NCBI GenBank assembly: GCA_963709285.1
Contig: CAVPVR010000010.1
Coordinates: 451,570 to 515,569 of the forward strand
Source: an uncultured delta proteobacterium
GTDB lineage: Bacteria; Desulfobacterota; Desulfobaccia; Desulfobaccales; 0-14-0-80-60-11
Reading direction: 5' to 3'
Length of the DNA stretch: 64,000 bases
Shown here: positions 1 through 64,000 of the stretch, piece by piece
Numbering within the stretch: position 1 is the stretch's first letter
Layout: every line of letters starts with the position of its first letter
Translations under genes and position numbers: made by a program
Notes under the pieces: generated by a model
Databases searched by the model: none
What the model was told of the DNA's origin: nothing
Seen by the model: only the letters and a program-made list of their open reading frames with translations

Positions 1-292
1 TCGCCGCGCAGTTTTCTACCCCTTTATTGGTGAGACCGTAGGCGTTCAACATGCCAAGATTCGGCAACCGGTGGATGTATTTCCAGGTGAGGGGGTTAGC
101 GGGCACGAAGTGACCCCGGCGCGGGTAGCGGGTGGCGGATTTGGTGAACACCGTGGTAGGGGTTGTATTAACAGCTCGCAGCAGACGACGGTAACTCGGC
201 AACAGGGTGTAGGGAAAAATCCCTCGCCCGTCCGACCCCAGGGCGGTGGAGAGGACTATGGTGGAAATGAGCCGCTGACCGATGGTGATCAT
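1..292 (-). CDS. 5' part of a dihydroorotate-dehydrogenase-family flavoenzyme gene; runs off the window
   Basis: Hand translation of the minus strand from the ATG at 292 gives MITIGQRLISTIVLSTALG...TVFTKSATRYPRRGH...NLGMLNAYGLTNKGVE. This matches the TKS.T ... GMLNA.GL.N.G pattern of PyrD-like proteins. It lies next to pyrF. It is absent from the ORF track because it has no stop in the window. Confidence 0.4.
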   Translation of the reverse strand, partial: MITIGQRLISTIVLSTALGSDGRGIFPYTLLPSYRRLLRAVNTTPTTVFTKSATRYPRRGHFVPANPLTWKYIHRLPNLGMLNAYGLTNKGVENCAA

Positions 293-391
293 GTTTAAAA
301 TGACATTAGATGGGGGTCTTGGGGCGATGACCGGGGAAACAAGGTTCCCCCCTGCCCTCCAACTCCTCTCCCAGCGCTCTTTATTCAGTTT

Positions 392-489
392 CCAGTTGCC
401 AGTAACCAGTAATCGGCGCCTGGTTCCTTTTTCCTGACTACTGACTACTGGTCACTGGTCACTGGTCACTGATAACTGGCTACTGGCTC
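392..489. repeat. Inverted arrays of a 7-bp tandem repeat (CCAGTRR x3 at 392-414; its complement CTGRYHA x8 at 434-489)
   Basis: Read directly: ccagttg ccagtaa ccagtaa, then ctgacta ctgacta ctggtca ctggtca ctggtca ctgataa ctggcta ctggctc. The last units overlap the pyrF stop codon (480-482). Confidence 0.85.
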
Positions 490-1214
490 AAACGGTCCGT
501 CAGCCCTGCGGCCATCTCCGCCGCCACCCGCCGGGCGGCGGCCACCGGGTCGGCGGCGCTGAGGAGGGGCCGGCCCACCACGATGTAGTCGGCGCCGTTT
601 TTCATGGCCTCATAGGGCGTGACCACCCGCCGCTGGTCATCTTCCGGCACCACCGACCAGCCCGGTCGGATACCCGGACAGACCGCCAAGAATTCAGGGC
701 CGCAAGCCTCCTTCACCGCCTTGACCTCCCGTCCGGAGCAAATAACCCCGTGGCATCCAGCGGCCTGGGCCAACTTCGCCCGGAGCACCACCAACCGGGT
801 GGGGTCAGAGGCGTACTTGGAAGCGTAGCCTTGAGCGCGCACATCTTCCCCCGACTGGCTGGTGAGGAGAGTGACGGCCAGAACTTTAAAGTCGCTGTCG
901 AGGTCATTCAATATGGAGGTGAGCCCTCCGGAGCCCAAATTGCTACGAATAGTAACGAAGGCCACTCCGGGGGCAATTTGCCGGAGGGTTTCCCGGAGCG
1001 TGTTGAAAATATCATAAATTTTTAAATCTAAAAAAATACGGCTGGCCTTCAAGTTACGAGCCAAACTTAACAAAAATTTAGGCCCTTCTGCCATGAAGAG
1101 TTGCCAGCCTACCTTAAAAAGCCCCACTTCGTTGCGCAGGAGTTTTACCAGGGCGAGGGCTTCTTTCCGGTCCGGCACATCCAAAGCTAGTATGAGATGT
1201 TTTTTAGGTTCCAT
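480..1214 (-). CDS. pyrF: Orotidine 5'-phosphate decarboxylase
   Basis: 244-aa ORF. N-terminal LILALDV and KVGWQLF motifs and overall length are typical of PyrF. Confidence 0.9.
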   Translation of the reverse strand: MEPKKHLILALDVPDRKEALALVKLLRNEVGLFKVGWQLFMAEGPKFLLSLARNLKASRIFLDLKIYDIFNTLRETLRQIAPGVAFVTIRSNLGSGGLTSILNDLDSDFKVLAVTLLTSQSGEDVRAQGYASKYASDPTRLVVLRAKLAQAAGCHGVICSGREVKAVKEACGPEFLAVCPGIRPGWSVVPEDDQRRVVTPYEAMKNGADYIVVGRPLLSAADPVAAARRVAAEMAAGLTDRLSQ

Positions 1215-1277
1215 GGAAGCTAAGTCACCGTTGGTTTGTAATAAAGGTTCTGGTCTTAAAGTCTCTGAATTTCTTTA

Positions 1278-2015
1278 TCAGATTTTTTCCCGCAAGTACT
1301 CCTCCACCCGGGCCAGGTCTTCCGGGGTGTCCACCTCCAGGGTGTCCCCGTCTGTCTCCACCACGTGAATGGGATAACCGTATTCCAGGGCCCGCAGCTG
1401 CTCCAGCTTTTCCGCCTGCTCCCAGCGTCCGGGGGGCAAGGTGACAAAATCTTTCAGGAAGTCCACCCGGTAAGCGTAGATGCCGATGTGCTTGAAAAAA
1501 TAGGGGCGTTCTCCGTCCCGCCAGTAGGGGAGCGGGCTCCGGGAAAAGTACAGGGCGCGGCCCTGGTGATTGAAGACCACCTTCACCAGGTTGGAATTCT
1601 GGGCCAGTTCCATATCAGTGAGTCGCCGGGCCGGCGTGACCATGACCGCCGAGCAATCTCGGTCCACCAAGGCTGCCATGTGCCCGACCACCAGCGGGGG
1701 AAAAACCGGCTGGTCACCCTGGATGTTGATCACGAGGTCATGCCGATCTAACCTCAGAATTTCTGCGGCTTCCGCCAAGCGGTCACTCCCCGAGGGGTGG
1801 TCGCTGCGGGTCATGATGGCCTGACCCCCGAAATCCTCTACACACTTTTTAATGCGCTCGTCGTCAGTGGCCACGAAGATGTCGTGCAGGCCCTGAACCA
1901 GGCGGGTTTGCTCATACACCCACTGAATCAAGGGTTTTCCCAGGAGGTCGGCCAGGGCCTTCCCCGGGAAGCGGGTAGAGCCATAGCGGGCCGGGATGAG
2001 AGCAAAGTGGCGCAT
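1278..2015 (-). CDS. kdsB: 3-deoxy-manno-octulosonate cytidylyltransferase (CMP-KDO synthetase)
   Basis: 245 aa. IPARYGSTRFPGK, INIQGDQP, ALYFSRSPLP and EQLRALE motifs are colinear with E. coli KdsB. Confidence 0.9.
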   Translation of the reverse strand: MRHFALIPARYGSTRFPGKALADLLGKPLIQWVYEQTRLVQGLHDIFVATDDERIKKCVEDFGGQAIMTRSDHPSGSDRLAEAAEILRLDRHDLVINIQGDQPVFPPLVVGHMAALVDRDCSAVMVTPARRLTDMELAQNSNLVKVVFNHQGRALYFSRSPLPYWRDGERPYFFKHIGIYAYRVDFLKDFVTLPPGRWEQAEKLEQLRALEYGYPIHVVETDGDTLEVDTPEDLARVEEYLREKI

Positions 2016-2077
2016 AATCGGTTGCCTTTAGTAACGCCATTATAATCCGGCTTGAACATATTGCCAACTGAAGTTCC

Positions 2078-2105
2078 TTGACACGATTAAATCCGTGCTT
2101 ATCTT
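2078..2105 (+). promoter_or_regulatory. Candidate sigma-70 promoter for clpB (TTGACA-16 nt-TATCTT)
   Basis: TTGACA at 2078-2083 and TATCTT at 2100-2105, about 55 nt upstream of the clpB ATG. Motif match only. Confidence 0.3.
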
Positions 2106-2159
2106 TTTTGAAGTAATTTCTTTAAGTTATGTTACAAGAACCACGGAGGCAAGGAGAAA

Positions 2160-4742
<2,583 letters not shown>

Positions 4743-4749
4743 GATAATT

Positions 4750-4908
4750 ATGGGGTTCCTGGAAGTGTGTGTGGATGTGCTGCAATTGTCTGATAATTAC
4801 AACATCACTTCAGCTACAGGCCGCCTTTTCACTCTCCTCGTTCTGGTGGCCGCCATCTTCTTAGCGCGCATCCTCAAACCTCCTCGGAAGGATGACTGGC
4901 AGCAGTAA
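4750..4908 (+). CDS. Possible 52-aa single-pass membrane peptide
   Basis: ATG 8 nt after the clpB stop, with one hydrophobic helix (LFTLLVLVAAIFLARIL). There is no clear RBS and no recognisable family. Confidence 0.2.
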   Translation: MGFLEVCVDVLQLSDNYNITSATGRLFTLLVLVAAIFLARILKPPRKDDWQQ

Positions 4909-4998
4909 AGAGGAAGGGAGGGCCGGGAGACCTGAAGCCCCTACCCTCCCCTTGATGCCCTCCCAACCGCATATTTCTTCTAAAGCACCTTCCCCTCA

Positions 4999-5033
4999 GG
5001 ACCGTAGGGCGGGAAAGCGCAGCGCATCCCGCC
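4999..5033 (+). repeat. REP-type palindromic element (GGACCGTAGGGCGGGAAAGCG-N-GCGCATCCCGCC)
   Basis: The same approximately 35-nt palindromic unit recurs at 21800-21832 (inverted), 22120-22153 and 25946-25995, and in truncated form at 21224-21245. Confidence 0.75.
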
Positions 5034-5053
5034 TTTCACATATGTCAGACTCT

Positions 5054-5794
5054 TTATCGGGGCAACTCCTTCATCACCTCCGGCCACACCTCCCCCGCGG
5101 ACCCGGGCAAGAAATAATCGGTGAGATAGTGGGTCAGGTGGGTGTGCTCGAGGTTGCTCTCCACGATGACCGCACCGGTGTTTTTGGCCGCTTGGGGGAG
5201 GATGTTGGCCGGAGCCACTTCCATGGAGGTGCCGATGAGGAGCAGGAGGTCGCAGTTCAGAGCCAAGGCGGTGGCTTGGTACCTGGCCTCCTCGGGGATG
5301 GCTTCGCCGAAGAAAACCACGTCCGGCTTGATGAGGCCGCCGCAGTGGCAGTGCAGGGGGGTCTGGTCAAAATCCAGGGCCTCCCGGGGCCAGATGCCCT
5401 TGCACTGCAGGCAGGCGAAGCGGTGGGCGTTGCCGTGGTATTCAATAACGTTGAAGCTCCCGGCCTCCTGGTGCAGGTTGTCCACGTTCTGGGTGACAAT
5501 GCCTAAGAGATGGCCCCGTTTCTCCAGTTCCGCCAGGGCGTAGTGGGCCGGGTTGGGTCGGGCCCGGACCAGAATCTGATCCATCTCCTTAAGCATGACC
5601 CAGACCTTGGCCGGGTTTTTTTCAAAGGCCCTGATGGTGGCATATTCCCTGGGGTCGAAGCGCTCCCACAGGCCACCGGGGCTGCGAAAATCAGGAACAC
5701 CGGACTCCACCGAAATGCCGGCGCCGGTAATGGCGACCATCTTTCTTTGGGTGCGGATGAGCTCCGCCAGTTGAGCCGGGGTGATTTCCTTCAC
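5054..5794 (-). CDS. cobB: NAD-dependent protein deacylase (Sir2 family)
   Basis: 246 aa. GAGISVESGVPDFRS, QNVDNLH and the C..C...C.CGG zinc ribbon. Confidence 0.9.
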   Translation of the reverse strand: MKEITPAQLAELIRTQRKMVAITGAGISVESGVPDFRSPGGLWERFDPREYATIRAFEKNPAKVWVMLKEMDQILVRARPNPAHYALAELEKRGHLLGIVTQNVDNLHQEAGSFNVIEYHGNAHRFACLQCKGIWPREALDFDQTPLHCHCGGLIKPDVVFFGEAIPEEARYQATALALNCDLLLLIGTSMEVAPANILPQAAKNTGAVIVESNLEHTHLTHYLTDYFLPGSAGEVWPEVMKELPR

Positions 5795-5980
5795 GATGTC
5801 TCCGCGCCTTTTGCGGTTGATTCTTATCTGTTAACCTATTGTAAAAAGTATTTCTCCACCAAATGATAATTTTCAATCCGATTATAGCCTTAGCTCCGAA
5901 AAAGGGAATTAAGTATACGCTTCACCAAGCGGTAAACCTTTATTCGGGATGGTTTAGGGACATTGGAAATCTCGCTTTTA

Positions 5981-6090
5981 CTCCCTACCCCTGGATGGGG
6001 GAGGGCTGGGGAGGGGGTGAATTAATCTTTGAACCTGCCTCTCAGATGAACGCCACCCTCCCCCTGACCCCCTCCCATCAAGGGAGGGGG
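5981..6090. repeat. Inverted pair of G/C-tract repeats (GATGGGGGAGGG-N-GGGGAGGGGGTG and its complement)
   Basis: Arm 1 is 5981-6019 and arm 2 is 6054-6090, in inverted orientation. Related tracts occur at 22320-22360, 28060-28105 and 28143-28190. Confidence 0.7.
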
Positions 6091-6198
6091 AATCTTGCTG
6101 ACTACCCACTAGTGATTGCTTGGCTCGGAGCTAAGGACATCATCGGAATTTTCAAAATGCCGGCCCTGAGTGCCCGTATTCTTGGGGTCCTTAGGTCG

Positions 6199-7146
6199 TC
6201 ACAATGCCATGAGCACCCCCAGGACCGTAAAAGCGCTCAACACCACCGAAGAAAATATCAAAAGCGAGGCCAAGCCGGCGTCGCAGCCGTAACGCTGGGC
6301 GAAGACTGCGGACAGGGTGGCCGCCGGCATAGCCGCCTCCAACACCAGGACCTGGCGCCAGAGATCGGGAACATTCAGCCACCCCGTCGGCAGGAAAACC
6401 AAAACAGGCTGGACAATCAGCTTGATGGTCCCGGCCAACAGGACAAGCGGGACCGCCACCCCCAGGTTCCTGAAATTCAGCAGCAAACCGATGGTGATGA
6501 TCACCAACCAGGTATTGGCCTGGGCCAGGATGTGCAGGAACTTATTAAGCACCGCGAAGACCGGGTTGGCGGTTACTCCGGGGATTGAGGCCGCTGTCAC
6601 CCCTAAAACCAGGGAGAAAAAAATGGGCGAGTAAAAGAATCGTATGGTTTCAGCCCCGGCCCCGACCCGGGTGTCTCCGGCGGCGCCGTAGTAACGGGCT
6701 ATGAAGACGCCCAGGGTGAAAATGAGAAGACCCACGCCAATTTCGCTAATAATGACAGCATCGGTCAGGGCCTCAGGATGCAAGGGAAACACCTGCTGCA
6801 CGATGACGTATCCCAAAAGAGCGCTGGTCCCGAACCCGGAAGCCAGGATAAACGCGCCCTTCTGGGGACGGCTAAGTTGTAGGAGGCTCGCCACCACCCA
6901 GGCCAACGCCAGGCAAACGAGTTCGGCACCCATCATGAGGAAGGGCAGCAGGGCTTCCCGCCAGATGAGGTGGTGTTTGGCCAGGGAAACGAAGATCAGG
7001 GCGGGCAGGGTGACTTCGGTAACCAGGCGGGCGAAGAGACCGGCGTGCTCACGCAGAAGCAGACCCAAATGGCGCAAGTACTGCACCAGGCCAATGAGGC
7101 CGATGATGACGATGATGGCTTGCAGCAGGTTTTCTGCAAAGGGCAT
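6199..7146 (-). CDS. AEC (auxin efflux carrier) family transporter
   Basis: 315 aa, about 10 hydrophobic segments, two-repeat layout typical of the AEC family. Confidence 0.8.
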   Translation of the reverse strand: MPFAENLLQAIIVIIGLIGLVQYLRHLGLLLREHAGLFARLVTEVTLPALIFVSLAKHHLIWREALLPFLMMGAELVCLALAWVVASLLQLSRPQKGAFILASGFGTSALLGYVIVQQVFPLHPEALTDAVIISEIGVGLLIFTLGVFIARYYGAAGDTRVGAGAETIRFFYSPIFFSLVLGVTAASIPGVTANPVFAVLNKFLHILAQANTWLVIITIGLLLNFRNLGVAVPLVLLAGTIKLIVQPVLVFLPTGWLNVPDLWRQVLVLEAAMPAATLSAVFAQRYGCDAGLASLLIFSSVVLSAFTVLGVLMAL

Positions 7147-7207
7147 GTCCGCCCTCCCCCTTCCCGGGGTGTTTCTGGATGGAAAGAGAGGCGTTGTTAA
7201 GCGTTGG

Positions 7208-7567
7208 TTATTTCTTGAAAAACATGTAGATGGCCATGCCCAGAATAATTACGGCAAAGATTTTCTTGAAGACCTGGGTGGGCACGAATTGGACCAAGTA
7301 GGCCCCCACCTGGGCCCCAATAATGCCCCCCAGTCCCAGAAGGATGCCGGTCTTGTAATCCACGTGGGCCAGCCTGCCGTGCGCCAACAGGGCCGACACC
7401 GAAATAATGAAGATGCCCATGAAAGAGGTGCCCACTGCATACTGGGCCGAATATCCCAGGAAAATAAGGAGGGGCACCATGAGAAAGCCGCCGCCCAGAC
7501 CGCTAAAGGAAGCGGCCAAACCCGCCAGGATGCCGAAAACCGGCATGAGCCACAGTTGCCAGGTCAT
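7208..7567 (-). CDS. TauE/SafE (TSUP) family half-size membrane protein
   Basis: 119 aa. The GLGGGFLMVPLL motif marks one TSUP repeat only. Confidence 0.7.
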   Translation of the reverse strand: MTWQLWLMPVFGILAGLAASFSGLGGGFLMVPLLIFLGYSAQYAVGTSFMGIFIISVSALLAHGRLAHVDYKTGILLGLGGIIGAQVGAYLVQFVPTQVFKKIFAVIILGMAIYMFFKK

Positions 7568-7635
7568 TTTCTGTATCCTTATTATTGGTCAGTCCATGAC
7601 TGAAGTGATTTCATAGGTCAGGCCTCTCATTGCCC

Positions 7636-9720
7636 CTACCCTACCCGCACCCGGACATCCAAAGCCACCATACCCTCTTCCCCGGGAAAGACCCGCACCG
7701 GGTTCAAGTCCACTTCCTGTATCTGGGGGAAGCGCTCCATGAGATGGGACAGGGCCGACAGGGCCCGGCCGAGGGCCGCCAGGTCAGCGGCAGGCCTTCC
7801 CCGAGCGCCTTGCAGGATCAGGCCCATTTTCGTCTCCAGGATCTGGCGCTGGGCTTCCTGGGGGCTAATGGGGCCTACCCTGAGGGCCACGTCCTCCAAA
7901 ATCTCAGTCCACACCCCGCCGGCGCCAAAAGCAACCACTGCCCCAAAAGCCTGGTCCCGGCGAGCCCCCAGGAGCACCTCCTCGCCTGCGGCGGCCTGTT
8001 TCATAACCACCACCTGCCAGGGCTCCCCCGGCGGCACCTGCACCCGGGCGGTCTCGGCTAACGCGTGAAAAGCCTGGGCTGTGGCCTCTGCATCACCCAG
8101 ATTTAACACCACGCCCCCCACCTCGGTCTTGTGGACCAGGGAGGGGGCGGCAAGCTTCAGGACTACCGGATAGCCCAATTCAGAGGCGGCAGCCAGAACC
8201 TCCCCCTCATTGGCCGCCACCAGCCAGGCAGCCACAGGGATATCCACCGCCTCCAACAGGGTGAGGGCCTGGGGCATGGGTAAAAAGCCGTCCGCTGCCG
8301 CCGTAGTCAAGAGAGCGGCCAGGCGTTCTTCATCAAAACCAGGTTGATCAATCGACGGGTCATCCGCCGGGGGCCGCTGATAAAAGTCCCGGCTGTATGC
8401 CAGGCCACGCACCGCCTGGCCCGGAAAATGAAAAACCGGCACCCCCAGGTCTTCCCGGAAGTACTCTTCCTCCTCCAGGGTATAGCACACACTAATGGCC
8501 AAAGGCTTGCCTGCCGACCGGGAGGTGTTGACAAAGTGCTGGGCCATATCCCGGGCCTCGGCACGTTCCGGGTCATAGACCGGCCCATGGTTCAGGAGCA
8601 CAGCGTCCACCCCCGGGTCCTGGCAGAGATGGTCCATAACCCGGGAGTAGACCCCAAAGTCGAAAATATCCCCCAAATCAATGGGATTAGTGGGTTTGAT
8701 GATCTTGGAGCGGGAGCTTTTGTGGATGAAGTCGGTAATCTCCGGAGCCAGGGGAGGGAGCGTAAATCCCCAGCGTTTGCAGGCATAGGCCCCCACCACC
8801 GCCTCGCCGCCGCTGCGGGAGAGGATCACCAGGCGGTTCCCCTTGACCGGGGCTTGCCCCACCATCTTGGCGGCGATGAGGAAATCAGCCTGGCTCAGCA
8901 CCCGGGAGATGTTCCCCTGGCGACAGGCCGCCTCCACCACCTTTTCATCGGTGGCCAGAGAGGCCGTGTGCGACATGGCGATGCCGGAGGTCTCCGGTAC
9001 CACGTTGGCGATTTGTAAGAACATGGGCTTGCTGGCCCGCTTGGCCACCTCCAGGAGCCCCCGGCCATCTTCCAGGCCCTCGAGGTAGAGGTAGATCATC
9101 TCGGTGCCCGGGTCCTCCAGGAAATAGGCCAGGGCTTCGTTTTCTTGAACGTCCAGCTTGTTCCCCAGGCTCAGGAATTTATTCAGGCCCAGGCCCTCCT
9201 TGTGCATCCAGGCGACCACGTGCATGCCCACGCCGCCGCTTTGGGAAATAACCGAGATGCTGCCCCGCCGGGGCACGGGGGTGATCTGGGAAAACGGCAG
9301 AGACAGGCCGATCTCCATATTGATAACCCCCAGGCCGTTGGGTCCGATGAGCCTGAGGTTGTAGCGCTTAATGAGACCTTTGAGCTCTTCTTCCAGGGCC
9401 CTCCCCTGCTCCCCCAACTCCGAAAAGCCCCCTGACTCCACAACCACCCGGGTGATGCCTAACTCCCCGCAAGCCGCCACCACCTCGGGCACAAAGCGGG
9501 CCGGGGTGAGGATGGCGACCAGGTCCACGGGCTCAGGCAATTCCTGGAGGTGAGTATAAATGGGCTTGCCAAAGACCTCGCCGCCCCGCGGGCCCACCAG
9601 GAAAATTTTCCCCTGGTAGCCAGCCTCCATCATATTTAGGACAATGCCCCGGCCCAGGTTCAAAGGGTTTTCCGAGACACCTATCACTGCCACACTTTGA
9701 GGATAGTAGAATTTTTGCAT
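7636..9720 (-). CDS. ADP-forming acetyl-CoA synthetase / acetate--CoA ligase family (fused alpha and beta domains)
   Basis: CoA-binding N-terminus (VAVIGVSENP), a succinyl-CoA-synthetase-like flavodoxin domain and a C-terminal ATP-grasp domain. I chose the internal start MQKFYYP (ATG at 9720) over the ORF-track start at 9792. Confidence 0.85.
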   Translation of the reverse strand: MQKFYYPQSVAVIGVSENPLNLGRGIVLNMMEAGYQGKIFLVGPRGGEVFGKPIYTHLQELPEPVDLVAILTPARFVPEVVAACGELGITRVVVESGGFSELGEQGRALEEELKGLIKRYNLRLIGPNGLGVINMEIGLSLPFSQITPVPRRGSISVISQSGGVGMHVVAWMHKEGLGLNKFLSLGNKLDVQENEALAYFLEDPGTEMIYLYLEGLEDGRGLLEVAKRASKPMFLQIANVVPETSGIAMSHTASLATDEKVVEAACRQGNISRVLSQADFLIAAKMVGQAPVKGNRLVILSRSGGEAVVGAYACKRWGFTLPPLAPEITDFIHKSSRSKIIKPTNPIDLGDIFDFGVYSRVMDHLCQDPGVDAVLLNHGPVYDPERAEARDMAQHFVNTSRSAGKPLAISVCYTLEEEEYFREDLGVPVFHFPGQAVRGLAYSRDFYQRPPADDPSIDQPGFDEERLAALLTTAAADGFLPMPQALTLLEAVDIPVAAWLVAANEGEVLAAASELGYPVVLKLAAPSLVHKTEVGGVVLNLGDAEATAQAFHALAETARVQVPPGEPWQVVVMKQAAAGEEVLLGARRDQAFGAVVAFGAGGVWTEILEDVALRVGPISPQEAQRQILETKMGLILQGARGRPAADLAALGRALSALSHLMERFPQIQEVDLNPVRVFPGEEGMVALDVRVRVG

Positions 9721-10001
9721 CGTTTCTTCCTGTCTGATAAGAATTCTGAAAAAGCCAGGTAAAGGGAGGGAGTAAGGCCCGGGGACCTCCATCCCTCCCT
9801 CAATCTCTCAGGCCAAACCCTTGACGAAGTAATCCCGGGAACGTTTTCGACCCCGGGATTTTGACCAGGTTATGATATCACATTATTCCACTTCGGCAGG
9901 GAGAGAAAGGAAAAGAACCGGACCTCAAACCTTATTAACTTTTTCGCCGGGTAAGTAGTGCAGACCTGTAGTATAAAAACCTATCCCGAATACTGGCAGG
10001 C

Positions 10002-10646
10002 TTGGGACCCAAAAATCGCCCCGAAGAGGTGAACGTGCTCTACGAAAAGTGTGAGGAGGTAAATGAAGAATTCTGGCAGGAGCTCTCAGGGCTCCCCCCG
10101 GCGGAAGTGACCCGTCGCACCGGCGCTGCCTGGGTTGAAGGCTCCTACCGGCTCTCCTTTCTTGACCGCGTAGGCAAAATTGACCTGGCAAAACGCACTG
10201 TCCAGGTGGAGGGGTTCGAGTCCCGGGACCCTGGCTTCCGGCTCTGTCTCACCGCCCTCCTCTACCTTTCCCGGGTGGACCCCGCCTCGCTGGGGCCGCT
10301 GGTCAGTCCCCTGGAACTTACCGGTGGACCCACCTTTTTCATGGACCGGGGCCCCCACGCACTCCCCAATGCCCCTCTGGAGGAACGCTTTGGGCATGAC
10401 CTGACCGGATTCCTGAACGCGGGAGAGCTCCTGGGCGCGGAACGCCGGGCCGTCGGGGACGCCGCTCTGGCCTTTCAAGTTTTCCCGGGGCTGACGGTGG
10501 AAGTGATTCTCTGGCTGGCGGACGAGGAATTCCCCGCCCAGGTGTCCTTCCGGGTGCCCGGCTCCCTGGAGCGGGTCTGGCATTTGGACGCGGTCCTGGG
10601 ACTCCTGCAGCTCCTTGCCTGGGAAATCCTGGCCACCGCAGCTTAA
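10002..10646 (+). CDS. DUF3786-like protein
   Basis: 214-aa ORF. The pattern EE.W..L....P.EV..R.GA......Y.L.FL ... FF.G.H.LP recalls DUF3786 proteins from memory. The true start is probably the GTG at 10029 or 10035. Confidence 0.5.
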   Translation: MGPKNRPEEVNVLYEKCEEVNEEFWQELSGLPPAEVTRRTGAAWVEGSYRLSFLDRVGKIDLAKRTVQVEGFESRDPGFRLCLTALLYLSRVDPASLGPLVSPLELTGGPTFFMDRGPHALPNAPLEERFGHDLTGFLNAGELLGAERRAVGDAALAFQVFPGLTVEVILWLADEEFPAQVSFRVPGSLERVWHLDAVLGLLQLLAWEILATAA

Positions 10647-10790
10647 CGGATTGGTCTTTTTACCCCGCCAAGGTAACCGCCACCGCGCCAAAACCTGACC
10701 CCTTCAACCTGAAAAGAGCAGGCCTAGTAAGACCAGGAGAGTGCCGCTACCTTGCCAAACCAGGGTGAAGGGGCTACAATGAAAACCCGA

Positions 10791-10865
10791 GCCGGCATAG
10801 CTCAGTGGTAGAGCAGCTGATTCGTAATCAGCAGGTCTGGGGTTCAAATCCCCATGCCGGCTCCA
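10791..10865 (+). tRNA. tRNA-Thr (anticodon CGU), CCA encoded
   Basis: Folded by hand as a cloverleaf: acceptor GCCGGCA/TGCCGGC, D arm GCTC/GAGC, anticodon stem GCTGA/TCAGC with loop TTCGTAA, T arm TGGGG/CCCCA with TTCAAAT, discriminator T plus CCA. Confidence 0.92.
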
Positions 10866-11099
10866 GTTAATTCAATAAGCTAGTCTCATGCTTTTGACCC
10901 GGTGGACGTCTCCATGCCCCCAAAGCGGTAGTTGGAGAGCTTCAATCTACTCAAAGGATTGATACTGCAGGATTACCGCTTCAAAGACCAAGACGACATC
11001 CGGGAATTCTTCCCCCGCCTTACCAGTCTTTATAAGAATTACAACTACAGTGCGCCCGATACCCCTTTACCCTTTCATTGCTCCAGTCAACCCTGGACC

Positions 11100-11489
11100 C
11101 TACAGCATTCCTTCCTGGATGAGCTTGCGCTGGTGGGCCTGGCGCATCTTGTCGAAAAGTTCGTCCAAGGGCACCGGCTTCATGACATAGTCGAAGGCGC
11201 CGAGCTGCATGGCCTGGGCACTTGACTCCACCGAAGCCTCCCCGGTGAGTATGATGACCTCAGTCAAGGGCTTTTTCTTTTTCAACGCTTTCAGGATTTC
11301 GATGCCGTCCAGACCTGGGAGGTGCTCTTCCAGGATCACCACGTCAAAGTCCTGGCTGTCCAACAGTTGCAGGGCCGCCTCACCATGGTCCACCGTGCTG
11401 ACCTCCAGGTCATGGTTTTTGAGGTGCTTCACTATGGTCTCCAGGAAGTCTTGGTCAGCATCCGCTACCAGCACTTTGAATGTTTTCAT
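11100..11489 (-). CDS. Stand-alone CheY-like receiver protein with Glu at the phospho-acceptor position
   Basis: 129 aa. Receiver landmarks are present (ADAD acidic pocket, ILTG Thr, VMKP Lys), but DVVILEEHLPGLDG aligns E where CheY has D57. Confidence 0.85.
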   Translation of the reverse strand: MKTFKVLVADADQDFLETIVKHLKNHDLEVSTVDHGEAALQLLDSQDFDVVILEEHLPGLDGIEILKALKKKKPLTEVIILTGEASVESSAQAMQLGAFDYVMKPVPLDELFDKMRQAHQRKLIQEGML

Positions 11490-11667
11490 GGGAAGCCCTT
11501 TTCCTGCTGCAACGCCCTCCCTGGCATTTCCTTAGATTTGTGAAATCCATCCTAAATGAAGGGTCTCATCCCTGTCAAGAACATAGCTCATGCCGAACTA
11601 ATATCCTCTTGACATAAAGAGGTGTATACGTTTTATTGTAAGGGAATTTGAGAGGTGAACTAATAAT

Positions 11668-12582
11668 ATGTCTGAAGAAGTGCTGGGCTCAGTGGTGGTG
11701 GTAGGAGGCGGCATTGCGGGCATGCAGGCTGCCCTCGATTTGGCCAACTCAGGATACTATGTTTACCTGGTGGAAAAAGGCCCCGCCATCGGCGGAACCA
11801 TGGCGCAGATTGACAAGACCTTTCCCACCAACGACTGCGCCATGTGAATTATTTCCCCCAAGCTGGTCGAGGTCGGCCGGCACACCAACATCGAACTCCA
11901 TACTCTGGCCCACGTCAGGGATGTTACCGGCAAGCCGGGGAATCTTGAAATTCTCATTGAAAAGCAAGCCCGCTTCGTGGACCCCGCCAAGTGCACGGGT
12001 TGCGGCACCTGCCTGGATGTCTGCCCCATCCGCTATGAGGTTCAGCTTCCGGACGAAACCAGGGCCCGGGCTGCCTTCTCCCAAGTAACGGACGAACAGG
12101 CGGTGACCGATATCATCGCCCGTCACCGGGACGAGCGGGGCAACCTGTTGCCCGTGCTGTTGGATGTCAACCGCCACTTCAACTGGCTCCCCCGCCCTGC
12201 CCTGGAGCAGGTTTCCGACGAACTCAAGCTGCCCCTGGCAGAAATCCTCCGGGTGGCCAGCTTTTACAATGCCTTTTCCCTGGTCCCCCGGGGCAAGCAC
12301 ATCATCAACGTTTGCATGGGCACAGGCTGTTTCGTCAAGGGCTCACCTCGCCTGTTGGACTCCCTGGAACGGGAACTCGGCCTCAAGCACGGCCAGACCA
12401 CGGAGGACATGCTCTTCACCCTGGAGGTGGTTCGCTGTATCGGCTGCTGCGCCCTGGCCCCGGCCATGCGGGTGGGGGAAGACACCTTCGGGCGTCTCAC
12501 CCCGAGCCTGATCCCCAAAATTCTCAAATCATACGCCGAGTCCTACGGCCGTGAAGATGCGGAGGAGGAAGCGGCGGGATGA
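11668..12582 (+). CDS. Selenoprotein fusion: HdrA N-terminal segment (about 130 aa) fused to a NuoE-type [2Fe-2S] thioredoxin-like domain
   Basis: Hand translation from the ATG at 11668 gives [17 protein letters not shown]...[14 protein letters not shown](11845-11847)-IISPKLVEV...[12 protein letters not shown]. It continues in the same frame (the ORF-track 11977..12582 frame) into NuoE motifs NVCMGTGC and [10 protein letters not shown]. The TGA replaces the Cys of the canonical HdrA NDC.MC motif. Its stop overlaps the next ATG (ATGA). Confidence 0.8.
11863..11880 (+). promoter_or_regulatory. Weak SECIS-like hairpin 15 nt after the UGA at 11845
   Basis: CUGGUC / GGCCGG 6-bp stem (two G-U pairs) with loop GAGGUC. 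It has the same 15-nt spacing as the two stronger hairpins in mvhD and mvhA. Confidence 0.3.
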
Positions 12583-14489
12583 AGGTCAGATCTCTGGAAC
12601 GACTGGCAGATATCAAAAAACAAGGCCTGGCTCTCACCTACCCTGACAAAGTCAAAATTATGGTGGGTATGGCCACCTGTGGTATCTCCGCCGGAGCTGA
12701 TAAGGTCTATGCTGCTTTAGAGGCCAAAATTGCGGAACTGGGCCTGGACGTGGCCTTGGAAAAGACCGGCTGCATCGGTTTCTGTCAGCGAGAACCCCTG
12801 GTAGATGTAGTGTATCCCAAGCAGGTGCGCCTCTCCTATCAGGGCATGACCCCGGAGAAAGCCGAGGGCCTGGTGGAAGCCTTGTGGAAGGGGGAAGTTT
12901 ACCCGGAAAACCTGCTGTGCCGCATCGACCAGGAGGACATATTGGTGGAAGGCCAGGTGCGGCCCTACGCCAACCCCCATCCCCCTACCCTAACGGTGGA
13001 GTTACCCCGGTATGATGAACTGCCCTTCTTCGGCAAGCAGGTGAAAATCGCGCTCCGCAACTGCGGCTTCATCCACCCGGAACGCATCGAAGAATACATC
13101 GCCCGGGGTGGCTATCAGGCCCTTCACCAAGTGCTTACCGGGATGACCCCGGAAGAGGTCATTGCGGAAGTCAAGTCCTCGGGCCTCAGAGGGCGGGGCG
13201 GCGCCGGCTTTCCCACCGGACTCAAGTGGGAGTTCGCCCGCAAAAATGACAGCGACGAGAAATATGTCATCTGCAACGCCGATGAAGGGGACCCCGGGGC
13301 CTTCATGGACCGGGGCATCCTGGAGGGCGACCCCCATGCGGTCATCGAGGGCATGGCCATCGGGGCCTATGCCATCGGCGCCCACGAAGGCTATGTCTAT
13401 TGCCGGGCGGAATATCCCCTGGCCGTTCACCGCCTGAAAATCGCCATCGACCAGGCAGAGGCCCTGGGACTTCTGGGCGATAAGATTTTCGGGACCAATT
13501 TCTCCCTCAAGCTGAAAATCCGTGAGGGCGCCGGCGCCTTCGTCTGTGGCGAGGAGACTTCTCTCATCGCCTCCATCGAGGGCAAAGTGGGCGAACCCCG
13601 CCCCCGGCCCCCCTTCCCGGCCCAAAGCGGTCTCTGGGGCAAGCCTACCATTATCAACAACGTCAAGACCTGGAGTCACATTGCTCCCATCGTCATGCGG
13701 GGCGCGGAGTGGTACGCCGGCTTCGGCACCGAAGGCAGCAAGGGCACCACGGTTTTCGCCCTGGTGGGCAAAGTCAACAACACCGGTCTCGTGGAAATTC
13801 CCCTGGGCATGACGCTTAGGGAAATGATCTTCGACATTGGCGGTGGCATCGCCGGAGGGCGGGAGTTCAAAGCGGTGCAGACCGGCGGCCCCAGCGGCGG
13901 CTGCATCCCGGAGGAGTTTCTGGACACCCCGGTGGACTATGAGTCCCTGGGGGCCCTGGGCTCCATTATGGGTTCTGGCGGCATGATCGTCATGGACGAA
14001 CGGGACTGCATGGTGGACGTGGCCAAGTACTTCATCGATTTCACCCAGGACGAGTCCTGCGGCAAATGCACCCCGTGCCGGGAAGGCACCCTCCGGCTCA
14101 TGGAAATGCTGGAGGCCGTCACCGCGGGCCAGGGTAGCGAGGAGGACCTCGACAAGCTGGCCCACATGAGCGAGTTAATCAAAAAGACCTCGCTCTGTGG
14201 CCTGGGCCAGACCGCGCCCAACCCGGTGCTGTCCACCATCCGTTACTTCCGGGACGAATATCTGGCCCATATCCGGGACGGCAAATGTCCGGCCAAAGTC
14301 TGTAAGCCTCTCATCACCTTCTCGGTTGTCGAAGAAAACTGCACGGGCTGCCAATTATGCCGCCTGAAATGCCCGGCCGAAGCGGTGGCGGGAGCCAAAA
14401 AAGAGGTGCACCACATCATTCAGGAAAACTGCATCAAGTGTGGCACCTGTTTCGAAGGCTGTAAATTCGACGCTATTGTGATTGAATAG
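12579..14489 (+). CDS. NuoF-like NAD(P)H-binding FMN/Fe-S flavoprotein (HydB/NuoF family with N-terminal thioredoxin-like and C-terminal 2x[4Fe-4S] domains)
   Basis: 636 aa. GLRGRGGAGFPTG, the ESCGKCTPCREG N3 cluster motif and two C..C..C...CP motifs at the C-terminus. Confidence 0.9.
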   Translation: MKVRSLERLADIKKQGLALTYPDKVKIMVGMATCGISAGADKVYAALEAKIAELGLDVALEKTGCIGFCQREPLVDVVYPKQVRLSYQGMTPEKAEGLVEALWKGEVYPENLLCRIDQEDILVEGQVRPYANPHPPTLTVELPRYDELPFFGKQVKIALRNCGFIHPERIEEYIARGGYQALHQVLTGMTPEEVIAEVKSSGLRGRGGAGFPTGLKWEFARKNDSDEKYVICNADEGDPGAFMDRGILEGDPHAVIEGMAIGAYAIGAHEGYVYCRAEYPLAVHRLKIAIDQAEALGLLGDKIFGTNFSLKLKIREGAGAFVCGEETSLIASIEGKVGEPRPRPPFPAQSGLWGKPTIINNVKTWSHIAPIVMRGAEWYAGFGTEGSKGTTVFALVGKVNNTGLVEIPLGMTLREMIFDIGGGIAGGREFKAVQTGGPSGGCIPEEFLDTPVDYESLGALGSIMGSGGMIVMDERDCMVDVAKYFIDFTQDESCGKCTPCREGTLRLMEMLEAVTAGQGSEEDLDKLAHMSELIKKTSLCGLGQTAPNPVLSTIRYFRDEYLAHIRDGKCPAKVCKPLITFSVVEENCTGCQLCRLKCPAEAVAGAKKEVHHIIQENCIKCGTCFEGCKFDAIVIE

Positions 14490-14537
14490 CTATAAGCTAT
14501 AAGCTTTAAGCCTTAAGCTTTAAGCAATAAGCTATTA
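14489..14537. repeat. 7-bp tandem repeat (GCTWTAA x7) starting in the nuoF-like stop codon
   Basis: Read directly: gctataa gctataa gctttaa gccttaa gctttaa gcaataa gctatta. Confidence 0.85.
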
Positions 14538-14610
14538 GAAAATGTAGGGCGCGTCGTCTCACGCGCCATCAATATGTGCTCAAAGCTCACAGCTCCAAAA
14601 GAAAGCCCCT

Positions 14611-17600
14611 ATGGTTACCTTAACAATCAATGACAAACCCATAGAAGTCCACGAGGGCACCACTGTATTGGCCGCGGCCCGGCAGTTGGGCGTCAACATC
14701 CCCACCCTCTGCCATCAGGAAGGCCTCAAACCTTATGGCGGTTGCCGCCTCTGCCTGGTGGAAGTGACCGCCGGTCCCCGTACCCAGCTCACTGCGTCCT
14801 GCACCTACCCCGTGGCCGAGGGCCTGGTAGTGCAGACCGACACGGAGGAGGTGCTGGCCGGCCGCCGCCTGGTCATGGATCTCCTCTTGTCCAGGTGTCC
14901 CGAGGTGCCGGCCCTGCAGGAGATGGCTCGGCAAGTGGGCCTCGAAGAGCCCAGCTTCGCCAAGGGGGAAAGTGACTGCATTTTGTGCGGCAAGTGTGTG
15001 CGCATGTGCTTTGAAGTCCAGGGGGTGGGCGCCATCAGCATGGTAAACCGGGGCGCCAAACGGCAAGTCGTCACTCCGTTCGGGGAGTTTTCCCAGGTGT
15101 GCCGCACCTGCGGGGCCTGCCAGTTCGTCTGCCCCACCGGCCACTTCACCGATATCGGCGGCATCAGTGGCAAAACCGCCATACCCCAAGGCGCTGAGTT
15201 TAACCAGGGCCTCAACAGCCGGGGCAACATCTTCCGCACGTATCCCCAGGCGGTGCCCAACACCCCCACCATCGACCGGGATAACTGCATCCATTTTTTG
15301 ACGGGGGACTGCGGCTTGTGCGCCGAAGCCTGCGCCGCTGAGGCCATCGACTATGAGCAACAGGAAGAAACTGTTACCCTCCAGGCCGGCAGCGTAATTT
15401 TGGCTCCGGGGTTCAAGCCCTATGACCCCACCGTTCTGATCGACTATGGCTACGGTGTCTACCCCAACGTTTACACCAGCCTCGAGTTTGAGCGCATCCT
15501 CTCTCCCGGGGGCCCCTTCGCCGGGCACATCCAGCGCCGCTCTGACGGCAAGGAGCCCCAGAAAATCGCCTGGCTCCAGTGTGTGGGCATGCGGAGCGAT
15601 AAGGAAGGGTATCATCCTTACTGTTCAGGGTTCTGCTGCATGGCCTCCCTCAAACAGGGCATGATTGCTAAAGAGCACCAGGGCACCGACCTGGACACCG
15701 CGGTTTTCTACATGGATATGCGCACGCCCCGCAAGGACTTCGAAAAATACTACGCCAGGGCCGAAGACCTGGGGGCTCGCCTCATCCGCTCCCGGGTGCA
15801 CTCCATTCACGAGGACGAGCAGACCCAAGACCTCAGCTTGCGCTACACCATGGAAAGTGGAGAGCTCAAAGAAGAAACCTTTGATATGGTGGTCCTGTCC
15901 GTGGGCGGAGTCATCACCCGGGATGTCATCGACTTGGCTCAAAAGCTCAAGGTGCGCCTGTCCCACAACCGCTTCATGGACACTGAGTGCTTTAAGCCGG
16001 TGACCACCTCTCGGCCGGGTATTTACTCCTGCGGCTTTTTCAACGGCCCCAAGGACATTCCCCAAACCGTGATGGAAGGGCAGCGCCGCCGCCATGGAGG
16101 CCTCCAAAGAATTGGCCATGGCCAAGGGCACCCTCATCCGGCAGAAGGAATTCCCCCCGGAACAGGACTTTTCCGGACCAGCCGGCCCGCATTGGGGTCT
16201 TTGTGTGCCACTGCGGTCTGAACATCGGGGGTACCGCCGATATTCCGGAAATTGTTGAGTATGCTCAGAACATCCCCAACGTGGAGTATGTCCAGGCCAA
16301 CCTCTTCTCCTGCTCCCAGGATGCCCAGGCCCAGATGGTGGAGATGATCAAGGAGCACGACCTCAACCGGGTGGTGGTGGCGGCCTGCAGTCCCTCCACG
16401 CACCAACCCATTTTTCAGGATATGCTCAGGAACGCCGGCCTCAACAAATACCTCTTTGAGATGGCCAATATCCGCAACCAGTGCACCTGGGTGCACCAGC
16501 ACAACCCGGAGATGGCCACCGACAAGTGCAAGGACCTGGTGCGCATGGCCGCGGCCAAGTCCGGTCTGCTGCAACCTCTAGACTACCTCTCCGTGCCGGT
16601 GAACAAAAAGGCTCTGGTCATCGGCGGCGGCGTCGCCGGCATGACCACTGCTCTGGGGCTGGCGGAACAGGGCTACGAAACGCATCTGGTGGAACGCAAA
16701 GACCGCCTGGGCGGCAATGCCTTGCGCCTGCACAGCACCTGGCGGGGCGGCCTGGTGGGCTGGCGGCTTGAGCGGCTCCTGGCCAACGTGACTCAGCCAT
16801 CCCCGCATCACCGTGCATTACAAGGCCATTGTCACCGGGGTTGAAGGGGTGGTGGGGAACTTCAAGACCAAGCTCAGCAGCGGCGCAGTCGTCAACCACG
16901 GCGTGGTGGTCCTCGCCACCGGCGCCGAGCCTTACCGTCCGGAGGGTCAGTTCCTTTACAAAAAGCACCCCAACGTGCTGCTGTCCCTGGATCTGGATCA
17001 GGAATTCATCAATGAAACCGACCGGCTGAAAGAAGCCCAGGCCTTCGCCTTCATCCAGTGCGTCGGCTCCCGGTCCCCGGAACGGCCGTATTGCATGAAG
17101 GTGTGCTGCTCCCACTCGGTGGAGAATGCCCTCAAGATCAAAGAACATGGACCCCGATAAAGACGTCTACGTCCTGTACCGGGATATGCGCACCTATGGC
17201 GAGCGGGAGATGTTGTATACCGCAGCCCGGGAAGCGGGCGTGATTTTCATCCGCTATCACCATGAGGACCCGCCCCACGTGGAGGAAGCGCCGGACGGCC
17301 GCATCAGGATCACGACGAAAGACCACATTCTGAATAGGCCGGTCACCTTCGACGTGGATGTCCTGACTCTGGCCACGGCCATCATTCCGCACCACAATGC
17401 GCCCCTGGCCGAACTCTACAAGATCCCCTTGAACGCCGAGGGCTTTTTCACTGAGGCCCACGCCAAGATCAAACCGGTGGACGCACCCACGGAAGGCATC
17501 TATCTGGCGGGGCTGTGCCACTATCCCAAGCCCCTCCAGGAGTCGGTGGCCGAGGCCCTGGCCACGCGCGGCCCGAGCCTCCACCATCCTGGCCCAGGAC

Positions 17601-17870
17601 ACCTTGTTGCTGGAGTCCACCATCTCCCGGCCCATCGACGAAAATTGCGACGGCTGCGCCTTCTGCGTGGACACCTGCCCCTTCCAGGCCATCACTCTCC
17701 TCGAGTACATGAGCGACGGCCATGTGAAAAAAACCGTGGAAGTGAGCGAGGTGCAGTGCAAAGGCTGCGGCTCGTGTATGGCCACCTGCCCCAAGCAGGG
17801 CATTGAAGTGTCGGGTTTCACCATGGAGCAACTCCAGGCCATGGTGGACGCAGCCCTGGAAGTGGCCTGA
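14611..17870 (+). pseudogene. hdrA: NuoG-N-like [2Fe-2S]/[4Fe-4S] ferredoxin domain fused to the remainder of HdrA; frame-disrupted about 5 times as given
   Basis: Residues 1-190 are a 2Fe-2S plus 4Fe-4S domain (CHQEGL.PYGGCRLC). From 15181 (IPQGAEFNQGLNSRGNIFRTYPQAVP) the sequence is colinear with HdrA. Homology continues through ORF-track pieces 16203..16844 (VFVCHCGLNIGG), 16813..17160, 17126..17806 and 17604..17870 (C-terminal 2x[4Fe-4S]). Frame changes occur near 16079, 16185, 16793, 17149 and 17563, each consistent with one extra base. Confidence 0.8.
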
Positions 17871-17923
17871 TGTTTTCTGTGGATAACCAAGCTTACTTGT
17901 GCTTAAATAGCAGGTCATGAACC

Positions 17924-18343
17924 ATGGAAGAACAGTTCGAACCGTTACTGATCGCCTTCCTCTGCAACTGGTGCTCCTATGCCGGTGCGGACCTGGCCGG
18001 AGTGTCGCGGATTCAGTACCCTGCCAACGGCCGCATCATCCGGGTGATGTGCTCCGGCATGGTGCACCCCAACCTGGTCATCAACGCCCTCACCAAAGGG
18101 GCGGACGGTGTCCTGATGTGCGGGTGACACCTGGGCGAATGTCATTACCTGGAAGGTAATGTCAAAGCACAAAGCCGGGCGGAAGGCATCGATCTCATGC
18201 TGGAGGACTTCGGGCTGGAGCCCGAGCGCTTCCGCCTCGAGTGGATCTCCTCCTCCGAAGCCCAAAAATTTGCGGACGTCATGACCGAGATGGTGGAGAC
18301 TTTGCGGGAGTTGGGTCCCAGTCCCTATAGCACCAGGTACTGA
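17924..18343 (+). CDS. mvhD: MvhD/FlpD-type hydrogenase delta subunit, selenoprotein
   Basis: LIAFLCNWCSYAGADLAG...GADGVLMCG-TGA(18125-18127)-HLGECHYLEGN...LEWISSSE. The TGA sits where MvhD has the Cys of GC..G.CHY. The frame stays open to the TGA at 18341-18343. Confidence 0.85.
18143..18161 (+). promoter_or_regulatory. SECIS-like hairpin 15 nt after the mvhD UGA
   Basis: Perfect 7-bp stem CAUUACC/GGUAAUG with loop UGGAA. Confidence 0.5.
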
Positions 18344-18387
18344 AGCTCGACACTAGTAAGATCGTTTCCCCTGAATCGGAAAACACC

Positions 18388-18582
18388 ATGGATATACCTT
18401 TGGCCCAGAAAATTGACGGCAAAAAGTTTCTGTGGGATAACGTCAACTATGAATCCCGGGAGGTAGCCCAAAAGGCCATGGAGGCCTATGAGCAGGAGGG
18501 CTTTGAAGTGGAGCTGATCGAAATCGAGGGTCAGTTCCTGGTTTACTCCCGGCGCCTGGCGGCCGTGCAATCAGCAGAATAA
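18388..18582 (+). CDS. Hypothetical 64-aa protein between mvhD and mvhG
   Basis: ORF-track ORF that fills the mvhD-mvhG gap on the same strand. No family recognised. Confidence 0.4.
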   Translation: MDIPLAQKIDGKKFLWDNVNYESREVAQKAMEAYEQEGFEVELIEIEGQFLVYSRRLAAVQSAE

Positions 18583-18612
18583 CCCCAACACCTACCATGA
18601 AGGAGGGAGGAG

Positions 18613-19560
18613 ATGGCGGTAAGAGTCGTGGAAGACTGGCTAAACGCCTGTTCGGGATGCGAGATTTCCATCCTCAACATCGGCGACCCGTTACTGGACA
18701 TTCTGCCCCTGCTCGAGTTTCACCACATGACCGCGCTGGTGGATCACAAGTTCTTCGGTCAGCTCGGAGATAAGACGGACATGGAGATCCCTGAGGCCGA
18801 CGTGGCCATTGTCTCCGGCGGGGTGCGGAATGAAGAGATGAAACACGAACTGGAGGAGATTCGCAAGAAAACCCAAATTCTCATAGCCCTGGGAAGCTGT
18901 GCCGCCTACGGGGGCATCCCCGCCCAGGCCAACATGTGGAAGAATGAAGACATCTTTGAAAAAGTCTTCCGCCACTGCGCTTCCACCGAACCCGGCCCGG
19001 ACCCCACTGATCCCAGTGTGCCGAAATGGACTCCCACCTGCATGGCGGTGGACGAGGTGGTCAAGGTGGACATCACCATCCCCGGCTGCCCGCCTCACCC
19101 GGACTGGATCGTGGACGCCCTCACCGCGGTGTTGGAAGGCAAGGCCGACTGGAAACTCCCTGAGCGCAGTGTCTGTGACACCTGCCCGGTGATCCGGGAG
19201 AAGAAATCTTCCGGCGGCTCGGTCAAGCGGGTGTTTGAAAATGCGGAATTCAATCCCGAGGAAGGCCTGGACAAGATGCGCTGCATTAACGAGCAGGGCA
19301 TCCTGTGCATGGGACCGGTGACCCTGGCGGGTTGCGCCGGCAAGGAAGGGGTGCCCCGCTGCGTGCAGGCCCGCACCCCCTGCCGGGGCTGTTTCGGGCC
19401 CATCCGCAAGGGGGCCAACCCCATGGTGGACATGATGGGTTCCCTTACCTCCGTGGGACTCGACGCCAAGACCCTGGTGGACCGCCGGGCTCTCATGAAC
19501 CGCTACATCGGCGGCCACGGCATGCTCAAGCCGCTACCGCCCCGCCCGGTGCGGAGATAA
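18613..19560 (+). CDS. mvhG: [NiFe]-hydrogenase small subunit, Mvh/F420-non-reducing type
   Basis: 315 aa. The N-terminus lacks a Tat signal (cytoplasmic type). Has the CSGCEISILN proximal cluster motif and further Cys clusters (GCPP, C..C, CRGC). Confidence 0.9.
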   Translation: MAVRVVEDWLNACSGCEISILNIGDPLLDILPLLEFHHMTALVDHKFFGQLGDKTDMEIPEADVAIVSGGVRNEEMKHELEEIRKKTQILIALGSCAAYGGIPAQANMWKNEDIFEKVFRHCASTEPGPDPTDPSVPKWTPTCMAVDEVVKVDITIPGCPPHPDWIVDALTAVLEGKADWKLPERSVCDTCPVIREKKSSGGSVKRVFENAEFNPEEGLDKMRCINEQGILCMGPVTLAGCAGKEGVPRCVQARTPCRGCFGPIRKGANPMVDMMGSLTSVGLDAKTLVDRRALMNRYIGGHGMLKPLPPRPVRR

Positions 19561-19572
19561 GGGGGTAAACCT

Positions 19573-21019
19573 ATGGGCAAAGTTATCAATATCCAGCCAG
19601 TGACCAGAATCGAAGGGCACGCCAAAGTGTCCATCTTCCTGGACGACGCCGGCAACGTCTCCGACACCAGGTTTTACGTCCAGACCTTACGGGGTTTCGA
19701 AAAGTTCTGCGAAGGCCGTCCGGCCGAAGAAATGCCCCGCATTGTCTGCCACATCTGCGGCATCTGCCCCTGGGCCCATCATCTGGCCTCCAGCAAGGCC
19801 ACGGATGCGCTGTTCGGGGTGACGCCGCCGCCGGCCGCGGTGAAGCTGCGCCGTCTCATGCAGTCCATCGCCTACGTCAGCGACAAGATCCTCCACTTCT
19901 TCTTCCTGGCCGCGCCGGACTTCGTCATCGGCCCCGACGCCGACTACTGCGGTGCGCAATGTCATCGGCATCGTCAAGGCCGCGCCGGACATCGCCAAGC
20001 AGGTGGTGCACTATCGGCACCTGGGGGCCAAGCTGCTGGAGGACTTCGCGGGTCGGGCCATTCACCCCACCTTCTCCTTGCCCGGCGGGGTGAGCAAGCC
20101 CATGACCGAGACCGAACGCCAGGCGATGCTCCCCGCGGCCAAAGAACTCCTGGAGTTCTCCAAGTTCACCATCAAGTTTGCCAAGGAAAACGTCTTCCCG
20201 AAGTACCTGGAGGCCATCGAAAAAATCGGCGTCATCAAGGTGGGCTATCTGGGCACGGTCACCGACGACGGCGCTCTGGACTTCTATGACGGCAAGCTTC
20301 GCCTCATGCAGCCCGACGGCGCCTTCGATGATTTCGCCTACGACCAGTACGTGGACTATATTGGGCGAGCATATCGAAGACTGGTCCTATCAGAAGTTCC
20401 CCTACGCCAAGAAGTGGGGCGGCTTCGCCCTGGACCTGGCCAACCCCCAGGGGGTCTACCGCACCAACACCCTGGCCCGGATCAACGTGGCCGACAAGAT
20501 GAAGACCCCCCTGGCCCAGGCCGAGCTCGAAGAGTTCCGGGAAAAGTTCGGGCGGCCGGCCCACTTGACCCTGCTCTATCATTACGCCCGCCTCATCGAG
20601 ATGGTCCAGTGCGCCGAGGAAGCGGTCATGCTCCTGGAAGACCCGGAGATCACCGACACCAACATCCGGGTGAAGATCGAACCCCGGGAAGCCAGGGGCG
20701 TGGGCTGTGTCGAAGCGCCCCGGGGCACCCTGATCCATGACTACACCATGGACAGCAATGGCGCTCATCACCAGCGTCAACCTGATTGTGGGCACCACCC
20801 ACAACAACGCCGCCATCAACCTCTCCGTCACCCAGGCGGCCCAGGAGTTAATCAAGGAAGGCACGTATGACCAGGGCATCCTCAACACGGTGGAAATGGC
20901 CATACGCGCCTACGACCCGTGACTGAGCTGCGCCACCCACCGCCTGGACGGCGGTGTTGCAGTCGAGAGTCACCATCCTGAACAACCAAGGCCAGGTGAT
21001 CGATAAGCTCAGCAACTAA
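19573..21019 (+). pseudogene. mvhA: [NiFeSe]-hydrogenase large subunit, Mvh type; frame-disrupted about 4 times as given
   Basis: N-terminal RIEGH and RICGICP motifs. Homology continues through ORF-track pieces 19952.., 20178.. and 20737.. . The C-terminal motif reads YDP-TGA(20920-20922)-LSCATH, the DPU..C..H NiFeSe signature. The tail VTILNNQGQVIDKLSN* needs one more shift near 20962. Other shifts lie near 19951, 20364 and 20762. Confidence 0.85.
20938..20956 (+). promoter_or_regulatory. SECIS-like hairpin 15 nt after the mvhA UGA
   Basis: Perfect 7-bp stem CACCGCC/GGCGGUG with loop UGGAC. It has the same geometry and UGGA loop start as the mvhD hairpin. Confidence 0.5.
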
Positions 21020-21053
21020 TTCTCCGCTCGTTGCGGATTCGCTGAAAAATAAT

Positions 21054-21102
21054 CTGGGGCCCCAGGACATTTTCCTTCCCGTCCTGCGGCCCCAGCCTTT
21101 TT
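21054..21102 (+). terminator. Rho-independent terminator of the hydrogenase operon
   Basis: CTGGGGCCCCAGGAC ... GTCCTGCGGCCCCAG gives 14 of 15 paired positions, followed by CCTTTTT. Confidence 0.65.
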
Positions 21103-21223
21103 GGGATCAATTAAAAAGTTATCGAAAATGGCAATCTATAAAAACTTTTGTACCCAAGTTTTTGCTTTCTATTTGGCAATACATCTCTGGTTCGACTTGA
21201 TACCCGCTCAACTTAAAACCTGA

Positions 21224-21245
21224 CCAAGGACCGTAGCCTTTCGCA
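21224..21245 (+). repeat. Truncated REP unit abutting the RAYT stop codon
   Basis: ccaaggaccgtagcctttcgc matches the 5' half of the REP consensus. Confidence 0.5.
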
Positions 21246-21773
21246 TTATTCCATCTCCAAACGCCGAACCTCATCATCTGCCGCCCAGTCAAGATTATAA
21301 ATACCCCGGCGCACGTACGTGTGGAAGCTGGAATAAGGCCAATCCGCCACCTTCGTGACGTGACCGTGCTTCACCGGATTGTAGTGGATGTATTCCACGT
21401 GACGCTCAAAATCATGCTCGTCCCGGATGACGTGTTCCCAAAAACGACGCTGCCAAATGCCTCGTTCCCCCTTCTGCCGGCGACGCGCTGAAAGCCTCTC
21501 CCCTCCGGGAATTTTGGCTGCAAATCGTGCTTTGATATCATGCCAGCGCGTTGAGAAATCCGCGTCCCCGGAAGGCAACGTCCAGATACAATGGAGGTGA
21601 TCGGGCAAAATGACGATGGCCTCGATAGTGAATGGTCGGCGTTGGCGGGCCGCCCTGAACGACGCCCGAAGATCGTCAATGTGTTCGGTCAAGAGTTTTC
21701 GATGGCGTTCCAGCAAGGCAACCGTGAAAAAGAACGTGCCTCCTGGAACAAAGGCGCGAAGGTATTGCGGCAT
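21246..21773 (-). CDS. REP-associated tyrosine transposase (RAYT, IS200/IS605-like Y1 transposase)
   Basis: 175 aa. Has the LPDHLHCIW HuH motif and a C-terminal YIHYNPVKHG catalytic Tyr region, and is flanked by REP units. Confidence 0.85.
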   Translation of the reverse strand: MPQYLRAFVPGGTFFFTVALLERHRKLLTEHIDDLRASFRAARQRRPFTIEAIVILPDHLHCIWTLPSGDADFSTRWHDIKARFAAKIPGGERLSARRRQKGERGIWQRRFWEHVIRDEHDFERHVEYIHYNPVKHGHVTKVADWPYSSFHTYVRRGIYNLDWAADDEVRRLEME

Positions 21774-21799
21774 GACGTCAGTTTACCCCAATTCTTTAA

Positions 21800-21832
21800 G
21801 GCGGGATGCGCTTCGCTTTCCCGCCCTACGGG
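21800..21832 (-). repeat. REP unit (inverted orientation) just upstream of the RAYT start
   Basis: ggcgggatgcgcttcgctttcccgccctacgg is the reverse complement of the REP consensus. Confidence 0.75.
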
Positions 21833-21911
21833 TTACTACGGGTTACGGAAATAGGGACAGTGAGTTTCACAAACACTTATACCACAAATATTACTCGCTT
21901 CGACTTATCTG

Positions 21912-22675
21912 CCCTATATTCCCGATTCCAAGCTTCATAAAAACGCCCTGGCCTCATTGGCAAAATTCCCCGTGCTGAAACCTCGTCCCCCAGCTCTGTT
22001 AAGGAACGCCCTTGGCGCCAGGCTCCCCGTGGCTTGTCAAAAAACCGCCCCGTCCCTTCCAGATAATGGTAACCGGAAAAATATGCTTCGAACTCTAGGG
22101 TAACCTCCCCAGGCCGTAAGGACCGTAGGGCGGGAAAGCGCCGCGCATCCCCCTTTCGCCTCATTCCATCTCCAGACGCCGACCAGGAGTGACCTTCCCC
22201 GCCTAACCGCGCCCTTTGTCCCAGCCGTACTGGCTCCCTAAACCACCTCTGCTACAGTAAATCCGTGGACTACGAGTATCATGGCCCAGGTTTCTCTTTC
22301 CCAAGGTTTCTGGGTTTAACTCCCCCTCCCCCGGCGGGAGGGGGGTGGGGGGAGGGGGATTTGCCAGCGTTTATTCAATCCCCCGATTCCATCCCAGTTC
22401 TCCGGGGGCAGAAAAAATGAAATGTTGCGGAACAAGAAATACCTATCCTAAAGCTAACCTACCGACATTACCAGAATATTTGGGCAATTTGTTGCGGCTC
22501 AGAAGCGGCACAATTCGCAAACTGTGCGGTACGATGTGGCACACCAGCGGGAACTTTGCGGTAATATCCGACACTGTTCCGCAATTTGCACCGCTCCATC
22601 CCGCCCCGTCCCGCTCGAACCGAAACGGGGTCAAGCGACAAAGACCTTCGATTATGTCTCTCGCCCCGCCATCGA
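21912..22675. repeat. Composite non-coding repeat, copy I (modules C1 21912-22111 and B1 22235-22675, interrupted by a REP plus a RAYT 3' remnant)
   Basis: Long blocks near-identical to 27596-28613. Examples: ctatatt.gcgat.ccaagctt..., hairpin GTTCCCCAG-N6-CTGGGGAAC, ...cctctgctacag..., gtttctctttcccaaggtttctgggtttaactccccctcccccggcgggagggggg..., ggatttgccagcgtttattcaat...gttgcggaac...ctttgcggtaatatccgacactgttccgcaa. Indels between the copies break every ORF. Confidence 0.8.
22120..22190 (+). repeat. REP unit plus about 30-nt remnant of a second RAYT gene 3' end
   Basis: 22120-22153 matches the REP consensus. 22158-22186 (tcgcctcattccatctccagacgccgacc) parallels 21241-21270, the last codons (RRLEME*) of the intact RAYT gene. 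Confidence 0.6.
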
Positions 22676-22799
22676 TAAGCTCAGCAACTAATTCTCCGCT
22701 CGTTGCGGATTCGCTTACAATTAATCTGGGGCCACCGGACGTTTTTCTTCCCGTCCTGCGGCCCCAGCTTTTTACGAACCAATAATAAAATGTTATCGA
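22671..22799 (+). repeat. Diverged duplicate of the mvhA 3' end plus terminator (copy of 20999-21126)
   Basis: atcgataagctcagcaactaattctccgctcgttgcggattcgct...ctggggcc.c.ggac...gtcctgcggccccag.ttttt is shared by both copies at roughly 85-90 percent identity by eye. The terminator-like hairpin is at 22726-22774. Confidence 0.8.
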
Positions 22800-22896
22800 T
22801 ATTGACAAGTTTTCAGCAAATCTATTCAATCTGACAGACTGCTTTGCCTTGGTGCAACATCTCCATGGGGGGTGATCCTCATAAATCCTAACTCCG

Positions 22897-23736
22897 TCAC
22901 GCTCCGCCAGGACCTCTGGGTTGATCTGGTGCCAAGCCTAACTTAAAACTTGGTACAATTGCTGAAGGCAGGTCATTCCGGGTCGGCGGCTCAGGGTCGT
23001 CAGTCAGAGGCGGTTGGCAAACTGGACACCTGATGCAGCCTGCCTTTTGGGCCTCGTCCACGGACTGGAAGACCCGAACTTTTCTCGGAATGATGGTTTT
23101 GGCCCACTTGCATTCGGGGTAATGGTATTTGTTGGAGGTGATGGACCCCACGTACGTGACTGCAGGGGTTGTTGGTTCCTGGGGAGTGTTGCTTACGGGC
23201 AAGGATTCCTGGTCGGCTGGCAGAGCTGAGGTCTCTCGGTCCGAAGCAGGGGTTTTGGGTTCCTGGGGGACCGGATTACCGGGCTGATCAGGCGACTTCA
23301 GGGAACGCGACCCTTTTTCTGGCGGCTGGGCAGGGATGATCTGCCTGATGGTCTGCCTCGATTTTTTGCCAGACAAGGCAAAGTTCTCCCTGAGAGAGAG
23401 GGAGAGCAGGCTGGACGCGAACATGAACGCACCCATGAGAAGGCAAAAAATAGAACCATAGATGGTGAGGCGGCGGACCTGGCTCTCCACCCTGGCCAGT
23501 CGCTCCAAAATCTTCGTCTCCTCGTAGGATTTCCTCGCCCGTTCGATGATACCTTCCTCTTCCAGAGGGGACACGACCTTATTCATTTTATTATCTGGCA
23601 GGGGCGGATTTGCCGCAGTCTCACCGGTGCTGGCCTCTTTTTTCACCACCTGGTTGAAATTGTGCATATCAACCTGGGAGTCCAGCTTCTCCGTGAAAAT
23701 CGAACTCTGCACCTCGTCTTTCATGAGTTTCTTCAA
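22897..23736 (-). CDS. Single-pass membrane protein with a C-terminal Ada-type Cys4 zinc-binding domain
   Basis: 279 aa. One TM helix (IYGSIFCLLMGAFMFASSLLSL), a Pro-rich linker and YHYPECKWAK...FQSVDEAQKAGCIRCPVCQP, which matches the Ada metal-binding domain pattern. The ATG at 23724 may be the real start. Confidence 0.6.
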   Translation of the reverse strand: MKKLMKDEVQSSIFTEKLDSQVDMHNFNQVVKKEASTGETAANPPLPDNKMNKVVSPLEEEGIIERARKSYEETKILERLARVESQVRRLTIYGSIFCLLMGAFMFASSLLSLSLRENFALSGKKSRQTIRQIIPAQPPEKGSRSLKSPDQPGNPVPQEPKTPASDRETSALPADQESLPVSNTPQEPTTPAVTYVGSITSNKYHYPECKWAKTIIPRKVRVFQSVDEAQKAGCIRCPVCQPPLTDDPEPPTRNDLPSAIVPSFKLGLAPDQPRGPGGA

Positions 23737-23934
23737 CTCCCGTCATTCTTGGTCGAGACTGGCTAACCTGGCCTCGAGTTCTTGTTGCACCGGTATTTCC
23801 GACGCTTCTGACCAAGGAACTGAGAGTCTTTCTGGCGTAAGAGTTGACAAAAAACGTCTCCTGACTACTTTATCATTCCCATCAAAGGCCTCATCCCAGG
23901 TGAGCCGCTCATGGGCCTCTCCTTTGGTCAGGCC

Positions 23935-25053
23935 TTACTGCACCAGCTTGGGGAGGCTGGCCCGCAGGGCCAGTTCGGAGCCGCCGGTGGGGATCCCCGT
24001 GTCGGTGCCGGGAGCCATGTAGCCGCCCCGGACCCAGCCTGAAACGGTTTTTTCCTTTTTATCTACCTCGATAATTTCGAAGGCCACAAAACCCTTCACC
24101 TCTCGCGACTGGTTGTAGGTCGTCGACCCGGGCACCACCGGCAGGATCACCGTCCAATCGCCGTTGTGCACGTTATAGAACTGCTGCTGCATATGCTTAA
24201 GCACCGAAGTGGCCACTCCGTTTTGCATCTGGATGTAGTCGCCGCACTTAATGCGCAGATCGTTGGGGTCGATATCCCCCCTGTCCCTCCAGTTGCCGTC
24301 GATCAGGTCTTCGAGGAGATCGGCGTTGCAATTATTGAGCTTAAACGCGTGCCAGCCACCGGTGTCCGAATGATCCGGGTTGAAGGTCACCCACATTTTT
24401 TCACCCACCGGCGGCACGTAGTTGTCGCCAACGGCAATGGGGAAGCCCCCACCCGGGCGCAGGTCCCGCACCCAGCCTAACAAGGCGGTGGCCTGGCCGG
24501 TAAGCTCCACGCTGTCGAGGCCCAAAAAACCGGCGAACCACAGGTTCACGGGGCCGTTCCAGGCGTTGCTGCGGCGGGTGGTCACCCGGACGGCATTGAG
24601 GGTGTAGGAGTTGGCGGCGTCGCAGGGCAGTTCCTGAAATTCCCAGGCGTTACTGGCGGCATTGTACTGCCAGACCCCCACCTGGACGTCTGCAGTGGAG
24701 ATCGAAAGTGGTTGGCCATCAGACTTGTTTTGCTGGACAACCTCCGTCGCCTTGAGATGGGCGTAAGCGCAGTTCAGCAGGTCTTTGGCATCCTGGGGTT
24801 GGGCGCCGTTGCCCAGCCAGTACAGGGACATGGCCCCGGCGTCGGCTCCGGCGTCGGCGGCGTTCTGGAGTTCCTGCCTGACCACATAAAGGTGGCCCAG
24901 GTCGATCACCAGCCCGGTAATGGCGAGGAGCATGAACATGGAAACCGCCACAAAAACCGCGGTGGCCCCTGATTCATCTCGGAATATAGGCTTCTTGAGG
25001 AAATTAGGGGCTTTCTTGCCTTTGCTGGGAAGGTTCAAGTTGTTCCTCATCAT
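23935..25053 (-). CDS. TadG-like (TadE/G N-terminal domain) pilus-associated protein, island copy
   Basis: 372 aa. The N-terminus GATAVFVAVSMFMLLAITGLVIDLGHLYVVRQELQNAADAGA fits the TadE/G-like pseudopilin-type leader. About 88 percent identical by eye to the ORF at 47351..48424. Confidence 0.75.
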   Translation of the reverse strand: MMRNNLNLPSKGKKAPNFLKKPIFRDESGATAVFVAVSMFMLLAITGLVIDLGHLYVVRQELQNAADAGADAGAMSLYWLGNGAQPQDAKDLLNCAYAHLKATEVVQQNKSDGQPLSISTADVQVGVWQYNAASNAWEFQELPCDAANSYTLNAVRVTTRRSNAWNGPVNLWFAGFLGLDSVELTGQATALLGWVRDLRPGGGFPIAVGDNYVPPVGEKMWVTFNPDHSDTGGWHAFKLNNCNADLLEDLIDGNWRDRGDIDPNDLRIKCGDYIQMQNGVATSVLKHMQQQFYNVHNGDWTVILPVVPGSTTYNQSREVKGFVAFEIIEVDKKEKTVSGWVRGGYMAPGTDTGIPTGGSELALRASLPKLVQ

Positions 25054-25146
25054 TAAACTCCTTTATACTGTAATAAAAAAAGGGCCAGATTCAGGAATCA
25101 CTCCTTGGTCTGACCCTCCCGGGGTTCCGCCAATCAAACTGTTAGT

Positions 25147-25404
25147 TTAGATTATGCTGTAAGTTATTTCATTTACCACCAGACATCCTTTGCATTTAAT
25201 TCTTATCTTTGTGCTGTTTTCGGGTTTTATCTCGGCAAGAAGTTTGTCACATACAAAACATCTTTGTTTAATAAAATCATTATTCGAGCTCAAATTAATG
25301 GTAATGCACTGCCTGACGATTTTGCCGTTGTTGTCTGGCAGATTTTCTATCACAACTTGATCGTCATTAAGCTTGCAGTGTGAATGTTTCAACATAAACC
25401 TCAA
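25147..25404 (-). CDS. Small AT-rich ORF with a Com-like zinc finger
   Basis: 85 aa. CFVCDKLLAEIKPENSTKIRIKCKGCLVVNEI resembles the Mu Com C..C.KLL...IKC..C finger. It lies in a low-GC segment. Confidence 0.35.
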   Translation of the reverse strand: MRFMLKHSHCKLNDDQVVIENLPDNNGKIVRQCITINLSSNNDFIKQRCFVCDKLLAEIKPENSTKIRIKCKGCLVVNEITYSII

Positions 25405-25925
25405 ATCAGATGATGCTGTCCATTATTGCAGGGCCTTTGCCTACAAATTCCCTGATAAAATGCTCTAGCTTCAATAGGGCTTCCGTCATGCTTGACCCTT
25501 TTGCGGGTCGGATAAAGTGCCTTTATTGACGGCTGTCTAAGGAAGAAGCAGAAACCGTGCCAAAAGATTTTGTGGTGGGGAAAATTATTGACTATAATTT
25601 ATTTATTCAATAAATTTAAAATGTTAGACTATTTTCGTGAGAACTCATTCTTCTCTCAACCCTTATGAACTAGAGAATTCTTCTGAAGAAAAACACTTAG
25701 TCATCTTTATCATGCTCTCGCCCCAAAAGAATTTCCGAGAAGAAATTCTCTTCAGGCAATAGACCATCACCTTGGTTTAGGGCAACGTTGACACCGCCTC
25801 TTTTTCTGGAAGGCTGTAATGCCCAAATTTCGCTCAAAGAAAAGGGTCTTAAGGGAAAAGGAGTGCCAGGGAGGCAAAGTGGTGAACCGTGATTGAGGTT
25901 GACCCAGAACAGAATCCTAGCCCGG

Positions 25926-26291
25926 ATGATTCACTTGGTTGCCAAGGACCGTAGGACCGTAGACCGTAGGGCGGGAAAGCAAAGCGCATCCCGCCTTTTT
26001 TCAACTCGTTCCCAAGTTGCACTTGGGAATGAGAATAAATATTCCGTCTAGTTGTCTTATGTTTTTCAAGATTCATGAATAAAGCGGGCTAGGACTGTCA
26101 TGTATCTTTATTGAGGATCACCTTGGTTGGCCGGGAAGTCCAGAGTTCTGCTCTATATTCGCGATTCCAAGCTTAATAAAAATGCCTTGGGCTCATTGGC
26201 AAAATTCCCCGTGATGAAACCTCGTTCCCCAGATCCTACTGGGGAACACCCTTGGCGCCAGGCTCCCCGTGGCTCGGTAACAAACCGCCCC
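25926..26291. repeat. Partial, re-ordered third copy of the composite repeat (includes REP at 25946-25995 and module C2 at 26151-26291)
   Basis: attcacttggttgccaag, gtctagttgtcttatgttt..aagattcatgaataaagcgggc and ctctatattcgcgattccaagctt...cttggcgccaggctccccgtggc all match parts of 27596-27970, but in a different order. Confidence 0.7.
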
Positions 26292-26329
26292 AGGAGGAAC
26301 CTGTCCTGATTGATAATCGCCCCCCACGG

Positions 26330-26817
26330 TCATCGGCGGTGGGGCAGGGTTTCCAGCATGGCCATGGCCGCCTCCCGCTCCGCGGTGCCGCTGGCCAGGG
26401 TCAGGGCCGGGGCGGCCACCAGGCCGTGGCGGTTTTCCATGAGCACATGCCCCATGTAGCAGAGCTTGGCCGTCTGCCCGGAACTCTTGGTGAACAACCG
26501 GGCGTCGGGGTCAGTGGTGGAGGCATGGGTGGCGTTGCTGCGACGCTCACCCCGAAAATCCACCTCCGGGTTGCGCCCCCCGGTGGATGCGGCGGCGGTC
26601 CATCCGTGGAGCGAAAACTCTTCACAGAGGCCCACGCCTCGATGAGGGTGCCGTCCACCGTAAAGTGCTCGCCGGACAAAAGTCCCGAGACCGTAGCCTG
26701 CTTCAGGATACGCTCAAAGAAGGCCGCGGCCACGTCCGAGGCGATGAGACGCTCCCGATTCTTGGAGAAGGTGGAGTGGTCCCAGACGGGATCGTCCATG
26801 GAGCTTAGATCTTCCAT
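26330..26817 (-). pseudogene. IS5/IS1182-like DDE transposase remnant (truncated at both ends, one frameshift)
   Basis: DDPVWDHSTFSKNRERL...EHFTVDGTLIEAWAS (ORF 26401..26817) continues in another frame as ATHASTTDPDARL...KLCYMGHVLMENRHGL (ORF 26330..26635). The N-terminal roughly 70 aa and the C-terminal half are missing. Confidence 0.7.
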
Positions 26818-26842
26818 TCAATGTTTATACGTTTTTGGCTAA

Positions 26843-27433
26843 CTACACTTCTGGCATCAGCAGGCGCTTCAGTTCTTCCGTCTCATAGACAACTTCTTTG
26901 CCGACCATCCGCACCTGTCCGTTCACTATATAGTTGAGAACACGGGGTTGCCATTCATGTTCAGCATGATTCACCTTCGCAGCCAAGGTCTCCGGCGTAT
27001 CGCTCGGCTCAATGGGAATAGGGTGAGCAAAAAATACTGGGCCGTGGTCATATACCGCATCAACAAAATGCATGGTGACCGCGGTGTGGGTAATTTCCCC
27101 ACGATGATAAGCTGCCATAACCGCTTCGTGAACATAGTGTCCGTAAAGTTTCGGCCCACCAAATCGGGGCAAAGGACCAGGATGGATATTAATCGTACGC
27201 GCCGGGTCAAGGCCTGCTACTAGTTTCAGCCAGCCGGAGAGCATGACATAATCAGCGTTGAAATACTTTACAAAGTTTTGGTAGCCCTTGGCCGTATAGG
27301 GACCAACCCAGTATTCGGAAGGTATCCCGAGAGCTTTTGCCTTATGCCAAACACCGCCTTCAAAATGATTAGTGATAACCGCACAAATCCAAGCGTCCAA
27401 AATTGGCGGTCTAGTCCGCGCAGCTCTTACCAT
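26843..27433 (-). CDS. purN: Phosphoribosylglycinamide formyltransferase-like (PurN family) protein
   Basis: INIHPGPLPRFGG, TVMHFVD..YDHGPV and overall colinearity with PurN. The frame stays open upstream (PYILVFASGTKTGGGSGFE). An ATG at 27509 joins it if one A of the A5 run (27502-27506) is removed. Confidence 0.75.
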   Translation of the reverse strand: MVRAARTRPPILDAWICAVITNHFEGGVWHKAKALGIPSEYWVGPYTAKGYQNFVKYFNADYVMLSGWLKLVAGLDPARTINIHPGPLPRFGGPKLYGHYVHEAVMAAYHRGEITHTAVTMHFVDAVYDHGPVFFAHPIPIEPSDTPETLAAKVNHAEHEWQPRVLNYIVNGQVRMVGKEVVYETEELKRLLMPEV

Positions 27434-27595
27434 CGTCTCAAATCCGGATCCGCCACCGGTTTTGGTCCCGGAAGCAAAAACAAGAATATATGGATTAAGT
27501 CTTTTTCATATCGCATCCCTTGTTTGGCTAAATTATTAAGGAGCGACCTCCTGGCCCCTCTTTTACTTAACATCAAACTCAAATACATACAACGG

Positions 27596-28613
27596 CTCTA
27601 TATACGCGATGCCAAGCTTAGTAAACCTGCCTTGGCTCCTTAGCAAATTTCCCGTGATCAAACCTCGTTCCCCAGCTCCTGCTGGGGAACGCCCTCGGCG
27701 CCGAGCTCCCCTTGGCTTTTATAAAAAACCGAACCGTGCTTTCCATAGATTGGTAACCAGAAAAATATTCAGGAACCTGAGATTAACCTCCCAAGCCTCA
27801 CCGCGCCCCGTGTCCCAGCCCGGATAATTCACTTGGTTGCCAAGAACTCGGTGGCACAGGCTTTCCAGCCTGTGCAAAAAACAGTCTGTTTTTTCGGGCT
27901 GAACAGATATTTTAAATATTTCGTTTAGTTGTCTTATGTTTTAAAAGATTCATGAATAAAGCGGGCCAGCCGTACTGTCTCACTCTGCCACCTCTGCTAC
28001 AGTGGATCTATGAACTCATAGCATCATGTCCCAGGTTTCTCTTTCCCAAGGTTTCTGGGTTTAACTCCCCCTCCCCCGGCGGGAGGGGGGTGGGGGGAGG
28101 GGGAATTTCTCTTGTCGAATTTAGAGAAATTGCTAAAAATTTTCCCACCCCCACCCTACCCTCCCCCATCCAAGGGGAGGGAAACATAAGGTCCTGACAG
28201 GCCAATTTTTTTGTAATCTATACCGGGGACGCAACACGAAAATCTCATGCAAAACCCAAGAGAGGAGGTTTCAAGTCCCCCTTTTCTAAAGGGGGATTTG
28301 CCAGCGTTTATTCAATACCCCGATTCCATCCCAGTTCTCCGGGGGCAGAAAAAATGAAACGTTGCGGAACAGGAAATGCCTATCCTAAGGCTAACCTGCT
28401 GACATTACCAGAATATTTGGGCAAATTGTTGCGGTTGCGAACCGGCACCAAGCGCCATCTGTGCGGTACCATGCGGCACACCGGGCGGCAAGCAGCGGGA
28501 ACTTTGCGGTAATATCCGACACTGTTCCGCAACCCGCACCGCTCCGTCCCGCCCTATCCGACACAGGGTCAAGCGAAAATGACCCTTGATTACGTCTCTC
28601 GCGCCGCCATCGA
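27596..28613. repeat. Composite non-coding repeat, copy II (C3 27596-27793, extra block 27826-27972, B2 27985-28613 with an approximately 190-bp insert at 28106-28298)
   Basis: See copy I. Both copies have the same module order and orientation, and both end in ...ccgccatcga. Confidence 0.8.
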
Positions 28614-28806
28614 ACCCCACCCCTAGCTGAATTGCCTCAGCGCTAACATAATATATCCCCTCCCCTTCCGTCGGATCAGAGCATTTTTCGTGTTATAAAT
28701 TAGTAATAATGAAATAATTATAGATATATTTGCCTATATGACCTGAGTTGAACTTTATCTGGACCTGGTCCCGTTCAGACAGGATATTGATAGGTCTCCA
28801 GTTCTC

Positions 28807-30228
28807 TTGAGGAAACCCATGATAAATTTCAAGGACCTTTCCTGGAAAAAGCTTGCCGTCATAGCTGTTCCCGTGGTCTTGGTGTTGGTGGCCGCCATCT
28901 GGTTCCTGTACCGAAACCATGATAGATCCACCTCTTTCCGGTTGGCCCAGGTAACCCAGGGTGACCTGCAAGCTACCATCAGCGCCACCGGCACCGTGGA
29001 GCCGGAAGAGGTGGTGGATGTGGGGGCCCAGGTGGCCGGCAGAATCGTGGCCTTCGGGAAAGACAAGGACGGGAAGCTTATTGACTACGGCTCCGTCGTG
29101 GAGGCCGGGACGGTCCTGGCCCAGATAGATGACGCCCTCTATGCCGCCGAAGTGTCTCAGGCCAAAGCGCAGGTGGCCCAGGCCAAAGCCAACGTCAAAC
29201 GGGCCGAAGCCGACTTGGGGCAATTGAAGGCCAAGCTCTATCAGGCGGAAAGGGACTGGCAGCGGGCCAAGAAACTGGGACCTTCTGATGCCCTGTCCCA
29301 AAGCGACTATGATGCGGCCCTCTCCGCTTTTGAGGTGGCCAAGGCCAATCTGAACGTGGGGCAGGCCGCCCTGGTGCAGGCTAAAGATGCCGTGGCCCAG
29401 GCCGAGGCCAACTTGAGGAGGGCTTCCCAAAACCTGGATTACTGCACCATCAAATCCCCGGTGAAAGGCGTCATTATTGACCGCCGGGTGAATATCGGCC
29501 AGACCGTGGTGGCCAGCCTCAATGCCCCCAGTCTTTTCTTGATAGCCAAGGACCTCAAGCGCCTGCAGGTCTGGGCCTCGGTGAACGAGGCGGATATCGG
29601 CAATATCCGGCCCGGCCAGCCGGTCACCTTCACGGTGGACGCTCATCCCGGGGTCGTCTTCCCAGGCGAGGTGGGAAAAGTCCGGCTCAACGCCACCATG
29701 ACCCAGAATGTGGTGACCTACACCGTGGAGGTTATCACCGACAATTCCGATGGCAAACTGATTCCTTACTTGACCGCCAACCTGAAGTTTATGGTGGCGG
29801 AGCGCCGCGACGTCCTGCTGGTCCCCAACGCCGCCCTGCGCTGGACCCCCCAACCTGACCAGATTGCTCCCGAGTTTTCCGAAGGCCCCACCCAGAAAAA
29901 GGGTGGCAAGGTCAGCAAGCAGGGTGGTTCCGCAGCCAGTGGGGCTAAAGAATGCCTCCAGAAAGGGGACCGTGTGGGTTCCCGAAAGGCAGTTATGTTC
30001 AGCCGATTCAAGTCAGCTTCGGCCTGACCGACGGCTCCCTGACGGAAGTTCAGAGCCCCGAGACTCAAAGAAGGGACTGCAGGTGGTGGTGGGAGATCAA
30101 CCCAAGGAGAGCGCCGTGCCCGCCCCAGCGCCAGCCCCTTTACGCCGCAAATTTTCCGGAGGAGTGGCTCGGCGATCGCGCAAAGTAAGGCATCGACTCC
30201 TCAGGGGATTCAGCCCATGTGTGAGTAA
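28807..30228 (+). pseudogene. macA: MacA-type periplasmic adaptor (HlyD/MFP family); 3' quarter frame-disrupted
   Basis: N-terminal TM helix, coiled-coil hairpin (AKAQVAQAKANVKRAEADLGQLKA...) and beta-barrel motifs. After about 29966 homology hops frames (KGTVWVPE / GSYVQPIQVSFGLTDGSLTEVQSPE / LKEG / LQVVVGDQ). The 3' end is uncertain (30188-30262); 30228 restores the starting frame and sits 2 nt before macB. Confidence 0.75.
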
Positions 30229-30230
30229 AT

Positions 30231-30941
30231 ATGAAGCTCATAGAATTAAAAGACATTTATAAGACCTATCACCTGGGCGAGATCGACGTGCCGGTGCTGA
30301 AAGGGCATCTCCCTCACCGTATCTCAGGGGGAGTTTGTGGCCCTGATGGGGACCTCGGGTTCGGGGAAGACCACCCTGATGAACATCCTGGGATGCCTGG
30401 ATCGCCCCTCTGCCGGTCAATATTGGCTGGAGGGGCAGGAGGTCTCCGAGTTGTCCCCCGATGACCAGGCCCTCCTGCGCAATCAAAAACTCGGTTTCGT
30501 GTTTCAGACCTTTAATCTGCTGCCCCGCACCAGCGCCCTGGAAAACGTCATCATGCCCCTGTCTTATAACGGCATCAATCTCTCGGACCAGGAGGCGCGC
30601 CAGCAGGCCGAAGAGTTGTTGCAACGGGTGGGACTGGGGGATCGTCTGGACCACGAACCCTCCCAACTCTCCGGCGGGCAGCAGCAGCGGGTGGCCATTG
30701 CCCGGGCCCTGGTCAACCATCCTTCCCTCCTGTTTGCCGATGAACCCACCGGCAACCTGGATTCCAAGACCAGCGAGGAGATGTCTGGGTCTCTTTAAAC
30801 GGCTCAACGAAGAAGGGCGTTACCATCCTGCTGGTCACTCACGATGAACAGGTGGCCCGCTTCGCCAAGCGGATCATCCGGATTCACGATGGGGTGATGC
30901 ACTCCGATGAAGTCCCTTCCGTCTCCGCGGGATCAGGCTGA
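30231..30941 (+). pseudogene. macB: MacB-type ABC transporter ATP-binding component; about 3 frame breaks
   Basis: Walker A GTSGSGKTT, signature LSGGQQQR, Walker B LLFADEPT and D-loop/H-loop TILLVTHD are recovered from three frames. The breaks lie near 30304, 30786 and 30816. Confidence 0.8.
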
Positions 30942-31010
30942 AGCAGTCCCCGGAGAACACAGGGCGAACCTACCCGGCGTCCGTTCTGGGCCTGGCCGCG
31001 GCTCCGCTGG

Positions 31011-32378
31011 ATGCTGCGCACCGCCTTGCACGGCCTGCGCCGCAACGTCATGCGGGCCTCGCTTACCACGCTGGGCATCATCATCGGGGTGGCCGCGGTC
31101 ATCGCCATGATGGAGATCGGTCGAGGCTCTTCCACTGCCATCCAGAATACCATCGCCAGTATGGGGGCCAATAACCTGATCGTCAGGGCCGGCACCGCCT
31201 CCAGCGGCGGCGTCAGCTTCGGCGCGGGCAGCATCAAGACCCTTACCCCCCAGGATGCTGAGGCCATCATGAGGGAATGCCCGGCGGTAAAGGCTGTGGC
31301 TCCCGTGGTGCGAGCCCGCACCCAGGTCATTTATGGGAATCGCAACTGGGTGCCCGTTTATATGTACGGGACCACCCCCGCCTATCTGGAGGTCCGGGAA
31401 TGGCCCCTGGCCGAAGGGGATATGTTCACTGAGCAGGATGTCCGCAATGCCAGCAAGGTGTGTCGTTTTGGGCCAGAGTCTGGTGCGGGAGCTTTTCCAG
31501 GGAGAGTCCCCCCTCGGCAAGGAAGTGCGGGTGCAACAACGTTGCCTTCAAAGTCATCGGCGTCCTCACCAATAAAGGAGCCAATATGATGGGCATCGAT
31601 CAGGACGACATCCTGTTGGCGCCCTGGACCACCATCAAGTACCGGGTCGTCGGCTCCTCTCTTGAAAGTGCCAACCAGAGCAGCCAAACCACTTCCGGGT
31701 CCGATACCTCTCAGACAGGTCAACACCTTAAGTCAGCTGTATCCCAACAAGAAAAATAAGCTCTATCCGGAACAATCCCCGACTCAGGCGGCAAACACTC
31801 CCCTGCCGGTGCGGTTCGCCAATGTGAATGAGATCCTTACTGCGGCTCGGTCTGCCGAGGAGGTTCCGGCGGCCATCCGGCAGATTACCCAGCTGTTGCG
31901 GGAGCGGCACCGAATCCGGCCTGGCGAACCGGATGACTTTTACATCCGCAACTTGACCGAGATGACCAAGGCTCTGTCTTCCACCGCCACCATGATGACC
32001 CAACTGCTTTTGGCCGTGGCCCTGATCTCTCTGGTGGTGGGGGGTGTCGGCATCATGAACATCATGCTGGTGTCGGTGACGGAGCGCACCCGGGAGATCG
32101 GCCTGCGCATGGCCGTGGGGGCCTCGAGCCGGGATATCCTCCAGCAATTCCTGGTGGAAGCTGTGCTGTTGTGCTTCTGCGGCGGGCTCGTCGGCATCCT
32201 GGTGGGCCGGGGCGTTTCCTTCTTGATCACGGCAATGCTCAAGTGGCCCACCGAAATGTCCCTGGACGCCATCCTGGCGGCCTTTGCCGTGTCGGTGACC
32301 GTGGGCATCATTTTCGGTTACTACCCGGCCTGGAAGGCCTCCCGGCTGGACCCCATCATCGCCTTGCGTTATGAATAG
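31011..32378 (+). pseudogene. MacB/FtsX-family ABC transporter permease; about 3 frame breaks
   Basis: N-terminal LRSLTTLGIIIGVAAVI-type TM1, a periplasmic domain and a C-terminal FtsX domain (GIMNIMLVSVTERTREIGLRMAVGA...YPAWKASRLDPIIALRYE). The breaks lie near 31463, 31534 and 31715. Confidence 0.8.
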
Positions 32379-32399
32379 GGTCGAGGGGATGGTTGCAGC

Positions 32400-33954
32400 A
32401 TGCTTGACTTTGGTCTTACCCACAGAAAAAACCAAAATGCTCAGGTGATTGGGGAAAAGAGACTATCCATGTGGCGGTCAACGGGCGGCAAGCCAAGCTG
32501 CAGCATAGTAAGGTTTATCTTCTGGCTGGCAACTCTTGGTCTCGTAAGCACGGTCGGTTGCGCGGTGGGCCCCAACTTTAGACCCCCGGAGACCAAGGTG
32601 CCCGAGGCCTATTACAGTCTGGACCATACCAACCAGGCCCAAGCCAGCCAGACCATTCCCCAGCCAGTGGCCCTGGTGGAATGGTGGCAGTCCTTTCAGG
32701 ACCCCATCCTGGATTCCCTGGTGCAATTGGCCCTGGCCTCCAATTTGGATCTCCAGCAGGCCGAAGCCCGGGTTCGCCAGGCCCGGGCTACCCGGGGAGT
32801 GGCGGCCGCAGGACTGTGGCCCCAACTCAATGCCTCGGCCCTTTACCAGCGGAGCAAGAGTTCCAGCACCACTGTGACCCCTGGAGGCGGGACCTCCATT
32901 TCCACCTTGGGTCCATTCCGGGAATTATTCCAGGTAGGTCTGGATGCCTCATGGGAAATGGACATTTTTGGGGGGACCCGGCGCACCGTTGAGGCCGCCA
33001 CTGCCGACCTCCAGGCCTCAAGGGAAGACCGCCGGGCCGTTCTCATCACCCTGGTGGGCGAGGTGGGCACCAACTACCTCAACCTCAGGGGTTTCCAACA
33101 CCAAGTGGTCATCGCCAAGAAGAACCTGGCGGCCCAGCAAAAAACTGCCGAGATTACCCACAAACGATTTGATGCCGGCTTTATAAGCCGCCTGGATGTG
33201 GCCAATGCAGATGCCCAGGTGGCCACCACCGCAGCCCAGGTCCCGGTGTTGGAGTCCTCGGCCCAGGCGGCCATCTATAGCCTGGGGGTGCTCCTCGGCA
33301 AAGAGCCAGCGTTTTTGGCCAAAGAGCTGGCCACCGTCACCCCCATCCCCACCACACCCCCGGAAGTGCCGGTGGGCTTGCCCTCGGATCTCCTGAGAAG
33401 GCGCCCCGACATCCGCCGGGCCGAAGCCCAGCTTCATGCCGCCACCGCCCGCATCGGGGTGGCCGTCGCCGACCTCTTTCCCAGGTTCAACCTTATCGGC
33501 AGCCTGGGCTTTGCCGCCAACGACATTGCCCGTGTAGGAACCCAGAGCAGCAGATTCTGGTCCTTTTGCTCCCAGTGTCACCTGGCCTATCTTCGCCGGC
33601 GGGAAGATCCGGTGGAATATCAAGGTTCAGAACGCCCTTGAGGAACAGGCCTTGCTGGCCTACCAGCAGACGGTGCTCAGCGCCCTGAAGGACGTGGAAA
33701 CTGCGCTGGTGGCCTATGCCAAGGAGCAGGAGCACCAGAAATCCCTGACCATAGCCGTGGCCAACAACCGCCAGGCCGTGGACCTGGCCATGAAGCTTTA
33801 TGTGGCCGGCAAGACCGACTTTTTAAACGTGCTGAATGCCCAGCGCGACCTGTTCCTCACCGAAGATGCCCTAACCCAGAGCACCCGCACCCTGGCCACT
33901 AATCTTATCGCCCTTTATAAAGCCCTGGGGGGTGGTTGGGAAAAAGAAACTTAG
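32400..33954 (+). pseudogene. NodT/TolC-family outer-membrane efflux lipoprotein; one frame break
   Basis: Signal peptide with VSTVGC and two OEP repeats. The frame changes at the T4 run near 33565 (SRFWSF / PSVTWPIFAGGKIRWN). The start is probably the ATG at 32469. Confidence 0.8.
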
Positions 33955-34191
33955 GTATTATTCCTGATCCCGATGCTCCGTTAAAATCTCGGGACAGAAA
34001 ACTCTTTTCATGGTCATCTGGAGTCTTTCAATAGGGTAAAACTTTGGTGGCACAGTCGTCTCACCTGTGCTGGCGCAGGCTAAAGCCTGCGGCTACGTTT
34101 TACCTGGGCCAGATTTACTTTTATTGGCAAAACCTTGGCGGACACTTTCAGAAAGGTTCCCGGTAGGATATTTATTTGAGATAATATTATT

Positions 34192-34680
34192 ATGCTTAGT
34201 GAAGCTCTGGAAAAATCCATCCTGGTTTTCGGCTGTGGCAACATCCTCTTCGGGGATGACGGTTTCGGACCGGCGGTGGTCCAACACTTCAAGGAGAATT
34301 ACCCAGTGCCCGACCATGTTCTGGTGCAGGACGTGGGCACCGGCATTCGGGAGATTCTCTTCGATCTTGCTCTAAGTGAGAAAAAGCCCCAGAAGCTCAT
34401 CATCGTGGACGCGGTGGACTACCCGGAACACACCCCCGGGGAGGTCTTCGAGATTTCCGTGGACGGCATCCCCGCCAAGAAAACCTCGGACTTTTCCCTG
34501 CATCAATTCCCCACCGTTAATATCTTAAAGGAGCTCCAGGAAGAAACCGACATCACCATCCACATCATGGTGGCCCAGGTGGCCTATCTCCCCGAGCAAG
34601 TCCAGCCCGGTCTTTCGGAGGCGGTGGCCCGGGCCCTGCCCGAAGCCTGCCGCCGTCTTCTCGCCCTGATCTCCACCTGA
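34192..34680 (+). CDS. [NiFe]-hydrogenase maturation endopeptidase (FrhD/HycI/HyaD family)
   Basis: 162 aa. Has ILVFGCGNILFGDDGFGPAV, IIVDAVD and LHQF motifs. Confidence 0.85.
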   Translation: MLSEALEKSILVFGCGNILFGDDGFGPAVVQHFKENYPVPDHVLVQDVGTGIREILFDLALSEKKPQKLIIVDAVDYPEHTPGEVFEISVDGIPAKKTSDFSLHQFPTVNILKELQEETDITIHIMVAQVAYLPEQVQPGLSEAVARALPEACRRLLALIST

Positions 34681-34746
34681 AGAAAAAGGGCTCCCGGGAG
34701 CAAGCCCCCTGCCTTTCCCAATTACGGATTCATACCAAGATGCAAT

Positions 34747-35361
34747 CTAACAAGTAATATTAAGGTAGGGGAAGTTTGTCATCGAACGAAGTTTTTTCGG
34801 GTCTTTGGCAAGATTGTTCAGACCCTGACAGAGGTTGTCCTCTACCTCATCAAGATCCCTTAACGCCTTGTTGGCAAAATTCTTCTCCCGTAACTCCTCC
34901 CAAATATGTTCGGAAGGATTCAACTCTGGGCTGCGCGGAGGCAACTTGATCAGCCTAATATTTTCGGGTACCTCCAATCTCCGGGAGATATGCCACCCGG
35001 CCTGATCTACCAGCATGAGGATAAAATAATCCGGAAAATCCTCCGCCACCTGCCTCAAGAAGATATTCATCATCTCCGTATTGGCCCAAGGCAAGATGAG
35101 GGAGGTCATTCTCCCCAATGCCGGGCACACCGCTGTGAAGACATAGAGATAAGTTCTAATAACCTGCCGGGGCGCTTGCGGCCTCGTCCCCAGAGGCGAC
35201 CAGGCGCGCCTGACATCACTGATGCGGCCAAAGCGTCCCTCGTCTTGAGCAAAGAGTAACACCGGACGATGATCTTCCGGGGCTCTGTCGGCCAGTTTTT
35301 CAGCCATTATTTCGGGAAGTTTTTTTAAAAGCCTCCTGCTCCTCTTTATCGGCATCGACAT
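34747..35361 (-). CDS. IS630 transposase, DDE (DDE_3) catalytic part
   Basis: 204 aa. LLFAQDEGRFG, LVDQAGWH and LPPRSPELNPSEHIWEELR (D, D, 35-E spacing). Confidence 0.85.
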   Translation of the reverse strand: MSMPIKRSRRLLKKLPEIMAEKLADRAPEDHRPVLLFAQDEGRFGRISDVRRAWSPLGTRPQAPRQVIRTYLYVFTAVCPALGRMTSLILPWANTEMMNIFLRQVAEDFPDYFILMLVDQAGWHISRRLEVPENIRLIKLPPRSPELNPSEHIWEELREKNFANKALRDLDEVEDNLCQGLNNLAKDPKKLRSMTNFPYLNITC

Positions 35362-35806
35362 GGAACGGCCGGGGCACCACTTTCCGCCAACCCTGCCGTT
35401 TAAGTAACCGATAGACGGTGGTCTTGTGGACTGTTCGACCGATCCGTCTTTCCAAAGCCTCCTTGATTTCTGCTACGGTAACAATCTGGCCGGTAAGCGC
35501 CATCTGCCTGAATGATTCTATAAAGGCAGTCTCTTCGTCCCAGCTTAAATAGGAGCGGCGCCGTCCACCCTTCCCGGGTCCCTCCACCGCTTCCGGCCCC
35601 CAGCGATTATATCTGGAAATCAGATTATGAACCGATTGCTCCGCAAGTCCGGTATGCAAAGCAATTTCCCCGGCAGAGCGAGGATCAACCAGGGCATTCC
35701 AAATAACCAGCCATTTTTGCACTCGCCAAAACCCCACCGTTGCTTTAATTTTTGCCTGAATTTCTTCCTTGGAAAGGTGGGGGATACTCTTGGTAACTTT
35801 TCCCAT
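35300..35806 (-). CDS. IS630 transposase, N-terminal HTH part
   Basis: 168 aa with winged-helix/HTH motifs. It overlaps the DDE ORF at an A7 run (35320-35326); removing one A fuses the two ORFs. Confidence 0.85.
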   Translation of the reverse strand: MGKVTKSIPHLSKEEIQAKIKATVGFWRVQKWLVIWNALVDPRSAGEIALHTGLAEQSVHNLISRYNRWGPEAVEGPGKGGRRRSYLSWDEETAFIESFRQMALTGQIVTVAEIKEALERRIGRTVHKTTVYRLLKRQGWRKVVPRPFHVDADKEEQEAFKKTSRNNG

Positions 35807-36464
35807 GACTGCCCCCTTGATAATTTTTGGAGCAGTCTATCATATTACTCATTAGAACGCAACTTAGTATCAGTCGCAGATGTAACGGAATTATGGTTTT
35901 CCTGAGACCCCATTCCGCCAGCCGTCGGGACTGAATTGCGGCCACGTGGTCGGCGCCGCTTGGGGGAAACTACGGGGTCCAAATAGACTGAAGCACCCCG
36001 CCCTGAAGCAGGCGGGCCAGGAAATCGGCCGGGGCCTGGGGCTGAAGATCAGGGCCAGATCAATTCCGGCCAGACGTTTCTCAAGAATTGAAGGGTGGGA
36101 CCCCTGCTCCTGAAAGAGCCCGGACCAAAAAGCCTCACTACTGACCCAGGCGGCCCCCCGGGGCAAGATCCCGGCCAGCAACCACCAGCGGACCGGGGTA
36201 CCCCACGCCGATGAACCTGGCCTCCGGGCAGGAACGGCTCACGCTAACTAGGACCGGGCTGACACGAACCAGGTCCCGCAGCGCCCCCTGATGCTAGACG
36301 AGGAGATTCTTTACCGTATTCGGGAGTGACACGGTAGAACCTTTGATTGAGCATAGGCCTAAGGCTTAAAGGTTTCTTCTTCTTGAGGCCGGGTAAGTGA
36401 AACGGCAATTAAATCGTAGATTTCCATTTAGAAGATACTAATGATCGGAGGGGATCGTTAAAAT

Positions 36465-38081
36465 TTACTTTGGAGGGTTACTCTCTAAATCCAGGCGAAC
36501 CATGACACGAAACCCGTTTTTTATCCCAATTGTACGATAATTTTTTTTCAGATATTGTTCTAATATCAGCTCTTTATCAGAAAGATGTTTGTAATTAGGA
36601 AAATAACTTTGTAAATTATCTCCTTCAATGACAGTATCCCACAGGATATATTTTACTTTTTTTTCTTCAAGATTAGATATAATTTCTTCAAACTGTTTTT
36701 TTGTATTAATATAATACATAAGGATACTGTGACGTGTTGGATTTTTTATATCAGCGAGAAAATAATACATGGGATAATAAGGATAGATAAAAACTTCTTC
36801 CTTCGGCTTGACCTGTTCTTGTAGAAAATTTAAGGCATCGTCAGGTTGGAAAGCATATAAGGTTCCCCGTCTAGTAACTAATTTATGTTGGGCTGCCAAT
36901 ATTCCGAAGCTTTGGGCCGTACCAAACATTAATAAGGTGAGGGCGACCAAACCGAGTCCCAGCTTAAGAACAATTTCCCGGTGGCGCCAGCAGGTGCTCC
37001 ACCCCACCAGGAGGAGTATTAGGAGCACTGGGGATCCATAAATTAAGTGCATTACATCTTTGCGATGTAATTCCGAAACCCATAGTGCCAAGCCAACAAT
37101 CCAGTAAGGCCACAAGTGTGCATTAAAAAGTTGGGGCCGGTAAGATGTCTTCAAATAGGAGGCCGCAGCCAGAATCAGGAGGACAACTGGCAGAACCAGA
37201 ATAATCAAGACAGGCCCCAATAATAGTGCTCCCAAGAAGGGCACTGCCCAGGGCGCCACCAAGACCTGAAGTAGAGATTTCCAACCTAACCAAAACTTCA
37301 TCAGACCATAACCATAAGGAACAACGTTGACATTGTGGTAGTTTGATAAAGGCCAGAGAAGATTGGCATAAATGAGGTCTGGAAGGCCTCCGGCCAGAAA
37401 GAACAGCAGGATAACAAGCCCACCCACCGCCACATATCCCCCCACCGCTAAGCTCAAGTGGAAAGCAAGACGCCTTTTCGGTATTCTGGCTTGCAGGTCG
37501 GTCACTAACAGAGCAAGGAGAAGCCCGAGGAACACTACTAACCCTTTATGCTGGATAAAGCAGGAAGTGACTCCGGCCAACGCTCCCGCCACAACTAAGT
37601 AATACCTTGTTCCCCTGTCCTGCCAGAAGAAAAAAGCGCCCAGGGCCAATAGGGCAAAGAGATTGCTGTCCCAATGGTGGTTGGTGGCCGGCCAGATGGG
37701 GATGCTTAGGACCATGTACATGAGGGCCGGCAACATTTCGAAAGGGCCTCGATAAACCCGACAAGTCATCCAATAGATGATGAGAATCGTGGCCACGCCT
37801 GTAAGTAAGACTAAGCCGCGGGCCACTGCCACATGAACCCCAAAAAGTTTGAAAAAAAGGCCCAGCCAGTAAAAGGAAGCCGGCCCCATAACCTCAAAGA
37901 AATCCCGATACGGCAAATCCCCCTCTACCACTCGCTGGGCGCCATAAACCAAGGTGCCCTCGTCCCCCAATCGCCATAAGACCCGGACAAAAAGGTAATA
38001 ATAGGTGGAAGTTACCAGGGCGAGCACAAGGACCCTGAAAGCTCTTGGCTTATGCTGATGGTAAAGCGGTAAGGTATTCAT
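36465..38081 (-). CDS. GT-C fold (ArnT/PMT-like, GT39/83-type) polytopic membrane glycosyltransferase
   Basis: 538 aa, at least 12 TM segments, a DEG motif in the first loop (RLGDEGTLVYG) and a soluble C-terminal domain. GC looks lower than in the flanks. Confidence 0.6.
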   Translation of the reverse strand: MNTLPLYHQHKPRAFRVLVLALVTSTYYYLFVRVLWRLGDEGTLVYGAQRVVEGDLPYRDFFEVMGPASFYWLGLFFKLFGVHVAVARGLVLLTGVATILIIYWMTCRVYRGPFEMLPALMYMVLSIPIWPATNHHWDSNLFALLALGAFFFWQDRGTRYYLVVAGALAGVTSCFIQHKGLVVFLGLLLALLVTDLQARIPKRRLAFHLSLAVGGYVAVGGLVILLFFLAGGLPDLIYANLLWPLSNYHNVNVVPYGYGLMKFWLGWKSLLQVLVAPWAVPFLGALLLGPVLIILVLPVVLLILAAASYLKTSYRPQLFNAHLWPYWIVGLALWVSELHRKDVMHLIYGSPVLLILLLVGWSTCWRHREIVLKLGLGLVALTLLMFGTAQSFGILAAQHKLVTRRGTLYAFQPDDALNFLQEQVKPKEEVFIYPYYPMYYFLADIKNPTRHSILMYYINTKKQFEEIISNLEEKKVKYILWDTVIEGDNLQSYFPNYKHLSDKELILEQYLKKNYRTIGIKNGFRVMVRLDLESNPPK

Positions 38082-38130
38082 CCCTTAGGATTACCCTCAA
38101 TGGGGAAAAATTTTACCAAGGGTCGGCGAC

Positions 38131-38952
38131 TTATTTGTGACCCCAGATCACCGTATTCCACGCCAAATAAGGAAACAAGGGCAGGCTTAAGAGAACTTTA
38201 TCAAGTCGGAGGAGAGGTTTGAACCACCAGCCGATTTTCTCGGAATCTTCTTTGAAAATCTTTTTCCAATACCGGTCGGCACTCGGATGAACCCGATCAA
38301 TGAAAAAATACTTACAGAACAAAAGTAGACTTGTGAGCCAAAATTCGCGGTGATAAACCTCAGAGAAAATCTTTTGGAACGTTTTTAGGTCCGAAAATCG
38401 AAGGGGGTGCTCGTCCTCTGTGCGCACTTTAGTGGCCAAGCACCTATATACCTTTATGGCCGGGTTGTAATCCAGGGGATCATAAAAAAAGAAACGCCCC
38501 CCGGGGACAAGGGCTTGGTGGATGGCTTGTAGAAATGCCTCGATATCCCCCAGGTGATGGAGGATGTTGGCACCATAAACTATGTCAAACCGATTTTTGC
38601 CGTAGTCAAAGCGGTCAGTCTGCCCTAGCAGGGTGTCAATGTCCACTTTGTGTTCCCTCGCCAAAGCCACACAACGTTCCAGCATAAGCGGGGACAGGTC
38701 ATTGGCCGTGACCTGGGCACCCTTCAGGGCGAAATATACCGAGGCCTCCCCTAACCCCGCTCCCACATCCAGAATCCTGAGGTCTCGCACATCCCCCATC
38801 AGGGAAAGGATGAATCGGTTCTCCTGGGCCGTAAGGTGTTCAAAAGTTTCGTAAACCTTGATTTCGGCCAGAGGCGTTTCCGCAGCCCAGGTGTCGTGAA
38901 AATCCCTCTCCCGTTCGCTACGGCTCCTGTTCAGGCCCATTATGTTCTCCAT
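38131..38952 (-). CDS. Class I SAM-dependent methyltransferase
   Basis: ILDVGAGLGEASVYFALKGAQVTANDLS (motif I plus the acidic loop). An internal ATG is chosen as the start; the ORF-track start is 38994. Confidence 0.8.
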   Translation of the reverse strand: MENIMGLNRSRSERERDFHDTWAAETPLAEIKVYETFEHLTAQENRFILSLMGDVRDLRILDVGAGLGEASVYFALKGAQVTANDLSPLMLERCVALAREHKVDIDTLLGQTDRFDYGKNRFDIVYGANILHHLGDIEAFLQAIHQALVPGGRFFFYDPLDYNPAIKVYRCLATKVRTEDEHPLRFSDLKTFQKIFSEVYHREFWLTSLLLFCKYFFIDRVHPSADRYWKKIFKEDSEKIGWWFKPLLRLDKVLLSLPLFPYLAWNTVIWGHK

Positions 38953-39913
38953 TAATACCACCCCCCCCTCTCCCGCAATACTCTCGTACAACAAAGATGG
39001 GCCTTCTTTTCACCTCGGTATAAATTCGTCCGGTATACTCCCCCAGGATCCCCAGCATGAGTAGAGTGAAGGTCCCGAAAAGGATAATGGCCAGAATCAA
39101 GGAAGACCATCCGGGCACCATGGCCACGCTAAAAAAAACATACAAAATGAAATTGTAAACCAAATAGAGGAGAAAAGGGATCATCAGGACCAAAGCAATC
39201 ATGTAGGCGGCCCTGAGGGGCATGAAGGAAAGGGAGATGATACCGTCCATGGCCAAGCGGACCATCTTCACCAGGGGATACTTGGTGGTGCCAGCCTGGC
39301 GGGGGGCCCGGTCGTACTCCACCATTCCCCTTTGGAAACCCAGCCACCCCACCAGTCCCCTGATATACCGGTGAGTTTCAGTGAATCGTTTAAAGGTTTC
39401 CACTGCCACTCTATCCATCAGGCGGAAGTCGCCGGAGCCTTCAGGAGCATCGGTTTCCGACAATTTGGACACCAGCCTGTAATAAACTTTGGCTGTCCAA
39501 AGCTTGAACTTGGTTTCTCCCGTCCGTTTTCGCCTCACTGCCAGAACTACTTGATTCCCCTTTTCCCACTCACTAACTAAGTCTGGTATGACTTCAGGTG
39601 GGTCTTGCAGATCAGAATCAATGGACACCAGGGCATCACCTGGTGCCAGCTCATAGCCACAAGATAGGGCGGCCTGATGACCAAAATTTCGAGACAAGCG
39701 TATACCACAAAATCGCCCGTCTTTCTCGCTGATGTCCTGTATCAATTTCCAGGAGTTGTCTCTGCTGCCGTCATCTATGAACATCACCCTAACATCATAT
39801 CGATCTTCTAATGTTTGCAATACTCCGCTCATTCTTTCAAAGAAAAGTGGTAATACCATTTCCTCATTGTAGACAGGTACAATCATCGTGACTAATTTTT
39901 TCTTATGCAGCAT
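38918..39913 (-). CDS. GT2 polyprenyl-phosphate glycosyltransferase (ArnC/GtrB/DPM1-like) with two C-terminal TM helices
   Basis: IVPVYNEE, FIDDGSRD, SIDSDLQDPP and C-terminal hydrophobic helices. Confidence 0.9.
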   Translation of the reverse strand: MLHKKKLVTMIVPVYNEEMVLPLFFERMSGVLQTLEDRYDVRVMFIDDGSRDNSWKLIQDISEKDGRFCGIRLSRNFGHQAALSCGYELAPGDALVSIDSDLQDPPEVIPDLVSEWEKGNQVVLAVRRKRTGETKFKLWTAKVYYRLVSKLSETDAPEGSGDFRLMDRVAVETFKRFTETHRYIRGLVGWLGFQRGMVEYDRAPRQAGTTKYPLVKMVRLAMDGIISLSFMPLRAAYMIALVLMIPFLLYLVYNFILYVFFSVAMVPGWSSLILAIILFGTFTLLMLGILGEYTGRIYTEVKRRPIFVVREYCGRGGGGINGEHNGPEQEP

Positions 39914-40096
39914 TCTTACACCTTTTATTTATCAATACGTATTTTTACTCTTTATAATTCGATTCAGATAAATAAAGGTTAAATAAAATTAAATGTCAAT
40001 TTCTTTGTGATGCAGTATAAACAGGAATGTTGACCAGTCCGCAGTTGACACTGTTGGATTGATTCCACCACTAAAGTCATACAGGATGGAATCTCA

Positions 40097-41098
40097 TCAA
40101 GTCCGCAGCCGGCGCTGGGCCGGGATTTTCTCGAGTAAGCGGAAAGGAGTGCGCACGGCTTCAATGGTCTCCCCAACCTGCTGAATATTGGCCTCGCGGA
40201 CGGGGCCCAACCAGCCCTCAGCTCGGGAGAGGGACACCACCCGGTGGGGGTCGATACCCATAATCCGGGCACAGGTGGCATCCACCGCCGGCAGGTTGCG
40301 GCCCATAACCAGCACTCCGGCGTACTTCGGGTCCCCCATAATGGGCCCGTCTCCTTCCATCCCCACGATCCCGTCCACAATGGCGAAATGCGGCCGTACC
40401 GTAGCAGTAATGTCAATGATGCACTCGTTAATGCCGGCCCAATGGAGGTAGTTTTTAGGCCAGCCGTAAAAGCTCCCGGGCATCAGGCCGAACAGGTTCT
40501 TCATAGACAAAGTGACCCCGGCCCAATGGTGCGTCTTGAGTTTGGCCATGGAAACGATAAAGTCAAATTCCTTGAGGCACACCGGCAAGGTCAGCGACTT
40601 CAGGCGTGAGTAACCCCCAGCGTTGGGTACGGTGTAACCACTCTCGCGATTGAGGTCTATGAAGGGAATGCCGTCCTCCCAGAGAACCTCTCCCAGCTTA
40701 GACTCATCCAGGACCCGCAAGGTGTCGGTGATGTGTCCGGGCCCTTCTGCCACCACCACCCGGGCCGCCCCCAGGGACAGGAAGGCCTCCACCGCCCCCC
40801 GCACCACTAGGGGGTGGGTGTTGATGTGCACCATCCCTGGGCTTGTTTCCACCAAGTTAGGTTTGAGGAGCACCCTTTTGCCTCGGATATCTGCCTCGGA
40901 AACTCCCAATTCCTGCAAACCGGTCCTGACCGCCTTCTTTATATCCACCTGGTAGTTGGGGACCTTCCCGATGAAAGTCTTCTCATCCCAGGTCCGAATT
41001 TTAGCTTCTTTCCAGAGGAAATAGCCGGCCGTCCCCACCACCAGGCCGCCGGCGCATATAGTCAGGAATTCTCTACGGGTAACGCCCATGTTTACCAA
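40097..41098 (-). CDS. DUF362 domain protein with a Tat-type signal
   Basis: The N-terminus TRREFLTICAGGLVVG has a twin-Arg. LLKPNLV, KLKTHHWAGVTLSMKNLFG and DGIVGMEGDGP are DUF362 hallmarks. Confidence 0.8.
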   Translation of the reverse strand: MVNMGVTRREFLTICAGGLVVGTAGYFLWKEAKIRTWDEKTFIGKVPNYQVDIKKAVRTGLQELGVSEADIRGKRVLLKPNLVETSPGMVHINTHPLVVRGAVEAFLSLGAARVVVAEGPGHITDTLRVLDESKLGEVLWEDGIPFIDLNRESGYTVPNAGGYSRLKSLTLPVCLKEFDFIVSMAKLKTHHWAGVTLSMKNLFGLMPGSFYGWPKNYLHWAGINECIIDITATVRPHFAIVDGIVGMEGDGPIMGDPKYAGVLVMGRNLPAVDATCARIMGIDPHRVVSLSRAEGWLGPVREANIQQVGETIEAVRTPFRLLEKIPAQRRLRT

Positions 41099-41129
41099 TT
41101 CCCCGGTGCTCTTGGCGGTCTTACCTGAT

Positions 41130-42011
41130 TTAGGTTTGACAAATGCTCACCAATCCACCGGTAGCCCTGGAGGCTATCAGGAGCAAAGCCAGGGAGGAGG
41201 TGTCGTAACTGCCGACTCTCTTCTGGCGGGCTAAACAGGCTTCGATCCAAGCGTCGGCTGAAGTTGGTTGCGCGCCCCAGGCACTCAGGCCCAAAAGGGC
41301 CCACCCCAGGGACCAGGGGGTTTTGAGACTGGTAGCGCTGTTCTCCAGGTAAGCAATGCTTTCCTGAACCCCAGCCCGGGTAACTTTGTGACTCAGAGCA
41401 TTGAGCACCATGCCGGTGCTTTCCGGCATGGGGTGCAGAACCTCTCCAAACACGGCGGTGTTGCCATAGTTCCACCCGCCACCGGGAATTTGCCGATCCA
41501 TGAGCATGAGCTGGGCTTCCGCCAAACGCGGATGGTCCCCATATCCCGCCACCTGTAGGGCCATTATGGCCATGGCAGTGGGCTCTGCCCAGGAGTGGGT
41601 GTCAGACCGCCAGGACCAACCCTTGATACTTGGGTCATTGCTCACTGCATCATCTGCCTTTTTTTTCCAGTGTAAACCTGAGGTGGCCAGAAGAAAGGCG
41701 GCCGCCCTATCTTGGACGGCCTTGTGCGCAGAGGATCCCTGCCAGGCCAGGACGGCCAGTGAAGTGGGCCAATAAGACTCTGGATGATCAGGGGAGATGC
41801 TCACCCGGCCATCACCAAGCTGCTCAGCGGCCAGGCGCTGACGTGCCGCTTCTATAAGTTCCGGCCCAGCACCCAGGGCAGAGAAAGCAATAACAGCCCA
41901 GGCGGTCGAGTCAGTCCGGAAGTCTCCTCCCTGCTGGATGGCAAAGCCTCCGCCAGAAAGGGCTCGATCCTGCACCTGCTCGATTGCCTTAAATATGTGT
42001 GGCCTAAGCAT
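41130..42011 (-). CDS. Prenyltransferase/squalene-oxidase repeat (alpha-alpha toroid) protein
   Basis: 293 aa with repeated GGF/GGW...W motifs (SGGGFAIQQGG, IPGGGWNYG) typical of terpenoid-cyclase/prenyltransferase repeats. Confidence 0.65.
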   Translation of the reverse strand: MLRPHIFKAIEQVQDRALSGGGFAIQQGGDFRTDSTAWAVIAFSALGAGPELIEAARQRLAAEQLGDGRVSISPDHPESYWPTSLAVLAWQGSSAHKAVQDRAAAFLLATSGLHWKKKADDAVSNDPSIKGWSWRSDTHSWAEPTAMAIMALQVAGYGDHPRLAEAQLMLMDRQIPGGGWNYGNTAVFGEVLHPMPESTGMVLNALSHKVTRAGVQESIAYLENSATSLKTPWSLGWALLGLSAWGAQPTSADAWIEACLARQKRVGSYDTSSLALLLIASRATGGLVSICQT

Positions 42012-42736
42012 GTTCCCCCACCCCCCAATACATCATCTTTTGGGGAAGCAGGGCCTCCCCCCTGATGGAGAAACCGTTTTAGGATATCCAGAATTTCAGA
42101 ATTTTACCCTACCTTAATACGACTTGTGGAAAAAGGCAATTTGCCCTGAAATAAAAATGAGTTTTTCTCTTGAGCAATGTTCGCTGCAAGAAGTGGGGAA
42201 ACCAAGACCCTTAGCCCATATAAAAGTCAGACAAGGACCTGGGGCTCGGAGGTTGGGCAAAAGGAACTTTCAGGAGTAAGACCGCTGTTCATCGGCCAGA
42301 TTTTAGTGGGGACGGGTGTGGAGATTGGCAACAGCACTGATCTATACGTACACCGCGTACACAAAAGCCCGCACGTCCAGTAAATTCGCCGGTTGATAGC
42401 TCGCCCCCGGGAGTGACGGAGGCCTGGAGCAAAACAACCAAAATCTGAGACCAAGATCCCGACCAAGTCCGAAATCCAAGGTCTGATCTTATTGGTACCC
42501 AAGAAAATTATTCTCCGACAGGGAATTCTCTTTTTTATCAATAGATAAAATAGCTGAATTCCTTATTTTACACCGCTAAAAGCGCTTAAAATCTCACTTT
42601 TGACGTTGGTCTGGACCTTGCAAAATGAACCTCATAGCTTTGCCATATCATGAACTTTCTCGAGAGTTGCCGGGTCTAAGACACTCCCGGAGAATTATTG
42701 CAAGCCTCAGTTGTAAGGGAGAAAAGGGCAAGCGAC

Positions 42737-44248
42737 ATGAGCGAGAAAAAATCTGGAAAATACCTGCATTCACCTGACTCAGGAAAGCAGGGAGAATCCA
42801 ATAAGATAAACGACTTATCCGAAGACCTGGAATATCAGGGCAGCTTGGTGGCGTCGGCCATCCGCTGTCGAAGTTTGGGTTGGCGTCTAGCTGCCGTGGA
42901 CGCTCGGGAACTGGTCGACCTGGAGGTGAATTTCGCAGAACCCGTGGAACTCTGGTTGCGGCAATGCAGCTTGGCAGGACCGCTTCTGGGTCGGGTGAAT
43001 CTGGGGGTGCACACCGGGTCAGCTTCCCAGCTAATGGTTCTGGAGGTGGGGACCAGCGAGGGGGAATCTGCTCTGGACCACTGCGGCAGCTGGCGCTCGT
43101 CTTGCCGAGCCCGGGTGAACGGGCGGGAACAACATTATTTCACCCTTCCCTCTGGGGATGAACCACCTCCCACAAGGTTTTTGATGACCGCCCAAGTAAT
43201 GGTGTATGGTGAGGAGGGACTGGCTCCCCTGCCTCCTTCGGTGGACGTCAAGATTCAGGAATCCTGGCGCTGGTCGAGCCCCCCCTGGGAATACCCGCCA
43301 CCGGAACCGTCTCCATCCCTGTGGGCTTTCCTCAAACAGCATCTGTCCTCGGCCCCGAGGCCAGAAACGGAACCGGAGATGCCTTCCTGGGATGAGGTAT
43401 ACCGCCGCATCACTCCCCATGAACAGCTGCTGAAGGCCTTGCTGGCCCCTTTCGGCACTCTCAAGGAACACTACCAGGACCTCCTAAAAACGGCCCTGGA
43501 AGCAGGTTTTCAGGACCGAGGCTTTCTCTTGGGACTCCTCTGGCATGCCCCGCAGGGGGACGTTTCAACAAATCCTGAGCGTGGCGCCCAACTCAAGCGT
43601 ATGGTAGAAGAGGCCAAGCTTGGCTTTTCCCGTGACGCTAAATCCCTCACCTCACAGGGCCCAGGGAAGAAAAAACCAGAAGAGAGCGTCCTGGTAAGCC
43701 GCTCCCGCTTTGAGGGAATCCTCGGCGACCTGAGAATGCTCATGCAAAAGGCGGCGGAGCTGGAGGCCGTAATGCTGGACTGGGGAAAAACCTTGACCGC
43801 TGGCCAAACCACGGCGTCACTTGGTGCTGAGGGTCCCTTTCAGGGTTTTCGGGGTCATTCTTCAGTCCCCCAGGACGATTATAAGCCAGATGAGGAGCTC
43901 CGCATGGCCGTAGATGAAAAACTGATCCAGGGAGGCCAAGCTTCAAATCCTTCCAGCAACCCTCACTACCATGAGGATGACCGCAGTAGTTGCCGCTTCC
44001 ACTATAGCGAACTGCACCAGAAGGACCCGTCGGTAAATCCCCCGGATGCAGTTGAGGCAATGCTAAGCGCTTGTCTGCAAAAGAACTCCGACCTGGCCGG
44101 CGATCCTTTTAAGCTCCAGATGGTGGAATATTGTTTCAAAAATTACGTGAACATCGATCCTGAGCTGTCAGATCTTAGCCTTCAGGAAAGATTGGAACGG
44201 GCCAGCCAGATGGCCAGGGAATTTCTGGGAAGACGGGGACAAGCATAA
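42737..44248 (+). CDS. Uncharacterised protein with a degenerate primase-polymerase (Prim-Pol)-like N-terminal domain, paralog 1
   Basis: RSLGWRLAAV...NLGVHTGSASQLMVLEVG...GREQHYFTLP...VMVYGEEGLAPLPPS...WRW follows the Prim-Pol pattern (GW.V.P / NIGI.TG..SGL.VLDVD / GG.H.YF / D.RG.GGY.V.PPS...Y.W), but the D.D is replaced by E.G. It is paralogous to 45781..47307. The ATG at 42737 has a better RBS than the ORF-track start at 42698. Confidence 0.6.
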   Translation: MSEKKSGKYLHSPDSGKQGESNKINDLSEDLEYQGSLVASAIRCRSLGWRLAAVDARELVDLEVNFAEPVELWLRQCSLAGPLLGRVNLGVHTGSASQLMVLEVGTSEGESALDHCGSWRSSCRARVNGREQHYFTLPSGDEPPPTRFLMTAQVMVYGEEGLAPLPPSVDVKIQESWRWSSPPWEYPPPEPSPSLWAFLKQHLSSAPRPETEPEMPSWDEVYRRITPHEQLLKALLAPFGTLKEHYQDLLKTALEAGFQDRGFLLGLLWHAPQGDVSTNPERGAQLKRMVEEAKLGFSRDAKSLTSQGPGKKKPEESVLVSRSRFEGILGDLRMLMQKAAELEAVMLDWGKTLTAGQTTASLGAEGPFQGFRGHSSVPQDDYKPDEELRMAVDEKLIQGGQASNPSSNPHYHEDDRSSCRFHYSELHQKDPSVNPPDAVEAMLSACLQKNSDLAGDPFKLQMVEYCFKNYVNIDPELSDLSLQERLERASQMAREFLGRRGQA

Positions 44249-44501
44249 GCAGAAGAATTTACGACAAATGATTGCTAAAAATAAAAAAACATGTGCTGCT
44301 GCGGCTTATAAAAACATTATTCTTGTTTATTAAAAATATATAAATATTTCTTGAAATTTAAGGTTACAGCAAATTTAGCTCGTTTCTCAAAAACAAAAAC
44401 CCCCAGCTTTCTTGCCAGAATTCTTCTTACCCGCAACTTCATTGCTGAAGTTGCGCAATTCTTTCAGAAATTGGGCCCGTTCCTGGGCCAGGATGATTCC
44501 T

Positions 44502-45461
44502 TTAATAAGCGGGAACCGGTTTCAATTGGGGAGTGACGGCACTGGTCAACCGGGAGGAAAACAAAAAGGCCCGGGCCATCTGTTTCAGAGCCGATCCGGC
44601 CTGGCTCTGCTTTTTGTAAAGAGCCTGGGGGGACATCTGATTGATGGCAATTTCCACGGCCGGGTCAAAGGGCAGGTGCCCCAGCATCTGAGGTTCCACG
44701 CTTAAGAAGTCTGCACAGACAGACTTGATGATCTGGACCGATCTCAGATCCTGGTCGCTCTTCACCATATTTACCACCAGGTACATTTGGAACTCATTTA
44801 AAACCCTGGTGAGCCGTGCCAAGCGCTCTGCTCCCGTAGATGCGAAGTGGGTGATAAGATCCTGAATGGACTGGATGTTGCCGCCGCCTTCTTTACTTCC
44901 CATCTGGTAAATGAGAGTTGTCGTTTCCACATCTCCCGCGAATTCCCGGGAAAGCTTCCGGAACAAGGCGCTCTTAATGAAGCCATAGACATTCTGCAGG
45001 GAGGTGACCTGACCAGTGAGCACGGCGATCTTCCCGGGAGAATGATTAAATAAGTCCAGGGTGTTGAAAGAGGTGCCGGCCCCCAGGTCCAGGAGGACGA
45101 AATCGGCCTCCAACTCTTCGATTTGCTTTACTAACCGGAGCTTTTGGGAATAGGTGGGGTTGGCCGAGCCCAGGATGTCATCCGCCCCGGATATAAGACT
45201 GATGTTCTCAATTTGGGTGGGGATTATCGTATCTTCAAGACGCGACACCCGGCGCAGGAGGAAATCCTCCAAGGTGATTTCCGGATAGCGCAATCCGAGG
45301 AGTGTATGGAGATTGGCGCCTCCCAGGTCGCCGTCCATGAGGATGACTTTTTTCCCCAATTCGGCCAGACAGACACCCAGGCCCAGGGTCACAACGCTTT
45401 TGCCGACTCCACCTTTGCCACCACCAACACTCCAAAGCTTAACTTTTGATTGGTCAAGCAT
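44502..45461 (-). CDS. MinD/ParA/FlhG-family P-loop ATPase
   Basis: Deviant Walker A GGGKGGVGKS, MDGDLGGAN and LLDLGAG (Walker B-like). Confidence 0.85.
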   Translation of the reverse strand: MLDQSKVKLWSVGGGKGGVGKSVVTLGLGVCLAELGKKVILMDGDLGGANLHTLLGLRYPEITLEDFLLRRVSRLEDTIIPTQIENISLISGADDILGSANPTYSQKLRLVKQIEELEADFVLLDLGAGTSFNTLDLFNHSPGKIAVLTGQVTSLQNVYGFIKSALFRKLSREFAGDVETTTLIYQMGSKEGGGNIQSIQDLITHFASTGAERLARLTRVLNEFQMYLVVNMVKSDQDLRSVQIIKSVCADFLSVEPQMLGHLPFDPAVEIAINQMSPQALYKKQSQAGSALKQMARAFLFSSRLTSAVTPQLKPVPAY

Positions 45462-45500
45462 AGATCCTCCCCCAATCTCTCAGATAGGTTGGCTGTTTAA

Positions 45501-45791
45501 TTATCTTTCTGAACGTAGTTCTAGGTATTTCTTCAACGCCAGAATGCCGGCCCCGATGACCACCAAGATGGCCCCGATGCGGGCTTGTAAAATCCCAGAG
45601 CCTAAGATTTGAAAGACGGCACCGGTGATAAACAGCCCCACTCCCAAGAGGTTCCATCCCTTGACATACTCAGAAGCACCATCCTCCTTCTGGGCTTTGT
45701 CCCACCGGTCCCACAGATTCTTGACATCCTTAGGTTGAGATTTCCCAGCCGTGTCGTTCTCCAGTTGGGTGATTGTCTCTTTAGGCTCCAT
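45501..45791 (-). CDS. Small two-TM membrane protein
   Basis: 96 aa, hydrophilic N-terminus and two hydrophobic helices. It overlaps the upstream gene by 11 nt. Confidence 0.5.
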   Translation of the reverse strand: MEPKETITQLENDTAGKSQPKDVKNLWDRWDKAQKEDGASEYVKGWNLLGVGLFITGAVFQILGSGILQARIGAILVVIGAGILALKKYLELRSER

Positions 45792-47307
45792 GTGCCATGT
45801 TCCTCCTCTTCATCTTCATCTCTGGAACTTTCGGGCCCTCCTTCGGGAACACCTGGGTCAAAAATTCACGGGCCATTTTTCCAGCCATTTCCAGCTTGTC
45901 TCCCAACGGCAGGCTGTTGAGCTCCGGGTTGAGGTCAATATAGTTCCGTAGACAAAACTGCAACATTTGTACCGACTCAGGGTCAGCAGCCAGATCAGCA
46001 TTGCTTTTGAGGAATTCCTGCACCACAGTCTTAAGACTCGACAAAGGCTGGGGTCGGTGGTCGGGAGGCGGGGCCCCCACCGGGGCATCAAAGGGGAATC
46101 CCCTGGGCCCTAACCCCGGTGACTGGAGTATTGCCGCTGACCCCGCTGGCGGGGCCGGCTGCCTCTCTTGGGAGCGCTGTTCCCATTCCGCCAAGCGCCG
46201 CTGCAGGTCCTCGGCCTTGGCGGTAAGTTCCGCCAGTTCATAGATCATGCTTTCATAGCGGCTGCGGTCCAGCACAACCCGGTTTTCCATGAACTCCACC
46301 AGGTCATTTGCCGGAGGCTGGGATTCCTCAGGCGAGTCAGGCTTTCCTGATGTCGTTTTCTGGGGTGTGGTAACCGCTGAAGAAACTCGTTCTGGAATTC
46401 CTTGGGTCTCTCCCTCCCCGTGGTGTGCCGCAGCAGTTAGCTCCCGGATGTAGGCCAGCCTTTCCGGGGAGGTGTGGGCGTCCCCCTGGGGGGCATGCCA
46501 CAAGAGGGCAAAGAGCACCGCCGGGTCTGTGACCCCCGCCTGCTGGGCCTGGTTCGCCAAGTCCCGGTAATAGGCCGCCACCGAAACCACTGGTGTCAGG
46601 AGGGTCCGCAGGAGCCCCTCGTGGGGGGCAATAAGGGTATAGACCTGGTCCCAGGGCAGTACTCCCGCTGCGGGGTCACTTTCTTCTACTTCCTGGAGCA
46701 GCCCGTATTCTTCCAGAAACTCCCATACCGGCGCTCCGGGCGTATCAGGAGGAAGTTCCCAGGGGGGGGCCACCCAGGTCCAGATGAGGCCATCGTTATT
46801 AAACCTGGAGGGAGGAGCCAAAACCAAACCCCCCTGGCCGTAAATCCGAACCTGAAAATTTTCCACCTCCCCGGACACCGGCACCCGGGAAGCAGGCGGC
46901 AGAATAAAAAAGTGTTGTTCCCAGTCTTCTCCGGCCTGGGCCCGGCAGGCAGAACGCCACTCTCCGAAGGTGTCCAAAAGTGTCTCACCCCGGGGGGTCT
47001 CCAGCACCAGAAGCCTTGAAGCCAGGCCGGTCCTGATCCCCAGACCCACCTCCACTCCCGCCAGGGCCAGGGTCATGAGACGCTCCCCCCATACTTCCGA
47101 GGACTGGCTGAAGTCCAGGGTCATTGCTCCTTCTCCCCGGGCTTCCAGGACCCAACCCAGTTCCCGGTAGCGGTCGGCGTGCTGGATGAGCACTTCGCTC
47201 TGCTCGAGGCTGTCCCGCAAGTGAAAGATGCGCCCCAGCTCTTCCTGGCCGATGCGAACCTGGAAGTCTTTGGGGGCTTCTTTGCCGTTGTCGGGGAAGG
47301 CGCTCAT
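45781..47307 (-). CDS. Uncharacterised protein with a degenerate Prim-Pol-like N-terminal domain, paralog 2 (inside the tad operon)
   Basis: RELGWVLEAR...GLGIRTGLASRLLVLETP...WEQHFFILP...VRIYGQGGLVLAPPS...WTW. The middle (LLWHAPQGD) and C-terminal (MAREFL) blocks are shared with paralog 1. Good RBS (AAAGGAGAGG). Confidence 0.6.
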   Translation of the reverse strand: MSAFPDNGKEAPKDFQVRIGQEELGRIFHLRDSLEQSEVLIQHADRYRELGWVLEARGEGAMTLDFSQSSEVWGERLMTLALAGVEVGLGIRTGLASRLLVLETPRGETLLDTFGEWRSACRAQAGEDWEQHFFILPPASRVPVSGEVENFQVRIYGQGGLVLAPPSRFNNDGLIWTWVAPPWELPPDTPGAPVWEFLEEYGLLQEVEESDPAAGVLPWDQVYTLIAPHEGLLRTLLTPVVSVAAYYRDLANQAQQAGVTDPAVLFALLWHAPQGDAHTSPERLAYIRELTAAAHHGEGETQGIPERVSSAVTTPQKTTSGKPDSPEESQPPANDLVEFMENRVVLDRSRYESMIYELAELTAKAEDLQRRLAEWEQRSQERQPAPPAGSAAILQSPGLGPRGFPFDAPVGAPPPDHRPQPLSSLKTVVQEFLKSNADLAADPESVQMLQFCLRNYIDLNPELNSLPLGDKLEMAGKMAREFLTQVFPKEGPKVPEMKMKRRNMAHGA

Positions 47308-47350
47308 GAGCCTCTCCTTTGGTTATGCCTTACTGCACCAGGTTTATGCC

Positions 47351-48424
47351 TTACTGCACCAGTTTGGGAAGGCTGGCCCGCAGGGCCACGCTGGAGCCGC
47401 CGCTGGGGGTCCCCGTTTCGCCGTTGGGACAAATGTAGCCGCCCCTGATCCAGCCAGCAACGGTTTTTTCCTTCTTATCCACCTCTACAATTTCGAAGGC
47501 CACAAAACCCTGCACCTCCCGCGACTGGTTATAGGTCGTCGACCCGGGCACCACCGGCAGAACGACTGTCCAATCGCCGTTGTGCACATTGTAGAACTCG
47601 TTTTGCATATGTTTCAGCACGGAATCGGCCACCCCGTTTTGCATCTCGATGTATTCGCCGCACCTAATGGACAGATCGTCGGGATTGATATCCCCTCTGT
47701 CCTTCCAGGTGCCGTCGATGAGGTCCTCGAGGAGGTTAGCACTGCAATTATTGAGTTTAAAGGCGTGCCAGCCGCCGGTGTCCGAGGTGTCGGGGTTGAA
47801 GGTCACCCACATTTTTTGACCCACCGGCGGCACATAGGTGTCGCCCACGGCAATGGGGAACCCCCCGCCCGGTCGCAGGTTCCGTACCCAGCCCAACAAG
47901 GCGGTGGCCTGGCCGGTGAGCTCCACGCTGTCGAGGCCCAAGAAACTGGCGAACCACAGGTTAACGGGGCCGTTCCAGTCATTGCTGCGGCGGGTGGTCA
48001 CCCGGACGGCATTGAGGGTGTAGGAGTTGGCGGCGTCGCAGGGCAGTGACTGAAATTCCCAGGCGTTACTGGCGGCGCTGTATTGCCAGACCCCCACCTC
48101 GACATCCGCAGTGGAGATCAACAGTGGTTGGCCGTCAGACCTGTTTTGCTGGACGACCTCCATCGCCTTGAGATGGGCGTAAGCGCAGTTCAGCAGGTCT
48201 TTGGCATCTTGGGGTTGGGCGCCGTTGCCCAGCCAGTACAGGGACATGGCGCCGGCGTCGGCCCCGGCGTCCGCGGCGTTCTGGAGTTCCTGCCTCACCA
48301 CGTAGAGGTGGCCCAGGTCGATCACCAGCCCGGTCATGGCGAGGAGCATGAATATGGAAACCGCCACAAAAACCGCGGTGGCCCCACGGGTGTCCCGGCG
48401 GAAGTTCGAAAGCCACGTTTTCAT
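47351..48424 (-). CDS. TadG-like (TadE/G N-terminal domain) pilus-associated protein, operon copy
   Basis: 357 aa with the same leader-like N-terminus as 23935..25053. Confidence 0.75.
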   Translation of the reverse strand: MKTWLSNFRRDTRGATAVFVAVSIFMLLAMTGLVIDLGHLYVVRQELQNAADAGADAGAMSLYWLGNGAQPQDAKDLLNCAYAHLKAMEVVQQNRSDGQPLLISTADVEVGVWQYSAASNAWEFQSLPCDAANSYTLNAVRVTTRRSNDWNGPVNLWFASFLGLDSVELTGQATALLGWVRNLRPGGGFPIAVGDTYVPPVGQKMWVTFNPDTSDTGGWHAFKLNNCSANLLEDLIDGTWKDRGDINPDDLSIRCGEYIEMQNGVADSVLKHMQNEFYNVHNGDWTVVLPVVPGSTTYNQSREVQGFVAFEIVEVDKKEKTVAGWIRGGYICPNGETGTPSGGSSVALRASLPKLVQ

Positions 48425-48514
48425 TCCTCTACCTCCATGAGTCCCGGCAGGGTTATTTCAGGCTTTGCAGCCGCCGCCCAGCCTTTTTCCCAAACTGCCG
48501 GGGTCCCAGGGAGG

Positions 48515-49480
48515 CTAGATGGCGTCTTTTTTGGTTTCCTGCAGTTTTTCCAGGGCCTTTTGCAGGTTAACCTTGGCCTCATGGTAGAAGGTGGGCCTCA
48601 GGTCCAGGGCCTTCTGGAAACACTTGGCTGCGTCCTCGTAACGTCCCTCTAGATAATAGTGAACGCCGATGTTGTTATATGCCTGGGCCTCGTCACCCCC
48701 TTTGCGAAAGGCGTCGAAGGCCTCGTTGTACCGTTTGAGCCCGGCCAGGGCCATCCCCATCTGCAGGTTGACCTTCTTGCCCTTGGGATCTAGACTCTGG
48801 CCCTGTTTCAAATAAAGGAGCGCCCGGTTGTAATCCTTGAGCTTCAGGTGCGCCTCACCCAGGCTAACCAGGAGAGCCACGTTTTTCCGGTTCAGGGACG
48901 CTGCTTTTTCCATGACCCGGATGGCCTCCCTGGGTTTGTCGTCTGCCAAGTAGGCGATCCCCAGGAGATGGCGCGTCTTGACTCTGCTCCTATCCTGGCT
49001 CATCACCTCCCGGAAGATGCTGATTGCCTGGGGATACTGCTTCTCCTCGAAGTATGTCAAACCCAAGGCTTCTTTGGCCTCCAGCATGTCCGGTTGGGCA
49101 GCCAGCACTGTTTTCAGTTCCTGGCGGGCGCCCTGCAACTGACCATTGAGCAGCAGGATTACCCCCACCTTGTACCTGATGTCATGACGCTCAGGATTTT
49201 CCTTAAGCAACTGCAAATAATGCACCAAAGAGCCATCAAATTGCCGTCTTTCTAACAGCAAATCTCCTAATGCTTCCCGGCGCTCCGGGGTCAACTCTTC
49301 CTTGGCCCCAGGGTAGGGCTTGGTTGACACCGGATCGTAGGCCTCTTGCAGTTTGGCGACATCTTTCGGCTTCAGGGGCTTGACTTGCAAGTTCCCCTTT
49401 GTGCGCGAACAATGGCTCCCCAACACCACCAAGGCCGCCAATAACAGTAGGCTTACCCCGACACGACCGACTGACTGCAT
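48515..49480 (-). CDS. tadD: TPR-repeat protein, TadD-like
   Basis: 321 aa, a signal peptide and multiple TPR units. Its position downstream of tadC is as in tad loci. Confidence 0.7.
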   Translation of the reverse strand: MQSVGRVGVSLLLLAALVVLGSHCSRTKGNLQVKPLKPKDVAKLQEAYDPVSTKPYPGAKEELTPERREALGDLLLERRQFDGSLVHYLQLLKENPERHDIRYKVGVILLLNGQLQGARQELKTVLAAQPDMLEAKEALGLTYFEEKQYPQAISIFREVMSQDRSRVKTRHLLGIAYLADDKPREAIRVMEKAASLNRKNVALLVSLGEAHLKLKDYNRALLYLKQGQSLDPKGKKVNLQMGMALAGLKRYNEAFDAFRKGGDEAQAYNNIGVHYYLEGRYEDAAKCFQKALDLRPTFYHEAKVNLQKALEKLQETKKDAI

Positions 49481-49494
49481 GGCAAAGTCCCTCC

Positions 49495-50246
49495 TCAGTC
49501 AGCCAGTTTAGCGAAGGCCTCCTCTCTTTGCAACAAGTCTTGTCCCAGGGTAACCCGAACGGCCACTTTGGTGGGCAGAGACGACCATCTTCTTGGATTT
49601 TCGTGCTCGGGGAATAATCCCGGGCCCGCACTTGGACCGCCCGGTCTGCACCGGGCCGGTGAAAAATAACCGTTTGTTCCATCCATTGCCGTTTTTCACT
49701 TCCATCCCCGTGAAGAAAACCTCTATAATGTTCAACCAGGTTTTTTTCCCCAGGGGCGCAAGCTCCCCCCCTCTTACAACCAGAATCAGCCACCGGCAGC
49801 GAGGAGGGAACGGCCACAGGCGATGGTGCCGCCCTTACCGAAGTTGCCTCGTCAACCGGCTTCTGCTTAGGTGGCACGGTTTCCGGCGCCGGCATCCTGG
49901 GGGAGGTTTCGGTACCCGGCGTCGTATCGGCCGATGGGTGGGGAGCCCATCGGGCCAGATGTACTGAAGCGGCCTCGGTTACGGCCGGGGCCGCCGGTGG
50001 CTGCCATTTTTCTACAGGCGGTGTTTTTAGGTTCGGCTTCGAGAGCGACTGTCTTGCTATACTGACCTCGGGTTGTTCAGAGGTTGGACCTGTATAAGTT
50101 TTGGCCACTACTGCCGCGTTGGCCGGACTGGGCGGAACATTCTTTTCAAGAGCGGCCATGATCCGGGAAAGCCACCCTCGTCTCCGCACCACAATTCTTT
50201 TTGAGAAATAAACATAAGTCCGTAACTTTTTTACCCGGTCAGCCAT
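49495..50246 (-). CDS. Pro/Ala-rich hypothetical protein; 3' end requires a frame change
   Basis: The ATG at 50246 lies 21 nt after the tadC stop. The long ORF-track frame (49236..50345) would run 245 nt into tadD. A different frame ends ...VAVRVTLGQDLLQREEAFAKLAD* at 49495, immediately before the tadD GGAGGG RBS. Confidence 0.4.
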
Positions 50247-50266
50247 GGGTTTCGCGGGTAAGCCTC

Positions 50267-51205
50267 TCATTTGGCTATCAGGCTGCGGTAAATTTGAATG
50301 GCTGCGGGTCCCAGGATGACAACGAAAATGGCGGGAAAAATGCAAAAGAGGGTGGGAAAAATGATTTTAATGGGCATCTTAGCCGCCAACTCTTCCGCTC
50401 TCTGGCCCCGCTGTACCCTTACAAAATCTGCGTGCGTACGCAACGATTGGGCGATAGAAGCCCCCATTTTCTCAGACTGGATCATTAAGGCTATTAATGA
50501 TTTGATGCTTTGCACGCCAGTGCGTTCCCCCAGGTTTTTCAAGGCCGCATCTCGGGGAATGCCAGTTCTCAGCTCTGCATTGGTGATCCGAAATTCCTGC
50601 TGCAAATCTTTGGAAATGCGGCGCATTTCTTCGGCCACATGGTTTAAACTCGACTGCAATGACAGCCCCGCCTCCATGGAGACGATCATCAGATCGAGGA
50701 CATCCGGCAGGGCCTTGTCGATGCGGTCCTGCCGCCGTTTTAACGATCGTCTCAAGATGTAGTTGGGGAGGTAATATCCCAGGGCTGCCACCGCCAAAGC
50801 AATTCCCAGGTTCATTGTGGTAACCTTACTCGTCCACATCATATAGATCAGGTAGCAGAGGGGGAACAACATGGTGCTGAGTGCTTTGATGCCATAAAAC
50901 ACCGCCACCGAGTTAGTGTATCGGAAACCGGCCTGGATAAGAGTAAGACGCAGGTCCGAGGTTTCTTTTTTCTCCTTTTCCTTTCCCAGGGCCATATTCC
51001 CGAAAGAACTGATTGCTCCCAGAGCCCATTCTCTCAGGGTCGAGTTTTTCGAATCCCGGCGGACTAAGGGAGCTATCCCTGTTGTTGATTTGGCGAAACG
51101 CTCCTGCATCTCCCGGCGGGTCCCGAGGTATACGCACAGGCCATAGGTCAAAAACCCTATGGCGCCAAAAGCAACTATCAAGATAATAAGGATTATCCGG
51201 TCCAT
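50267..51205 (-). CDS. tadC: Type II secretion F-family inner-membrane platform protein TadC
   Basis: 312 aa with T2SSF domain topology, paired with tadB. Confidence 0.85.
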   Translation of the reverse strand: MDRIILIILIVAFGAIGFLTYGLCVYLGTRREMQERFAKSTTGIAPLVRRDSKNSTLREWALGAISSFGNMALGKEKEKKETSDLRLTLIQAGFRYTNSVAVFYGIKALSTMLFPLCYLIYMMWTSKVTTMNLGIALAVAALGYYLPNYILRRSLKRRQDRIDKALPDVLDLMIVSMEAGLSLQSSLNHVAEEMRRISKDLQQEFRITNAELRTGIPRDAALKNLGERTGVQSIKSLIALMIQSEKMGASIAQSLRTHADFVRVQRGQRAEELAAKMPIKIIFPTLFCIFPAIFVVILGPAAIQIYRSLIAK

Positions 51206-51217
51206 CCCTTGCTCCTT

Positions 51218-52210
51218 TTACACATTGATCCTAATGATCTTCCGCATCCAGAGGACACCCAGGAGAATATTAAGGAGCGCAATCCCAATAAAATAGGTCC
51301 CCATTGGTTCCTTGAACAGAGTGTCAATGTATTTTCGGTTCAGAATAGTGAGGGCGGTAAATACGACAAAAGGCAGAAGAGCCAGGATAAGAGCAGAAAA
51401 CCGACCCTCTGCGGTGAGGGCCTGAATCTTGCCTTTCAGCTTCAAGCGCTCTCGGATGAGATGGCCGATGTTTTCCATGACTTCAGCAAGATTCCCTCCG
51501 GTTTCACTCTGGAGCATAACCGCAGTAACAAAATACTGGAGATCCTGGCTGGCCACACGTTCTCCCATCCGCTTGAGCGCCGCGTTCATTCCCAATCCCA
51601 GACGCTGCTCATCGTAAACGATTTTCATTTCGCCACCCAATGGATTGGGGGTCTCTTTGCTCGCTAGATCAATGGAGGAAGGCAGGGCATGGCCGGCCCG
51701 CAAGGAGCGGGCCAGAAGTTCCATAGCCTCCGGCATCTGCCTTTCGATGACCTTGGTTTTGCGAGACTTTTTCATGCGCACAAACACAAAAGGTGCGTAC
51801 CCAAAAATAACCGCTGCTCCAAGGGCGGGAAAAAGTCCCATTTTGAAGAAAACTGCCCAGAATGCCAGTGCTGCCAGCAAGCCTGCCAGACTTAAAAAGT
51901 TTCCGGGACGCCAGTAGATATCGGCCTGCAGAAGACTGCGTTGCAGGTTTTCAATTTTTCCCAAAGCCCCCACACTCTTGGCAATGGCCTGGAATGCGCT
52001 TCCCTCTATCTCCTGGACGTTTTTCAGAATCTGGATCTGGGCCAGGCGATGTTTCCTGCCTTTTGTCATCCGCTGGTGCAAATGCCGGCGCTGAAGCACA
52101 GGTTTGATAATCAGGTGGTAGACTCCCGTAAACAGGAGGGCCACCCCCAAAAAAACCGCTACCAAACCCAGGGTATAATAAGGACTGGCTTTCATGTTCA
52201 AGAAATTCAT
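51218..52210 (-). CDS. tadB: Type II secretion F-family inner-membrane platform protein TadB
   Basis: 330 aa with a T2SSF domain. Confidence 0.85.
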   Translation of the reverse strand: MNFLNMKASPYYTLGLVAVFLGVALLFTGVYHLIIKPVLQRRHLHQRMTKGRKHRLAQIQILKNVQEIEGSAFQAIAKSVGALGKIENLQRSLLQADIYWRPGNFLSLAGLLAALAFWAVFFKMGLFPALGAAVIFGYAPFVFVRMKKSRKTKVIERQMPEAMELLARSLRAGHALPSSIDLASKETPNPLGGEMKIVYDEQRLGLGMNAALKRMGERVASQDLQYFVTAVMLQSETGGNLAEVMENIGHLIRERLKLKGKIQALTAEGRFSALILALLPFVVFTALTILNRKYIDTLFKEPMGTYFIGIALLNILLGVLWMRKIIRINV

Positions 52211-52248
52211 AAGCCCACTCCGTAATTGACCGCCCGCCTTTTCCTTCG

Positions 52249-53646
52249 CTAATAGCGTTTGAAGCGAAGATCGCTAGCATCCGGCAGACTGAACAGATTG
52301 TCATCCAGGGGCACCCCAAAAATCTTGCAGCGGTCTGCAAACCGGGGCCGCACCCCAGTGGAGGTGAAGCGACCCACCACTCGCTGTTGATCATCCATGG
52401 AGTGCCGCTCATAAAGAAAGATGTCCTGCATGCTGATAACGCCACTCTCCATCCCGGTTATTTCCGACAACGAGATCATGCGGCGCACCCCGTCGCTATG
52501 TCGGGCCAGCTGCATGATAACGTCCAAAGACGAGCTGATCATCTGCCGCATGGCCTTTTCCGTGATCTTGAAGCCGGAAAGCTGCATCATGGTTTCCAGG
52601 CGCATCAGGGCGTCCCGGGCGGTGTTGGCGTGGATGGTAGTCATGGAGCCTTCGTGGCCGGTGTTCATGGCCTGGAACATGTCGATGACTTCAGCGCCCC
52701 GCACCTCACCCACAACGATGCGGTCCGGGCGCATACGGAGACTGTTGCGCACCAAATCCCGCTGGGTAATTTCACCTTTCCCTTCTACGTTAGGGGGCCG
52801 GGTCTCCAGGCGGGCGACGTGCTCCTGCTGAAGCTGTAGTTCCGCCGAGTCCTCGATCGTGATGATGCGCTCACGGTTCGGGATGAATCCCGAGAGGATA
52901 TTCAACAGAGTTGTCTTCCCAGCACCGGTGCCCCCGGAGATCAGGACGTTCATCTTGGCCATCACCATGGCCTTCAGTACCTCGCCGACCTCCGGAGTCA
53001 GGGAGCCTTTTTCAATAAGATCTTCAAGGGTAGGCCGCTGTACTGCAAAACGGCGAATAGACAGCATGGGCCCGTCCAGAGCCAAAGGCGGGATAATGGC
53101 ATTGACTCGGGAACCGTCCGGCAACCGGGCGTCCACCATAGGGGTGGCTTCGTCAATACGCCGGCCCACATTTGCCACAATCTTGTTAATTATCTTGAGA
53201 AGGTGGCTGTTGTCCTGGAACCTGATCTGGGTCTTTTCCAGTTTTCCCTGCCGCTCTATGTACACCTGGTCGAAGCGATTGGCCAGGATATCAGAGATGT
53301 TGGGATCTGTGAGAAGGGGTTCCAGGGGCCCCAGACCCAAGATCTCGAATTCAAGTTCTTGAACGAGGCGATTCTTCTCCTGGAGATTGATGGGCTCGGA
53401 CTCTTCCCGGAATAGTTGCTCCAAAGCCTGGCGCATTTCCCTCGCCACCACGATGTCATCCAGATTCTCCATCTGGCTCAAGTCCAGGCGCTCTAAGAGA
53501 AGGGTGTGAATCCGGCTTTTCACTTCATAGAGCTTGGCTTCCCTGTTTTCGTCTCCGCGAAAGGAAGTAAACAAAGCCACAGCCGCTCCCGGCTCCTGGT
53601 CCTTCACTTCCTGAAAAGTTCTCTTGCTGTATCGTCGAAAAGCCAT
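52249..53646 (-). CDS. cpaF: Tad pilus secretion ATPase CpaF/TadA
   Basis: 465 aa. Walker [10 protein letters not shown], Asp box, Walker [12 protein letters not shown] and His box of T2SS/T4SS E-type ATPases. Confidence 0.95.
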
Positions 53647-53661
53647 GTGGTCAAACCTCCC

Positions 53662-54849
53662 TTAAAATACCCAGAACCGACGGCGAGGCTTTACTTCCCC
53701 TGCACCCTCCGCTGGTTGAAATTGACCCACCAGACGGTGAGCTAACTCCTCCAAACCCGACCAGAGCTTGGATTTGGGAGCCACACCCACCAGCGGTATG
53801 CCCCGGTTGATGGCTTCGTTAATGTGCTGGTAGTCGCTGGGTAAGGTAAAAAAAGCTTTCTGTTTGATAACCTGTTGCAGGTTGCTCAAACTTAAGCCGT
53901 TGCTCCTATCATAACGGTTAACCACCAGCTTCACCTTTTCCTGAACCTGATCCCAGTTCCTGAGAAGAGGCCAAAGATGCCCAAGGTTCCGCAGGTCAGG
54001 GACACTAAGTTCCAGCAGCATGAGCACCTGGTCGCAGTCTTGAACCACCTGTAAAAACAATTCATCCAGCCAGTGGCTGAGGTCCACCACCACCCAGCGA
54101 TACCGGGATTTCAATAGAGAGAAAACCTTTTTGAGCCCTTCTAGGTTTATGTTATCTTGGTCATGAAAATCAGAAATGCCGTGAACGAGGGCAAGGTTTT
54201 TTTCATAAGGCTGGACGATTTTTTCCATGAAAATATGGTCCAGATTTTCCTGGTTCTGAATTAGGTCAAAAAGGGTGTACATGGACTCCCGGTCCAGGAA
54301 ATTGCCGACATCGGGATACGGGCGGCCCAGGTCCACCAGTACCACCCGTTCTGCTTGCACCCTGGACAAGGCCAGAGAAAGGTTGACGGCAACCGTGGTG
54401 GCCCCAACCCCCCCTTTGTTACCAGTGATTACCAGCATCTTGCCGGAGACACCGGACATCTCTAACAGCCGTTTCTTGGAGGCTCGTATGCGTTGAAGAG
54501 CTTTTTCCAACTCTTCCTGGTTCAAGGGCAAGGAAACCACTTCTCTGACACCTAAGCGCATGGCCGTTAGCAAGAATTCGGGATCCATGCTTTCGGAACA
54601 CAACAGCACTGCGGTATGGGGGAGGCTGGTTGGCAAGGTTTCTAGCCACTCGGGCAAGCTGTCATCACCATCCGTGTAGACCATGACCAGGTCTGCTGCC
54701 AAGCCCTGCTTGTGTTCTAAAAATTCCTCAGGATTTGTTGACTGACCCACCATCTGGACTTGGGGGATATTTTCCACCAACTCCAAAACAGCCGGGTCTG
54801 GATTCCCGGTGCCAAACAGGATTGAGACTTTCAGCATCTCCGGCAGCAT
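53662..54849 (-). CDS. cpaE: CpaE/TadZ: receiver-like N-domain plus atypical ParA/MinD ATPase
   Basis: VITGNKGGVGATTVAVNLS (atypical Walker A). The start is moved to the internal ATG (MLPEMLKVSILFG) to avoid overlapping the upstream gene. Confidence 0.85.
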   Translation of the reverse strand: MLPEMLKVSILFGTGNPDPAVLELVENIPQVQMVGQSTNPEEFLEHKQGLAADLVMVYTDGDDSLPEWLETLPTSLPHTAVLLCSESMDPEFLLTAMRLGVREVVSLPLNQEELEKALQRIRASKKRLLEMSGVSGKMLVITGNKGGVGATTVAVNLSLALSRVQAERVVLVDLGRPYPDVGNFLDRESMYTLFDLIQNQENLDHIFMEKIVQPYEKNLALVHGISDFHDQDNINLEGLKKVFSLLKSRYRWVVVDLSHWLDELFLQVVQDCDQVLMLLELSVPDLRNLGHLWPLLRNWDQVQEKVKLVVNRYDRSNGLSLSNLQQVIKQKAFFTLPSDYQHINEAINRGIPLVGVAPKSKLWSGLEELAHRLVGQFQPAEGAGEVKPRRRFWVF

Positions 54850-54877
54850 GGTTCGCAGGACCTCCTTGGGGCTTACC

Positions 54878-55216
54878 TCATTTGGCGTCGCCGGCGCCAG
54901 TGAGCATCGGCATGAGGGTACCCTTAGTTTCGGGCTTGAAGCTTTTGTTGTATTTGTTGTAGGCGTTGGCCGCGGCCTCATGGGGTTGGAGGATGATGTC
55001 CGCCACCGCGGGGTTGGCCACAGAAATGCGGGTGAGGGGAACGGGCAGCCGCAAGACCTTGGACTGCCCGGCGCGCAACCGCAAGCTCTGGGTGATCTCC
55101 TGGTCCAGAATCCGCCCCAAAGGACCCGCCGTCCACACCGGCCCGGTCAGGAAACCTGAGACCACCAGCTCCAGGAAAAGTAATCCCCAACTTGCATCCT
55201 TTGCATTTGTTGCCAT
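54878..55216 (-). CDS. Small protein carrying only a pilus-formation/secretin N-terminal (BON-like) region
   Basis: LRLRAGQSKVLRLPVPLTRISVANPAVADIILQPHE matches the N-terminal module of CpaC/RcpA secretins, but the ORF stops after about 112 aa. The ATG at 55216 is preceded by AAGGGGGAG. Confidence 0.5.
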   Translation of the reverse strand: MATNAKDASWGLLFLELVVSGFLTGPVWTAGPLGRILDQEITQSLRLRAGQSKVLRLPVPLTRISVANPAVADIILQPHEAAANAYNKYNKSFKPETKGTLMPMLTGAGDAK

Positions 55217-55337
55217 ACGCTCCCCCTTGTCACCCTCCGTGTCCTCCAACCCGGTGGCGTCCCCCTCCTCATACACGCCATCTACGCTCCCGGGCCTGAA
55301 AAGAGATAGTTTTACCTGAGACTCACCAGGCTTCCCT

Positions 55338-56147
55338 TTATATACTGGCCTTGCTGCGGTTCATTCCCTTGATCACCTCTACGGCCACTTCCTTCTTGGA
55401 ACTGGACGCCACGGGGGCGCTCACCTTGGGTGACGGTGCATTCACTAGCTGGGAAGTTATAACCCCACGGGTAGAAGCCGTTTCCAGGTTATTACGGCTT
55501 CTCAGGGCCAAACGGATTTTCCCCTGGTTGCTGGCCAGGTTCAGAATCTCGCCCTCATCTGGAGTCACTTCCAGGGTCACGGTTTTCACTACCACCGGTT
55601 TCTGGTCTTGTTGCTGCTGTTCCCAGATTTGACCGCTGGAGAGCACCACGATGTTTTGTAAGATAGTCTTGGAATAGTGCTGTTCGCTATCTTGGGGAAC
55701 CGGTATGCTCATCAGCACATCCACATGGTCCCCAGGCCTAATGAACCCAGCATTACCCGAGACGTCGTCCACCCGCACGGTTACGGCCCGTTTGCCATCG
55801 GACAGAAGACCACCCAGTCCTGCGGCTGTCCCTTCCGGCGCCAGTTTGTTCATGAGGATGGGCTCCCCCTTGCTCAGGGGGATGATGACCACCCGGTCTT
55901 TGACCGCTTCAAAGCCAGCAGGTGCTCCTTCCGGCACCAGTTCCTGGGGCCAGGAAACCTTTTTCACCAGATTAGAGCCCAGGGCCGTGCCCGGGGCGAT
56001 CTCCACCGCGGCCACCACCACCGGGGCCGTGGGTTTTTTGACTACCCGGGTTTTAATGGAGACATACTGATGGATTAGTACGGTGGCCATAAGGCCGGCC
56101 ACCACCGCCACCACGATATACAGTATTCCTTTCGGTAATTTCTTCAT
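55338..56147 (-). CDS. cpaB: Flp pilus assembly protein CpaB/RcpC (SAF domain)
   Basis: 269 aa with an N-terminal TM helix, a SAF domain and an RcpC-like beta domain. Confidence 0.9.
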   Translation of the reverse strand: MKKLPKGILYIVVAVVAGLMATVLIHQYVSIKTRVVKKPTAPVVVAAVEIAPGTALGSNLVKKVSWPQELVPEGAPAGFEAVKDRVVIIPLSKGEPILMNKLAPEGTAAGLGGLLSDGKRAVTVRVDDVSGNAGFIRPGDHVDVLMSIPVPQDSEQHYSKTILQNIVVLSSGQIWEQQQQDQKPVVVKTVTLEVTPDEGEILNLASNQGKIRLALRSRNNLETASTRGVITSQLVNAPSPKVSAPVASSSKKEVAVEVIKGMNRSKASI

Positions 56148-56154
56148 GGCTCAC

Positions 56155-56610
56155 TCACTCCACTTTCATGATAGTTTCAGAGTGAAAGGTGATTCCACTC
56201 ATCGTTGGTAATAGACCACTCATGAAATCCCAGGGATTTTGGCAGTGCACCCGGACGATGAGGTCCGCACCTGGGTTCCCGGTCGTATAGCCGGCACCGG
56301 CAAGTTCAATGGTGACCAGGCCATCAGCGTCAATTAAAAAATTGTTGATATAGGTTCTGACCACCTGTTCGATGGTGGGGTTGAGGTTCGCCGGAGTCAA
56401 ACGGTCGCCGACTGCGTCGGTGCGATAAATGGATCCGTAGCGGGCCCCTTCCCGGGAACCCGCAGTGATAACGTATTTGGTGTAAAACATCAGGCCGAAC
56501 TGGATGACGCCCAGGATGATCAGGAGCAGAACCATGATGAGCAGGGCAAACTCCACCATGGCGCCTCCATCTTCCCTTTTCATAGGTAACCTCCTACCAC
56601 TGGACCTCAT
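56155..56610 (-). CDS. tadE: TadE-like pseudopilin
   Basis: GGAMVEFALLIMVLLLIILGVIQFG, a TadE/Flp-like processing and hydrophobic segment. Confidence 0.8.
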   Translation of the reverse strand: MRSSGRRLPMKREDGGAMVEFALLIMVLLLIILGVIQFGLMFYTKYVITAGSREGARYGSIYRTDAVGDRLTPANLNPTIEQVVRTYINNFLIDADGLVTIELAGAGYTTGNPGADLIVRVHCQNPWDFMSGLLPTMSGITFHSETIMKVE

Positions 56611-56613
56611 TAC

Positions 56614-57168
56614 TTAACCCCCTCGCCAGAACAGAACTGCCATGCCCAGGGCGATGGCCACCCCGTAGGGAATGCCCTTGACCTCCGCTTTAGGGGCTGG
56701 TCCAGGGGACAGGCCCGTTGGGCGAAAAAGTATCCAGCTCAGCAAATAAGACCAGCCCTGGCGAATCTTCACCCATAGGTGTCCTCTGTAAATGAGAACT
56801 CCCAAAGCTATGATGCCGCCGGCTAGAGCCATGTATATGAAAAGCATTAACGTGAGGCCGGGCCCCAGCCAGGTCCCCAGAGCTGCCAGGGCTTTCACGT
56901 CCCCTGCTCCCATGCCTCCTAAGAGATAAAAGGGAAATAGCAGGAAGAACCCCAAAGCCAGCCCCAGCAAACCGCTACCCACGCCATTTAAGCCGTAAAA
57001 GGCAGCCTGGAAAAGCAAGCCGGCTAAGGCAGTGCCCAAAGTAAGATAATTAGGAATGCGGTAGGTTCTGAGGTCACCCCAGGCAATCCACCAGGCGATT
57101 GCCAGCGGCAACAACAAGTGTGCCTGGGATGCACCCCAGGAAAAAACGTTGCTAAGATAATTGACCAC
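56614..57168 (-). CDS. cpaA: A24-family prepilin peptidase CpaA/TadV
   Basis: 184 aa polytopic protein with the GMGAGDVKALAALG catalytic Asp motif. Confidence 0.85.
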   Translation of the reverse strand: MVNYLSNVFSWGASQAHLLLPLAIAWWIAWGDLRTYRIPNYLTLGTALAGLLFQAAFYGLNGVGSGLLGLALGFFLLFPFYLLGGMGAGDVKALAALGTWLGPGLTLMLFIYMALAGGIIALGVLIYRGHLWVKIRQGWSYLLSWILFRPTGLSPGPAPKAEVKGIPYGVAIALGMAVLFWRGG

Positions 57169-57212
57169 GGCCTTCCCTCCTAAAGCCCGACGGTCCTTCG
57201 GCCCTTACTTCA

Positions 57213-57317
57213 TTAGGCCCACCACGTAATTCGGGACAAGATTAGGACCGCCAGGGACATGGACAGGGCCACAATTGCTGCCTTTGACACCGTGTAAGTT
57301 ACTCCTCCTTTTCCCAT
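57213..57317 (-). CDS. Candidate 34-aa membrane peptide (not in the ORF track)
   Basis: Hand translation gives MGKGGVTYTVSKAAIVALSMSLAVLILSRITWWA*. A strong RBS (AAGGAGG) lies 5 nt upstream. Confidence 0.35.
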   Translation of the reverse strand: MGKGGVTYTVSKAAIVALSMSLAVLILSRITWWA

Positions 57318-57368
57318 GGCGACCTCCTTTGCTCTTAATTTGGTGATGGCACCCCGGTTGCAAAGTGC

Positions 57369-57406
57369 GGTAATGGCCCGGCCGGGGCTTAAGCCGGGCC
57401 ATTACC
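57369..57406 (-). terminator. Strong stem-loop downstream of the flp genes (attenuator/partial terminator candidate)
   Basis: GGTAATGGCCCGG ... CCGGGCCATTACC is a perfect 13-bp stem. Only a short U-tract follows on the minus strand. Confidence 0.5.
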
Positions 57407-57470
57407 TTGACGGACATGATTAAGAGTTTACGAGCATTACCAGAGCCTGTTCGTTCCTCTGGATGTGAGA

Positions 57471-57641
57471 TCAGCTAGCCGCATTCAGCGGGTTCCCGGC
57501 TGCGGTGAAGATTGTCGCAATTCCATCTCTGATGCCCGGGAAGATCGTCCCCACACATGCGATGCCAATGAGTGCCACGAGCAGGGCGTACTCCACCATG
57601 TTAGCGCCCGAGTCATCGCTGCAAAATTGCCATACTCTCAT
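57471..57641 (-). CDS. flp: Flp-family type IVb pilin
   Basis: MRVWQFCSDDSG/ANMVEYALLVALIGIA carries the G/XXXXEY processing motif. RBS GGGAGGTG. The ORF-track start at 57683 is rejected. Confidence 0.85.
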   Translation of the reverse strand: MRVWQFCSDDSGANMVEYALLVALIGIACVGTIFPGIRDGIATIFTAAGNPLNAAS

Positions 57642-57698
57642 CTTACACCTCCCATCGCGGCACTTTGCTGGACCTATGCTCACACTTGGAACGATACC

Positions 57699-57869
57699 TT
57701 AGCTAGCAGCATTCAACGAAGTCGTGGCAGTGGTGAAGGTGGTGCCGATGCCACCTTGCAAGAGCGTGATCACTCCAATCAGGGCAACGCCCACGAGAGC
57801 AGTCAACAGGGCATACTCCACCATGTTCGCGCCAGACTCGTCCTTGAAGAATTTCCGGATCTTTTCCAT
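57699..57869 (-). CDS. flp: Flp-family type IVb pilin
   Basis: MEKIRKFFKDESG/ANMVEYALLTALVGVA. The second ATG is preferred because GGAGG lies 8 nt upstream of it; the ORF-track start is 57884. Confidence 0.85.
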   Translation of the reverse strand: MEKIRKFFKDESGANMVEYALLTALVGVALIGVITLLQGGIGTTFTTATTSLNAAS

Positions 57870-58069
57870 TTCTTTTTCCTCCATTTATTTATTTATTTTT
57901 TTTGCTTGCGAGAATTAGTTTGTTGATCGGTTGTTGGTTTTTGATTTATGGACCAGGCGATGCCTTACCTGCCTGGTCTGCGTCCCTGAACCGTTGCTTC
58001 TTTATTTCTTTTTCCCCGTCTGTTCCCTCCTCCTTCCCTTGAGAAGTTTGTCAGTTTCTTTTAATTGCT

Positions 58070-58085
58070 TCCAAGAAATGTGCCA
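58070..58085 (-). promoter_or_regulatory. Candidate sigma-54 (-24/-12) promoter for the flp/tad operon
   Basis: The minus strand reads TGGCAC-ATTTC-TTGG, against the consensus TGGCAC-N5-TTGC. It lies about 200 nt upstream of flp, and a sigma-54 activator gene is adjacent. Confidence 0.4.
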
Positions 58086-58163
58086 TTCTGTTTAATTTTT
58101 TTAAAACCAAATGTAATTTAAACGGAAAAAGCCTGGTCCCTCCTCGCTTTCATTCTTGAAAAC

Positions 58164-58215
58164 TTGTTCTAACCAGCTGCGGTTGTTGGCAGGTTACCAA
58201 ATCGGGTCAGAACAA
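58164..58215. promoter_or_regulatory. Inverted repeat (TTGTTCTAACC ... GGTCAGAACAA), possible enhancer-binding site
   Basis: 10 of 11 positions match as an inverted repeat, 80-130 nt upstream of the candidate -24/-12 element. Confidence 0.25.
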
Positions 58216-58462
58216 ACGTTGGAGCTGTAAATAAGGAAGTTCAGATGAGCGCAGTTTCTTCGGATTCTGGGCCAGGTGGCAGGTGGGTTGGTCGATGCTG
58301 TGGAGAAGACGCGATAAAAAGAAGGAAATTATGGTGAGTTTACCAAGGGGGGGATAAGTGAAGGCTCATCAGATCATGGACAGGGCATGCGCCCAGCCAA
58401 TAGGTGGCTGGCCTTCCCCAAAAATTATCATTTCACAAGATAATTTATTCTTTTAAAATAAT

Positions 58463-59929
58463 TTACTCTTTCCCAATACCCATTTTTGACCGGCTGATGC
58501 GGTGCTTTTTCAACAGGGCATAAAGGCGGGGCTGGGACAAGTCTGAGATGCGGCAGGCTTCCTGGAGATCGTTTTTCGCCAGGACCATGAGCTCTTTGAG
58601 GTATTCCCTTTCGGCCTGCGACACGGCAGCTTCCCGATAGTCCCGCAGTTTGGGCAGGTTGACGCCGGCAGCGGCGGCGGTCGCCGGAGAGACCTCCGAG
58701 GTTTCCCGACTCACGCTGTTCCGCGCCGCCTTGACGCGAATATAGCTCGGCAGATGGTTGGGGTATAGCGTCGGCTCGTGGCGGGCCTCGGCCAGGGCCC
58801 GGTCCAACGTGTTGACTAACTCCCGGACGTTCCCGGGCCAGTCATATGACAGAAGGCATTCAAAGAACTCAGGGGCGAAACCCTTCTGGGGGATGCCATA
58901 GCCTTCGCACAGGATGTCAGTGTGGTAGAGCACCAATTCCTTGATGTCCTCCAGGTGCTCCCGCAGCGCCGGCAGGTTAAGGCTCAAGGAACGTAAGCGG
59001 AACAGAAGATCCTTGCGGAACGTCCCTTCGGCTACCGCTTGGTCCAGGTCTCGGTTGGTGGCGGCCAACAGGCGGAAGTTACTCTCCACTTCCTGGCGGG
59101 CTCCCAGGGGCCTGAATCTCCGCTCCTGGAGGACCCGGAGGAAGGCCTTCTGCATAATGAGGGGAAGCTCTCCCACTTCGTCCAGAAAAAGGGTGCCGGT
59201 GTCAGCCTGCTTGATAAGCCCTACCTGGGGCTTGTCTGCACCGGTGAAGGCCCCTTTCTCGTAACCGAACAGGGCGCTTTCCACCAGAGACTCGGGGAGC
59301 GCGGCGCAATCCACCACCACAAAGTCCTTGTTGCTGCGGTTGCTGTTGGCGTGAATGGCCCGGGCGAAAAGTTCCTTACCGGTGCCGGTCTCGCCGAAAA
59401 TCAGGACATTGACATCGCAGTCTGCGGACTGGGCCACGATATCATAGCAGGCCTGCATGTTAGGACTGTCTCCCACGATGCCTTCAAGCTTCAAGGCCAC
59501 CATGGGTTTCTTTACTTTCTTTTCCTCCCGATACTGGAGAGCCCGCACCAAGGGCAAGGTCATGCGCTTGATGGAGGACTGCTTCTCGATGTAGTCCCAG
59601 GCGCCGTTGACAATGGCCAATTCGGCCCCGTCCGGATCACCAGCCCCGGTGATGATGATCACTTCGGGGGGATCGGTCAACTCCCGGATTTTAGGCAGAG
59701 CCCTGAGGCCACTGCCGTCCGGCATGCGAACATCCAAAAAGACCACATCAAAGGAGCCGCTGAGGGCCTCCATAATGCCCTCGTTCAGGCTATGGGTGAA
59801 CTTCACCCCGTGGCCCATGTCGTTGACCATTTCGGACAACATCTCACAAAACATTTCGTCATCGTCGATGATCAGCACGTTACCCATGGGAATCTCCCCG
59901 TTTCCTTTTTCAATAAGTTTTACATCCAT
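58463..59929 (-). CDS. Sigma-54-dependent response regulator (NtrC family: REC, AAA+, Fis-type HTH)
   Basis: VLIIDDDE...DVVFLDVRMPDGSG receiver, GETGTGKE Walker A, GAFTGA sigma-54 contact loop and a C-terminal HTH. The start is set at the ATG at 59929 (GAGGAA RBS); the ORF-track start is 59974. Confidence 0.9.
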   Translation of the reverse strand: MDVKLIEKGNGEIPMGNVLIIDDDEMFCEMLSEMVNDMGHGVKFTHSLNEGIMEALSGSFDVVFLDVRMPDGSGLRALPKIRELTDPPEVIIITGAGDPDGAELAIVNGAWDYIEKQSSIKRMTLPLVRALQYREEKKVKKPMVALKLEGIVGDSPNMQACYDIVAQSADCDVNVLIFGETGTGKELFARAIHANSNRSNKDFVVVDCAALPESLVESALFGYEKGAFTGADKPQVGLIKQADTGTLFLDEVGELPLIMQKAFLRVLQERRFRPLGARQEVESNFRLLAATNRDLDQAVAEGTFRKDLLFRLRSLSLNLPALREHLEDIKELVLYHTDILCEGYGIPQKGFAPEFFECLLSYDWPGNVRELVNTLDRALAEARHEPTLYPNHLPSYIRVKAARNSVSRETSEVSPATAAAAGVNLPKLRDYREAAVSQAEREYLKELMVLAKNDLQEACRISDLSQPRLYALLKKHRISRSKMGIGKE

Positions 59930-59982
59930 GGCATTCCTCAAAAACCCCACTCCCTTTAAGGGGTTTGTTACCACCTGTCAGC

Positions 59983-62900
59983 CTAACGCTGGGGGTCCTT
60001 CCCCAGTGCCTTACTGATGGCGTTGGTAAGCTCGCTGATGGACAGGGGCTTCATAATGTAATCCTGGATGCCCGCCTTCTTGGCTTTTTCCGGGGTCACC
60101 AGTTCGCTAAACCCGGTGACCAGGATGATGGGCAGGCCAGGTCGCAGGCTCAGGAGTTCCTCTGCCAGTTCCAGACCGGTCAATTGGGGCATAGTTTGGT
60201 CAGCTATGACCAAATCGAAATCCTGGGGATTCTCTTTAAACCATTGCAAGGCCTGGAGGGGCTTGGTGGTTACCGTCATTCGGTAGCCCAGGCTTTCCAG
60301 AATTTCCTTCCACATGTCAACCAGCCATTCTTCATCGTCCACAAACAGCAGACTCTCCTGGCCGTTTTCTATAACCGGCGCCTCGGCACCGCCCGTTACC
60401 TCGCTGGCTTCCACCCGGGAGAGATAGACCTGAAATTCCGTACCCTTGCCCACTTTACTCTGCACGGTAATAGCTCCTTGATGGGCCTTGATGATACCGT
60501 GAACCACAGCCAGGCCCATGCCGGTGCCCTCCTCCATCTTCTTGGTAGTGAAAAAGGGGTCGAAGATTTTTTCCAAGGTGTCCCGATCCATGCCGTGTCC
60601 GGAGTCTTTGATGCTCAAGCGGATGTGAGGCCCCGGGTGCAAACCGTGGAACTGAGCCGCAGCCTTGGCATCCAGGTTCACCGGCTTGACGGATATGTCC
60701 AGAATGCCCCCTTTGTCCCGCATAGCATGGGCGGCGTTGGCGCACAGGTTGATGATCACCTGGTGCATCTGGGTGGGGTCGGCTAGAATCGTGTCCTCTT
60801 CCTCTTCCAACCTCATTTTGAGTTCGATGGTGGTGGGCAGGGTTGCCCGCAGCATGTTCAGGGCTTCCTTGACAATGGCGCTCAGGTGCACGGGCCGGCG
60901 CTCCTGGGGACTCGGCCGGCTGAAGGAGAGAATCTGGCTGACCAGCTCCTTACCCCGTTTCCCGGCCTTCAGAACTTGCTGCAGCCTGCGCTTCAGACCG
61001 TCACCTTCTTTAAGGCCCATGAGGGCCATCTCGGTGTAACCCAACATTACCCCTAAGATATTATTAAAATCATGAGCAATGCCCCCGGCCAGGCTGCCGA
61101 TGGCGTCCATGCGCTGGGCCTGGCGCAACTGGGCCTCAAACTGGGGACGCATTTCTTCCGCCTGCTTGCGTTCAGTAACATCCAGCAGCACGATGTCGGT
61201 GTGCAATTCCCGGCCTTGAGAGTCACAAACGATTTGACCGCTCTCCTGGAGCCAGATGATCCGGCCGTTTTTGGCTCTGACCCGATATTGCCGAACATAG
61301 GTATGGTCGGTGCCCAAGGCATGGAGAAAGGCCTTGCGGGCCTGCTCCTGATCTTCCTCCTGGATCACTTCAGACCAGGGCTTTCCTCCTGGAGCAAATT
61401 CCTTGGGGGAAAAGCCTATGATTTCTGCAATTTTGTTTTCCAGAAACTCTACCGTCCCGTCCGGGTAAAGACGTCCCACCACTACCGGCAGGTTGTTCAC
61501 CACCAGTTTCAGGCGCTCGAGACTTTCCTGTAGGGCCTCTTCCGCCTGCAACTTCATGGTAATGTCCAGGATCCTGAGGATCACTCCCACCGTTTCCCCG
61601 CTTTTTTGGTCTTTCAGGGGATAGGAATAAAGATCCACCTGGCCTGACTCCTCTGCCCGAGGTCCCCATTTCGGTACTACCTCATGAGCCGGCTCCCCAC
61701 TGACCAGGGTTCTCAGGGCCGGACAGTTCTCGCAAGGATCGAGAGCACCATGGATGACAGCAAAGCAGGTTTTCCCCAACAGCGGCTGATCATGGGCAAA
61801 CCATTTCTCTATCGTGGGGTTGACCCTAACGAGGGCGAGGTTTCGGTCCAGGACAGCAATACCTTCCTCCACCGAGGCCATGACCCCCTCCAAAAGGCCT
61901 TGTTGTTCCTTCAGGGCGGTCTCGACCCGCTTCATGGGCGTGATGTCGTGGATAATCAACACCCCTCCACTGACCTCCCCCCCTTCATTAAGAAGCGGCG
62001 CCACGTGTCCTGAGTAGAAACCTTCAGGTCCGGTATGGGCCAGCTTCTGAAGCTTGTTCTGATCTAAAAATCCTCTATGACCTCCGGCCCCCAAAATTGG
62101 GCTCTTTTCATCAATTTTTTGCAGGAGGGGAAACACCCTGAAGAGGTTTTTGCCCAGAGCTTTGGGTTTGGCGAGTCCGGTAAATTGTTCCATGGGGGGG
62201 TTCCATAAGGTGATGTGAAAGTCCTTATCAAAACCCACCACCCCATTCTCGCAATGTCCTAAGATTTTCTCAGAAAAGTCTTTTTCCCGATAAATTTCAT
62301 TATTCAGTTGCTGTTGTTCCACCGCAAAGAGCAGGGTGCGGCCCAGGAGTTGCTCCACCAGGGTGCGGTGTTGTTCTCCTGACTGCTCCAGGGAATCTTT
62401 GGTTTGCCGGAGTTCGGAAACGTCGGTGGCTACCCCTTCCATGTAATCCCGGTCTGCATATATGCGGGCCGAACAAAGCATCCAGAGAACAGAGCCGTCC
62501 CGACGGAAAAACCGGGTTTCGAAATTCTGGAGTTGGCCGTTTTTAACGCTTTCCAGCATGCGTTCCTTGGTATCCGGCTCCACATAGTGATTCCGGGCCA
62601 CAAATTCCTGGAGAAGGTCCTCCTTGGCGGCATAGCCGAACATCTGGGCCACACGCTCATTGCAATCCAGCATCCTGTCGTCGCTGAGGCGCCACCGGAA
62701 GACCCCTACCTGGACGTTATTGAAGATGTTGCGGTACCTTTCTTCGGTCTCCCGCAAGATCTCTTCCAGCCGCTTGCGCTCGGTAATGTCAAGCTCAATG
62801 CTCAGGATAGATTTCTCACCATTGAGGTCTATTACCCGGGAATGAGTTTCCACCGGGAAAGAAGTGCGGTCCTTCCGCTGATGGACGGACTCAAAGACCG

Positions 62901-63690
62901 CCTCCCCCTCGGAGATCAGCTTTCGGCGATGGGACTCCACCATCTCTTCATATTCGGGGGCCTCCAAGTCCTGCCAGCTTAAGCCGAGCAACTCCTCCCG
63001 GGTGAAGCCCCGGGCCTTGCAGGCCGCTCGATTGACGCAGGTGATTTTTCCCTCAAGATCATAGACAAAAACGGAGTACGGGGAGGACTCGATCATCTGG
63101 ACTTTAACGGCCAGACGTTTCTCCACCCGGCTCAGCTCCCCCTTCAGGCGCAGGGTCGTCAAACCCTGGCAGAAAAAGGCAGCGAGTGTCCGGAGAAATT
63201 CCCGTTCATCAGTGGGAAAGGCTCCAGGTCCCGAGGCGTAAAGAGTCAGGGCCCCAAAGACCTGACCCTGATGACTCAGGGGCAAGGCGAGACAGGAAGT
63301 CAAACCTAAAGTCTCAGCCACCTCCTCATAAGCGGCACAGGCTGGTTCAGACTGGATATCAGGACAAAAGACCGGCTGGCCGTTACGAATGGCGGCACCA
63401 GTGGGTTCCCGGCCGACTTCGCCTTCTGCCCAGGTTCGGGGAATAAGGTCCAGAAGACCCAGGGCTACGCCGGCCTGGGCCACCCGGTTGATCGTTTTGG
63501 ATTTCTTGTCTTCGGTGAGTCCCACCCAGGCCAGAGGATAGCCCCCGATCTCTACGAGAAGCCGGCAAATTTCTTGCAGAAAGGGCTGTTCTTCTGAAGC
63601 CTGGGCCAAGGCAATATGGCAACCTCTGATCAGCGCCAGAGCTCTTTGCGCCCATCCTTCCCAGTTATACGTGTTGGGGATTAATTTCAT
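59983..63690 (-). CDS. Hybrid sensor histidine kinase (GAF, multiple PAS, HisKA, HATPase_c, C-terminal REC)
   Basis: 1235 aa. H-box [13 protein letters not shown] boxes (DSGHGMD, GTGMGLA) and a C-terminal receiver (LLFVDDEE...[10 protein letters not shown]). Confidence 0.9.
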
Positions 63691-64000
63691 AGCCTGATCA
63701 GCGCCAGGGCAGGCCGTGACCCCTGGAACTTTCCCTCCTCTTTTTTGAGACCAGAGGTTTTACTGCTGTTAGCCTTCAAGGGATTGCACTCCCTCACTGA
63801 GACATTCCTAGTCCAGAAAGTAATTAAGCAAAACAGGTGCCACGGCTCTCTGTTATTTAAATAATAAATAAATTCCAGCACCTTAGCCCCTCAAATACTT
63901 ACCTCTAAATTCTTGAAAACTAATAATTATTTATTTTTAAGACGCATCTAAGTCTAAAAATTATTCTTTGTCAAGAAAATATTATCGTATACCAATAATT

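Follow-up and report, generated by a model that had tools for sequence, protein, structure and literature searches.

In the DNA analyzed here (the window, 64,000 nucleotides from an uncultured delta proteobacterium), an hdrA gene is interrupted by a three-part module resembling NuoE, NuoF, and the N-terminal part of NuoG, beside genes for a selenium-containing hydrogenase. The two HdrA pieces and the module are carried by genes 1-3 (11668-17870; every feature named below lies on the + strand), and the break falls directly past the first cysteine motif of the ferredoxin domain inserted in HdrA. Gene topology, complementary break points, cofactor motifs, conservation, and cassette exchange are all directly observed in these loci, and we are highly confident of the split-HdrA architecture as described below, which is shared by many uncultured anaerobes and of which we found no published description. 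We favor, with reasonable rather than strong confidence, the explanation that the locus as a whole encodes one soluble complex in which a Bfu module sits in the ferredoxin-domain arm of HdrA and is coupled to a [NiFeSe] hydrogenase.

Gene 1 (304 aa, 11668..12582) fuses an N-terminal piece of HdrA to a [2Fe-2S] domain of the NuoE/HydC/BfuC type, according to structure alignments, Pfam, and the HdrA2 profile. The HdrA fragment (aa 1-130, 11668..12057) corresponds by alignment and HdrA2 profile to residues 146-259 of 5ODC HdrA (Methanothermococcus numbering); residues 8-123 match 8RVU 153-268 (E 1.5e-44) and 5ODC 146-259, with E-values from 1.5e-44 to 3.9e-41. This piece holds the FAD motif GxGxxG, a C-x-x-Sec motif, and the first CxxCxxCxxxCP of the inserted ferredoxin domain, whose first four cysteines are C109, C112, C115, and C119. 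Where the first-pass annotation had read a C.MC motif, homologue alignment instead reveals an in-frame TGA that probably encodes selenocysteine (11845..11847) at HdrA Cys197, the second Cys of DCxxC. The redox-active C194-x-x-C197 of HdrA thus appears as DCAM-U, with Sec at position 197. Cys-type homologues invariably have Cys in this column, and close relatives carry TGA at the same codon, their gene calls being split into 59 aa plus approximately 202-220 aa. Gene callers currently fragment these selenoprotein genes and label the HdrA-N/NuoE fusion simply as 'NuoE'. The remaining part of gene 1 (aa 137-289, 12076..12534; Pfam) matches NiFe-HydC (7T2R_C residues 3-155) end to end (E 7e-43), with Pfam 2Fe-2S_thioredx at residues 147-289. 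One [2Fe-2S] site and the N-terminal helical bundle that characterize BfuC are found in residues 137-289, here in a BfuC fused to HdrA-N, and 19 homologues retain both the junction motif CP(I/V)Rx(E/Q)xQxP and the four cysteines of the [2Fe-2S] site.

Gene 2 (636 aa, 12579..14489), whose start overlaps the stop codon of gene 1 in an ATGA, encodes a flavoprotein of the NuoF/HydB/BfuB type. Pfam and alignment to 7T2R_B identify the elements that define BfuB, namely an N-terminal [2Fe-2S] Trx-like domain, an FMN/NADH site, an NADH_4Fe-4S domain, CPAKxC, and a C-terminal 2x[4Fe-4S] domain with both of its Cys motifs; the match to NiFe-HydB (7T2R_B residues 8-594) is full length, at 809 bits. Judged by these sequence features, gene 2 is a bifurcating-type NuoF/HydB (BfuB), and the inserted module is not a plain NADH dehydrogenase.

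Gene 3 (14611..17870) encodes 1084 aa once five single-base insertions are removed, and intact orthologues of 1081-1084 aa occur in five other loci (L001-L004 and L006). It begins with a NuoG-N/BfuA-like module (aa 1-185, 14611..15165; Pfam Fer2_4 and Fer4_Nqo3), whose best match is the 247-aa BfuA-like chain 9MQX_A (residues 8-184). The frame-corrected translation of this module contains one [2Fe-2S] and two [4Fe-4S] motifs, and the His-ligated cluster motif HxxxCxxCxxxxxC is absent from it; the cluster set A1, A2, and A4 only, which identifies a type-2 BfuA, is thus present, here fused to HdrA-C. HdrA module 1 continues from residue 191 to about residue 520 (15181..16170, alignment to 5ODC), and residues 191-445 match 5ODC HdrA 258-506 (E 5e-57). 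This remainder contains the second Cys motif of the inserted ferredoxin domain (C-x7-C-x2-C-x3-C) and a Cx12CxxxCC cluster site, in which HdrA C386/C399/C403/C404 read CVG...YCSGFCC. The criterion for a bifurcating HdrA, as Appel et al. 2021 are quoted in PMC9430772, is Glu356 plus Lys409 next to the FAD, and by the criterion in that quoted form the equivalent residues E294 and K348 are found in module 1. The second HdrA module, likewise HdrA-like and complete (residues ~525-1081, 16176..17870; Pfam and alignment to 5ODC 4-235 plus 393-646) comprises the HdrA N-terminal domain, a second FAD domain, and the C-terminal 2x[4Fe-4S] domain. Its FAD domain lacks the inserted ferredoxin domain and the E/K signature, with D/Q and E837 at the E356/K409 positions, and module 2 is a non-bifurcating HdrA copy, probably with a structural role. 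A Pfam scan of genes 1-3 detected no GltD-like (Fer4_20 plus Pyr_redox_2) domain.

The TrxR-like FAD domain of HdrA is found only by combining two chains, with gene 1 residues 8-123 and gene 3 residues 191-445 together covering 5ODC 146-506. Likewise, the eight-cysteine inserted ferredoxin domain, with its two [4Fe-4S] sites, is complete but divided between the two chains. Both the 5ODC alignment and the NCBIfam HdrA2 profile (positions 138-265 for gene 1 and 259-562 for a gene 3 homologue) indicate that the pieces are complementary to within a few residues. The first-pass annotation had anticipated this layout, and its coordinates all hold, gene 3 residue 191 being base 15181: the alignments and domain scans agree with an HdrA-N that runs in frame into a NuoE-type domain, a NuoF-like gene that follows, and an HdrA that resumes behind a NuoG-N-like ferredoxin domain, so that the break lies inside the ferredoxin insertion with both ends fused to NuoE- and NuoG-N-type modules. 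The possibility it raised that one or other piece is not HdrA-like was also checked, and both proved HdrA-like (gene 1 from 8 to 123, gene 3 from 191).

An insertion or fission at one precise point, as had been proposed, is further supported by related arrangements. Unsplit tandem HdrA genes (e.g. L032, L034, and L069) are collinear through the break point. Relatives of the HdrL type (L029, L030, and L070) carry an NAD(P)H domain, Fer4_20 plus Pyr_redox_2 (GltD-like), between the same two Cys motifs. In two syntenic acidobacterial loci, L015 with a Bfu cassette and L070 with a GltD cassette, the cassette is the sole difference, with 83-91% DNA identity on both flanks. A search of other genomes for HdrA-N::NuoE fusions, which the first-pass annotation had recommended, recovered the same junctions in about 22 loci with the identical split, from at least 20 independent assemblies and at least 8 phyla including archaea. 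The bacterial loci belong to Desulfobacterota, Acidobacteriota, Spirochaetota, Planctomycetota, Bacillota, Chloroflexota, Cloacimonadota, and Myxococcales, and three archaeal lineages are also represented; clustering at 50% identity leaves about 8 full-length representatives of the split type.

This distribution bears on the reading that a chimeric assembly or faulty gene calling created the split, with HdrA and NuoEFG-like genes really separate. The draft quality of the sequence, with its local errors, is the sole reason to consider it, and no positive support was found. Both junctions recur with conserved sequence in the ~22 loci from many studies and phyla, the ~8 representatives remain after clustering, and the two HdrA pieces fit together to within a few residues; we consider this reading effectively refuted and its probability negligible. 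The window alone carries nine single-base insertions that break gene 3 and mvhA, all within 16076-20964: five in gene 3 (~16076, 16178, 16788, 17148, and 17566), relative to the intact 1084-aa homologues, and four in mvhA (19949, 20360, 20763, and 20964), and no such break affects gene 1, gene 2, mvhD, mvhG, or any other window gene examined. Were these frameshifts real, gene 3 and mvhA would be inactivated remnants in this organism, and the restriction of the insertions to this stretch, with the other genes intact, could be taken in that sense. However, every change is a +1 insertion, with no deletions and no premature stop substitutions, a pattern that matches local consensus errors in an assembly, and orthologues with 80-85% DNA identity are intact. 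Gene 3 has a dN/dS of 0.10 against L006 both before and after the first frameshift, indicating purifying selection; because of this value we suggest that the nine insertions are sequence errors, and a pseudogene origin seems improbable.

Hydrogenase genes lie directly downstream of gene 3 in the window and in L001-L003, as mvhD, mvhG, and mvhA. The mvhD gene (17924..18343, FlpD family by Pfam) has an in-frame TGA (putative Sec) at 18125-18127 in CG-U-HLGECHY. It is separated from mvhG by a 64-codon ORF (18388..18582) that has no Pfam match but is conserved in position, with homologues at the same place in L001, L006, L007, and L011. The small subunit gene mvhG/vhuG (18613..19560) is assigned by NCBIfam VhuG (6.8e-61, below cut-off), and Pfam Oxidored_q6 is recorded for its L001 orthologue. 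The mvhA/vhuA-like [NiFeSe] large subunit gene (19573..21019) contains a putative Sec TGA at 20920-20922; its L001 orthologue has VhuA as the best NCBIfam match (1.7e-140, below cut-off). Group 3c [NiFe(Se)] hydrogenases are recognized by the motifs L1, ICGxCxxxH, and L2, AYDPCxxCATH (PMC6085437), and both are present in mvhA after frame correction, L2 as AYDP-U-LSCATH. In gene 1, mvhD, and mvhA alike, each in-frame TGA corresponds to a Cys in homologues. Conserved hairpins, which are candidate SECIS elements, occur 17 nt downstream of the gene 1 TGA, with a z-score that is not significant, and downstream of the mvhD TGA, where the hairpin is stable (z -1.96); overall, the energy z-scores are modest, at -1.1 and -2.0. 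The first-pass annotation had overlooked the Sec of gene 1, the second HdrA module, the mvhD(Sec)-orf63-mvhG-mvhA(Sec) genes, and the nine insertions. The Sec codons, the second module, and the hydrogenase genes change the likely function of the complex.

The closest parallel to the combination of modules is BamDEFGHI of the class II benzoyl-CoA reductase (BCRII) of Geobacter metallireducens ('Bam-Bfu'), which likewise has a tandem fused-dimer HdrA with the bifurcating signature in the first FAD domain only, an MvhD-like selenoprotein adaptor, and a NuoE/NuoF/NuoG-N module of the HydBC/Bfu type; the enzyme thus unites two bifurcation-type modules. In BamE, the B-FAD has Lys280 where the NB-FAD has Gln768 (bioRxiv 10.64898/2026.04.10.717634), a pattern matched by E294/K348 in module 1 only. 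However, Bam G, H, and I are separate proteins encoded after bamE-bamF, whereas in the window the E-like and G-N-like parts are fused to HdrA pieces, with the cassette inside hdrA and HdrA cut in two. Loci with separate NuoE/F/G-N genes exist among the relatives, and the Bam gene order is found in L068, L078, and L086. In BCRII, the BfuA-like BamI feeds the C-terminal ferredoxin domain of BamE and the MvhD-like BamF, and the inserted ferredoxin domain is the low-potential exit, not fed by BamI (bioRxiv 10.64898/2026.04.10.717634). The wiring in the window differs, the Bfu module being spliced into the inserted ferredoxin domain, and this difference speaks against the explanation that we favor. 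No tungsten AOR-type BamB, BamC, or HdrD-like BamD was found among the window ORFs examined, and here MvhD is short (~140 aa) and a [NiFeSe] hydrogenase is attached.

Other relatives share single elements of this design. The Bfu family is built on a BfuBC core (PMC9304861), and, apart from Bam-Bfu, no type linked to Hdr or Mvh is mentioned in the main text of the 2022 Bfu classification. In HdrL and the Moorella thermoacetica-type HdrA, an NAD(P)H-handling module also interrupts the inserted ferredoxin domain of module 1 in a tandem HdrA whose gene is followed by mvhD, and the HdrL and Bfu-cassette forms are interchangeable in orthologous loci (L070 and L015). HdrL is one polypeptide, however, and its Fer4_20 plus Pyr_redox_2 insert is shifted ~25-30 residues downstream, to a point immediately ahead of the second Cys motif; the window has a three-module insert including a whole separate gene, a split host gene, and an extra ferredoxin-reactive BfuB domain. 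With MvhAGD-HdrABC (5ODC, 8RVU) the locus shares the HdrA FAD domain, C-x-x-C(Sec)197, E356/K409, the inserted ferredoxin domain, the MvhD adaptor, and a group 3c Mvh/Vhu-type hydrogenase with L1 and L2 motifs. Unlike that complex, it has no HdrB/HdrC in the window, its HdrA forms a fused pseudo-dimer instead of a homodimer, module 1 comes in two pieces, and a covalently attached Bfu module occupies the ferredoxin-docking domain. Chains B and C of NiFe-HydABCSL (Acetomicrobium mobile) are the best matches to gene 2 and to the NuoE-like domain of gene 1, respectively, and that enzyme, too, joins a [NiFe] hydrogenase to a BfuBC core. Its hydrogenase SL subunits attach to a long, type-3 BfuA, whereas in the window a short type-2 BfuA is fused to HdrA and the Mvh-type hydrogenase would reach the core only via MvhD and HdrA.

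We expect with good confidence that the products of the locus assemble into a single complex, which would be a soluble, multi-subunit redox enzyme with a BamE-like tandem HdrA as its core. Module 1 would supply the bifurcating flavin (Glu/Lys, C-x-x-Sec), and the BfuC-BfuB-short BfuA cassette (nuoE-, nuoF-, and nuoG-N-like) would be set in frame into the loop past its first Cys motif. Module 1 would then be built from two polypeptides, with the two [4Fe-4S] clusters of the split ferredoxin domain at the chain interface and the Bfu module tethered on both sides by linkers of ~10-20 residues to the ferredoxin arm of the HdrA flavin. HdrA would provide the docking surface for MvhD(Sec) and the Vhu-type [NiFeSe] hydrogenase, as it does in Mvh-Hdr complexes. 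The NuoF-like subunit would bind NAD(H) at its FMN, and electrons may travel from the distal BfuA cluster to the split ferredoxin domain or in the reverse direction. The idea that an NAD(H) site is wired directly onto the HdrA flavin is not supported in that form: the covalent joints link the module to both halves of the inserted ferredoxin domain, and homology places a minimum of five to six Fe-S clusters between FMN and FAD. It is possible, though we propose it only tentatively, that H2/H+ is reversibly coupled to NAD(H) and ferredoxin, perhaps with two bifurcation sites in series as in the class II benzoyl-CoA reductase.

The hydrogenase may instead be an exchangeable donor, with genes 1-3 and MvhD forming a general NADH/ferredoxin HdrA engine that ultimately delivers to a high-potential acceptor through an HdrBC-like, HdrC-membrane, or MetFV partner, in this organism encoded elsewhere in the genome. 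Although mvh genes adjoin the cluster in at least 5 further split-type loci, most such loci lack hydrogenase genes; in 12/21 an HdrC-like gene immediately precedes gene 1, in some cases fused to a NarI-like membrane domain, and HdrB-like CCG proteins (5 loci), MetF/MetV (3-4), and FrhB-like proteins (4) are found as neighbors. H2 is thus just one of several possible partners across the split type. Module 1 retains the Cx12CxxxCC cluster that in 5ODC leads to HdrC, and the M. thermoacetica HdrA of the HdrL type oxidizes NADH and acts together with HdrBC-MetFV (PMC9430772). However, the closest relatives L001-L003 are flanked by Mvh genes only, and the 64-kb window contains no HdrB/C (no CCG-domain or HdrC-like ORF), MetF, or MetV. 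A canonical HdrA flavin also has a third branch, of high potential, which is therefore left without an obvious acceptor here. For this locus we consider the exchangeable-donor reading unlikely, and we retain the hydrogenase-coupled complex as the preferred one. A more far-reaching and rather doubtful extension is that two bifurcation machineries are interleaved in an uncharacterized class of hybrid enzymes, with the Bfu core in the ferredoxin-docking arm and a new [NiFeSe] hydrogenase in this case. Electrons leaving or entering HdrA by its low-potential branch would then flow directly into a second bifurcation site, with no free ferredoxin in between, GltD-like or NuoE-F-G-N-like NAD(P)H cassettes would be swapped at a single hot spot to re-plumb the enzyme, and the [NiFeSe] hydrogenase would link H2 to NAD(H) and ferredoxin via tandem bifurcation.

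Flavin-based electron bifurcation allows many anaerobes to produce low-potential ferredoxin at the thermodynamic limit. According to a 2026 cryo-EM preprint on the class II benzoyl-CoA reductase, no complex combining two distinct bifurcation modules had previously been reported. The split HdrA suggests that such a combination is not a one-off, as it reappears, more tightly integrated, in both bacteria and archaea, with partners that vary from hydrogenase to HdrBC-like, membrane, or methylene-THF reductase proteins. It predicts a ferredoxin domain assembled from two chains and a short cluster-to-cluster distance to BfuA. The loop past the first Cys motif of the HdrA ferredoxin domain appears to be a place where NAD(P)H modules naturally plug in, and this site may offer an explanation for the NAD(P)H intake of HdrL-type and Moorella-type enzymes.

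The hdrA gene of this locus lies in a compact single gene cluster on the forward strand (window 11.6–21.0 kb), where a nuoE-nuoF-nuoG-N cassette cuts it into two pieces. Gene 1 (11668–12582, + strand, 304 codons) opens with the HdrA FAD-binding motif and closes with a NuoE-type domain; beyond an in-frame TGA it reads IISPKL..., then one Cys motif, approximately 15 residues, and a complete NuoE-type thioredoxin-like [2Fe-2S] domain. In a PDB search, residues 8–123 of its product matched the HdrA chain of Mvh-Hdr complexes with known structures (8RVU 153–268, E 1.5e-44; 5ODC 146–259), and residues 137–289 matched the whole HydC subunit (7T2R_C 3–155, E 7e-43) of the electron-bifurcating NiFe-HydABCSL, from which the HydB chain matched by the next gene also comes. 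Gene 2 (12579–14489, + strand, 636 aa) overlaps the stop codon of gene 1 through an ATGA and aligns over its full length with HydB (7T2R_B, 809 bits); the aligned part takes in the Trx-like domain at the N-terminus, the CPAKxC region, and the 2x[4Fe-4S] domain at the C-terminus, the three regions that distinguish bifurcating BfuB from plain NuoF (PMC9304861). The N-terminus encoded by gene 3 (from 14611, + strand) combines a [2Fe-2S] Fer2_4 domain with a pair of [4Fe-4S] motifs, and its closest structural relative is the BfuA-like chain 9MQX_A (247 aa). From residue 191 (base 15181) onward, gene 3 is HdrA, with residues 191–445 corresponding to 5ODC 258–506 (E 5e-57).

The NCBIfam HdrA2 profile independently placed gene 1 at positions 138–265 and the gene 3 orthologue at 259–562; neither gene 1 nor gene 3 reached the cut-off of any NCBIfam model. 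Together with the PDB matches, these placements indicate that the two HdrA pieces are complementary, with nothing lost or duplicated. The cut falls directly after the first Cys motif of the HdrA 'inserted ferredoxin domain'. The first-pass annotation had proposed that hdrA is split here, with HdrA sequence at the start of gene 1 and again after residue 191 of gene 3, and both the division and its position are borne out by the structural matches and the profile. HdrL was an initial guess for the identity of gene 3 and was ruled out, as its GltD-like insert is absent from genes 1–3.

Gene 3 continues into a second HdrA module (residues ~525–1081; 5ODC 4–235 and 393–646), with an N-terminal domain and a C-terminal ferredoxin domain as in HdrA and without the inserted ferredoxin domain. 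The Glu/Lys pair E356/K409, quoted in PMC9430772 as the mark by which bifurcating HdrA flavins are recognised, is kept in module 1 as E294 and K348 and is absent from module 2. The same pattern occurs in the BamE cryo-EM structure, a 'fused HdrA dimer' with one bifurcating FAD (Lys280) and one non-bifurcating FAD (Gln768) (bioRxiv 10.64898/2026.04.10.717634).

The in-frame TGA of gene 1 (11845–11847) aligns with HdrA Cys197, in a column that is invariant Cys in the Cys-type homologues, and we read it as a putative selenocysteine codon. This codon is also TGA in the closest relatives, whose automatic gene calls are thus fragmented into pieces of 59 aa and ~202–220 aa. Two further TGA codons lie in the hydrogenase-related genes downstream: one in mvhD (17924–18343, + strand) at the CGC motif (18125–18127), and one in the VhuA-like large subunit gene mvhA (19573–21019, + strand) within AYDP-U-LSCATH (20920–20922). 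Between them are the VhuG-like small subunit gene mvhG (18613–19560, + strand) and, separating mvhD from mvhG, a conserved 64-codon ORF without cysteines (18388–18582, + strand), which had no match in Pfam; homologues of it occupy the same position in four related loci (L001 at 16696–16890, L006, L007, and L011). All three TGA codons align with catalytic or cluster-proximal Cys residues (HdrA Cys197, the MvhD CGC motif, and the L2 DPCxxC of the hydrogenase), and gene callers split or shorten all three genes on related contigs. SECIS folding returned conserved hairpins with z-scores that were not significant. The cluster thus probably encodes three selenoproteins, and it holds the genes of a group 3c [NiFeSe] hydrogenase.

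Nine single-base insertions were seen only in the window when it was compared with orthologues that are 80–85% identical in DNA. They interrupt gene 3 (about 16076, 16178, 16788, 17148, and 17566) and mvhA (19949, 20360, 20763, and 20964). All are +1 changes, none lies in a long homopolymer, and all are confined to 16076–20964, while genes 1 and 2, mvhD, mvhG, and the remaining window genes examined are intact. It is possible to regard the insertions as genuine and the locus as very recently inactivated; selection shows no relaxation, with dN/dS against L006 at 0.10 both upstream and downstream of the first frameshift, and we consider inactivation improbable. Local sequence error in a stretch of poor consensus is the simplest reading of the nine insertions.

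An assembly chimera could also be suspected as the origin of the split itself, and the recurrence of the fusion excludes it for practical purposes. Among 5.8 billion proteins searched there were dozens of full-length HdrA-N::NuoE fusions of ~300 aa (50–75% identity), together with Sec-truncated fragments (83–92% identity), and about eight full-length representatives are present in a 50%-identity library. Some of these representatives (P0123 and P0124, 418–436 aa) carry a canonical HdrA N-terminal domain ahead of HdrA-N::NuoE, indicating that canonical-type HdrA has been cut at the same point as well. In a scan of one genome per species, the fusion was found in MAGs labelled Eubacteriales, delta proteobacteria/Desulfobacterales, Spirochaetes, Ca. 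Sulfotelmatobacter and other Acidobacteria, Myxococcales, Planctomycetota, Dehalococcoidia, and Cloacimonadota, and in the archaeal Altiarchaeales, Thermoplasmata, and LFW-68_2. Related contigs (L001–L003 and L006) have the complete cluster, in which gene 3 is unbroken at 1084 aa, and a Cys version without hydrogenase genes occurs at L004. The window ClpB shares 90–93% identity with proteins from MAGs that carry the labels Syntrophobacterales, Desulfobaccales, or Desulfobacca; the contig with L001 encodes one of these proteins.

Mapping the window modules onto 86 related loci gave four arrangements of the same parts. In the first (A), an unsplit tandem HdrA is followed by mvhD, as in Desulfosudis, Desulfoluna, and Methanosarcina, and these genes run collinear across the break point (...CPKKIVDTYNSGL...). 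In the HdrL type (B), the two Cys motifs of this inserted ferredoxin domain are separated by an NAD(P)H domain of ~480 aa, Fer4_20 + Pyr_redox_2 (GltD-like), placed ~25–30 residues downstream of the split-type break; this form has been described for Desulfobacterium autotrophicum HdrL and is also that of Moorella thermoacetica HdrA, an NADH oxidiser (PMC9430772). The split type of the window is the third (C), and in the fourth (D) the order is Bam-like, with tandem HdrA, mvhD, and then nuoE-, nuoF-, and nuoG-N-like genes as separate ORFs.

The evolution of the split is documented most clearly by a pair of acidobacterial loci, L015 (type C) and L070 (type B). They are collinear, and the flanks on either side, which take in the upstream mvhA and the downstream mvhD, are 83–91% identical in DNA. 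Their sole difference is a 3.2-kb NuoE-F-G-N cassette in L015 (8323–11523) versus a 1.55-kb GltD-like cassette in L070 (3850–5406), a clean cassette exchange for which the evidence is solid. The split, unsplit, and HdrL forms are also interleaved in a neighbour-joining tree of the HdrA-C + module 2 region, which, being a crude distance tree, is only a hint of repeated gain or exchange of cassettes. The swap and the interleaved tree suggest that the HdrA inserted ferredoxin domain is a place where NAD(P)H-handling modules can be plugged in; the two cassettes look functionally interchangeable.

Other variants were noted among the related loci. The NuoF-like ORF is longer, at ~1020–1060 codons, in L007 (9316–12408), L014 (8938–12111), and L022 (9305–12376), and in L008 and L010 (~11.0–13.9 kb) several additional ORFs lie between nuoF and gene 3, resembling by eye CBS, histidine-kinase-like ATPase, DRTGG, and PHP proteins. 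Proteins of these four kinds are found in [FeFe]-hydrogenase operons; across all loci, HATPase_c was counted 10 times and CBS 3 times. A further related protein, P0139 (843 aa), appears by eye to be a triple NuoG-N::GltD-like::NuoE fusion.

A canonical HdrA flavin requires an acceptor of high potential, for which the 64-kb window supplies no HdrB/C-like gene. Elsewhere, 12 of 21 split-type loci have an HdrC-like gene immediately upstream of gene 1, sometimes fused to a NarI-like membrane domain, and HdrB-like (5 loci), MetF/MetV (3–4), and FrhB-like (4) genes are found as well. From this follows a rival view, to which we give substantial weight: the four conserved genes would form a general HdrA engine, linked to NADH/ferredoxin, whose partners can be exchanged.

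Immediately upstream of the cluster are a DUF3786 protein gene (10002–10646, + strand) and a lone response-regulator receiver gene (11100–11489, – strand), and further upstream are an ADP-forming acetyl-CoA synthetase-type gene (7636–9792, – strand) and clpB (2160–4742). Directly after the hydrogenase genes, an ORF of 175 aa (21246–21773, – strand) had no Pfam match at 1e-5 and presumably resembles REP-associated/IS200-like tyrosine transposases; the stretch beyond it (21.8–22.9 kb) is without a convincing gene. Tad/Flp pilus genes (~23.9–25.1 kb and 48.5–54.9 kb) include a TadE/G-like gene (23935–25053), a CpaF-like ATPase (52249–53646), a TPR protein, and two TadB/C-like T2SSF genes, and bear no relation to the split hdrA.

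What the sequences establish is the covalent topology, the full set of cofactor motifs, a bifurcating signature in module 1, an inserted module of BfuBC type, and the genetic linkage to MvhD and the [NiFeSe] hydrogenase. Across the interface between the chains, the two HdrA pieces would reconstitute a single FAD domain and a single ferredoxin domain with two clusters, the distal [4Fe-4S] cluster of the BfuA-like part may exchange electrons with the rebuilt ferredoxin domain, and the complex would link H2/H+ to NAD(H) and ferredoxin. The first-pass annotation had also suggested that an NAD(H) site is wired directly onto the HdrA flavin, which is overstated, since the NADH site would be the FMN in gene 2 and a chain of Fe-S clusters would join it to that flavin. 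The wiring also differs from that of class II benzoyl-CoA reductase (BCRII), in which BamI supplies the C-terminal ferredoxin domain + BamF and low-potential electrons leave through the inserted ferredoxin domain (bioRxiv 10.64898/2026.04.10.717634); here, the Bfu cassette lies inside the inserted ferredoxin domain.

The individual parts, like their combinations in pairs, are already known from Mvh-Hdr, the Bfu family, BamE-I of BCRII, and HdrL/Moorella HdrA. In its main text, the 2022 Bfu classification gives Bam-Bfu as the only HdrA-linked type (PMC9304861), and HdrA duplications and MvhD fusions are the only relevant mentions in an archaeal fusion/fission survey. No description of an HdrA that a BfuC-BfuB-BfuA cassette divides in two within the inserted ferredoxin domain was found in the literature searched, an earlier mention being possible. 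The split HdrA extends the principle of two bifurcation modules in one enzyme and yields concrete structural and enzymatic predictions.

Follow-up and report, generated by a model that had tools for sequence, protein, structure and literature searches.

The closest described relatives of the operon analysed here each combine some of its parts. In NiFe-HydABCSL of Acetomicrobium mobile (NiFe-Bfu; PDB 7T2R/7T30), a group-3 [NiFe] large subunit is found with BfuA, BfuB and BfuC components, and a long HydA (clusters A1-A5) joins HydS directly to HydB. The methanogen MvhAGD-HdrABC complex (PDB 5ODC and later Vhu/Hdr structures) contains HdrA as a homodimer. The class II benzoyl-CoA reductase BamBCDEFGHI (Bam-Bfu) has an HdrA-like BamE, an MvhD-like BamF and a BfuABC module, BamGHI, and is the only described complex with these three components that was found in Desulfobacterota; it has been proposed to contain two bifurcation modules arranged in series (PMC9304861). 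Sulfate reducers have HdrA/MvhD modules linked to NAD(H) as well, in FlxABCD-HdrABC and the HdrL-type NAD(P)H-linked Hdr. In place of a Bfu core these carry FlxA or an NAD(P)H domain resembling glutamate synthase, Flx-Hdr is without a hydrogenase, and we know of no Flx-Hdr or HdrL-type system that has been demonstrated to contain BfuB. MvhADG-HdrA clusters lacking hdrBC have been noted in Desulfobacterium autotrophicum (PMC2702500). No description of a hydrogenase-HdrA-Bfu hybrid was found in the searchable literature.

The window, a stretch of 64,000 nucleotides from an uncultured delta proteobacterium, contains seven co-directional genes (Table 1) in the order HdrA-N(Sec)::NuoE (g1), NuoF-like (g2), NuoG-N::HdrA-C with a second HdrA-like module (g3), MvhD(Sec), a 64-aa protein, MvhG and MvhA(Sec). 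A first-pass annotation had listed this set from HdrA-N::NuoE to MvhA, and all seven genes were recovered with Pfam and NCBIfam; domain matches likewise bear out its combination of a Vhu/Mvh-type [NiFeSe] hydrogenase, MvhD, HdrA and NAD(H)-binding NuoEF in one operon. Spacers are short (12-121 nt), and the ATGA overlap that it had reported between g1 and g2 is present at 12579-12582. Six loci of the same family carry this set in unchanged order and retain all three TGA codons. Judged by its domains, this conserved operon is a selenium Mvh-type hydrogenase joined via a rearranged HdrA to a complete NADH/ferredoxin Bfu core.

Table 1. Features of the operon (positions in the window)
Feature	Position	Strand	Basis
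g1: HdrA N-terminal piece fused to NuoE/BfuC-type [2Fe-2S] domain, 303 aa	11668..12582	+	Pfam, NCBIfam
In-frame TGA in g1, selenocysteine (CAMU)	11845..11847	+	Alignment, related loci, selB in genome
g2: NuoF-like BfuB, 636 aa, intact	12579..14489	+	Pfam; 7T2R_B match; ligand conservation
g3: short BfuA-like N-terminus, split-HdrA remainder, second HdrA-like module, about 1083 aa, broken	14611..17870	+	Domain matches
Five single-base insertions in g3, frame +1 each	16078..17566	+	MAFFT alignment, three same-genus orthologues
mvhD: [2Fe-2S] subunit, 139 aa, Sec	17924..18343	+	Pfam FlpD, E 1e-52; NCBIfam VhuD
64-aa conserved small protein	18388..18582	+	tblastn, alignment, AF2
mvhG: hydrogenase small subunit, 315 aa, intact	18613..19560	+	Pfam Oxidored_q6; NCBIfam VhuG, 206 bits
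mvhA: [NiFeSe] large subunit, about 480 aa, broken	19573..21019	+	Best family VhuA; orthologue alignment
Terminator-like hairpin, 3' of mvhA	21053..21066	+	Consensus scan only

The hydrogenase subunits match best the NCBIfam families VhuA, VhuG and VhuD, and among solved structures MvhA scores about equally with methanogen MvhA (5ODC_F, 406 bits) and A. mobile HydL (7T2R_D, 402 bits). MvhA carries the motifs RIEGH, CGIC and DPULSCATH, the last with its selenocysteine TGA at 20920-20922, and the selenocysteine of MvhD lies in CGUHLGECH (TGA at 18125-18127). The TGA of g1 falls at position 60, where the homologue alignment has an invariant cysteine; it is kept in 7 related loci and replaced by a cysteine codon in distant lineages. 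Presumably the selenocysteine positions in HdrA, VhuD and VhuA/U are those of the Methanococcus enzymes. The 64-aa protein accompanies the module in several phyla, with tblastn matches in 14 loci; it has no match in Pfam, NCBIfam or PDB folds, and its AF2 model (pLDDT 86) is a beta-beta-alpha-beta-beta fold. The hairpin behind mvhA is weak evidence of a transcript end.

HdrA is encoded here in two pieces with an exact split point, g1 covering HdrA2-profile positions 138-265 and g3 positions 259-543. In g1, residues 5-131 form the HdrA part, with the FAD Rossmann start, the cluster motif and, from the inserted ferredoxin domain, the first Cys motif; the match to NuoE / 2Fe-2S_thioredx spans residues 142-289. 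Fused homologues of about 300 aa top the match list of g1, which has 4936 entries at E<=1e-20, some of them plain NuoE. The N-terminus of g3 consists of Fer2_4 [2Fe-2S] and 2x[4Fe-4S], has as its best match a 247-aa short BfuA (9MQX_A), and is followed by the HdrA remainder. At residues about 520-1083 of g3 there is a second complete HdrA-like module, absent from the first-pass annotation, with an N-terminal cluster domain, a FAD Rossmann fold and a C-terminal 2x[4Fe-4S], and without a DCxxC motif or an inserted ferredoxin domain. In methanogen enzymes the N-terminal cluster domain of HdrA faces HdrC; that of the second module is fully conserved, which hints at a third partner and counts against the model preferred below.

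The g2 product contains an N-terminal [2Fe-2S] domain, Complex1_51K, NADH_4Fe-4S and a C-terminal 2x[4Fe-4S], carrying the FMN/NADH site and the [4Fe-4S] B1 and B2 ligand set. Its closest solved relative is HydB of A. mobile NiFe-HydABCSL (7T2R_B), matched over residues 27-633, essentially full length (E 3e-242, 809 bits). The B2 ligands are kept as C438, Thr for C476, H525, C531 and C536 (C/T/H/C/C); nearly every bifurcating BfuB is reported to have the His, which non-bifurcating homologues lack, and the Thr occurs in about two thirds of BfuB (PMC9304861). By these features g2 is a full BfuB, and it is accompanied in the operon by one BfuC and one short BfuA, so that the genes would specify a second bifurcation module of a kind that is self-sufficient in other enzymes. 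HdrA is then not the sole candidate site, and it is probably not the main one. The earlier proposal that the operon couples H2, NAD(H) and probably ferredoxin stands as the most reasonable reading, but HdrA as its bifurcating centre is not supported in that form, given the complete BfuB.

Bifurcation at the HdrA FAD alone, with ferredoxin reduced at HdrA and NuoEF as a plain NAD(H) dehydrogenase forming the high-potential branch in place of HdrBC, is considered distinctly unlikely. The first HdrA module (HdrA1) does retain its FAD motif and DCxxC(U) cluster motif, and on thermodynamic grounds NAD+ (-320 mV) could serve H2 (-414 mV) and ferredoxin as the high-potential partner (potentials from PMC5861303). 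Five further loci (L046, L051, L060, L094, L098) have a 1.3-1.4 kb insert of unassigned content at what appears to be the same point of HdrA and may code for proteins of HdrL type that carry another NAD(P)H module there, which would also favour this division of labour. Against it, g2 shows all the additional characters by which bifurcating BfuB differs from plain NuoF, among them the C-terminal clusters that face ferredoxin. Moreover, the Bfu module sits in the inserted ferredoxin domain of HdrA, which in methanogens is the proposed ferredoxin-side exit, so that the ferredoxin site of HdrA itself is probably taken up. Somewhat favoured instead is a model in which the operon would encode one soluble multi-subunit H2/NAD(H)/ferredoxin enzyme, with splitting at the Bfu site, HdrA/MvhD connecting, and the frame breaks in g3 and mvhA being assembly errors.

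The operon compares differently with each described system. With NiFe-HydABCSL it shares the closest BfuB, a BfuC-type NuoE domain, a BfuA-type N-terminus, the group-3 large subunit and the predicted substrates; however, its BfuA, shortened to about 200 residues, forms one polypeptide with HdrA, its BfuC is joined to a piece of HdrA, selenocysteine is present in three subunits, and the only route to the hydrogenase would run via MvhD and the tandem HdrA, which has one or two FAD. MvhA, MvhG and MvhD have homologues in the methanogen complex, and the homology of HdrA extends across all four domains (515 bits to 5ODC_A), but the operon lacks HdrB and HdrC, its HdrA is a pseudo-dimer made by fusion, the NuoE-NuoF-NuoG insertion splits one of the two modules, and an NAD(H) site is present. 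In Bam-Bfu the catalytic end is a tungsten benzoyl-CoA reductase (BamBC) with BamD rather than a hydrogenase, and BamE/F and BamGHI are separate subunits (PMC9304861), whereas the operon has its Bfu genes inserted within HdrA.

The absence of hdrB and hdrC, also claimed in the first-pass annotation, holds for the gene order. None was found by Pfam within about 11 kb upstream and 13 kb downstream (flanking ORFs 480-11489 and 21246-38994), and no CCG/HdrB or HdrC-type gene adjoins the operon in the six same-family loci. It does not hold genome-wide: an orphan hdrCB pair lies at C10:313201-314669, 150 kb from the operon, with no hdrA or mvhD nearby. The four-gene core (split HdrA, NuoEF, MvhD) is distributed across many phyla, often flanked by hdrCB, mvhGA or both. 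Directly 5' of it stands hdrC-hdrB in L018, L019, L024, L038, L040 and L042, and upstream of cores having or adjoining mvhG(A) there is hdrC-hdrB in L034 and an hdrC-like match in L020, L022 and L039. In support of the preferred model, Acidobacteriota (L025) and Latescibacterota (L028) also have the core with mvhGA and no hdrB, as do L021, L026 and L033, where mvhGA precedes the core. The occurrence of the same core beside hdrCB in many lineages and the orphan pair in this genome count against the preferred model.

These arrangements suggest an enzyme of which the operon would be the hydrogenase/NADH half, HdrBC being encoded elsewhere, most simply by the orphan pair. The HdrA FAD would bifurcate H2 electrons, one reaching a disulfide (of DsrC type or another thiol) at high potential by way of HdrC/HdrB and the other passing to the Bfu core, giving a three- or four-substrate enzyme comparable to the hdrCB-core-mvhDGA clusters of other lineages. 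A close orthologue of the orphan pair (76-84% identity) is present in exactly the four same-genus genomes that carry the operon, the three without it having only 35-59% paralogues, and the HdrC-facing cluster domain is kept. Such co-occurrence in one genus may, however, reflect a single event among close kin. The orphan HdrB/HdrC are only 26-41% identical to core-associated hdrCB elsewhere and no closer to them than the genome's other HdrB, about eleven tandem-HdrA genes would compete for two hdrCB pairs, and seven-gene operons lacking hdrCB are family-wide and recur in other phyla. This arrangement is accordingly regarded as a serious though minority possibility.

Neither g3 nor mvhA is a continuous frame in the assembly, whereas orthologues have single open frames (1090-1129 codons for g3; about 485 codons with one TGA for mvhA). 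In alignments with three same-genus orthologues, insertions lie at or next to 16078, 16177, 16791, 17148 and 17566 in g3 and, numbering four, 19949, 20363, 20763 and 20967 in mvhA, with a further one at 17922, two bases 5' of the mvhD start. All window-specific indels inside genes are +1 single-base insertions present in the window alone, and no window-specific deletion was seen inside the operon genes. The first-pass annotation had named pseudogenes as a case that would overturn it; the frame breaks raise that case, and the same defect in an essential gene answers it. The sole gyrA copy, compared with three orthologues, shows two such insertions as well, so errors of the assembly are a far likelier cause of the nine frame breaks than decay, and almost certainly the true one. 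The dsrA match also ends at position 324 of 402, and a related MAG of the MFD-named series has frame breaks in the same operon genes. True pseudogenes in a decaying operon are very improbable. All nine insertions do fall in two of the seven genes, the remaining five being free of them, and the maturation protease, in relatives the next gene after mvhA, is here 13 kb away behind mobile/repeat DNA; yet g3 and mvhA are about 85% identical in DNA to their orthologues, are otherwise without stop codons or deletions, and keep all cofactor motifs, and events that are all +1 insertions bear the mark of error, not of a mutational spectrum. The clustering of the ten insertions in 4.9 kb, with none in the preceding 4.4 kb of the operon, counts against assembly error.

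For the preferred model we infer a single complex with a defined electron path, substrates and direction. H2 would be split or made at the selenocysteine [NiFeSe] site of MvhA, and electrons would pass through MvhG and the MvhD [2Fe-2S] cluster to the tandem HdrA, a built-in pseudo-dimer in which the second module would provide the N-terminal cluster domain and C-terminal di-cluster domain and the first the fully equipped FAD site. The inserted ferredoxin domain of the first module appears to have been cut open and now to hold the whole Bfu core, with NuoE/BfuC at one edge, the short BfuA at the opposite edge, and the gene for BfuB (FMN, NAD(H) site, ferredoxin-facing clusters) lying between the two. 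A Bfu core that is enough alone leaves about 1200 kept HdrA residues with one or two FAD sites unexplained, which counts against the model. HdrA/MvhD would be a connecting and possibly gating module, replacing the long HydA of the Acetomicrobium enzyme, and electron splitting would take place at the Bfu FMN/FeS site. The net reaction predicted for the enzyme, which HydABC and NiFe-HydABCSL also catalyse, is reversible: 2 H2 + NAD+ + 2 Fdox = NADH + 2 Fdred + 3 H+.

The operon consists of seven co-directional genes in which parts of an HdrA protein are joined to NuoE-, NuoF- and NuoG-like units and followed by an Mvh-type hydrogenase. Genes were called by reading the three forward frames with TGA held open, and the resulting pieces were scanned against Pfam and NCBIfam. 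On these frames and scans the gene list and coordinates of the first-pass annotation proved correct, as did the ATGA at 12579-12582, where the stop codon of g1 overlaps the start of g2. The remaining spacers measure, in order, 121, 53, 44, 30 and 12 nt, and a promoter and terminator scan returned nothing usable except a weak hairpin 3′ of mvhA. The g2-g3 spacer is filled at 14489-14537 by a period-7 array of GCTATAA and GCTTTAA units; an AGCTTAA-type repeat is visible at the same spacer position in one orthologous locus of the same genus (L014).

Genes of the operon and related features of the same genome (C2, C3 and C10 are contigs; other positions count from the start of the window)
Feature	Location	Strand	Description
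g1	11668-12582	+	303 aa; residues 5-131 HdrA, 142-289 NuoE-type thioredoxin-like [2Fe-2S] domain
g2	12579-14489	+	636 aa; NuoF-like; frame intact
g3	14611-17870	+	about 1083 aa; NuoG-N, HdrA-C and a second HdrA-like module
mvhD	17924-18343	+	FlpD, E 1e-52
Small ORF	18388-18582	+	64 aa
mvhG	18613-19560	+	best family VhuG
mvhA	19573-21019	+	best family VhuA
HycI-type maturation protease	34192-34680		13 kb 3′ of mvhA
gyrA	C3:197943-200329		only copy; split over three frames
hdrC-hdrB pair	C3:359195-360629		own HdrA (1184 aa) and a separate nuoE-nuoF adjacent
HdrD-like gene	C2:141987-143852		two CCG domains; directly upstream of a DsrC-type gene
Orphan hdrC-hdrB pair	C10:313201-314669	-	150 kb away from the operon, with neither hdrA nor mvhD nearby; then a SpeH-like gene
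Large Hdr/NuoEF/MvhD cluster	C3:346700-360700		hdrC, hdrB, 1184-aa Sec-containing tandem HdrA, nuoE, nuoF, 825-codon frame
825-codon open frame	C3:346971-349025	-	MvhD domain and weak HdrA-like similarity
Further large Hdr/NuoEF/MvhD cluster	C3:790000-804000		looks frame-broken

The NuoEFG-like units correspond to the electron-bifurcating core of the BfuABC type (Bfu), in which BfuB is NuoF-like, BfuC NuoE-like and BfuA like the N-terminal part of NuoG. The closest solved structure to g2 is HydB from Acetomicrobium mobile, a subunit of its electron-bifurcating NiFe-HydABCSL (7T2R_B, E 3e-242, residues 27-633), followed by the B subunits of Nfn-Bfu, Stn and HydABC, with complex I NuoF far lower among the matches and covering the central part only. 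Pfam recognizes Complex1_51K, NADH_4Fe-4S and Fer4_21 (residues 583-633), and 2Fe-2S ferredoxin models match residues 34-112, so that g2 has the full BfuB architecture of FMN/NADH site, B1 cluster, N-terminal [2Fe-2S] and C-terminal 2x[4Fe-4S]. Among the B2 ligands in the 7T2R_B alignment, C438, H525, C531 and C536 are kept and a Thr stands at C476; the His is found in virtually all bifurcating members and not in non-bifurcating homologues, and the Thr occurs in about two thirds of BfuB (PMC9304861). The BfuC counterpart is the NuoE match of g1, with the invariant C216/C221/C257/C261, and the BfuA counterpart lies in g3, where residues 1-180 match short BfuA 9MQX_A and NuoG/HoxU N-termini; both are fused to HdrA parts. 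Given the BfuB hallmarks of g2, the fused BfuC and the short BfuA, the operon holds a complete Bfu core, and at the level of sequence it passes as a Bfu system in every respect.

Two loci whose NuoF is 76-80% identical to g2 (L103, G005:C5; L104, G001:C16) were considered as cysteine versions of the operon and rejected; they contain no HdrA. Their layout is plain NuoF, short BfuA, an uncharacterised 1.4 kb and NuoE, and a NuoF cluster of this type is a likely source or sister of the operon's Bfu module. A close counterpart of the cluster was not found in the window's own genome, where the best other NuoF match has 52-57% identity.

The HdrA protein is both split and doubled. The HdrA part of g1 corresponds to positions 138-265 of the 777-position HdrA2 profile, and residues 195-484 of g3 correspond to positions 259-543, picking up exactly where g1 ends. 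The g3 protein itself starts with a NuoG/HoxU-type [2Fe-2S] + 2x[4Fe-4S] region whose best solved match is the 247-aa 9MQX_A. Since the two halves abut on the profile, the NuoE, NuoF and NuoG-N units lie within the inserted ferredoxin domain of HdrA, and the point of insertion falls between its two Cys motifs. The second HdrA-like module, which the first-pass annotation did not contain, occupies the 3′ portion of g3 and comprises an N-terminal cluster domain in which every Cys is retained (VCHCGLNIGG...), a GxGxxG FAD fold and a C-terminal 2x[4Fe-4S] domain. Aligned to 5ODC_A, it has no inserted ferredoxin domain and no DCxxC cluster motif, GGNALRLHSTW standing in its place. All the HdrA domains of MvhAGD-HdrABC (N-terminal cluster, FAD with DCxxC, inserted ferredoxin and C-terminal ferredoxin) are thus present, distributed across two polypeptides and two HdrA modules. 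Between them the modules provide each domain of the methanogen HdrA dimer interface once, and would form a fused pseudo-dimer. Tandem-HdrA genes with a different insert, about 1.3-1.4 kb long and at the same HdrA-N/HdrA-C point, are found in five other loci (L046, L051, L060, L094, L098); an HdrL-type NAD(P)H module is one possible identity of this insert, and the inserted ferredoxin domain of HdrA looks like a recurrent insertion site.

Three in-frame TGA codons, read as selenocysteine, occur in the operon, at 11845-11847 in g1, 18125-18127 in mvhD (CGUHLGECH) and 20920-20922 in mvhA (DPULSCATH). All three are retained in seven related loci, Cys is found at these positions in homologues from Acidobacteriota, Latescibacterota and Bacillota, and selB is present in the genome. 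Read through, mvhA carries the nickel motifs RIEGH, CGIC and DPULSCATH and matches Pfam NiFeSe_Hases. The best NCBIfam families of the hydrogenase proteins (VhuD in the case of MvhD) score below their equivalog cut-offs, in part since pieces were scored. The read-through MvhA gives 417 bits against the A subunit of an F420-non-reducing hydrogenase (9SW2_F), 406 against MvhA 5ODC_F, 402 against the large subunit of A. mobile (7T2R_D) and 370 against an NAD-reducing hydrogenase; it is Mvh/Vhu-like by best family. Similarity by itself cannot tell group 3c and the A. mobile type apart.

In six relatives (L012, L016, L021, L026, L033, L094) the HycI-type protease lies directly 3′ of mvhA; in the window a RAYT transposase, repeats, a Tad gene and an efflux system stand between the two. 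In L012 (G016:C22), a second Sec-containing mvhA and hycI are located at 2-2020, directly upstream of the operon copy. The 64-aa ORF represents a conserved small-protein family (GKKFMWDG...Y...GFE...LVYSRR) that accompanies the HdrA/Bfu/Mvh module in several phyla (L020, L022, L025, L026, L033, L042, L044, L094). Its AF2 model is confident (pLDDT 86), with a beta-beta-alpha-beta-beta arrangement; neither Pfam nor NCBIfam has a matching family, and no fold in the PDB matches below E 0.4.

Two genes of the operon do not read in one frame: g3 passes through frames 1, 2, 0, 1, 2, 0 and mvhA through 1, 2, 0, 1, 2. Both are single open frames in the six orthologous loci of the same family. A MAFFT alignment with three same-genus orthologues locates ten single extra bases that are found in the window only, between 16078 and 20967: five in g3, one 2 bases before the mvhD start and four in mvhA. 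The same alignment gives no window-specific deletion inside a gene; the only window-specific gaps are two small non-coding ones, the first where the aligned segment was trimmed at its 5′ end and the second 2 nt ahead of the 64-aa ORF. The insertions are clustered, ten in 4.9 kb of operon and zero in the preceding 4.4 kb, and their conceptual removal yields full-length g3 and mvhA proteins with every cofactor motif present. As a control, gyrA was aligned to its orthologues in place of a genome-wide coding-potential count, because at 57% G+C overlapping open frames do not tell frameshifts from ordinary gene junctions. Against three same-genus orthologues gyrA has two single-base insertions, C3:198615 and 199872, and zero deletions. 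The rpoC frame is intact, the dsrA match ends at position 324 of 402, and in a related MAG of the MFD-named series the frames of these operon genes are also broken, at positions other than those in the window. The first-pass annotation had allowed that the genes might be pseudogenes, and breaks do exist, but the essential single-copy gyrA shows the same insertions; the breaks in g3 and mvhA very probably reflect errors of assembly rather than decay.

A scan of species-representative genomes gave at least 599 matching stretches, and the g1-type fusion has thousands of relatives, a share of them plain NuoE. A tblastn survey of 80 loci delimits a conserved four-gene core of HdrA-N::NuoE, NuoF, NuoG-N::HdrA-C::HdrA2 and MvhD, which is found in Desulfobacterota, Acidobacteriota, Bacillota, Planctomycetota, Spirochaetota, Ignavibacteriota, Latescibacterota, Fibrobacterota, Chloroflexota and two archaeal MAGs. 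The core may stand by itself (L017, L023, L030, L036; L023 and L036 without an MvhD match) or be preceded by hdrC-hdrB (L018, L019, L024, L038, L040, L042; L019 beside acetyl-CoA synthase genes). Genes mvhG-mvhA are located 3′ of the core in the window's family (L011-L016) and in L025, L028 and L039, and 5′ of it in L021, L026 and L033, while an HdrC-like gene with mvhG or mvhGA is encountered in L020, L022, L039 and L034, the last also with hdrB. In view of these varied contexts the form seen in the window, with a hydrogenase and no adjoining hdrCB, is one of several natural combinations.

In its flanks the operon is bordered upstream by pyrF, a cytidylyltransferase, clpB, a Sir2 gene, a transporter, an ADP-forming acyl-CoA synthetase and a divergent receiver protein, and downstream by the RAYT transposase, the Tad gene, the efflux system and the HycI-type protease (Pfam). 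MvhAGD-HdrABC includes HdrB (CCG) and HdrC in the complex, whereas the operon lacks both: Pfam scans of the flanking ORFs detected no hdrB, hdrC or other reductase, and the six orthologous loci contain no CCG or HdrC gene, so the earlier statement that no such gene lies at the operon holds. NiFe-HydABCSL (type 3 NiFe-Bfu) has a long HydA whose clusters A3 and A5 contact the hydrogenase small subunit; the operon has no long HydA, its BfuA part extends to only about 200 residues, and, unlike in NiFe-HydABCSL, HdrA and MvhD lie between that part and MvhG. By its domain content the operon is a hybrid of Mvh-Hdr and NiFe-Bfu. The nearest described architectural relative is the Bam complex, the class II benzoyl-CoA reductase (Bam-Bfu) with a tungsten aldehyde-oxidoreductase-type BamB, BamC and BamD, no gene of which type was found by Pfam in the operon or the scanned flanking ORFs. 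Older precedents described from sequence are MvhADG-HdrA and HdrL of Desulfobacterium autotrophicum (PMC2702500). In the literature searched, whose coverage is incomplete so that a prior description is possible, no account was found of an HdrA that is split by NuoEF and joined to Mvh.

The gene products are proposed to form a single complex, with MvhA as the site where H2 is oxidised or formed. From MvhA, electrons would pass through MvhG and MvhD to the C-terminal di-cluster domain of the second HdrA module and on to the FAD of the first. Their further way would lead via the inserted ferredoxin domain, once reassembled, and the short BfuA to the Bfu core, where hydride would be exchanged with NAD(H), and electrons one at a time with ferredoxin. 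Overall the reaction would be 2 H2 + NAD+ + 2 Fdox = NADH + 2 Fdred + 3 H+, as in HydABC and NiFe-HydABCSL, and would be reversible at the potentials used (PMC5861303, PMC9304861). This simple reading, a HydABC-like H2/NAD(H)/ferredoxin enzyme, is given only a little better than an even chance, since HdrA could act as a gate, as the site of a second bifurcation (proposed for Bam-Bfu), or as a port for HdrBC through its conserved N-terminal domain.

The last of these roles would call for an HdrBC partner encoded in trans, which is considered less likely than the simple reading. Absence of hdrBC near the operon does not extend to the genome, where hdrCB pairs and dsrC exist elsewhere. The genome has 10 CCG-domain matches in all, about ten MvhD domains and some eleven genes for tandem HdrA. 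The candidate partner is the orphan hdrC-hdrB pair, whose phyletic pattern was examined among 30 relatives: close orthologues of its HdrB (76-84% identity) are found only in the four same-genus genomes with the operon, and not in the three same-genus genomes without it. This co-occurrence is suggestive, within one genus only and among genomes that are close kin. The orphan HdrB and HdrC share 26-41% identity with those adjoining the core elsewhere, and are no closer to them than the genome's other HdrB is.

On the HydABC-like reading, the enzyme could supply a sulfate reducer with reduced ferredoxin and NADH during growth on H2, and in syntrophy it could vent NADH and reduced ferredoxin as H2. 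It is also possible, if doubtful, that the operon is the hydrogenase-bearing form of a widespread class in which HdrA flavin and Bfu FMN/FeS bifurcation are hard-wired in series, the Bfu core being set exactly into the ferredoxin-side domain of HdrA, and electron pairs from H2 are split twice; no characterisation of this HdrA/Bfu class was found in the literature searched. If this is true, double splitting could reach potentials or coupling ratios beyond either module alone, or a third acceptor could couple through the conserved HdrC-facing domain.

Electron bifurcation is the route by which strict anaerobes obtain low-potential ferredoxin from weak reductants. To our knowledge, work on bifurcation has treated the HdrA and Bfu types as separate mechanisms. 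In the Bam complex, the one enzyme known to have both modules, the bifurcating reaction has resisted demonstration (PMC9304861). The operon would offer a simpler natural case, with easily assayed substrates (H2, NAD+ and ferredoxin), modules fused at a defined point, and relatives in many phyla that include variants with and without HdrBC and with and without hydrogenase. Some genome surveys label Mvh/Hdr clusters simply 'MvhADG-HdrABC' (for example, PMC12590816). If that label covers clusters such as this one, their link to NAD(H) would be hidden, and the fluxes of hydrogen and redox carriers in sulfate reducers and syntrophs would be misassigned.

Follow-up and report, generated by a model that had tools for sequence, protein, structure and literature searches.

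An operon of hydrogenase and HdrA genes in the metagenome-assembled genome of an uncultured Desulfobaccales bacterium carries three in-frame TGA codons, which raises the question of whether these codons are stops or are read as selenocysteine (Sec). From sequence comparison, we consider it very probable that all three UGAs are Sec codons, each recoded by means of a bacterial SECIS hairpin located within the open reading frame, in the downstream codons +6 to +12.

All features described here are on the plus strand of the window, the 64,000-nucleotide stretch of DNA that was analysed. The first gene (11668..12582, 304 aa when its TGA is translated as U) encodes a fusion of an FAD-binding N-terminal fragment of HdrA, which carries the CxxU site and the beginning of a 4Fe-4S motif, with a NuoE-like thioredoxin-like [2Fe-2S] domain. 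Pfam places FAD/NAD Rossmann families at residues 8-50 and PF01257 at residues 147-289 (2.8e-46), and a genuine stop TGA at 12580 closes the gene. A first reading of the sequence, made without databases (the sequence-only reading), had assigned the TGA at 11845 to HdrA; this is correct for the N-terminal fragment, but the gene does not encode a complete HdrA polypeptide. Only about 125 N-terminal residues of HdrA are present, fused to NuoE, and the rest is found in the gene at 14611-17870. The division of HdrA between two genes is a conserved architecture, and the HdrA-N::NuoE arrangement is conserved over its full length across the order.

Downstream lie an intact gene for a NuoF-like FMN/NADH-binding subunit (12579..14489, 636 aa; Pfam PF01512 and PF10589) and the gene that joins a NuoG-N-like [2Fe-2S]/[4Fe-4S] domain to the remainder of HdrA (14611..17870, 1086 aa after correction), which has no Sec codon. 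They are followed by mvhD (17924..18343, 139 aa; Pfam PF02662, 1e-52; PDB 8rvu_F, 2.6e-48), which terminates with a true stop TGA at 18341, by an intact mvhG for the [NiFe] hydrogenase small subunit (18613..19560, 315 aa; Pfam PF01058), and by mvhA for a group-3c-type [NiFeSe] hydrogenase large subunit (19573..21019, 481 aa after correction), whose orthologue in genome G004 matches PDB 9sw2_F at 5e-124. No hdrBC genes are adjacent to this operon. The encoded enzyme is a NuoEF-linked HdrA-Mvh [NiFeSe] hydrogenase without HdrBC, and it is probably selenium dependent.

The corrections concern single-base insertions, which break the NuoG-N::HdrA gene at 16078, 16173, 16791, 17148 and 17566 and mvhA at 19949, 20363, 20763 and 20968; one more, at 17922, is intergenic. 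Because all of these stand in the deposited sequence, the Sec codons and SECIS elements could be genuine and the operon nevertheless dead, the nine genic insertions being real and very recent mutations that leave this strain with no functional enzyme. We regard this as improbable, and assembly errors as the most likely source of the nine insertions. All ten changes are +1 insertions and none is a deletion, and their removal (five bases in the HdrA-like gene) gives complete, stop-free frames in both genes with no further lesion; orthologues of the HdrA-like gene are likewise single ORFs, of 1096-1128 aa. The dN/dS of the broken genes (0.10-0.13) equals that of the intact nuoF-like gene and mvhG and that of the G004-G005 pair, and unrelated genes of the window also change frame near 30303, 30781 and 33567. 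Moreover, the assembly has few contigs yet a completeness of just 91.7%, and mvhA is fragmented in the same way in another genome of the order (G045) with few contigs and low completeness, so that long-read consensus errors would fit the pattern.

The position of each TGA was compared with known structures. The three codons were seen in the sequence where they had been described, at 11845..11847 in NDCAM-U-I (U60 of the HdrA-N::NuoE protein, in a CxxU motif), at 18125..18127 in MCG-U-HLGECHY (U68 of MvhD) and at 20920..20922 in YDP-U-LSCATH of MvhA, where U is the first position of the C-terminal DP-U-xxC-xxH nickel-binding motif. U60 aligns with chain residue 197 (CxxC/CxxU; Cys197 or Sec197 of HdrA) of 5odc_A, 8rvu_a and 9sfi_A, NDCAMU being matched to TxDCSMC or TNDCSIC of the HdrA structures, and is the second member of the CxxC/CxxU pair beside the FAD domain; a cryo-EM study places Sec197 of Methanococcus maripaludis HdrA at this same position (PMC13518236). 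U68 aligns with the Cys of GGCHxGDCHY in 8rvu_F, as in the PF02662 selenoprotein family, and YDPULSCATH aligns, through the G004 orthologue, with YDPCLSCATH of 9sw2_F, giving the UxxC of [NiFeSe] enzymes. Cys-type relatives from the same order have TGC or TGT at all three positions. Thus, the proposal that every TGA replaces a conserved Cys agrees with both the structures and the relatives.

Across 83 genomes of the order, nearly all orthologues retain the in-frame TGA and remain homologous downstream of it: at the HdrA site 28 distinct orthologues have TGA and 2 have TGC, at the MvhD site 47 distinct sequences have TGA, and at the MvhA site 48 distinct sequences have TGA and 2 have TGC. In the window itself, the frames were also said to stay open and homologous beyond each TGA. 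This is true of the first two genes, but in mvhA (RAYDPULSCATHRLDGG with TGA as U) the homologous frame continues for only 15 codons, because the extra A at 20968 shifts it.

Recoding would also require a dedicated apparatus, and the search for selA, selB, selC and selD that had been suggested recovered all four from the genome, establishing the Sec-decoding trait. Profile searches found selA (TIGR00474, 589 bits), selB (TIGR00475, 350 bits), selD (TIGR00476, 383 bits) and tRNA-Sec (selC; Rfam RF01852, 72.7 bits), each above its curated cut-off; ARAGORN calls the last tRNA-SeC with anticodon tca, and selD contains an in-frame TGA of its own. These genes bear on the possibility that UGA is decoded as another amino acid, either as Cys by a tRNA-ReC/allo-tRNA type suppressor acting on the same SECIS or as Trp or Gly by near-cognate read-through. 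SECIS-dependent UGA-to-Cys tRNAs are reported from some Desulfobacterota genomes (PMC13582414), and a second tRNA could be absent from the assembly because its completeness is about 92%. However, selA, selB and selD are all present, tRNA-Sec is the sole UCA-anticodon tRNA of the assembly, and the five sub-threshold RF01852 matches that were checked (L015-L017, L019, L020) are ordinary tRNAs for Leu, Ser, Tyr, Thr and Gly. We therefore judge decoding as another amino acid to be very unlikely, and Sec remains the preferred reading of the three codons.

Each UGA is followed by a short hairpin. Hairpin 1 (11862..11881) has an 8-bp stem, GCUGGUCG/CGGCCGGC, with two G-U pairs and an AGGU loop at 11870-11873 (-14 kcal/mol; z -3.96 for the 24-mer, ViennaRNA). 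Hairpin 2 (18143..18161; CAUUACC/GGUAAUG, loop UGGAA at 18150-18154; -9.3 kcal/mol, z -3.7) and hairpin 3 (20938..20956; CACCGCC/GGCGGUG, loop UGGAC at 20945-20949; -13.4 kcal/mol, z -2.6) have the perfect 7-bp stems exactly as originally described. In the ViennaRNA fold of hairpin 2, an extra U-A pair closes to give 8 bp and a GGA loop. Hairpin 3 is located in the C-terminal tail codons directly after the motif His, and the core that it has in common with relatives is the 5-bp CCGCC/GGCGG. The z-scores of the bare hairpins (-2.6 to -4.0) compare with modest values of -1.2 to -1.8 for 51-nt windows.

Two details of the sequence-only reading needed revision. The first hairpin, given there as 11863-11880 and as the weaker one, is actually more stable than the other two, and the distance of 15 nt from UGA to stem, right for 18125 and 20920, is 14 nt for 11845. 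What the three share exactly is a loop that starts 22 nt past the UGA, with GG at +24/+25. The genuine stop TGAs at 12580 and 18341 have no such hairpin. A detector of this geometry (a stem of 6 bp or more with an NGG loop at offset 22), applied after arbitrary trinucleotides of the genome, scored about 6 in 10,000, a rate that is indicative because the detector was defined after the sites had been seen; against this background, a hairpin at three of three UGAs is far above chance. The rarity of the geometry, together with the Sec-only constraint described below, bears out the view that it reflects bacterial SECIS elements rather than coincidence.

The folding that had been recommended as a check also brought the hairpins into line with the bSECIS model, in the form given in PMC13188914 (Fig. 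2 legend): an apical loop of 3-9 nt closing an upper stem of 4-16 bp, a G at loop position 1, 2 or both, as a rule with G or U next, a UGA-to-loop spacing of 16-37 nt and an MFE of -7.5 kcal/mol or lower. Here the loops are of 4, 5 and 5 nt on stems of 8, 7 and 7 bp, G occupies loop position 2 and is followed by G in all three, the spacing is 22 nt throughout, and the isolated hairpins reach -14.0, -9.3 and -13.4 kcal/mol. No Rfam SECIS family matched within 9000-24000 at E up to 10. The bacterial SECIS models of Rfam are limited to a few gene families, so this result carries little weight.

The strongest evidence for reading the codons as Sec and the hairpins as SECIS comes from the comparison of sequences among relatives. 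For each site, 28-48 distinct Sec-type sequences were compared; synonymous change is near zero in the hairpin codons, whereas the codons on either side vary. Codons +6 to +12 of site 1 do not differ among 28 sequences, compared with 17 flanking codons that do (Fisher p=2.9e-6), CAT TAC CTG GAA GGT AAT of site 2 is the same in all 47 Sec sequences (p=8.6e-5), and at site 3 CAC CGC CTG GAY GGC GGY is conserved with changes confined to the loop and the outer pair (p=0.017), although these p-values overstate independence, given the shared phylogeny of the sequences. In Cys-type homologues the same peptides are spelled with varied codons (CAC/CAT, TAT/TAC, GGC/GGT, CGT/CGC, CTC/CTG) and the hairpin is lost. 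Hairpin 1 was found in 55 of 55 Sec-type but only 3 of 39 Cys-type homologues; hairpin 2 is kept in all 13 distant Sec MvhD paralogues and absent from all 7 Cys MvhD paralogues that code for the identical HYLEGN/HYLRGN peptide. The loops of distant Sec paralogues are UGUAY or GGUCG, and in a second class of Sec-type HdrA paralogue the hairpin is built on another stem (UGAGUGC/GCACUUA) that bears a GGUCG loop, so that the structure there has been replaced rather than lost. The stems are invariant among relatives and so offer almost no compensatory covariation of the classical kind; the case is built on conservation at synonymous sites and on the contrast between Sec and Cys types. The pattern supports synonymous-site selection on the hairpins solely where the codon is TGA.

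Least probable of all is that the hairpins are accidental by-products of conserved peptide motifs and the UGAs plain truncating stops or sequencing errors: the motifs are indeed conserved in Cys-type proteins as well and the 51-nt stabilities are unremarkable, but the comparative data already contradict it, the codons being near-frozen in Sec types and free, without a hairpin, in Cys types, the TGA recurring in dozens of independent assemblies whose sequences stay homologous beyond it, and truncation being expected to delete essential cluster and nickel ligands. As a natural control, the contrast is clean (identical peptide, codons frozen by TGA and free by TGC), and it offers a reusable way to detect bacterial SECIS elements without covariation.

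By analogy with E. coli and Moorella, SelA would convert Ser-tRNA-Sec to Sec-tRNA-Sec with selenophosphate made by SelD, and SelB-GTP would bind the charged tRNA while its C-terminal domain binds the apical loop of the hairpin (G-G/U). The loop, at a fixed 22 nt after UGA, might thereby place the tRNA at the A site as the ribosome reaches the codon, allowing Sec to outcompete release factor 2. The operon is predicted to yield an HdrA-N::NuoE fusion in which a Cys-x-x-Sec pair stands where HdrA has residue 197, an MvhD with Sec in a GG-U-HxGxCHY motif, and a [NiFeSe] MvhA with Sec as nickel ligand. The sequences themselves show the codons with their conservation and equivalence to Cys, the genes of the Sec machinery, and the hairpins with their Sec-specific constraint, whereas SelB binding, selenium incorporation and expression in this organism are inferred. 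Retention of the hairpin beside TGA, its loss beside TGC or TGT and the presence of selB give indirect support to SelB binding and Sec insertion at the UGA.

Sec-containing hdrA/mvhD/mvhA(DG) clusters have been reported in Deltaproteobacteria, for example in Desulfobacterium autotrophicum HRM2 (PMC2702500), as has a "frhA-frhD-hdrA selenoprotein operon" (PMC13188914). The present locus shares with them Sec at the HdrA CxxU, at the MvhD site and at the large-subunit UxxC, within one operon of a sulfate-reducer-type lineage that has complete selABCD. It differs in that HdrA is split with its Sec-bearing N-part fused to NuoE, NuoF-like and NuoG-N::HdrA genes follow, and hdrBC is not adjacent. The homologous VhuD, VhuU and HdrA (Sec197) of M. 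maripaludis (PMC13518236; PDB 9sfi) have Sec at the corresponding HdrA position; the archaeal SECIS, however, lies in the 3' UTR and has a different structure, while the elements here are of the bacterial in-ORF type. Since Sec-type operons for HdrA, MvhD and MvhA of Deltaproteobacteria are already published, the novelty is low, and the locus, though well supported, is an ordinary example of a known system and leaves knowledge of Sec decoding unchanged. For annotation, standard gene callers would truncate or split the three genes, which should instead be read through as selenoproteins.

Compared with the bSECIS model (Zhang and Gladyshev 2005, summarised in PMC13188914) and the SECIS of E. coli fdhF, the hairpins are likewise in-ORF stem-loops just 3' of the UGA whose small apical loop has an early G followed by G or U, with spacing within 16-37 nt and energies below -7.5 kcal/mol; unlike them, they are short (7-8 bp), without a bulged U or a long lower stem, and have a fixed spacing of 22 nt. 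Five more plausible Sec sites of this genome share the hairpin geometry, and the selD SECIS is unlike these short hairpins, with a long helix beginning right after the UGA. Tentatively, and with more doubt than confidence, one rigid geometry (7-8-bp hairpin, loop at 22 nt, GG at +24/+25) may serve three unrelated selenoprotein families and an ArsM-like methyltransferase, in which case the spacing needed by SelB and the ribosome would be narrower than the general model's 16-37 nt. Separately, the hairpin is still intact in the Cys-type orthologues L207 and L214 and partly so in L119; under such a rigid geometry, these would be datable "fossil SECIS" elements that mark the direction of change from Sec to Cys.

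The three in-frame TGA codons that the sequence-only reading had proposed as selenocysteine (Sec, U) codons, at 11845 (site 1), 18125 (site 2) and 20920 (site 3), were all found in place, and each aligns, as expected there, with a homologous Cys or Sec position in PDB chains. In the alignment, U60 of the first gene matches archaeal HdrA at residue 197 (TNDCSIC in 5odc_A; 9sfi_A), and Sec197 of M. maripaludis HdrA belongs to a Cys-Sec pair between FAD and cluster A3 in a 2026 cryo-EM study (PMC13518236). With the TGA read as U, site 2 translates as GADGVLMCG-U-HLGECHYLEGN, in which U68 occupies the Cys position of the MvhD motif GGCHIGDCHY (8rvu_F). Site 3 translates as MAIRAYDP-U-LSCATHRLDGG and its U corresponds to the first Cys in the YDPCLSCATH motif of MvhA (9sw2_F), the position that is Sec in the UxxC motif of [NiFeSe] hydrogenases (PMC9312934, PMC13188914).

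According to Pfam and PDB searches, the operon encodes an N-terminal FAD fragment of HdrA joined to a NuoE-like [2Fe-2S] domain and carrying U60 (11668-12582), a NuoF-like subunit (12579-14489), a fusion of a NuoG-N-terminal-like ferredoxin domain with the remaining HdrA (14611-17870), MvhD with U68 (17924-18343), MvhG (18613-19560) and MvhA with the DP-U-xxC site (19573-21019). The first gene had been named simply HdrA; on this domain layout it is a conserved split/fusion form and not a whole HdrA. Its 304-aa HdrA-N::NuoE architecture was found throughout the order and, in a Cys version of about 50-55% identity, in MAGs labelled Bacteroidota, Ignavibacterium, Acidobacteriota and Phycisphaerae (homologous loci L178-L186 and L208), and the splitting of HdrA by the NuoE/NuoF/NuoG-N module (11668-17870) is kept across the order. 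No hdrBC adjoins the split-HdrA operon in the window. The real stop codon is also TGA in two of the three selenoprotein genes (12579-12582, overlapping the nuoF-like start as ATGA, and 18341-18343), and a search downstream of these stops, at 12580 and 18341, found no SECIS-like hairpin. A 64-aa ORF (MDIPLAQKIDGKKFLWDNVNYESREV…) lies between mvhD and mvhG at 18388-18582; the region 3' of 21100, compared with congeners, consists for the most part of repeats and mobile elements.

The hairpins at 18143-18161 (CAUUACC UGGAA GGUAAUG) and 20938-20956 (CACCGCC UGGAC GGCGGUG) agree exactly with the earlier drawings. The site 1 hairpin had been called weaker from a sub-optimal drawing; in ViennaRNA, 11862-11881 form an 8-bp helix (GCUGGUCG AGGU CGGCCGGC, -14 kcal/mol) that is the most stable of the three. 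The geometry common to all three sites is the position of the loop, which starts 22 nt past the UGA and has GG at +24/+25. The bacterial SECIS consensus quoted in PMC13188914 combines a 3-9-nt loop on a 4-16-bp stem, a G at loop position 1 or 2, usually with G or U after it, a UGA-to-loop spacing of 16-37 nt and an MFE of -7.5 kcal/mol or lower, and every hairpin at sites 1-3 lies within it on all four sequence and structure criteria. Hairpins with the shared 22-nt loop geometry follow only about 6 per 10,000 arbitrary trinucleotides in the genome of the window (G000), a figure that is only indicative because the detector was defined once the sites were known. The bare hairpins had moderate energy z-scores (-2.6 to -4.0); those of 51-nt windows, on which we placed no weight, were weak (-1.2 to -1.8). 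An Rfam scan of 9000-24000 (E up to 10) gave no SECIS family, returning one tRNA and chance matches.

The homologous codons and their flanks were gathered from 83 genomes of the order plus public contigs, and nearly all of these orthologues have an in-frame TGA. Because no stem varies among the Sec-type (TGA) relatives collected, no compensatory pairs could be counted for classical covariation, and we used synonymous-site conservation and the contrast with Cys-type (TGC/TGT) homologues instead. The synonymous-site p-values, which overstate independence because the counts are drawn from related sequences, were 2.9e-6 (Fisher) at site 1, where codons +6 to +12 (CTG GTC GAG GTC GGC CGG CAC) lack synonymous variation in 28 distinct Sec sequences and 17/17 amino-acid-conserved degenerate codons of the flanks vary; 8.6e-5 at site 2, where CAT TAC CTG GAA GGT AAT is frozen in 47 sequences (5/5 vs 0/14); and 0.017 at site 3, where variation of CAC CGC CTG GAY GGC GGY in 48 sequences is confined to one loop position and the outermost pair. 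In Cys-type homologues, different codons (CAT TAT GTG GAA GGC AAT, CAC TAT CTG GAA GGC AAT or CAC CGT CTC GAC GGG GGT, for example) specify the same peptides and the helix is lost, a natural control that we consider the most telling evidence for the predicted hairpins. At site 1 the hairpin occurs in 55/55 Sec-type vs 3/39 Cys-type sequences; of the distant MvhD paralogues (52-59% identity), all 13 of Sec type have it and none of the seven of Cys type. Despite the kinship of the sequences, the synonymous-site and Sec/Cys pattern is unambiguous.

Of the three Cys-type exceptions at site 1, two keep the Sec-type sequence unchanged and therefore look recently converted from Sec to Cys. In the Cys-type orthologues L207 and L214 (site 1) and L119 (site 3), the hairpin sequence of the Sec type persists, intact or nearly so, beside TGC or TGT, apparently as 'fossil SECIS' after a recent Sec-to-Cys change. 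A second Sec-type HdrA paralogue class (KLVECGRH; the second HdrA copy at L198, L200, L201, L203 and L210) builds its hairpin from a wholly different stem, UGAGUGC/GCACUUA, and a GGUCG loop that lies 27 nt past the UGA; here the predicted hairpin structure is replaced, not lost.

The proposal had been made dependent on Sec machinery in the genome, and G000 (3.44 Mb, 11 contigs, 91.7% complete) contains selA (588.8 bits), selB (350 bits), selD (383 bits) and tRNA-Sec (72.7 bits), each over its curated cut-off. ARAGORN identified the tRNA as SeC with anticodon tca, the sole UCA-anticodon tRNA among 49 found. The weaker RF01852 matches examined proved to be ordinary tRNAs for Leu, Ser, Tyr, Thr and Gly, and neither these nor the 49 ARAGORN tRNAs include a second UGA-decoding tRNA of the tRNA-ReC type. 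The selD gene (contig C4:~224890), whose product is a selenoprotein too, has its own in-frame TGA in the motif AAG-U-AAK; its SECIS, in contrast with the operon's short hairpins, forms a long helix that begins 4 nt past the UGA (-29.5 kcal/mol for the folded 60-nt window). Four more in-frame TGAs, with the same motifs and an AGGU or AGGAU loop 22 nt past the UGA, lie in HdrA paralogues (C3:797212, C3:801133 and C3:689018) and an MvhD paralogue (C3:800309). Another, at C1:626483 (+), precedes an 8-9-bp hairpin, again with 22-nt spacing, and makes a SAM-dependent methyltransferase (…LIDNWYQ-U-IGGALPGE…) a probable further selenoprotein; the name ArsM-like is our judgement from its sequence.

The statement that the frames stay open past each TGA needs qualification, since the 1086-aa HdrA-like gene spans five frames here and mvhA four or five. 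Against two orthologues, about 85% identical and single ORFs, we called ten extra single bases, at 16078, 16173, 16791, 17148, 17566, 17922 (intergenic), 19949, 20363, 20763 and 20968; the last lies 15 codons past the mvhA UGA, and the true C-terminus of mvhA (...VAVE-VTILNNQGQVIDKLSN) runs on in the next frame. Orthologue comparison, ORF restoration and dN/dS were used to judge these frameshifts. All 10 changes are insertions, deletion of the nine in-gene bases gives complete ORFs with no other defect, and the frame-broken genes have the same dN/dS (0.10-0.13) as their intact neighbours and the orthologue pair. Further frame switches near 30303, 30781 and 33567, in two genes (~30228-32375 and ~32511-33945) that are single ORFs in relatives, suggest that indel errors occur throughout the assembly and not just in the hydrogenase operon. 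Few contigs together with reduced completeness are typical of long-read MAGs. On these grounds the ten insertions are very probably assembly errors, likely of long-read origin. The broken frames could also be taken as recent inactivation of the operon, which we judge unlikely because insertions are the only lesions and dN/dS is normal.

The best explanation of the three UGAs is that they are Sec codons dependent on SelB and SECIS; SelB binding and all later steps would proceed as in the established bacterial mechanism. The three Sec sites of the operon are well documented and of an already known type: Sec-containing HdrA, MvhD and MvhA were described in 2009 for Desulfobacterium autotrophicum as clustered in deltaproteobacterial genomes (PMC2702500), and reviews list them as standard selenoprotein families and a recurrent 'selenoprotein operon' (PMC9312934, PMC13188914). 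The only mildly unusual features are a Sec site carried by the HdrA-N::NuoE fusion of a split HdrA, a 22-nt geometry that is uniform over gene families, and the 'fossil' hairpins kept in a few Cys-type relatives.

Follow-up and report, generated by a model that had tools for sequence, protein, structure and literature searches.

Prim-Pols of the AEP superfamily (PF09250), such as the phage NrS-1 primase-polymerase, RSF1010 RepB' and the Prim-Pol/helicase fusions of mobile elements, are linked to replication genes, and their motif I and motif III carboxylates coordinate the catalytic metals. MinD, FleN and FlhG (with the partners MinE, FleQ and FlhF) determine where, and in what number, envelope machines are set up, and they have a deviant Walker A motif in common with TadZ/CpaE. 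The assembly ATPases of type IV pili are regulated by PilZ-FimX-PilB systems, in which FimX carries degenerate GGDEF and EAL domains. The envelope-spanning cellulose secretion machine of the E. coli type is under c-di-GMP control through PilZ. There, BcsE, a multidomain, c-di-GMP-sensing pseudo-enzyme whose REC and GGDEF domains are degenerate, acts with BcsF, a small membrane protein from the same operon, to bring the MinD/ParA-like BcsQ to the inner membrane (PMC7439463).

The locus described here is located in a 64-kb window (the whole stretch of DNA that was analysed). It encodes two Prim-Pol-like proteins, PP1 and PP2, together with a small membrane protein and a MinD-like ATPase, at the end of a tad operon. 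With moderate confidence, we regard it as an uncharacterised, lineage-specific MinD-partner/adaptor module that would regulate Flp/Tad pili. No published description of the module was found in the literature. The features of the locus are:

42737-44248, + strand: PP1, predicted pseudo-primase, 503 aa from its ATG (ORF call)
44249-44501: convergent spacer, AT-rich, 253 nt, with terminator-like hairpins, from the PP1 stop to the MinD-like stop
44502-45461, - strand: MinD/FlhG-like P-loop ATPase, 319 aa (Pfam ParA, CbiA and AAA_31)
45501-45791, - strand: small two-TM membrane protein, 96 aa (translation)
45781-47307, - strand: PP2, predicted pseudo-primase, 508 aa, first gene of the PP/two-TM/MinD-like trio
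47351-48424, - strand: TadG-like pseudopilin/assembly protein (Pfam Tad 41.1, Tad_C 37.8 and TadE 26.1 bits)
48515-57884, - strand: remainder of the tad operon (translations and Pfam), consisting of the next ten entries
48515-49480, - strand: TPR TadD-like protein
50267-51205, - strand: TadC
51218-52210, - strand: TadB
52249-53646, - strand: CpaF
53662-54981, - strand: TadZ
54878-55276, - strand: pilus-N fragment, 132 aa
55338-56147, - strand: CpaB/RcpC
56155-56610, - strand: TadE
56614-57168, - strand: CpaA-like peptidase
57471-57884, - strand: two Flp pilin genes, first in the transcribed order

The TadG-like gene is the immediate upstream neighbor of PP2. Its stop is 43 nt from the PP2 ATG, with the Shine-Dalgarno sequence AAGGAGAGG upstream of PP2. 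The end of PP2 overlaps the start of the two-TM ORF by 11 nt, and a gap of 39 nt, with GGAGG inside, precedes the ATG of the MinD-like gene. PP2, the two-TM gene and the MinD-like gene are the last three genes of the tad operon and are co-transcribed; they are probably also translationally coupled. PP1, on the opposite strand, converges on the MinD-like gene across the 253-nt spacer, which contains the hairpin CGCAACTTCATTGCTGAAGTTGCG at 44432-44455 and further hairpins. Both the packing of PP2 directly behind the TadG-like gene and the convergent placement of PP1 had been described in an earlier, sequence-only reading of this DNA, and both are borne out by these positions. An alternative start for PP1, the upstream TTG at 42698, would give a protein of 516 aa. 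The tad gene order of the window is repeated in locus L001 (precomputed Pfam matches). A gene for a DDE transposase is also present in the window, at 34747-35361.

The MinD-like ATPase has the deviant Walker A motif KLWSVGGGKGGVGKS, which is invariant among 21 orthologues. The nearest solved structures are archaeal MinD (1g3q, 7.6e-20), FleN (5j1j) and FlhG (4rz2), and the protein is closest to MinD, FleN and FlhG, not to plasmid ParA. For each MinD model that matched, equivalog or subfamily, its score stays under the curated cut-off (the NCBIfam equivalogs are minD_arch and minD_bact), and its NCBIfam matches include no FlhG or FleN model. As with MinD, FlhG and FleN, the ATPase is encoded with an envelope nanomachine and the gene of a candidate dedicated partner. 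There are differences, however. No minC, minE or flhF is found among its neighbors, and the partner is a predicted pseudo-primase. In comparison with TadZ, the ATPase is without the N-terminal receiver-like domain, and it coexists with a canonical TadZ in the same operon, which counts against the pilus reading.

In the 96-aa membrane protein, a two-TM hairpin comes after a cytoplasmic D(V/I)KxLWxRWD motif. Its homologues are detectable in 19 of the 27 long-PP loci, between the PP and MinD-like genes, and in most relatives the protein also bears a PilZ-like domain. On sequence grounds, the protein in the window is the PilZ-less short form of this PilZ-like/two-TM protein of about 200 aa. Among the long forms, the PilZ model PF07238 scores 23.8 bits in L014 (cut-off 22.5) and stays under the cut-off in L017 (17.5 bits), L002 (14.8 bits) and L010 (14.3 bits); the protein in L035 has a canonical NLSTGG motif. 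Most long forms have no RxxxR motif and an imperfect D/NxSxxG motif, and as a result c-di-GMP binding by the PilZ-like domain is only putative.

Each of the 27 distinct Desulfobaccales loci with a long PP gene has a MinD-like gene no more than about 1 kb downstream of it. The loci are phylogenetically non-independent and represent roughly three arrangement types in one bacterial order. In 15 of the 27, the genes close a tad operon at its 3' end or stand immediately ahead of a Flp pilin gene. Together, these counts indicate that the homologues are not placed at random. All 10 clade A loci are at the 3' ends of tad operons, with genes overlapping or closely spaced. In five loci of clade B, a Flp pilin gene directly follows the MinD-like gene, and a Flp pilin gene recurs in L037 as well. 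The pilus link is not universal, since tad and Flp genes are missing from the 10 kb around 12 of the 27 loci. The module had been proposed to be tad-linked. Its pairing with a MinD-like gene is found throughout (27/27), but the tad operon is not an invariant partner, as only one clade is embedded in it. The invariant partners of PP are the MinD-like ATPase and, with it, the small membrane protein. In at least 12 loci, the order PP, PilZ-2TM, MinD-like is followed by c4, a conserved 488-aa ATPase. Full-length PP ORFs are kept across the order at 33-70% identity. Models of anti-phage defence systems gave no match.

The PP family is also tied to PilZ, HD-GYP and GGDEF proteins. Members of a short PP subfamily are fused to, or adjoin, PAS-HD-GYP or PAS-GGDEF genes. 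In L025, L032, L038 and L039, the short PP gene is followed by a PAS-HD-GYP gene and then by that of an Ada-Zn-like protein, and in L027 a homologue of the same PAS-HD-GYP gene after PP is cut by the contig end. The short-PP/PAS-HD-GYP arrangement is present as a fusion in P0073 and P0108. P0109 is a PP-PAS-GGDEF fusion with an intact GGEEF motif, and a Flp pilin gene comes after it. The short subfamily is linked to a LuxR-type two-component system as well. This wiring of PP relatives to Flp pilins and c-di-GMP enzymes suggests that a replication enzyme has been re-used as a pilus/signalling adaptor.

The same neighborhoods bear on a less probable but serious alternative, that PP, PilZ-2TM and the MinD-like ATPase form a stand-alone, membrane-associated polarity or c-di-GMP switch whose output is not the Tad pilus. 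Such a switch might position other cargo or act via c4, and the placement at the tad end would be one recruitment of several. It would account for the 12 loci that are distant from tad and Flp genes, for the trio kept with c4 in at least 12 loci, and for the ties of the short PP proteins to PAS-HD-GYP and the LuxR-type system, not to pili. Relatives of the MinD-like ATPase (4526 matches at E<=1e-30) also far outnumber PP proteins. On the other hand, clade A is entirely tad-embedded with its tight gene spacing, Flp pilin genes recur in three settings (directly behind the clade B MinD-like genes, behind the PP-PAS-GGDEF fusion, and in L037), and in a 3-4 Mb genome the probability of landing beside a given locus of about 10 kb by chance is well under 1%.

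PP1 and PP2 align over their full lengths with 31% identity (BLASTP, E 1e-73), in agreement with the earlier description of two paralogues of roughly 500 aa, and all the motifs quoted in that description are found in their translations. Motif I reads LLVLETP in PP2 and LMVLEVG in PP1, followed by the EQHFF and EQHYF variants. The pair also carries YGQGGLVLAPPS, the WDxVYxxIxPHE and LLWHAPQGD blocks, and the C-terminal block NY..(L/I)(N/D)PEL...MAREFL. Four domains are recognized in PP2:

46708-47160, - strand: degenerate Prim-Pol (AEP) domain, about aa 50-200 (Pfam, AF2 and Foldseek)
46414-46659, - strand: helical middle domain, about aa 217-298 (WDxVY..PHE..LLWHAPQGD)
46165-46308, - strand: long single helix or coiled coil, about aa 334-381 (AF2 helix)
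45850-46044, - strand: C-terminal helical domain, about aa 422-486 (F/YC.(K/R)NY...NPE...KMAREFL)

The AF2 model of PP2 has pLDDT values of 85-95 for the Prim-Pol domain, about 85 for helices 219-298 and about 83 for helices 422-486. The coiled coil is flanked by disordered, Pro-rich linkers (pLDDT <50 at 297-332 and 385-420). Motif I corresponds to LVLE103-T-P, motif II to H132, and motif III to V-R154-I-Y156. In the C-terminal domain, the columns of N455, Y456, P461, E462, R480 and F482 are near-invariant. PP1 has the same architecture, with a degenerate Prim-Pol domain, a helical middle domain, a coiled coil and a C-terminal helical domain.

As judged by profile and structure comparisons, the N-terminal domain of PP is a true homologue of Prim-Pol, as the sequence-only reading had proposed. 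PF09250 scores 24.2 bits on PP2, above the Pfam cut-off of 22.8, with aa 85-186 covering profile positions 45-156 of 158. PP1 is under the cut-off (18.9 bits, E 0.0023). The model matches 18 of 21 family members, with a best E of 1.6e-11, and a PHROG DNA polymerase/primase family matches at 4.6e-5. An exhaustive search with the PP family profile retrieves the intact Prim-Pol proteins P0157, P0179 and P0174 (E 3e-17 to 2e-13). P0157 combines a Prim-Pol domain (PF09250, 135 bits) with an AAA_25/DnaB-like helicase. Positions 82-299 of the PP profile align to its residues 54-277, whereas its Pfam Prim-Pol domain ends at 161 and AAA_25 begins at 296. The match extends past the Pfam domain into the helical middle domain of PP, which is homologous to the post-Prim-Pol region of the intact proteins. 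The first seven Foldseek hits in the PDB are all primase-polymerases, with probabilities of 0.98-1.00 for six NrS-1 entries and 0.54-0.63 for RepB', but the TM-scores are low (0.26-0.33) even with a domain-only model, which counts against the match.

Retention of the fold, the motif II His, one acidic residue and the following helical domain would fit nucleic-acid handling at the pilus base, with PP binding DNA via the old template/nucleotide surface. The DNA might be the nucleoid, which the ParA/MinD-like ATPase would use as its matrix, or else single-stranded DNA on its way into the cell, provided that the Tad system takes up DNA. In Liberibacter crescens, twitching mediated by the Tad pilus is reported to be essential for DNA uptake (PMC8513845). 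We consider this role unlikely. The competence genes comEC and dprA were not seen in the module or in the loci of its relatives, the ATPase is of the membrane-binding MinD/FlhG type and not the chromosome-binding ParA type, and the PAS-HD-GYP/PAS-GGDEF fusions or adjacency, together with the PilZ pairing, favor signalling.

Column statistics for the catalytic site were drawn from 52 PP family members. The first Asp of motif I is changed to Glu in 51, and the second to N, P, R, A, G or L in 47 (the other five are unlisted). The motif II His is retained in 50. The motif III Asp is changed to R, L, Q, M, S or T in 46 (the other six are unlisted), and the Arg after it to Tyr in 45. Two of the three catalytic carboxylates are lost across the family, and its members are predicted pseudo-enzymes. 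The degenerate D.D motif reported for the pair therefore extends to the whole family, but the first Asp is swapped for Glu and not simply lost. There are 47 invariant columns among PP sequences merely 33-40% identical, and the inactivation appears to have occurred under selection.

Compared with the AEP Prim-Pols, PP shares the fold and profile, the motif II His, the GG(Y/L)xxxPPS strand and the post-Prim-Pol helical domain. In contrast, PP reads E-x-(non-acidic) in place of DxD, lacks the motif III Asp and has no helicase or Zn domain; an N-terminal helix, the coiled coil and the C-terminal helical domain are added. The PP genes are chromosomal and linked to MinD-like, PilZ, Flp/tad and c-di-GMP enzyme genes, whereas AEP Prim-Pols are linked to replication genes. 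PP1 and PP2 probably descend from a mobile-element-type bifunctional primase-polymerase, of which they would have kept the Prim-Pol and the following helical domain. The family would then have lost the metal-binding carboxylates and gained the N-terminal helix, which is specific to it, the coiled coil and the small C-terminal helical domain.

Such an ancestry raises the question of whether the locus is a decaying or merely domesticated replication-partition cassette (Prim-Pol plus ParA) of a mobile element with no role in pili, which we find very doubtful. In its favor, the intact proteins nearest to PP are Prim-Pol/helicases of the mobile-element type, a PHROG ParA-like partition family matches the ATPase (5.8e-19), the window has the DDE transposase (34747-35361), and PP1 orthologues are broken in two genomes. 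A remnant would hardly show ORFs of full length throughout an order (33-70% identity), 47 columns that are invariant and shared catalytic-site substitutions, nor fixed chromosomal synteny with genes translationally packed within the tad operon, and no integrase, helicase or repeats are found nearby. A still-active primase/polymerase with a non-canonical catalytic set (Glu103 and other residues) is highly improbable, despite the Glu in 51/52, the His in 50/52 and the NCBI name 'bifunctional DNA primase/polymerase' for some members, as the second motif I and the motif III carboxylates are non-acidic in at least 46/52, the Arg beside motif III is now Tyr, and a helicase or zinc-binding partner domain is absent.

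For the favored MinD-partner/adaptor module, a mechanism can be proposed from gene linkage and by analogy with other MinD/ParA systems. The two-TM protein would hold the ATP-bound MinD-like dimer at the inner membrane, and the pseudo-primase, suggested as a partner by gene order, would act as the dedicated adaptor of the ATPase. PP may dimerise via its coiled coil, and the conserved pocket of its former active site (invariant Glu103, His132 and Tyr156) or other surfaces may bind a ligand or a Tad component. The trio would set where, when or how many Flp pili assemble, and c-di-GMP probably feeds into this control.

In its gene content, the proposed module resembles BcsE-BcsF-BcsQ(R) in the logic of its components. 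Sequence homology between the two is limited to the ATPase superfamily. The pseudo-enzyme would derive from a primase in one and from a diguanylate cyclase in BcsE, and the machine would be the Tad pilus versus cellulose synthase. With PilZ-FimX-PilB, the module shares the pairing of a PilZ-domain protein with an adaptor of degenerate-enzyme type in association with type IV filaments. However, that system has no MinD-like ATPase, and its PilZ is soluble, whereas the PilZ-like domain in the relatives of the membrane protein is joined to a two-TM anchor and is missing from the short form in the window.

PP1 may serve the same ATPase as a second adaptor isoform, though a more dispensable one. It belongs to a separate clade, C, in the NJ tree. 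Its orthologue is frameshifted in L007 and truncated in L001, which weighs against the adaptor reading. In L003 and L006, the PP1 orthologues are also convergent to the same module.

The tad (Flp pilus) operon is one tightly packed unit, and its distal end is formed by a three-gene module. In the order of transcription, two Flp pilin genes are followed by those for a CpaA-like prepilin peptidase, TadE, CpaB/RcpC, a 132-aa ORF, TadZ, CpaF, TadB, TadC, a TPR (TadD-like) protein and TadG. The module then comprises PP2, one of two paralogous proteins with a primase-polymerase (Prim-Pol)-like domain, a small two-TM membrane protein, and a MinD/ParA-like ATPase. The second paralog, PP1, converges on this set from the other strand. 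The positions in the window are as follows.

Genes of the tad operon and the module
57884 down to 44502, minus strand, tad (Flp pilus) operon including the module
54878-55276, minus strand, 132-aa PF13629 ORF (pilus formation protein N-terminal region), between CpaB and TadZ
45781-47307, minus strand, PP2, 508 aa, first gene 3' of TadG
45501-45791, minus strand, two-TM protein, 96 aa
44502-45461, minus strand, MinD/ParA-like ATPase, 319 aa, last gene of the operon
42737-44248, plus strand, PP1, 503 aa, convergent

The sequence-only reading had described PP2 as translationally packed in the operon after TadG, and the gene spacing bears this out. PP2 is preceded by 43 nt that contain the Shine-Dalgarno sequence AAGGAGAGG, the end of PP2 overlaps the beginning of the two-TM gene by 11 nt, and the ATPase gene is preceded by 39 nt including GGAGG. 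This arrangement points to co-translation of the module genes. The spacer between the convergent PP1 and ATPase genes is 253 nt long and AT-rich, with hairpins.

The Tad/Flp (type IVc) components pilin, peptidase, TadE/G, CpaB/RcpC, TadZ, CpaF, TadB and TadC are all encoded at 47351-57884 on the minus strand, and the precomputed Pfam annotation of a related locus, L001, shows a tad operon with identical gene order. No full-length CpaC/RcpA secretin gene and no secretin domain were found in the window's tad operon. The 132-aa ORF resembles the N-terminus of a pilus secretin, and a 77-aa gene occupies its position in L001. The secretin for this Tad system may be encoded elsewhere in the genome.

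A second TadG-like gene at 23935-25053 (minus strand) shares 87.6% protein identity with the TadG of the operon (47351-48424), and in the closest relatives (L001, L003, L004, L006 and L007) PP2 lies directly 3' of the TPR gene, without TadG. In this operon, TadG may thus have arisen recently, by duplication or insertion. Two copies of a tandem direct repeat, GGTGCAGTAAGGCATAA(A)CC, are found at 47320-47360, across the TadG stop and just upstream of the PP2 ribosome binding site, and may be a junction scar of a TadG insertion. A gap of ~785 nt separates TadC from the TPR gene (49481-50266, minus strand), with a similar gap in L001. It is covered solely by a 369-aa ORF with a TTG start (49236-50345), which overlaps both neighbors and has no Pfam match. 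A small unannotated gene may be hidden here.

PP1 and PP2 are confirmed as paralogous proteins of ~500 aa, with 31% identity over their whole length (E 1e-73), and every motif that had been listed from the sequence was found in them. The PF09250 profile matches PP2 with 24.2 bits, above the cut-off of 22.8, and PP1 with 18.9 bits (E 0.0023), under the cut-off; it matches 18 of 21 family members at E≤0.01, with a best E value of 1.6e-11. A PHROG DNA polymerase/primase family is also matched. An exhaustive search of 1.84 billion representatives with a family-profile HMM gave 436 matches at E≤1e-3, 82 of them at E≤1e-30, and reached intact Prim-Pol proteins beyond the family itself with E ~1e-17. 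One intact Prim-Pol protein, P0157, matches PF09250 with 135 bits and also has an AAA_25/DnaB-like helicase domain. The profile match to P0157 runs beyond the Pfam domain into the helical middle domain of PP2 (aa 217-298), and therefore two consecutive domains of the ancestral primase-polymerase have been kept.

AlphaFold (AF2) models were obtained for full-length PP2 (pLDDT 72 overall and ~90 for the N-terminal domain) and for residues 1-300 (pLDDT 82). With both models, the first seven PDB matches in Foldseek are six entries of the phage NrS-1 primase-polymerase (probability 0.98-1.00) and RepB' (0.54-0.63), and the next match has an E value of ~0.7. For the model of residues 1-300, the probabilities are 0.98-0.99 for NrS-1 and 0.63 for RepB'. 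The TM-scores are low (0.26-0.33), with no rise above ~0.33 for the domain-only model, so the structural support lies in rank, probability and specificity rather than in a tight superposition. The fold proposed from the motifs was thus recovered both by the PF09250 profile, with PP2 above the cut-off, and by Foldseek, with primase-polymerases at ranks 1-7. Four independent lines of evidence identify the N-terminal domain of the PP1/PP2 family as a Prim-Pol domain. When PDB sequences were searched with the family profile, nothing of relevance came up, and the best matches were of the low-complexity or coiled-coil kind (E>0.2). PP1, PP2 and the two-TM protein match no NCBIfam model, and PADLOC gave no defense-system match for these three and marginal P-loop matches only for the ATPases.

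In the AEP superfamily, the carboxylates of motifs I and III bind the catalytic metals. The catalytic sites of 52 family members were aligned with those of three intact Prim-Pols.

Catalytic positions in intact Prim-Pols and in the PP family
Motif I, first Asp in intact Prim-Pol: Glu in 51 of 52 family members
Motif I, second Asp in intact Prim-Pol: N, P, R, A, G or L in 47 of 52 (other five not listed)
Motif II, His in intact Prim-Pol: His in 50 of 52
Motif III, Asp in intact Prim-Pol: R, L, Q, M, S or T in 46 of 52 (other six not listed)
After motif III, Arg in intact Prim-Pol: Tyr in 45 of 52

Motif I reads LE-T-P in PP2 and LE-V-G in PP1, and the loss of its D.D pair, first seen in these two proteins, extends through the family, the second Asp being non-acidic in 47 of the 52 and the first a Glu in 51. 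His132 of PP2, in the nucleotide-binding motif II, is aligned with the His of the intact proteins P0157, P0179 and P0174. With two of the three catalytic carboxylates gone, primase or polymerase activity of the PP1/PP2 family appears very unlikely. The same doubt in the sequence-only reading is now backed by replacement of the motif I and III carboxylates family-wide. There are 47 invariant columns, although the family sequences are just 33-40% identical, and Glu103, His132 and Tyr156 are fixed across the family. The PP genes are not decaying, to judge by these invariant columns and by the fixed replacement residues. Judged by its residues, the former active site would fit a remodeled, still functional pocket. 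We have high confidence in homology to Prim-Pol and inactivation as a joint statement.

In the AF2 model, PP2 begins with a family-specific helix (aa 21-49); V17, R18, G20, E23, R26, I27 and L30, at or just before its start, are nearly invariant. The helix is followed by the Prim-Pol-like α/β domain, the helical domain, a disordered Pro-rich linker, a ~48-residue helix (coiled coil), a second disordered linker, and a conserved three-helix C-terminal domain. The N-terminal helix and the C-terminal domain are the candidate interfaces. PP2 has no signal peptide and no TM segment, and is therefore cytoplasmic. The predicted architecture is that of a scaffold or adaptor, not an enzyme.

The MinD-like ATPase has a deviant Walker A motif with the signature Lys, KLWS(V/I)GGGKGG(V/I)GKS, which is invariant in 21 orthologs. 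The window ATPase scores 62.1 bits with the minD_bact equivalog TIGR01968 (cut-off 212.9) and 83.7 bits with the minD_arch subfamily model TIGR01969 (cut-off 201.75), and its nearest solved structures are archaeal MinD, FleN and FlhG. No minC or minE gene was found in the module or the related loci. A C-terminal segment, considered as a candidate membrane-targeting amphipathic helix, has a high hydrophobic moment (0.58-0.70), but may simply belong to the globular fold. The ATPase is distinct from TadZ/CpaE, in which a receiver-like N-terminal domain precedes the ParA/MinD-type domain and whose gene lies between cpaB/cpaC and cpaF. The canonical TadZ of the window is a separate gene (53662-54981, 439 aa) whose P-loop domain begins at residue 181, whereas the MinD-like protein has 319 aa, a P-loop from residue 11, and the last position in the operon. 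The sequence (K/Q)MAR(E/A)FL at the C-terminus is common to the PP proteins and the window ATPase, and was considered as a docking motif. Since the clade B ATPases do not conserve it, the match is treated as a coincidence.

The 96-aa protein of the window consists of a cytoplasmic D(V/I)KxLWxRWD motif and a two-TM hairpin, and nothing else; Pfam finds no PilZ match in it. It is a short form of the clade B protein, without the PilZ-like domain. The long orthologs are PilZ-like, with 23.8 bits in L014 (cut-off 22.5) and 14-17 bits in the others; the c-di-GMP motif NLSTGG is present in L035, and RxxxR is mostly missing. These two forms suggest that the PilZ-like domain is ancestral or optional in the middle gene of the module.

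When one genome per species was scanned, 30 loci were found, all in Desulfobaccales/Desulfobaccia MAGs, and further loci were added from protein look-ups. The window proteins were mapped on the loci by tblastn and ORF clustering, and the PP tree was built by NJ. The PP family is confined to this one poorly cultivated bacterial order, and falls into the following groups.

Groups of the PP family
Clade A, 10 distinct loci including the window: PP, small membrane protein and MinD-like gene, always at the 3' end of a tad operon
Clade B, 16 loci: PP, ~200-aa PilZ-like/2TM protein and MinD-like gene
Clade C (PP1 type), convergent on a clade A module: window, L003 and L006, frameshifted in L007, truncated in L001
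Clade C (PP1 type), solitary: L023 and L026
Short PP subfamily, ~330-363 aa: Prim-Pol-like and middle domains only

Downstream of PP, a MinD-like gene is found in every one of the 27 distinct long-PP loci, in agreement with the pairing seen in the window. Clades A and B account for 26 of these loci, and the other is L028, where the membrane-protein gene is missing; the loci are not phylogenetically independent. In clade B, a Flp pilin gene then follows in five loci, and the gene for a P-loop ATPase of 488-496 aa is also downstream in at least 12. This second ATPase (for example L002 13629-15098, L009 5425-6897 and L035 7444-8910) has the P-loop GPSGNGKT, weak AAA_16 and RNA_helicase matches only, and no recognized family. 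It is placed 3' of the MinD-like or Flp gene in stand-alone modules, and is absent from the window. The 489-aa downstream gene in L002 was considered as a third PP paralog and rejected, because its identity is just 19% and its product is a P-loop ATPase.

The short PP proteins have other neighbors. In L025, L032, L038 and L039, the PP gene is followed by a PAS-HD-GYP gene and then by that of a membrane protein with an Ada-type zinc-binding domain, and in L027 the PAS-HD-GYP homolog after PP is cut by the contig end. Short PP and PAS-HD-GYP are fused in P0073 and P0108, with the HHExxxGxGYP motif intact, and P0109 is a PP-PAS-GGDEF fusion with an intact GGEEF, and its gene is followed by a Flp pilin gene. 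The Ada-type zinc-binding domain is C-terminal in the membrane protein (L033 2998-4017, L037 4702-5409, L038 9221-10378, L039 9252-10313, L032 10506-11789), which recurs after PP/PAS-HD-GYP genes. In L037 it stands where PP would be, ahead of a PilZ-like fragment, of a MinD-like gene with 57% identity to that of the window, and of a Flp gene, all adjacent to each other. This membrane protein may act as an alternative partner within the network.

The reading that we favor, and consider somewhat probable, is a MinD-type switch module in which the pseudo-primase is the specific partner or adaptor, acting on assembly or placement of the Flp/Tad pilus, probably with c-di-GMP input. It is based on the homology, inactivation under selection, the operon packing, the obligate pairing of PP with a MinD-like ATPase and a membrane anchor, and the recurrent ties to Flp/tad, PilZ, HD-GYP and GGDEF. 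The mechanistic steps would be tethering, ATPase stimulation and ligand binding, which we regard as doubtful. More tentatively, the Prim-Pol fold might have been reused in this order as a non-catalytic input/adaptor domain, whose remodeled Glu/His/Tyr pocket would bind a nucleotide-like ligand or a protein partner and couple c-di-GMP signaling (PilZ, HD-GYP, GGDEF) and the MinD-type ATPase to assembly or placement of the pilus.

The linkage to tad loci expected from the window holds in part, with a tad operon or Flp gene adjacent in 15 of the 27 long-PP loci and not in the other 12. A general signaling or polarity hub that is not specific for the pilus is unlikely. The pseudo-primase could also bind DNA, either at the base of the pilus or on the nucleoid, and this we consider improbable. 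We give a similarly low probability to a mobile-element remnant, as the genes appear to be maintained, and a still-active primase, with its metal-binding carboxylates replaced, deserves hardly any weight.

For the switch module, the nearest functional analog known to us is in cellulose secretion, where, according to PMC7439463, BcsE, a pseudo-enzyme, and BcsF, a small membrane protein, bring the MinD-like BcsQ to the membrane of a c-di-GMP-controlled machine. The likeness is one of logic, not of ancestry.

MinD/ParA-type ATPases organize many bacterial machines, and each needs a specific partner protein; we know of few families of such partners. To our knowledge, the primase-polymerase fold has until now been associated with DNA replication and repair. 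MinD/ParA ATPases that have a dedicated partner and are accessory to a type IV filament machine are a known kind, and a partner derived from Prim-Pol is, as far as we know, unprecedented. Literature searches on primase-polymerases, inactive AEP proteins, Tad/Flp pili (including those of Desulfobacca) and MinD/ParA gave no published description of the module, as the sequence-only reading had supposed. The window proteins are 'hypothetical' in all source databases, and some relatives are auto-annotated as 'bifunctional DNA primase/polymerase' or 'FlhG'; the former label very likely misstates the function. If the proposal is correct, this would be the first Prim-Pol-derived pseudo-enzyme in a signaling or cell-surface-appendage pathway, outside nucleic-acid metabolism, and a dead primase-polymerase would be a new class of MinD/ParA partner. 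It would also offer a clear example of how a replication enzyme, probably derived from a mobile element, has become a regulatory scaffold. Tad pilus systems would gain an accessory layer above TadZ, and there would be a handle on the control of surface attachment in Desulfobaccales, which are anaerobic sulfate reducers.

The DNA on either side of the operon and PP1 has the following features.

Flanking genes
58463-59974, minus strand, NtrC-type sigma-54 activator, adjoining the sigma-54-like site
59983-63690, minus strand, multi-PAS hybrid histidine kinase, 1235 aa, adjoining the sigma-54-like site
36465-42011, minus strand, glycosylation-type cluster, on the PP1 side and on the opposite strand to PP1
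34747-35361, minus strand, DDE_3 transposase

A sigma-54-type promoter-like site with one mismatch, TGGCACATTTCTTGGA, is located upstream of the flp genes (58070-58085, minus strand). The matches of this search are overall at chance level, and this is the sole site that looks meaningful. The NtrC-type activator and the hybrid histidine kinase likely regulate the tad operon. In the ~700 nt upstream of PP1 (42012-42736), there is no convincing ORF, Rfam match or sigma-54 site. Over the whole window, Rfam finds a single tRNA, with no c-di-GMP or other riboswitch near the module. The glycosylation-type cluster comprises a weak PMT_2-like match, a methyltransferase, a GT2 glycosyltransferase, a DUF362 protein and a prenyltransferase/cyclase-like repeat protein. 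Between 34 and 40 kb in the window, the GC content falls to 0.48-0.52.
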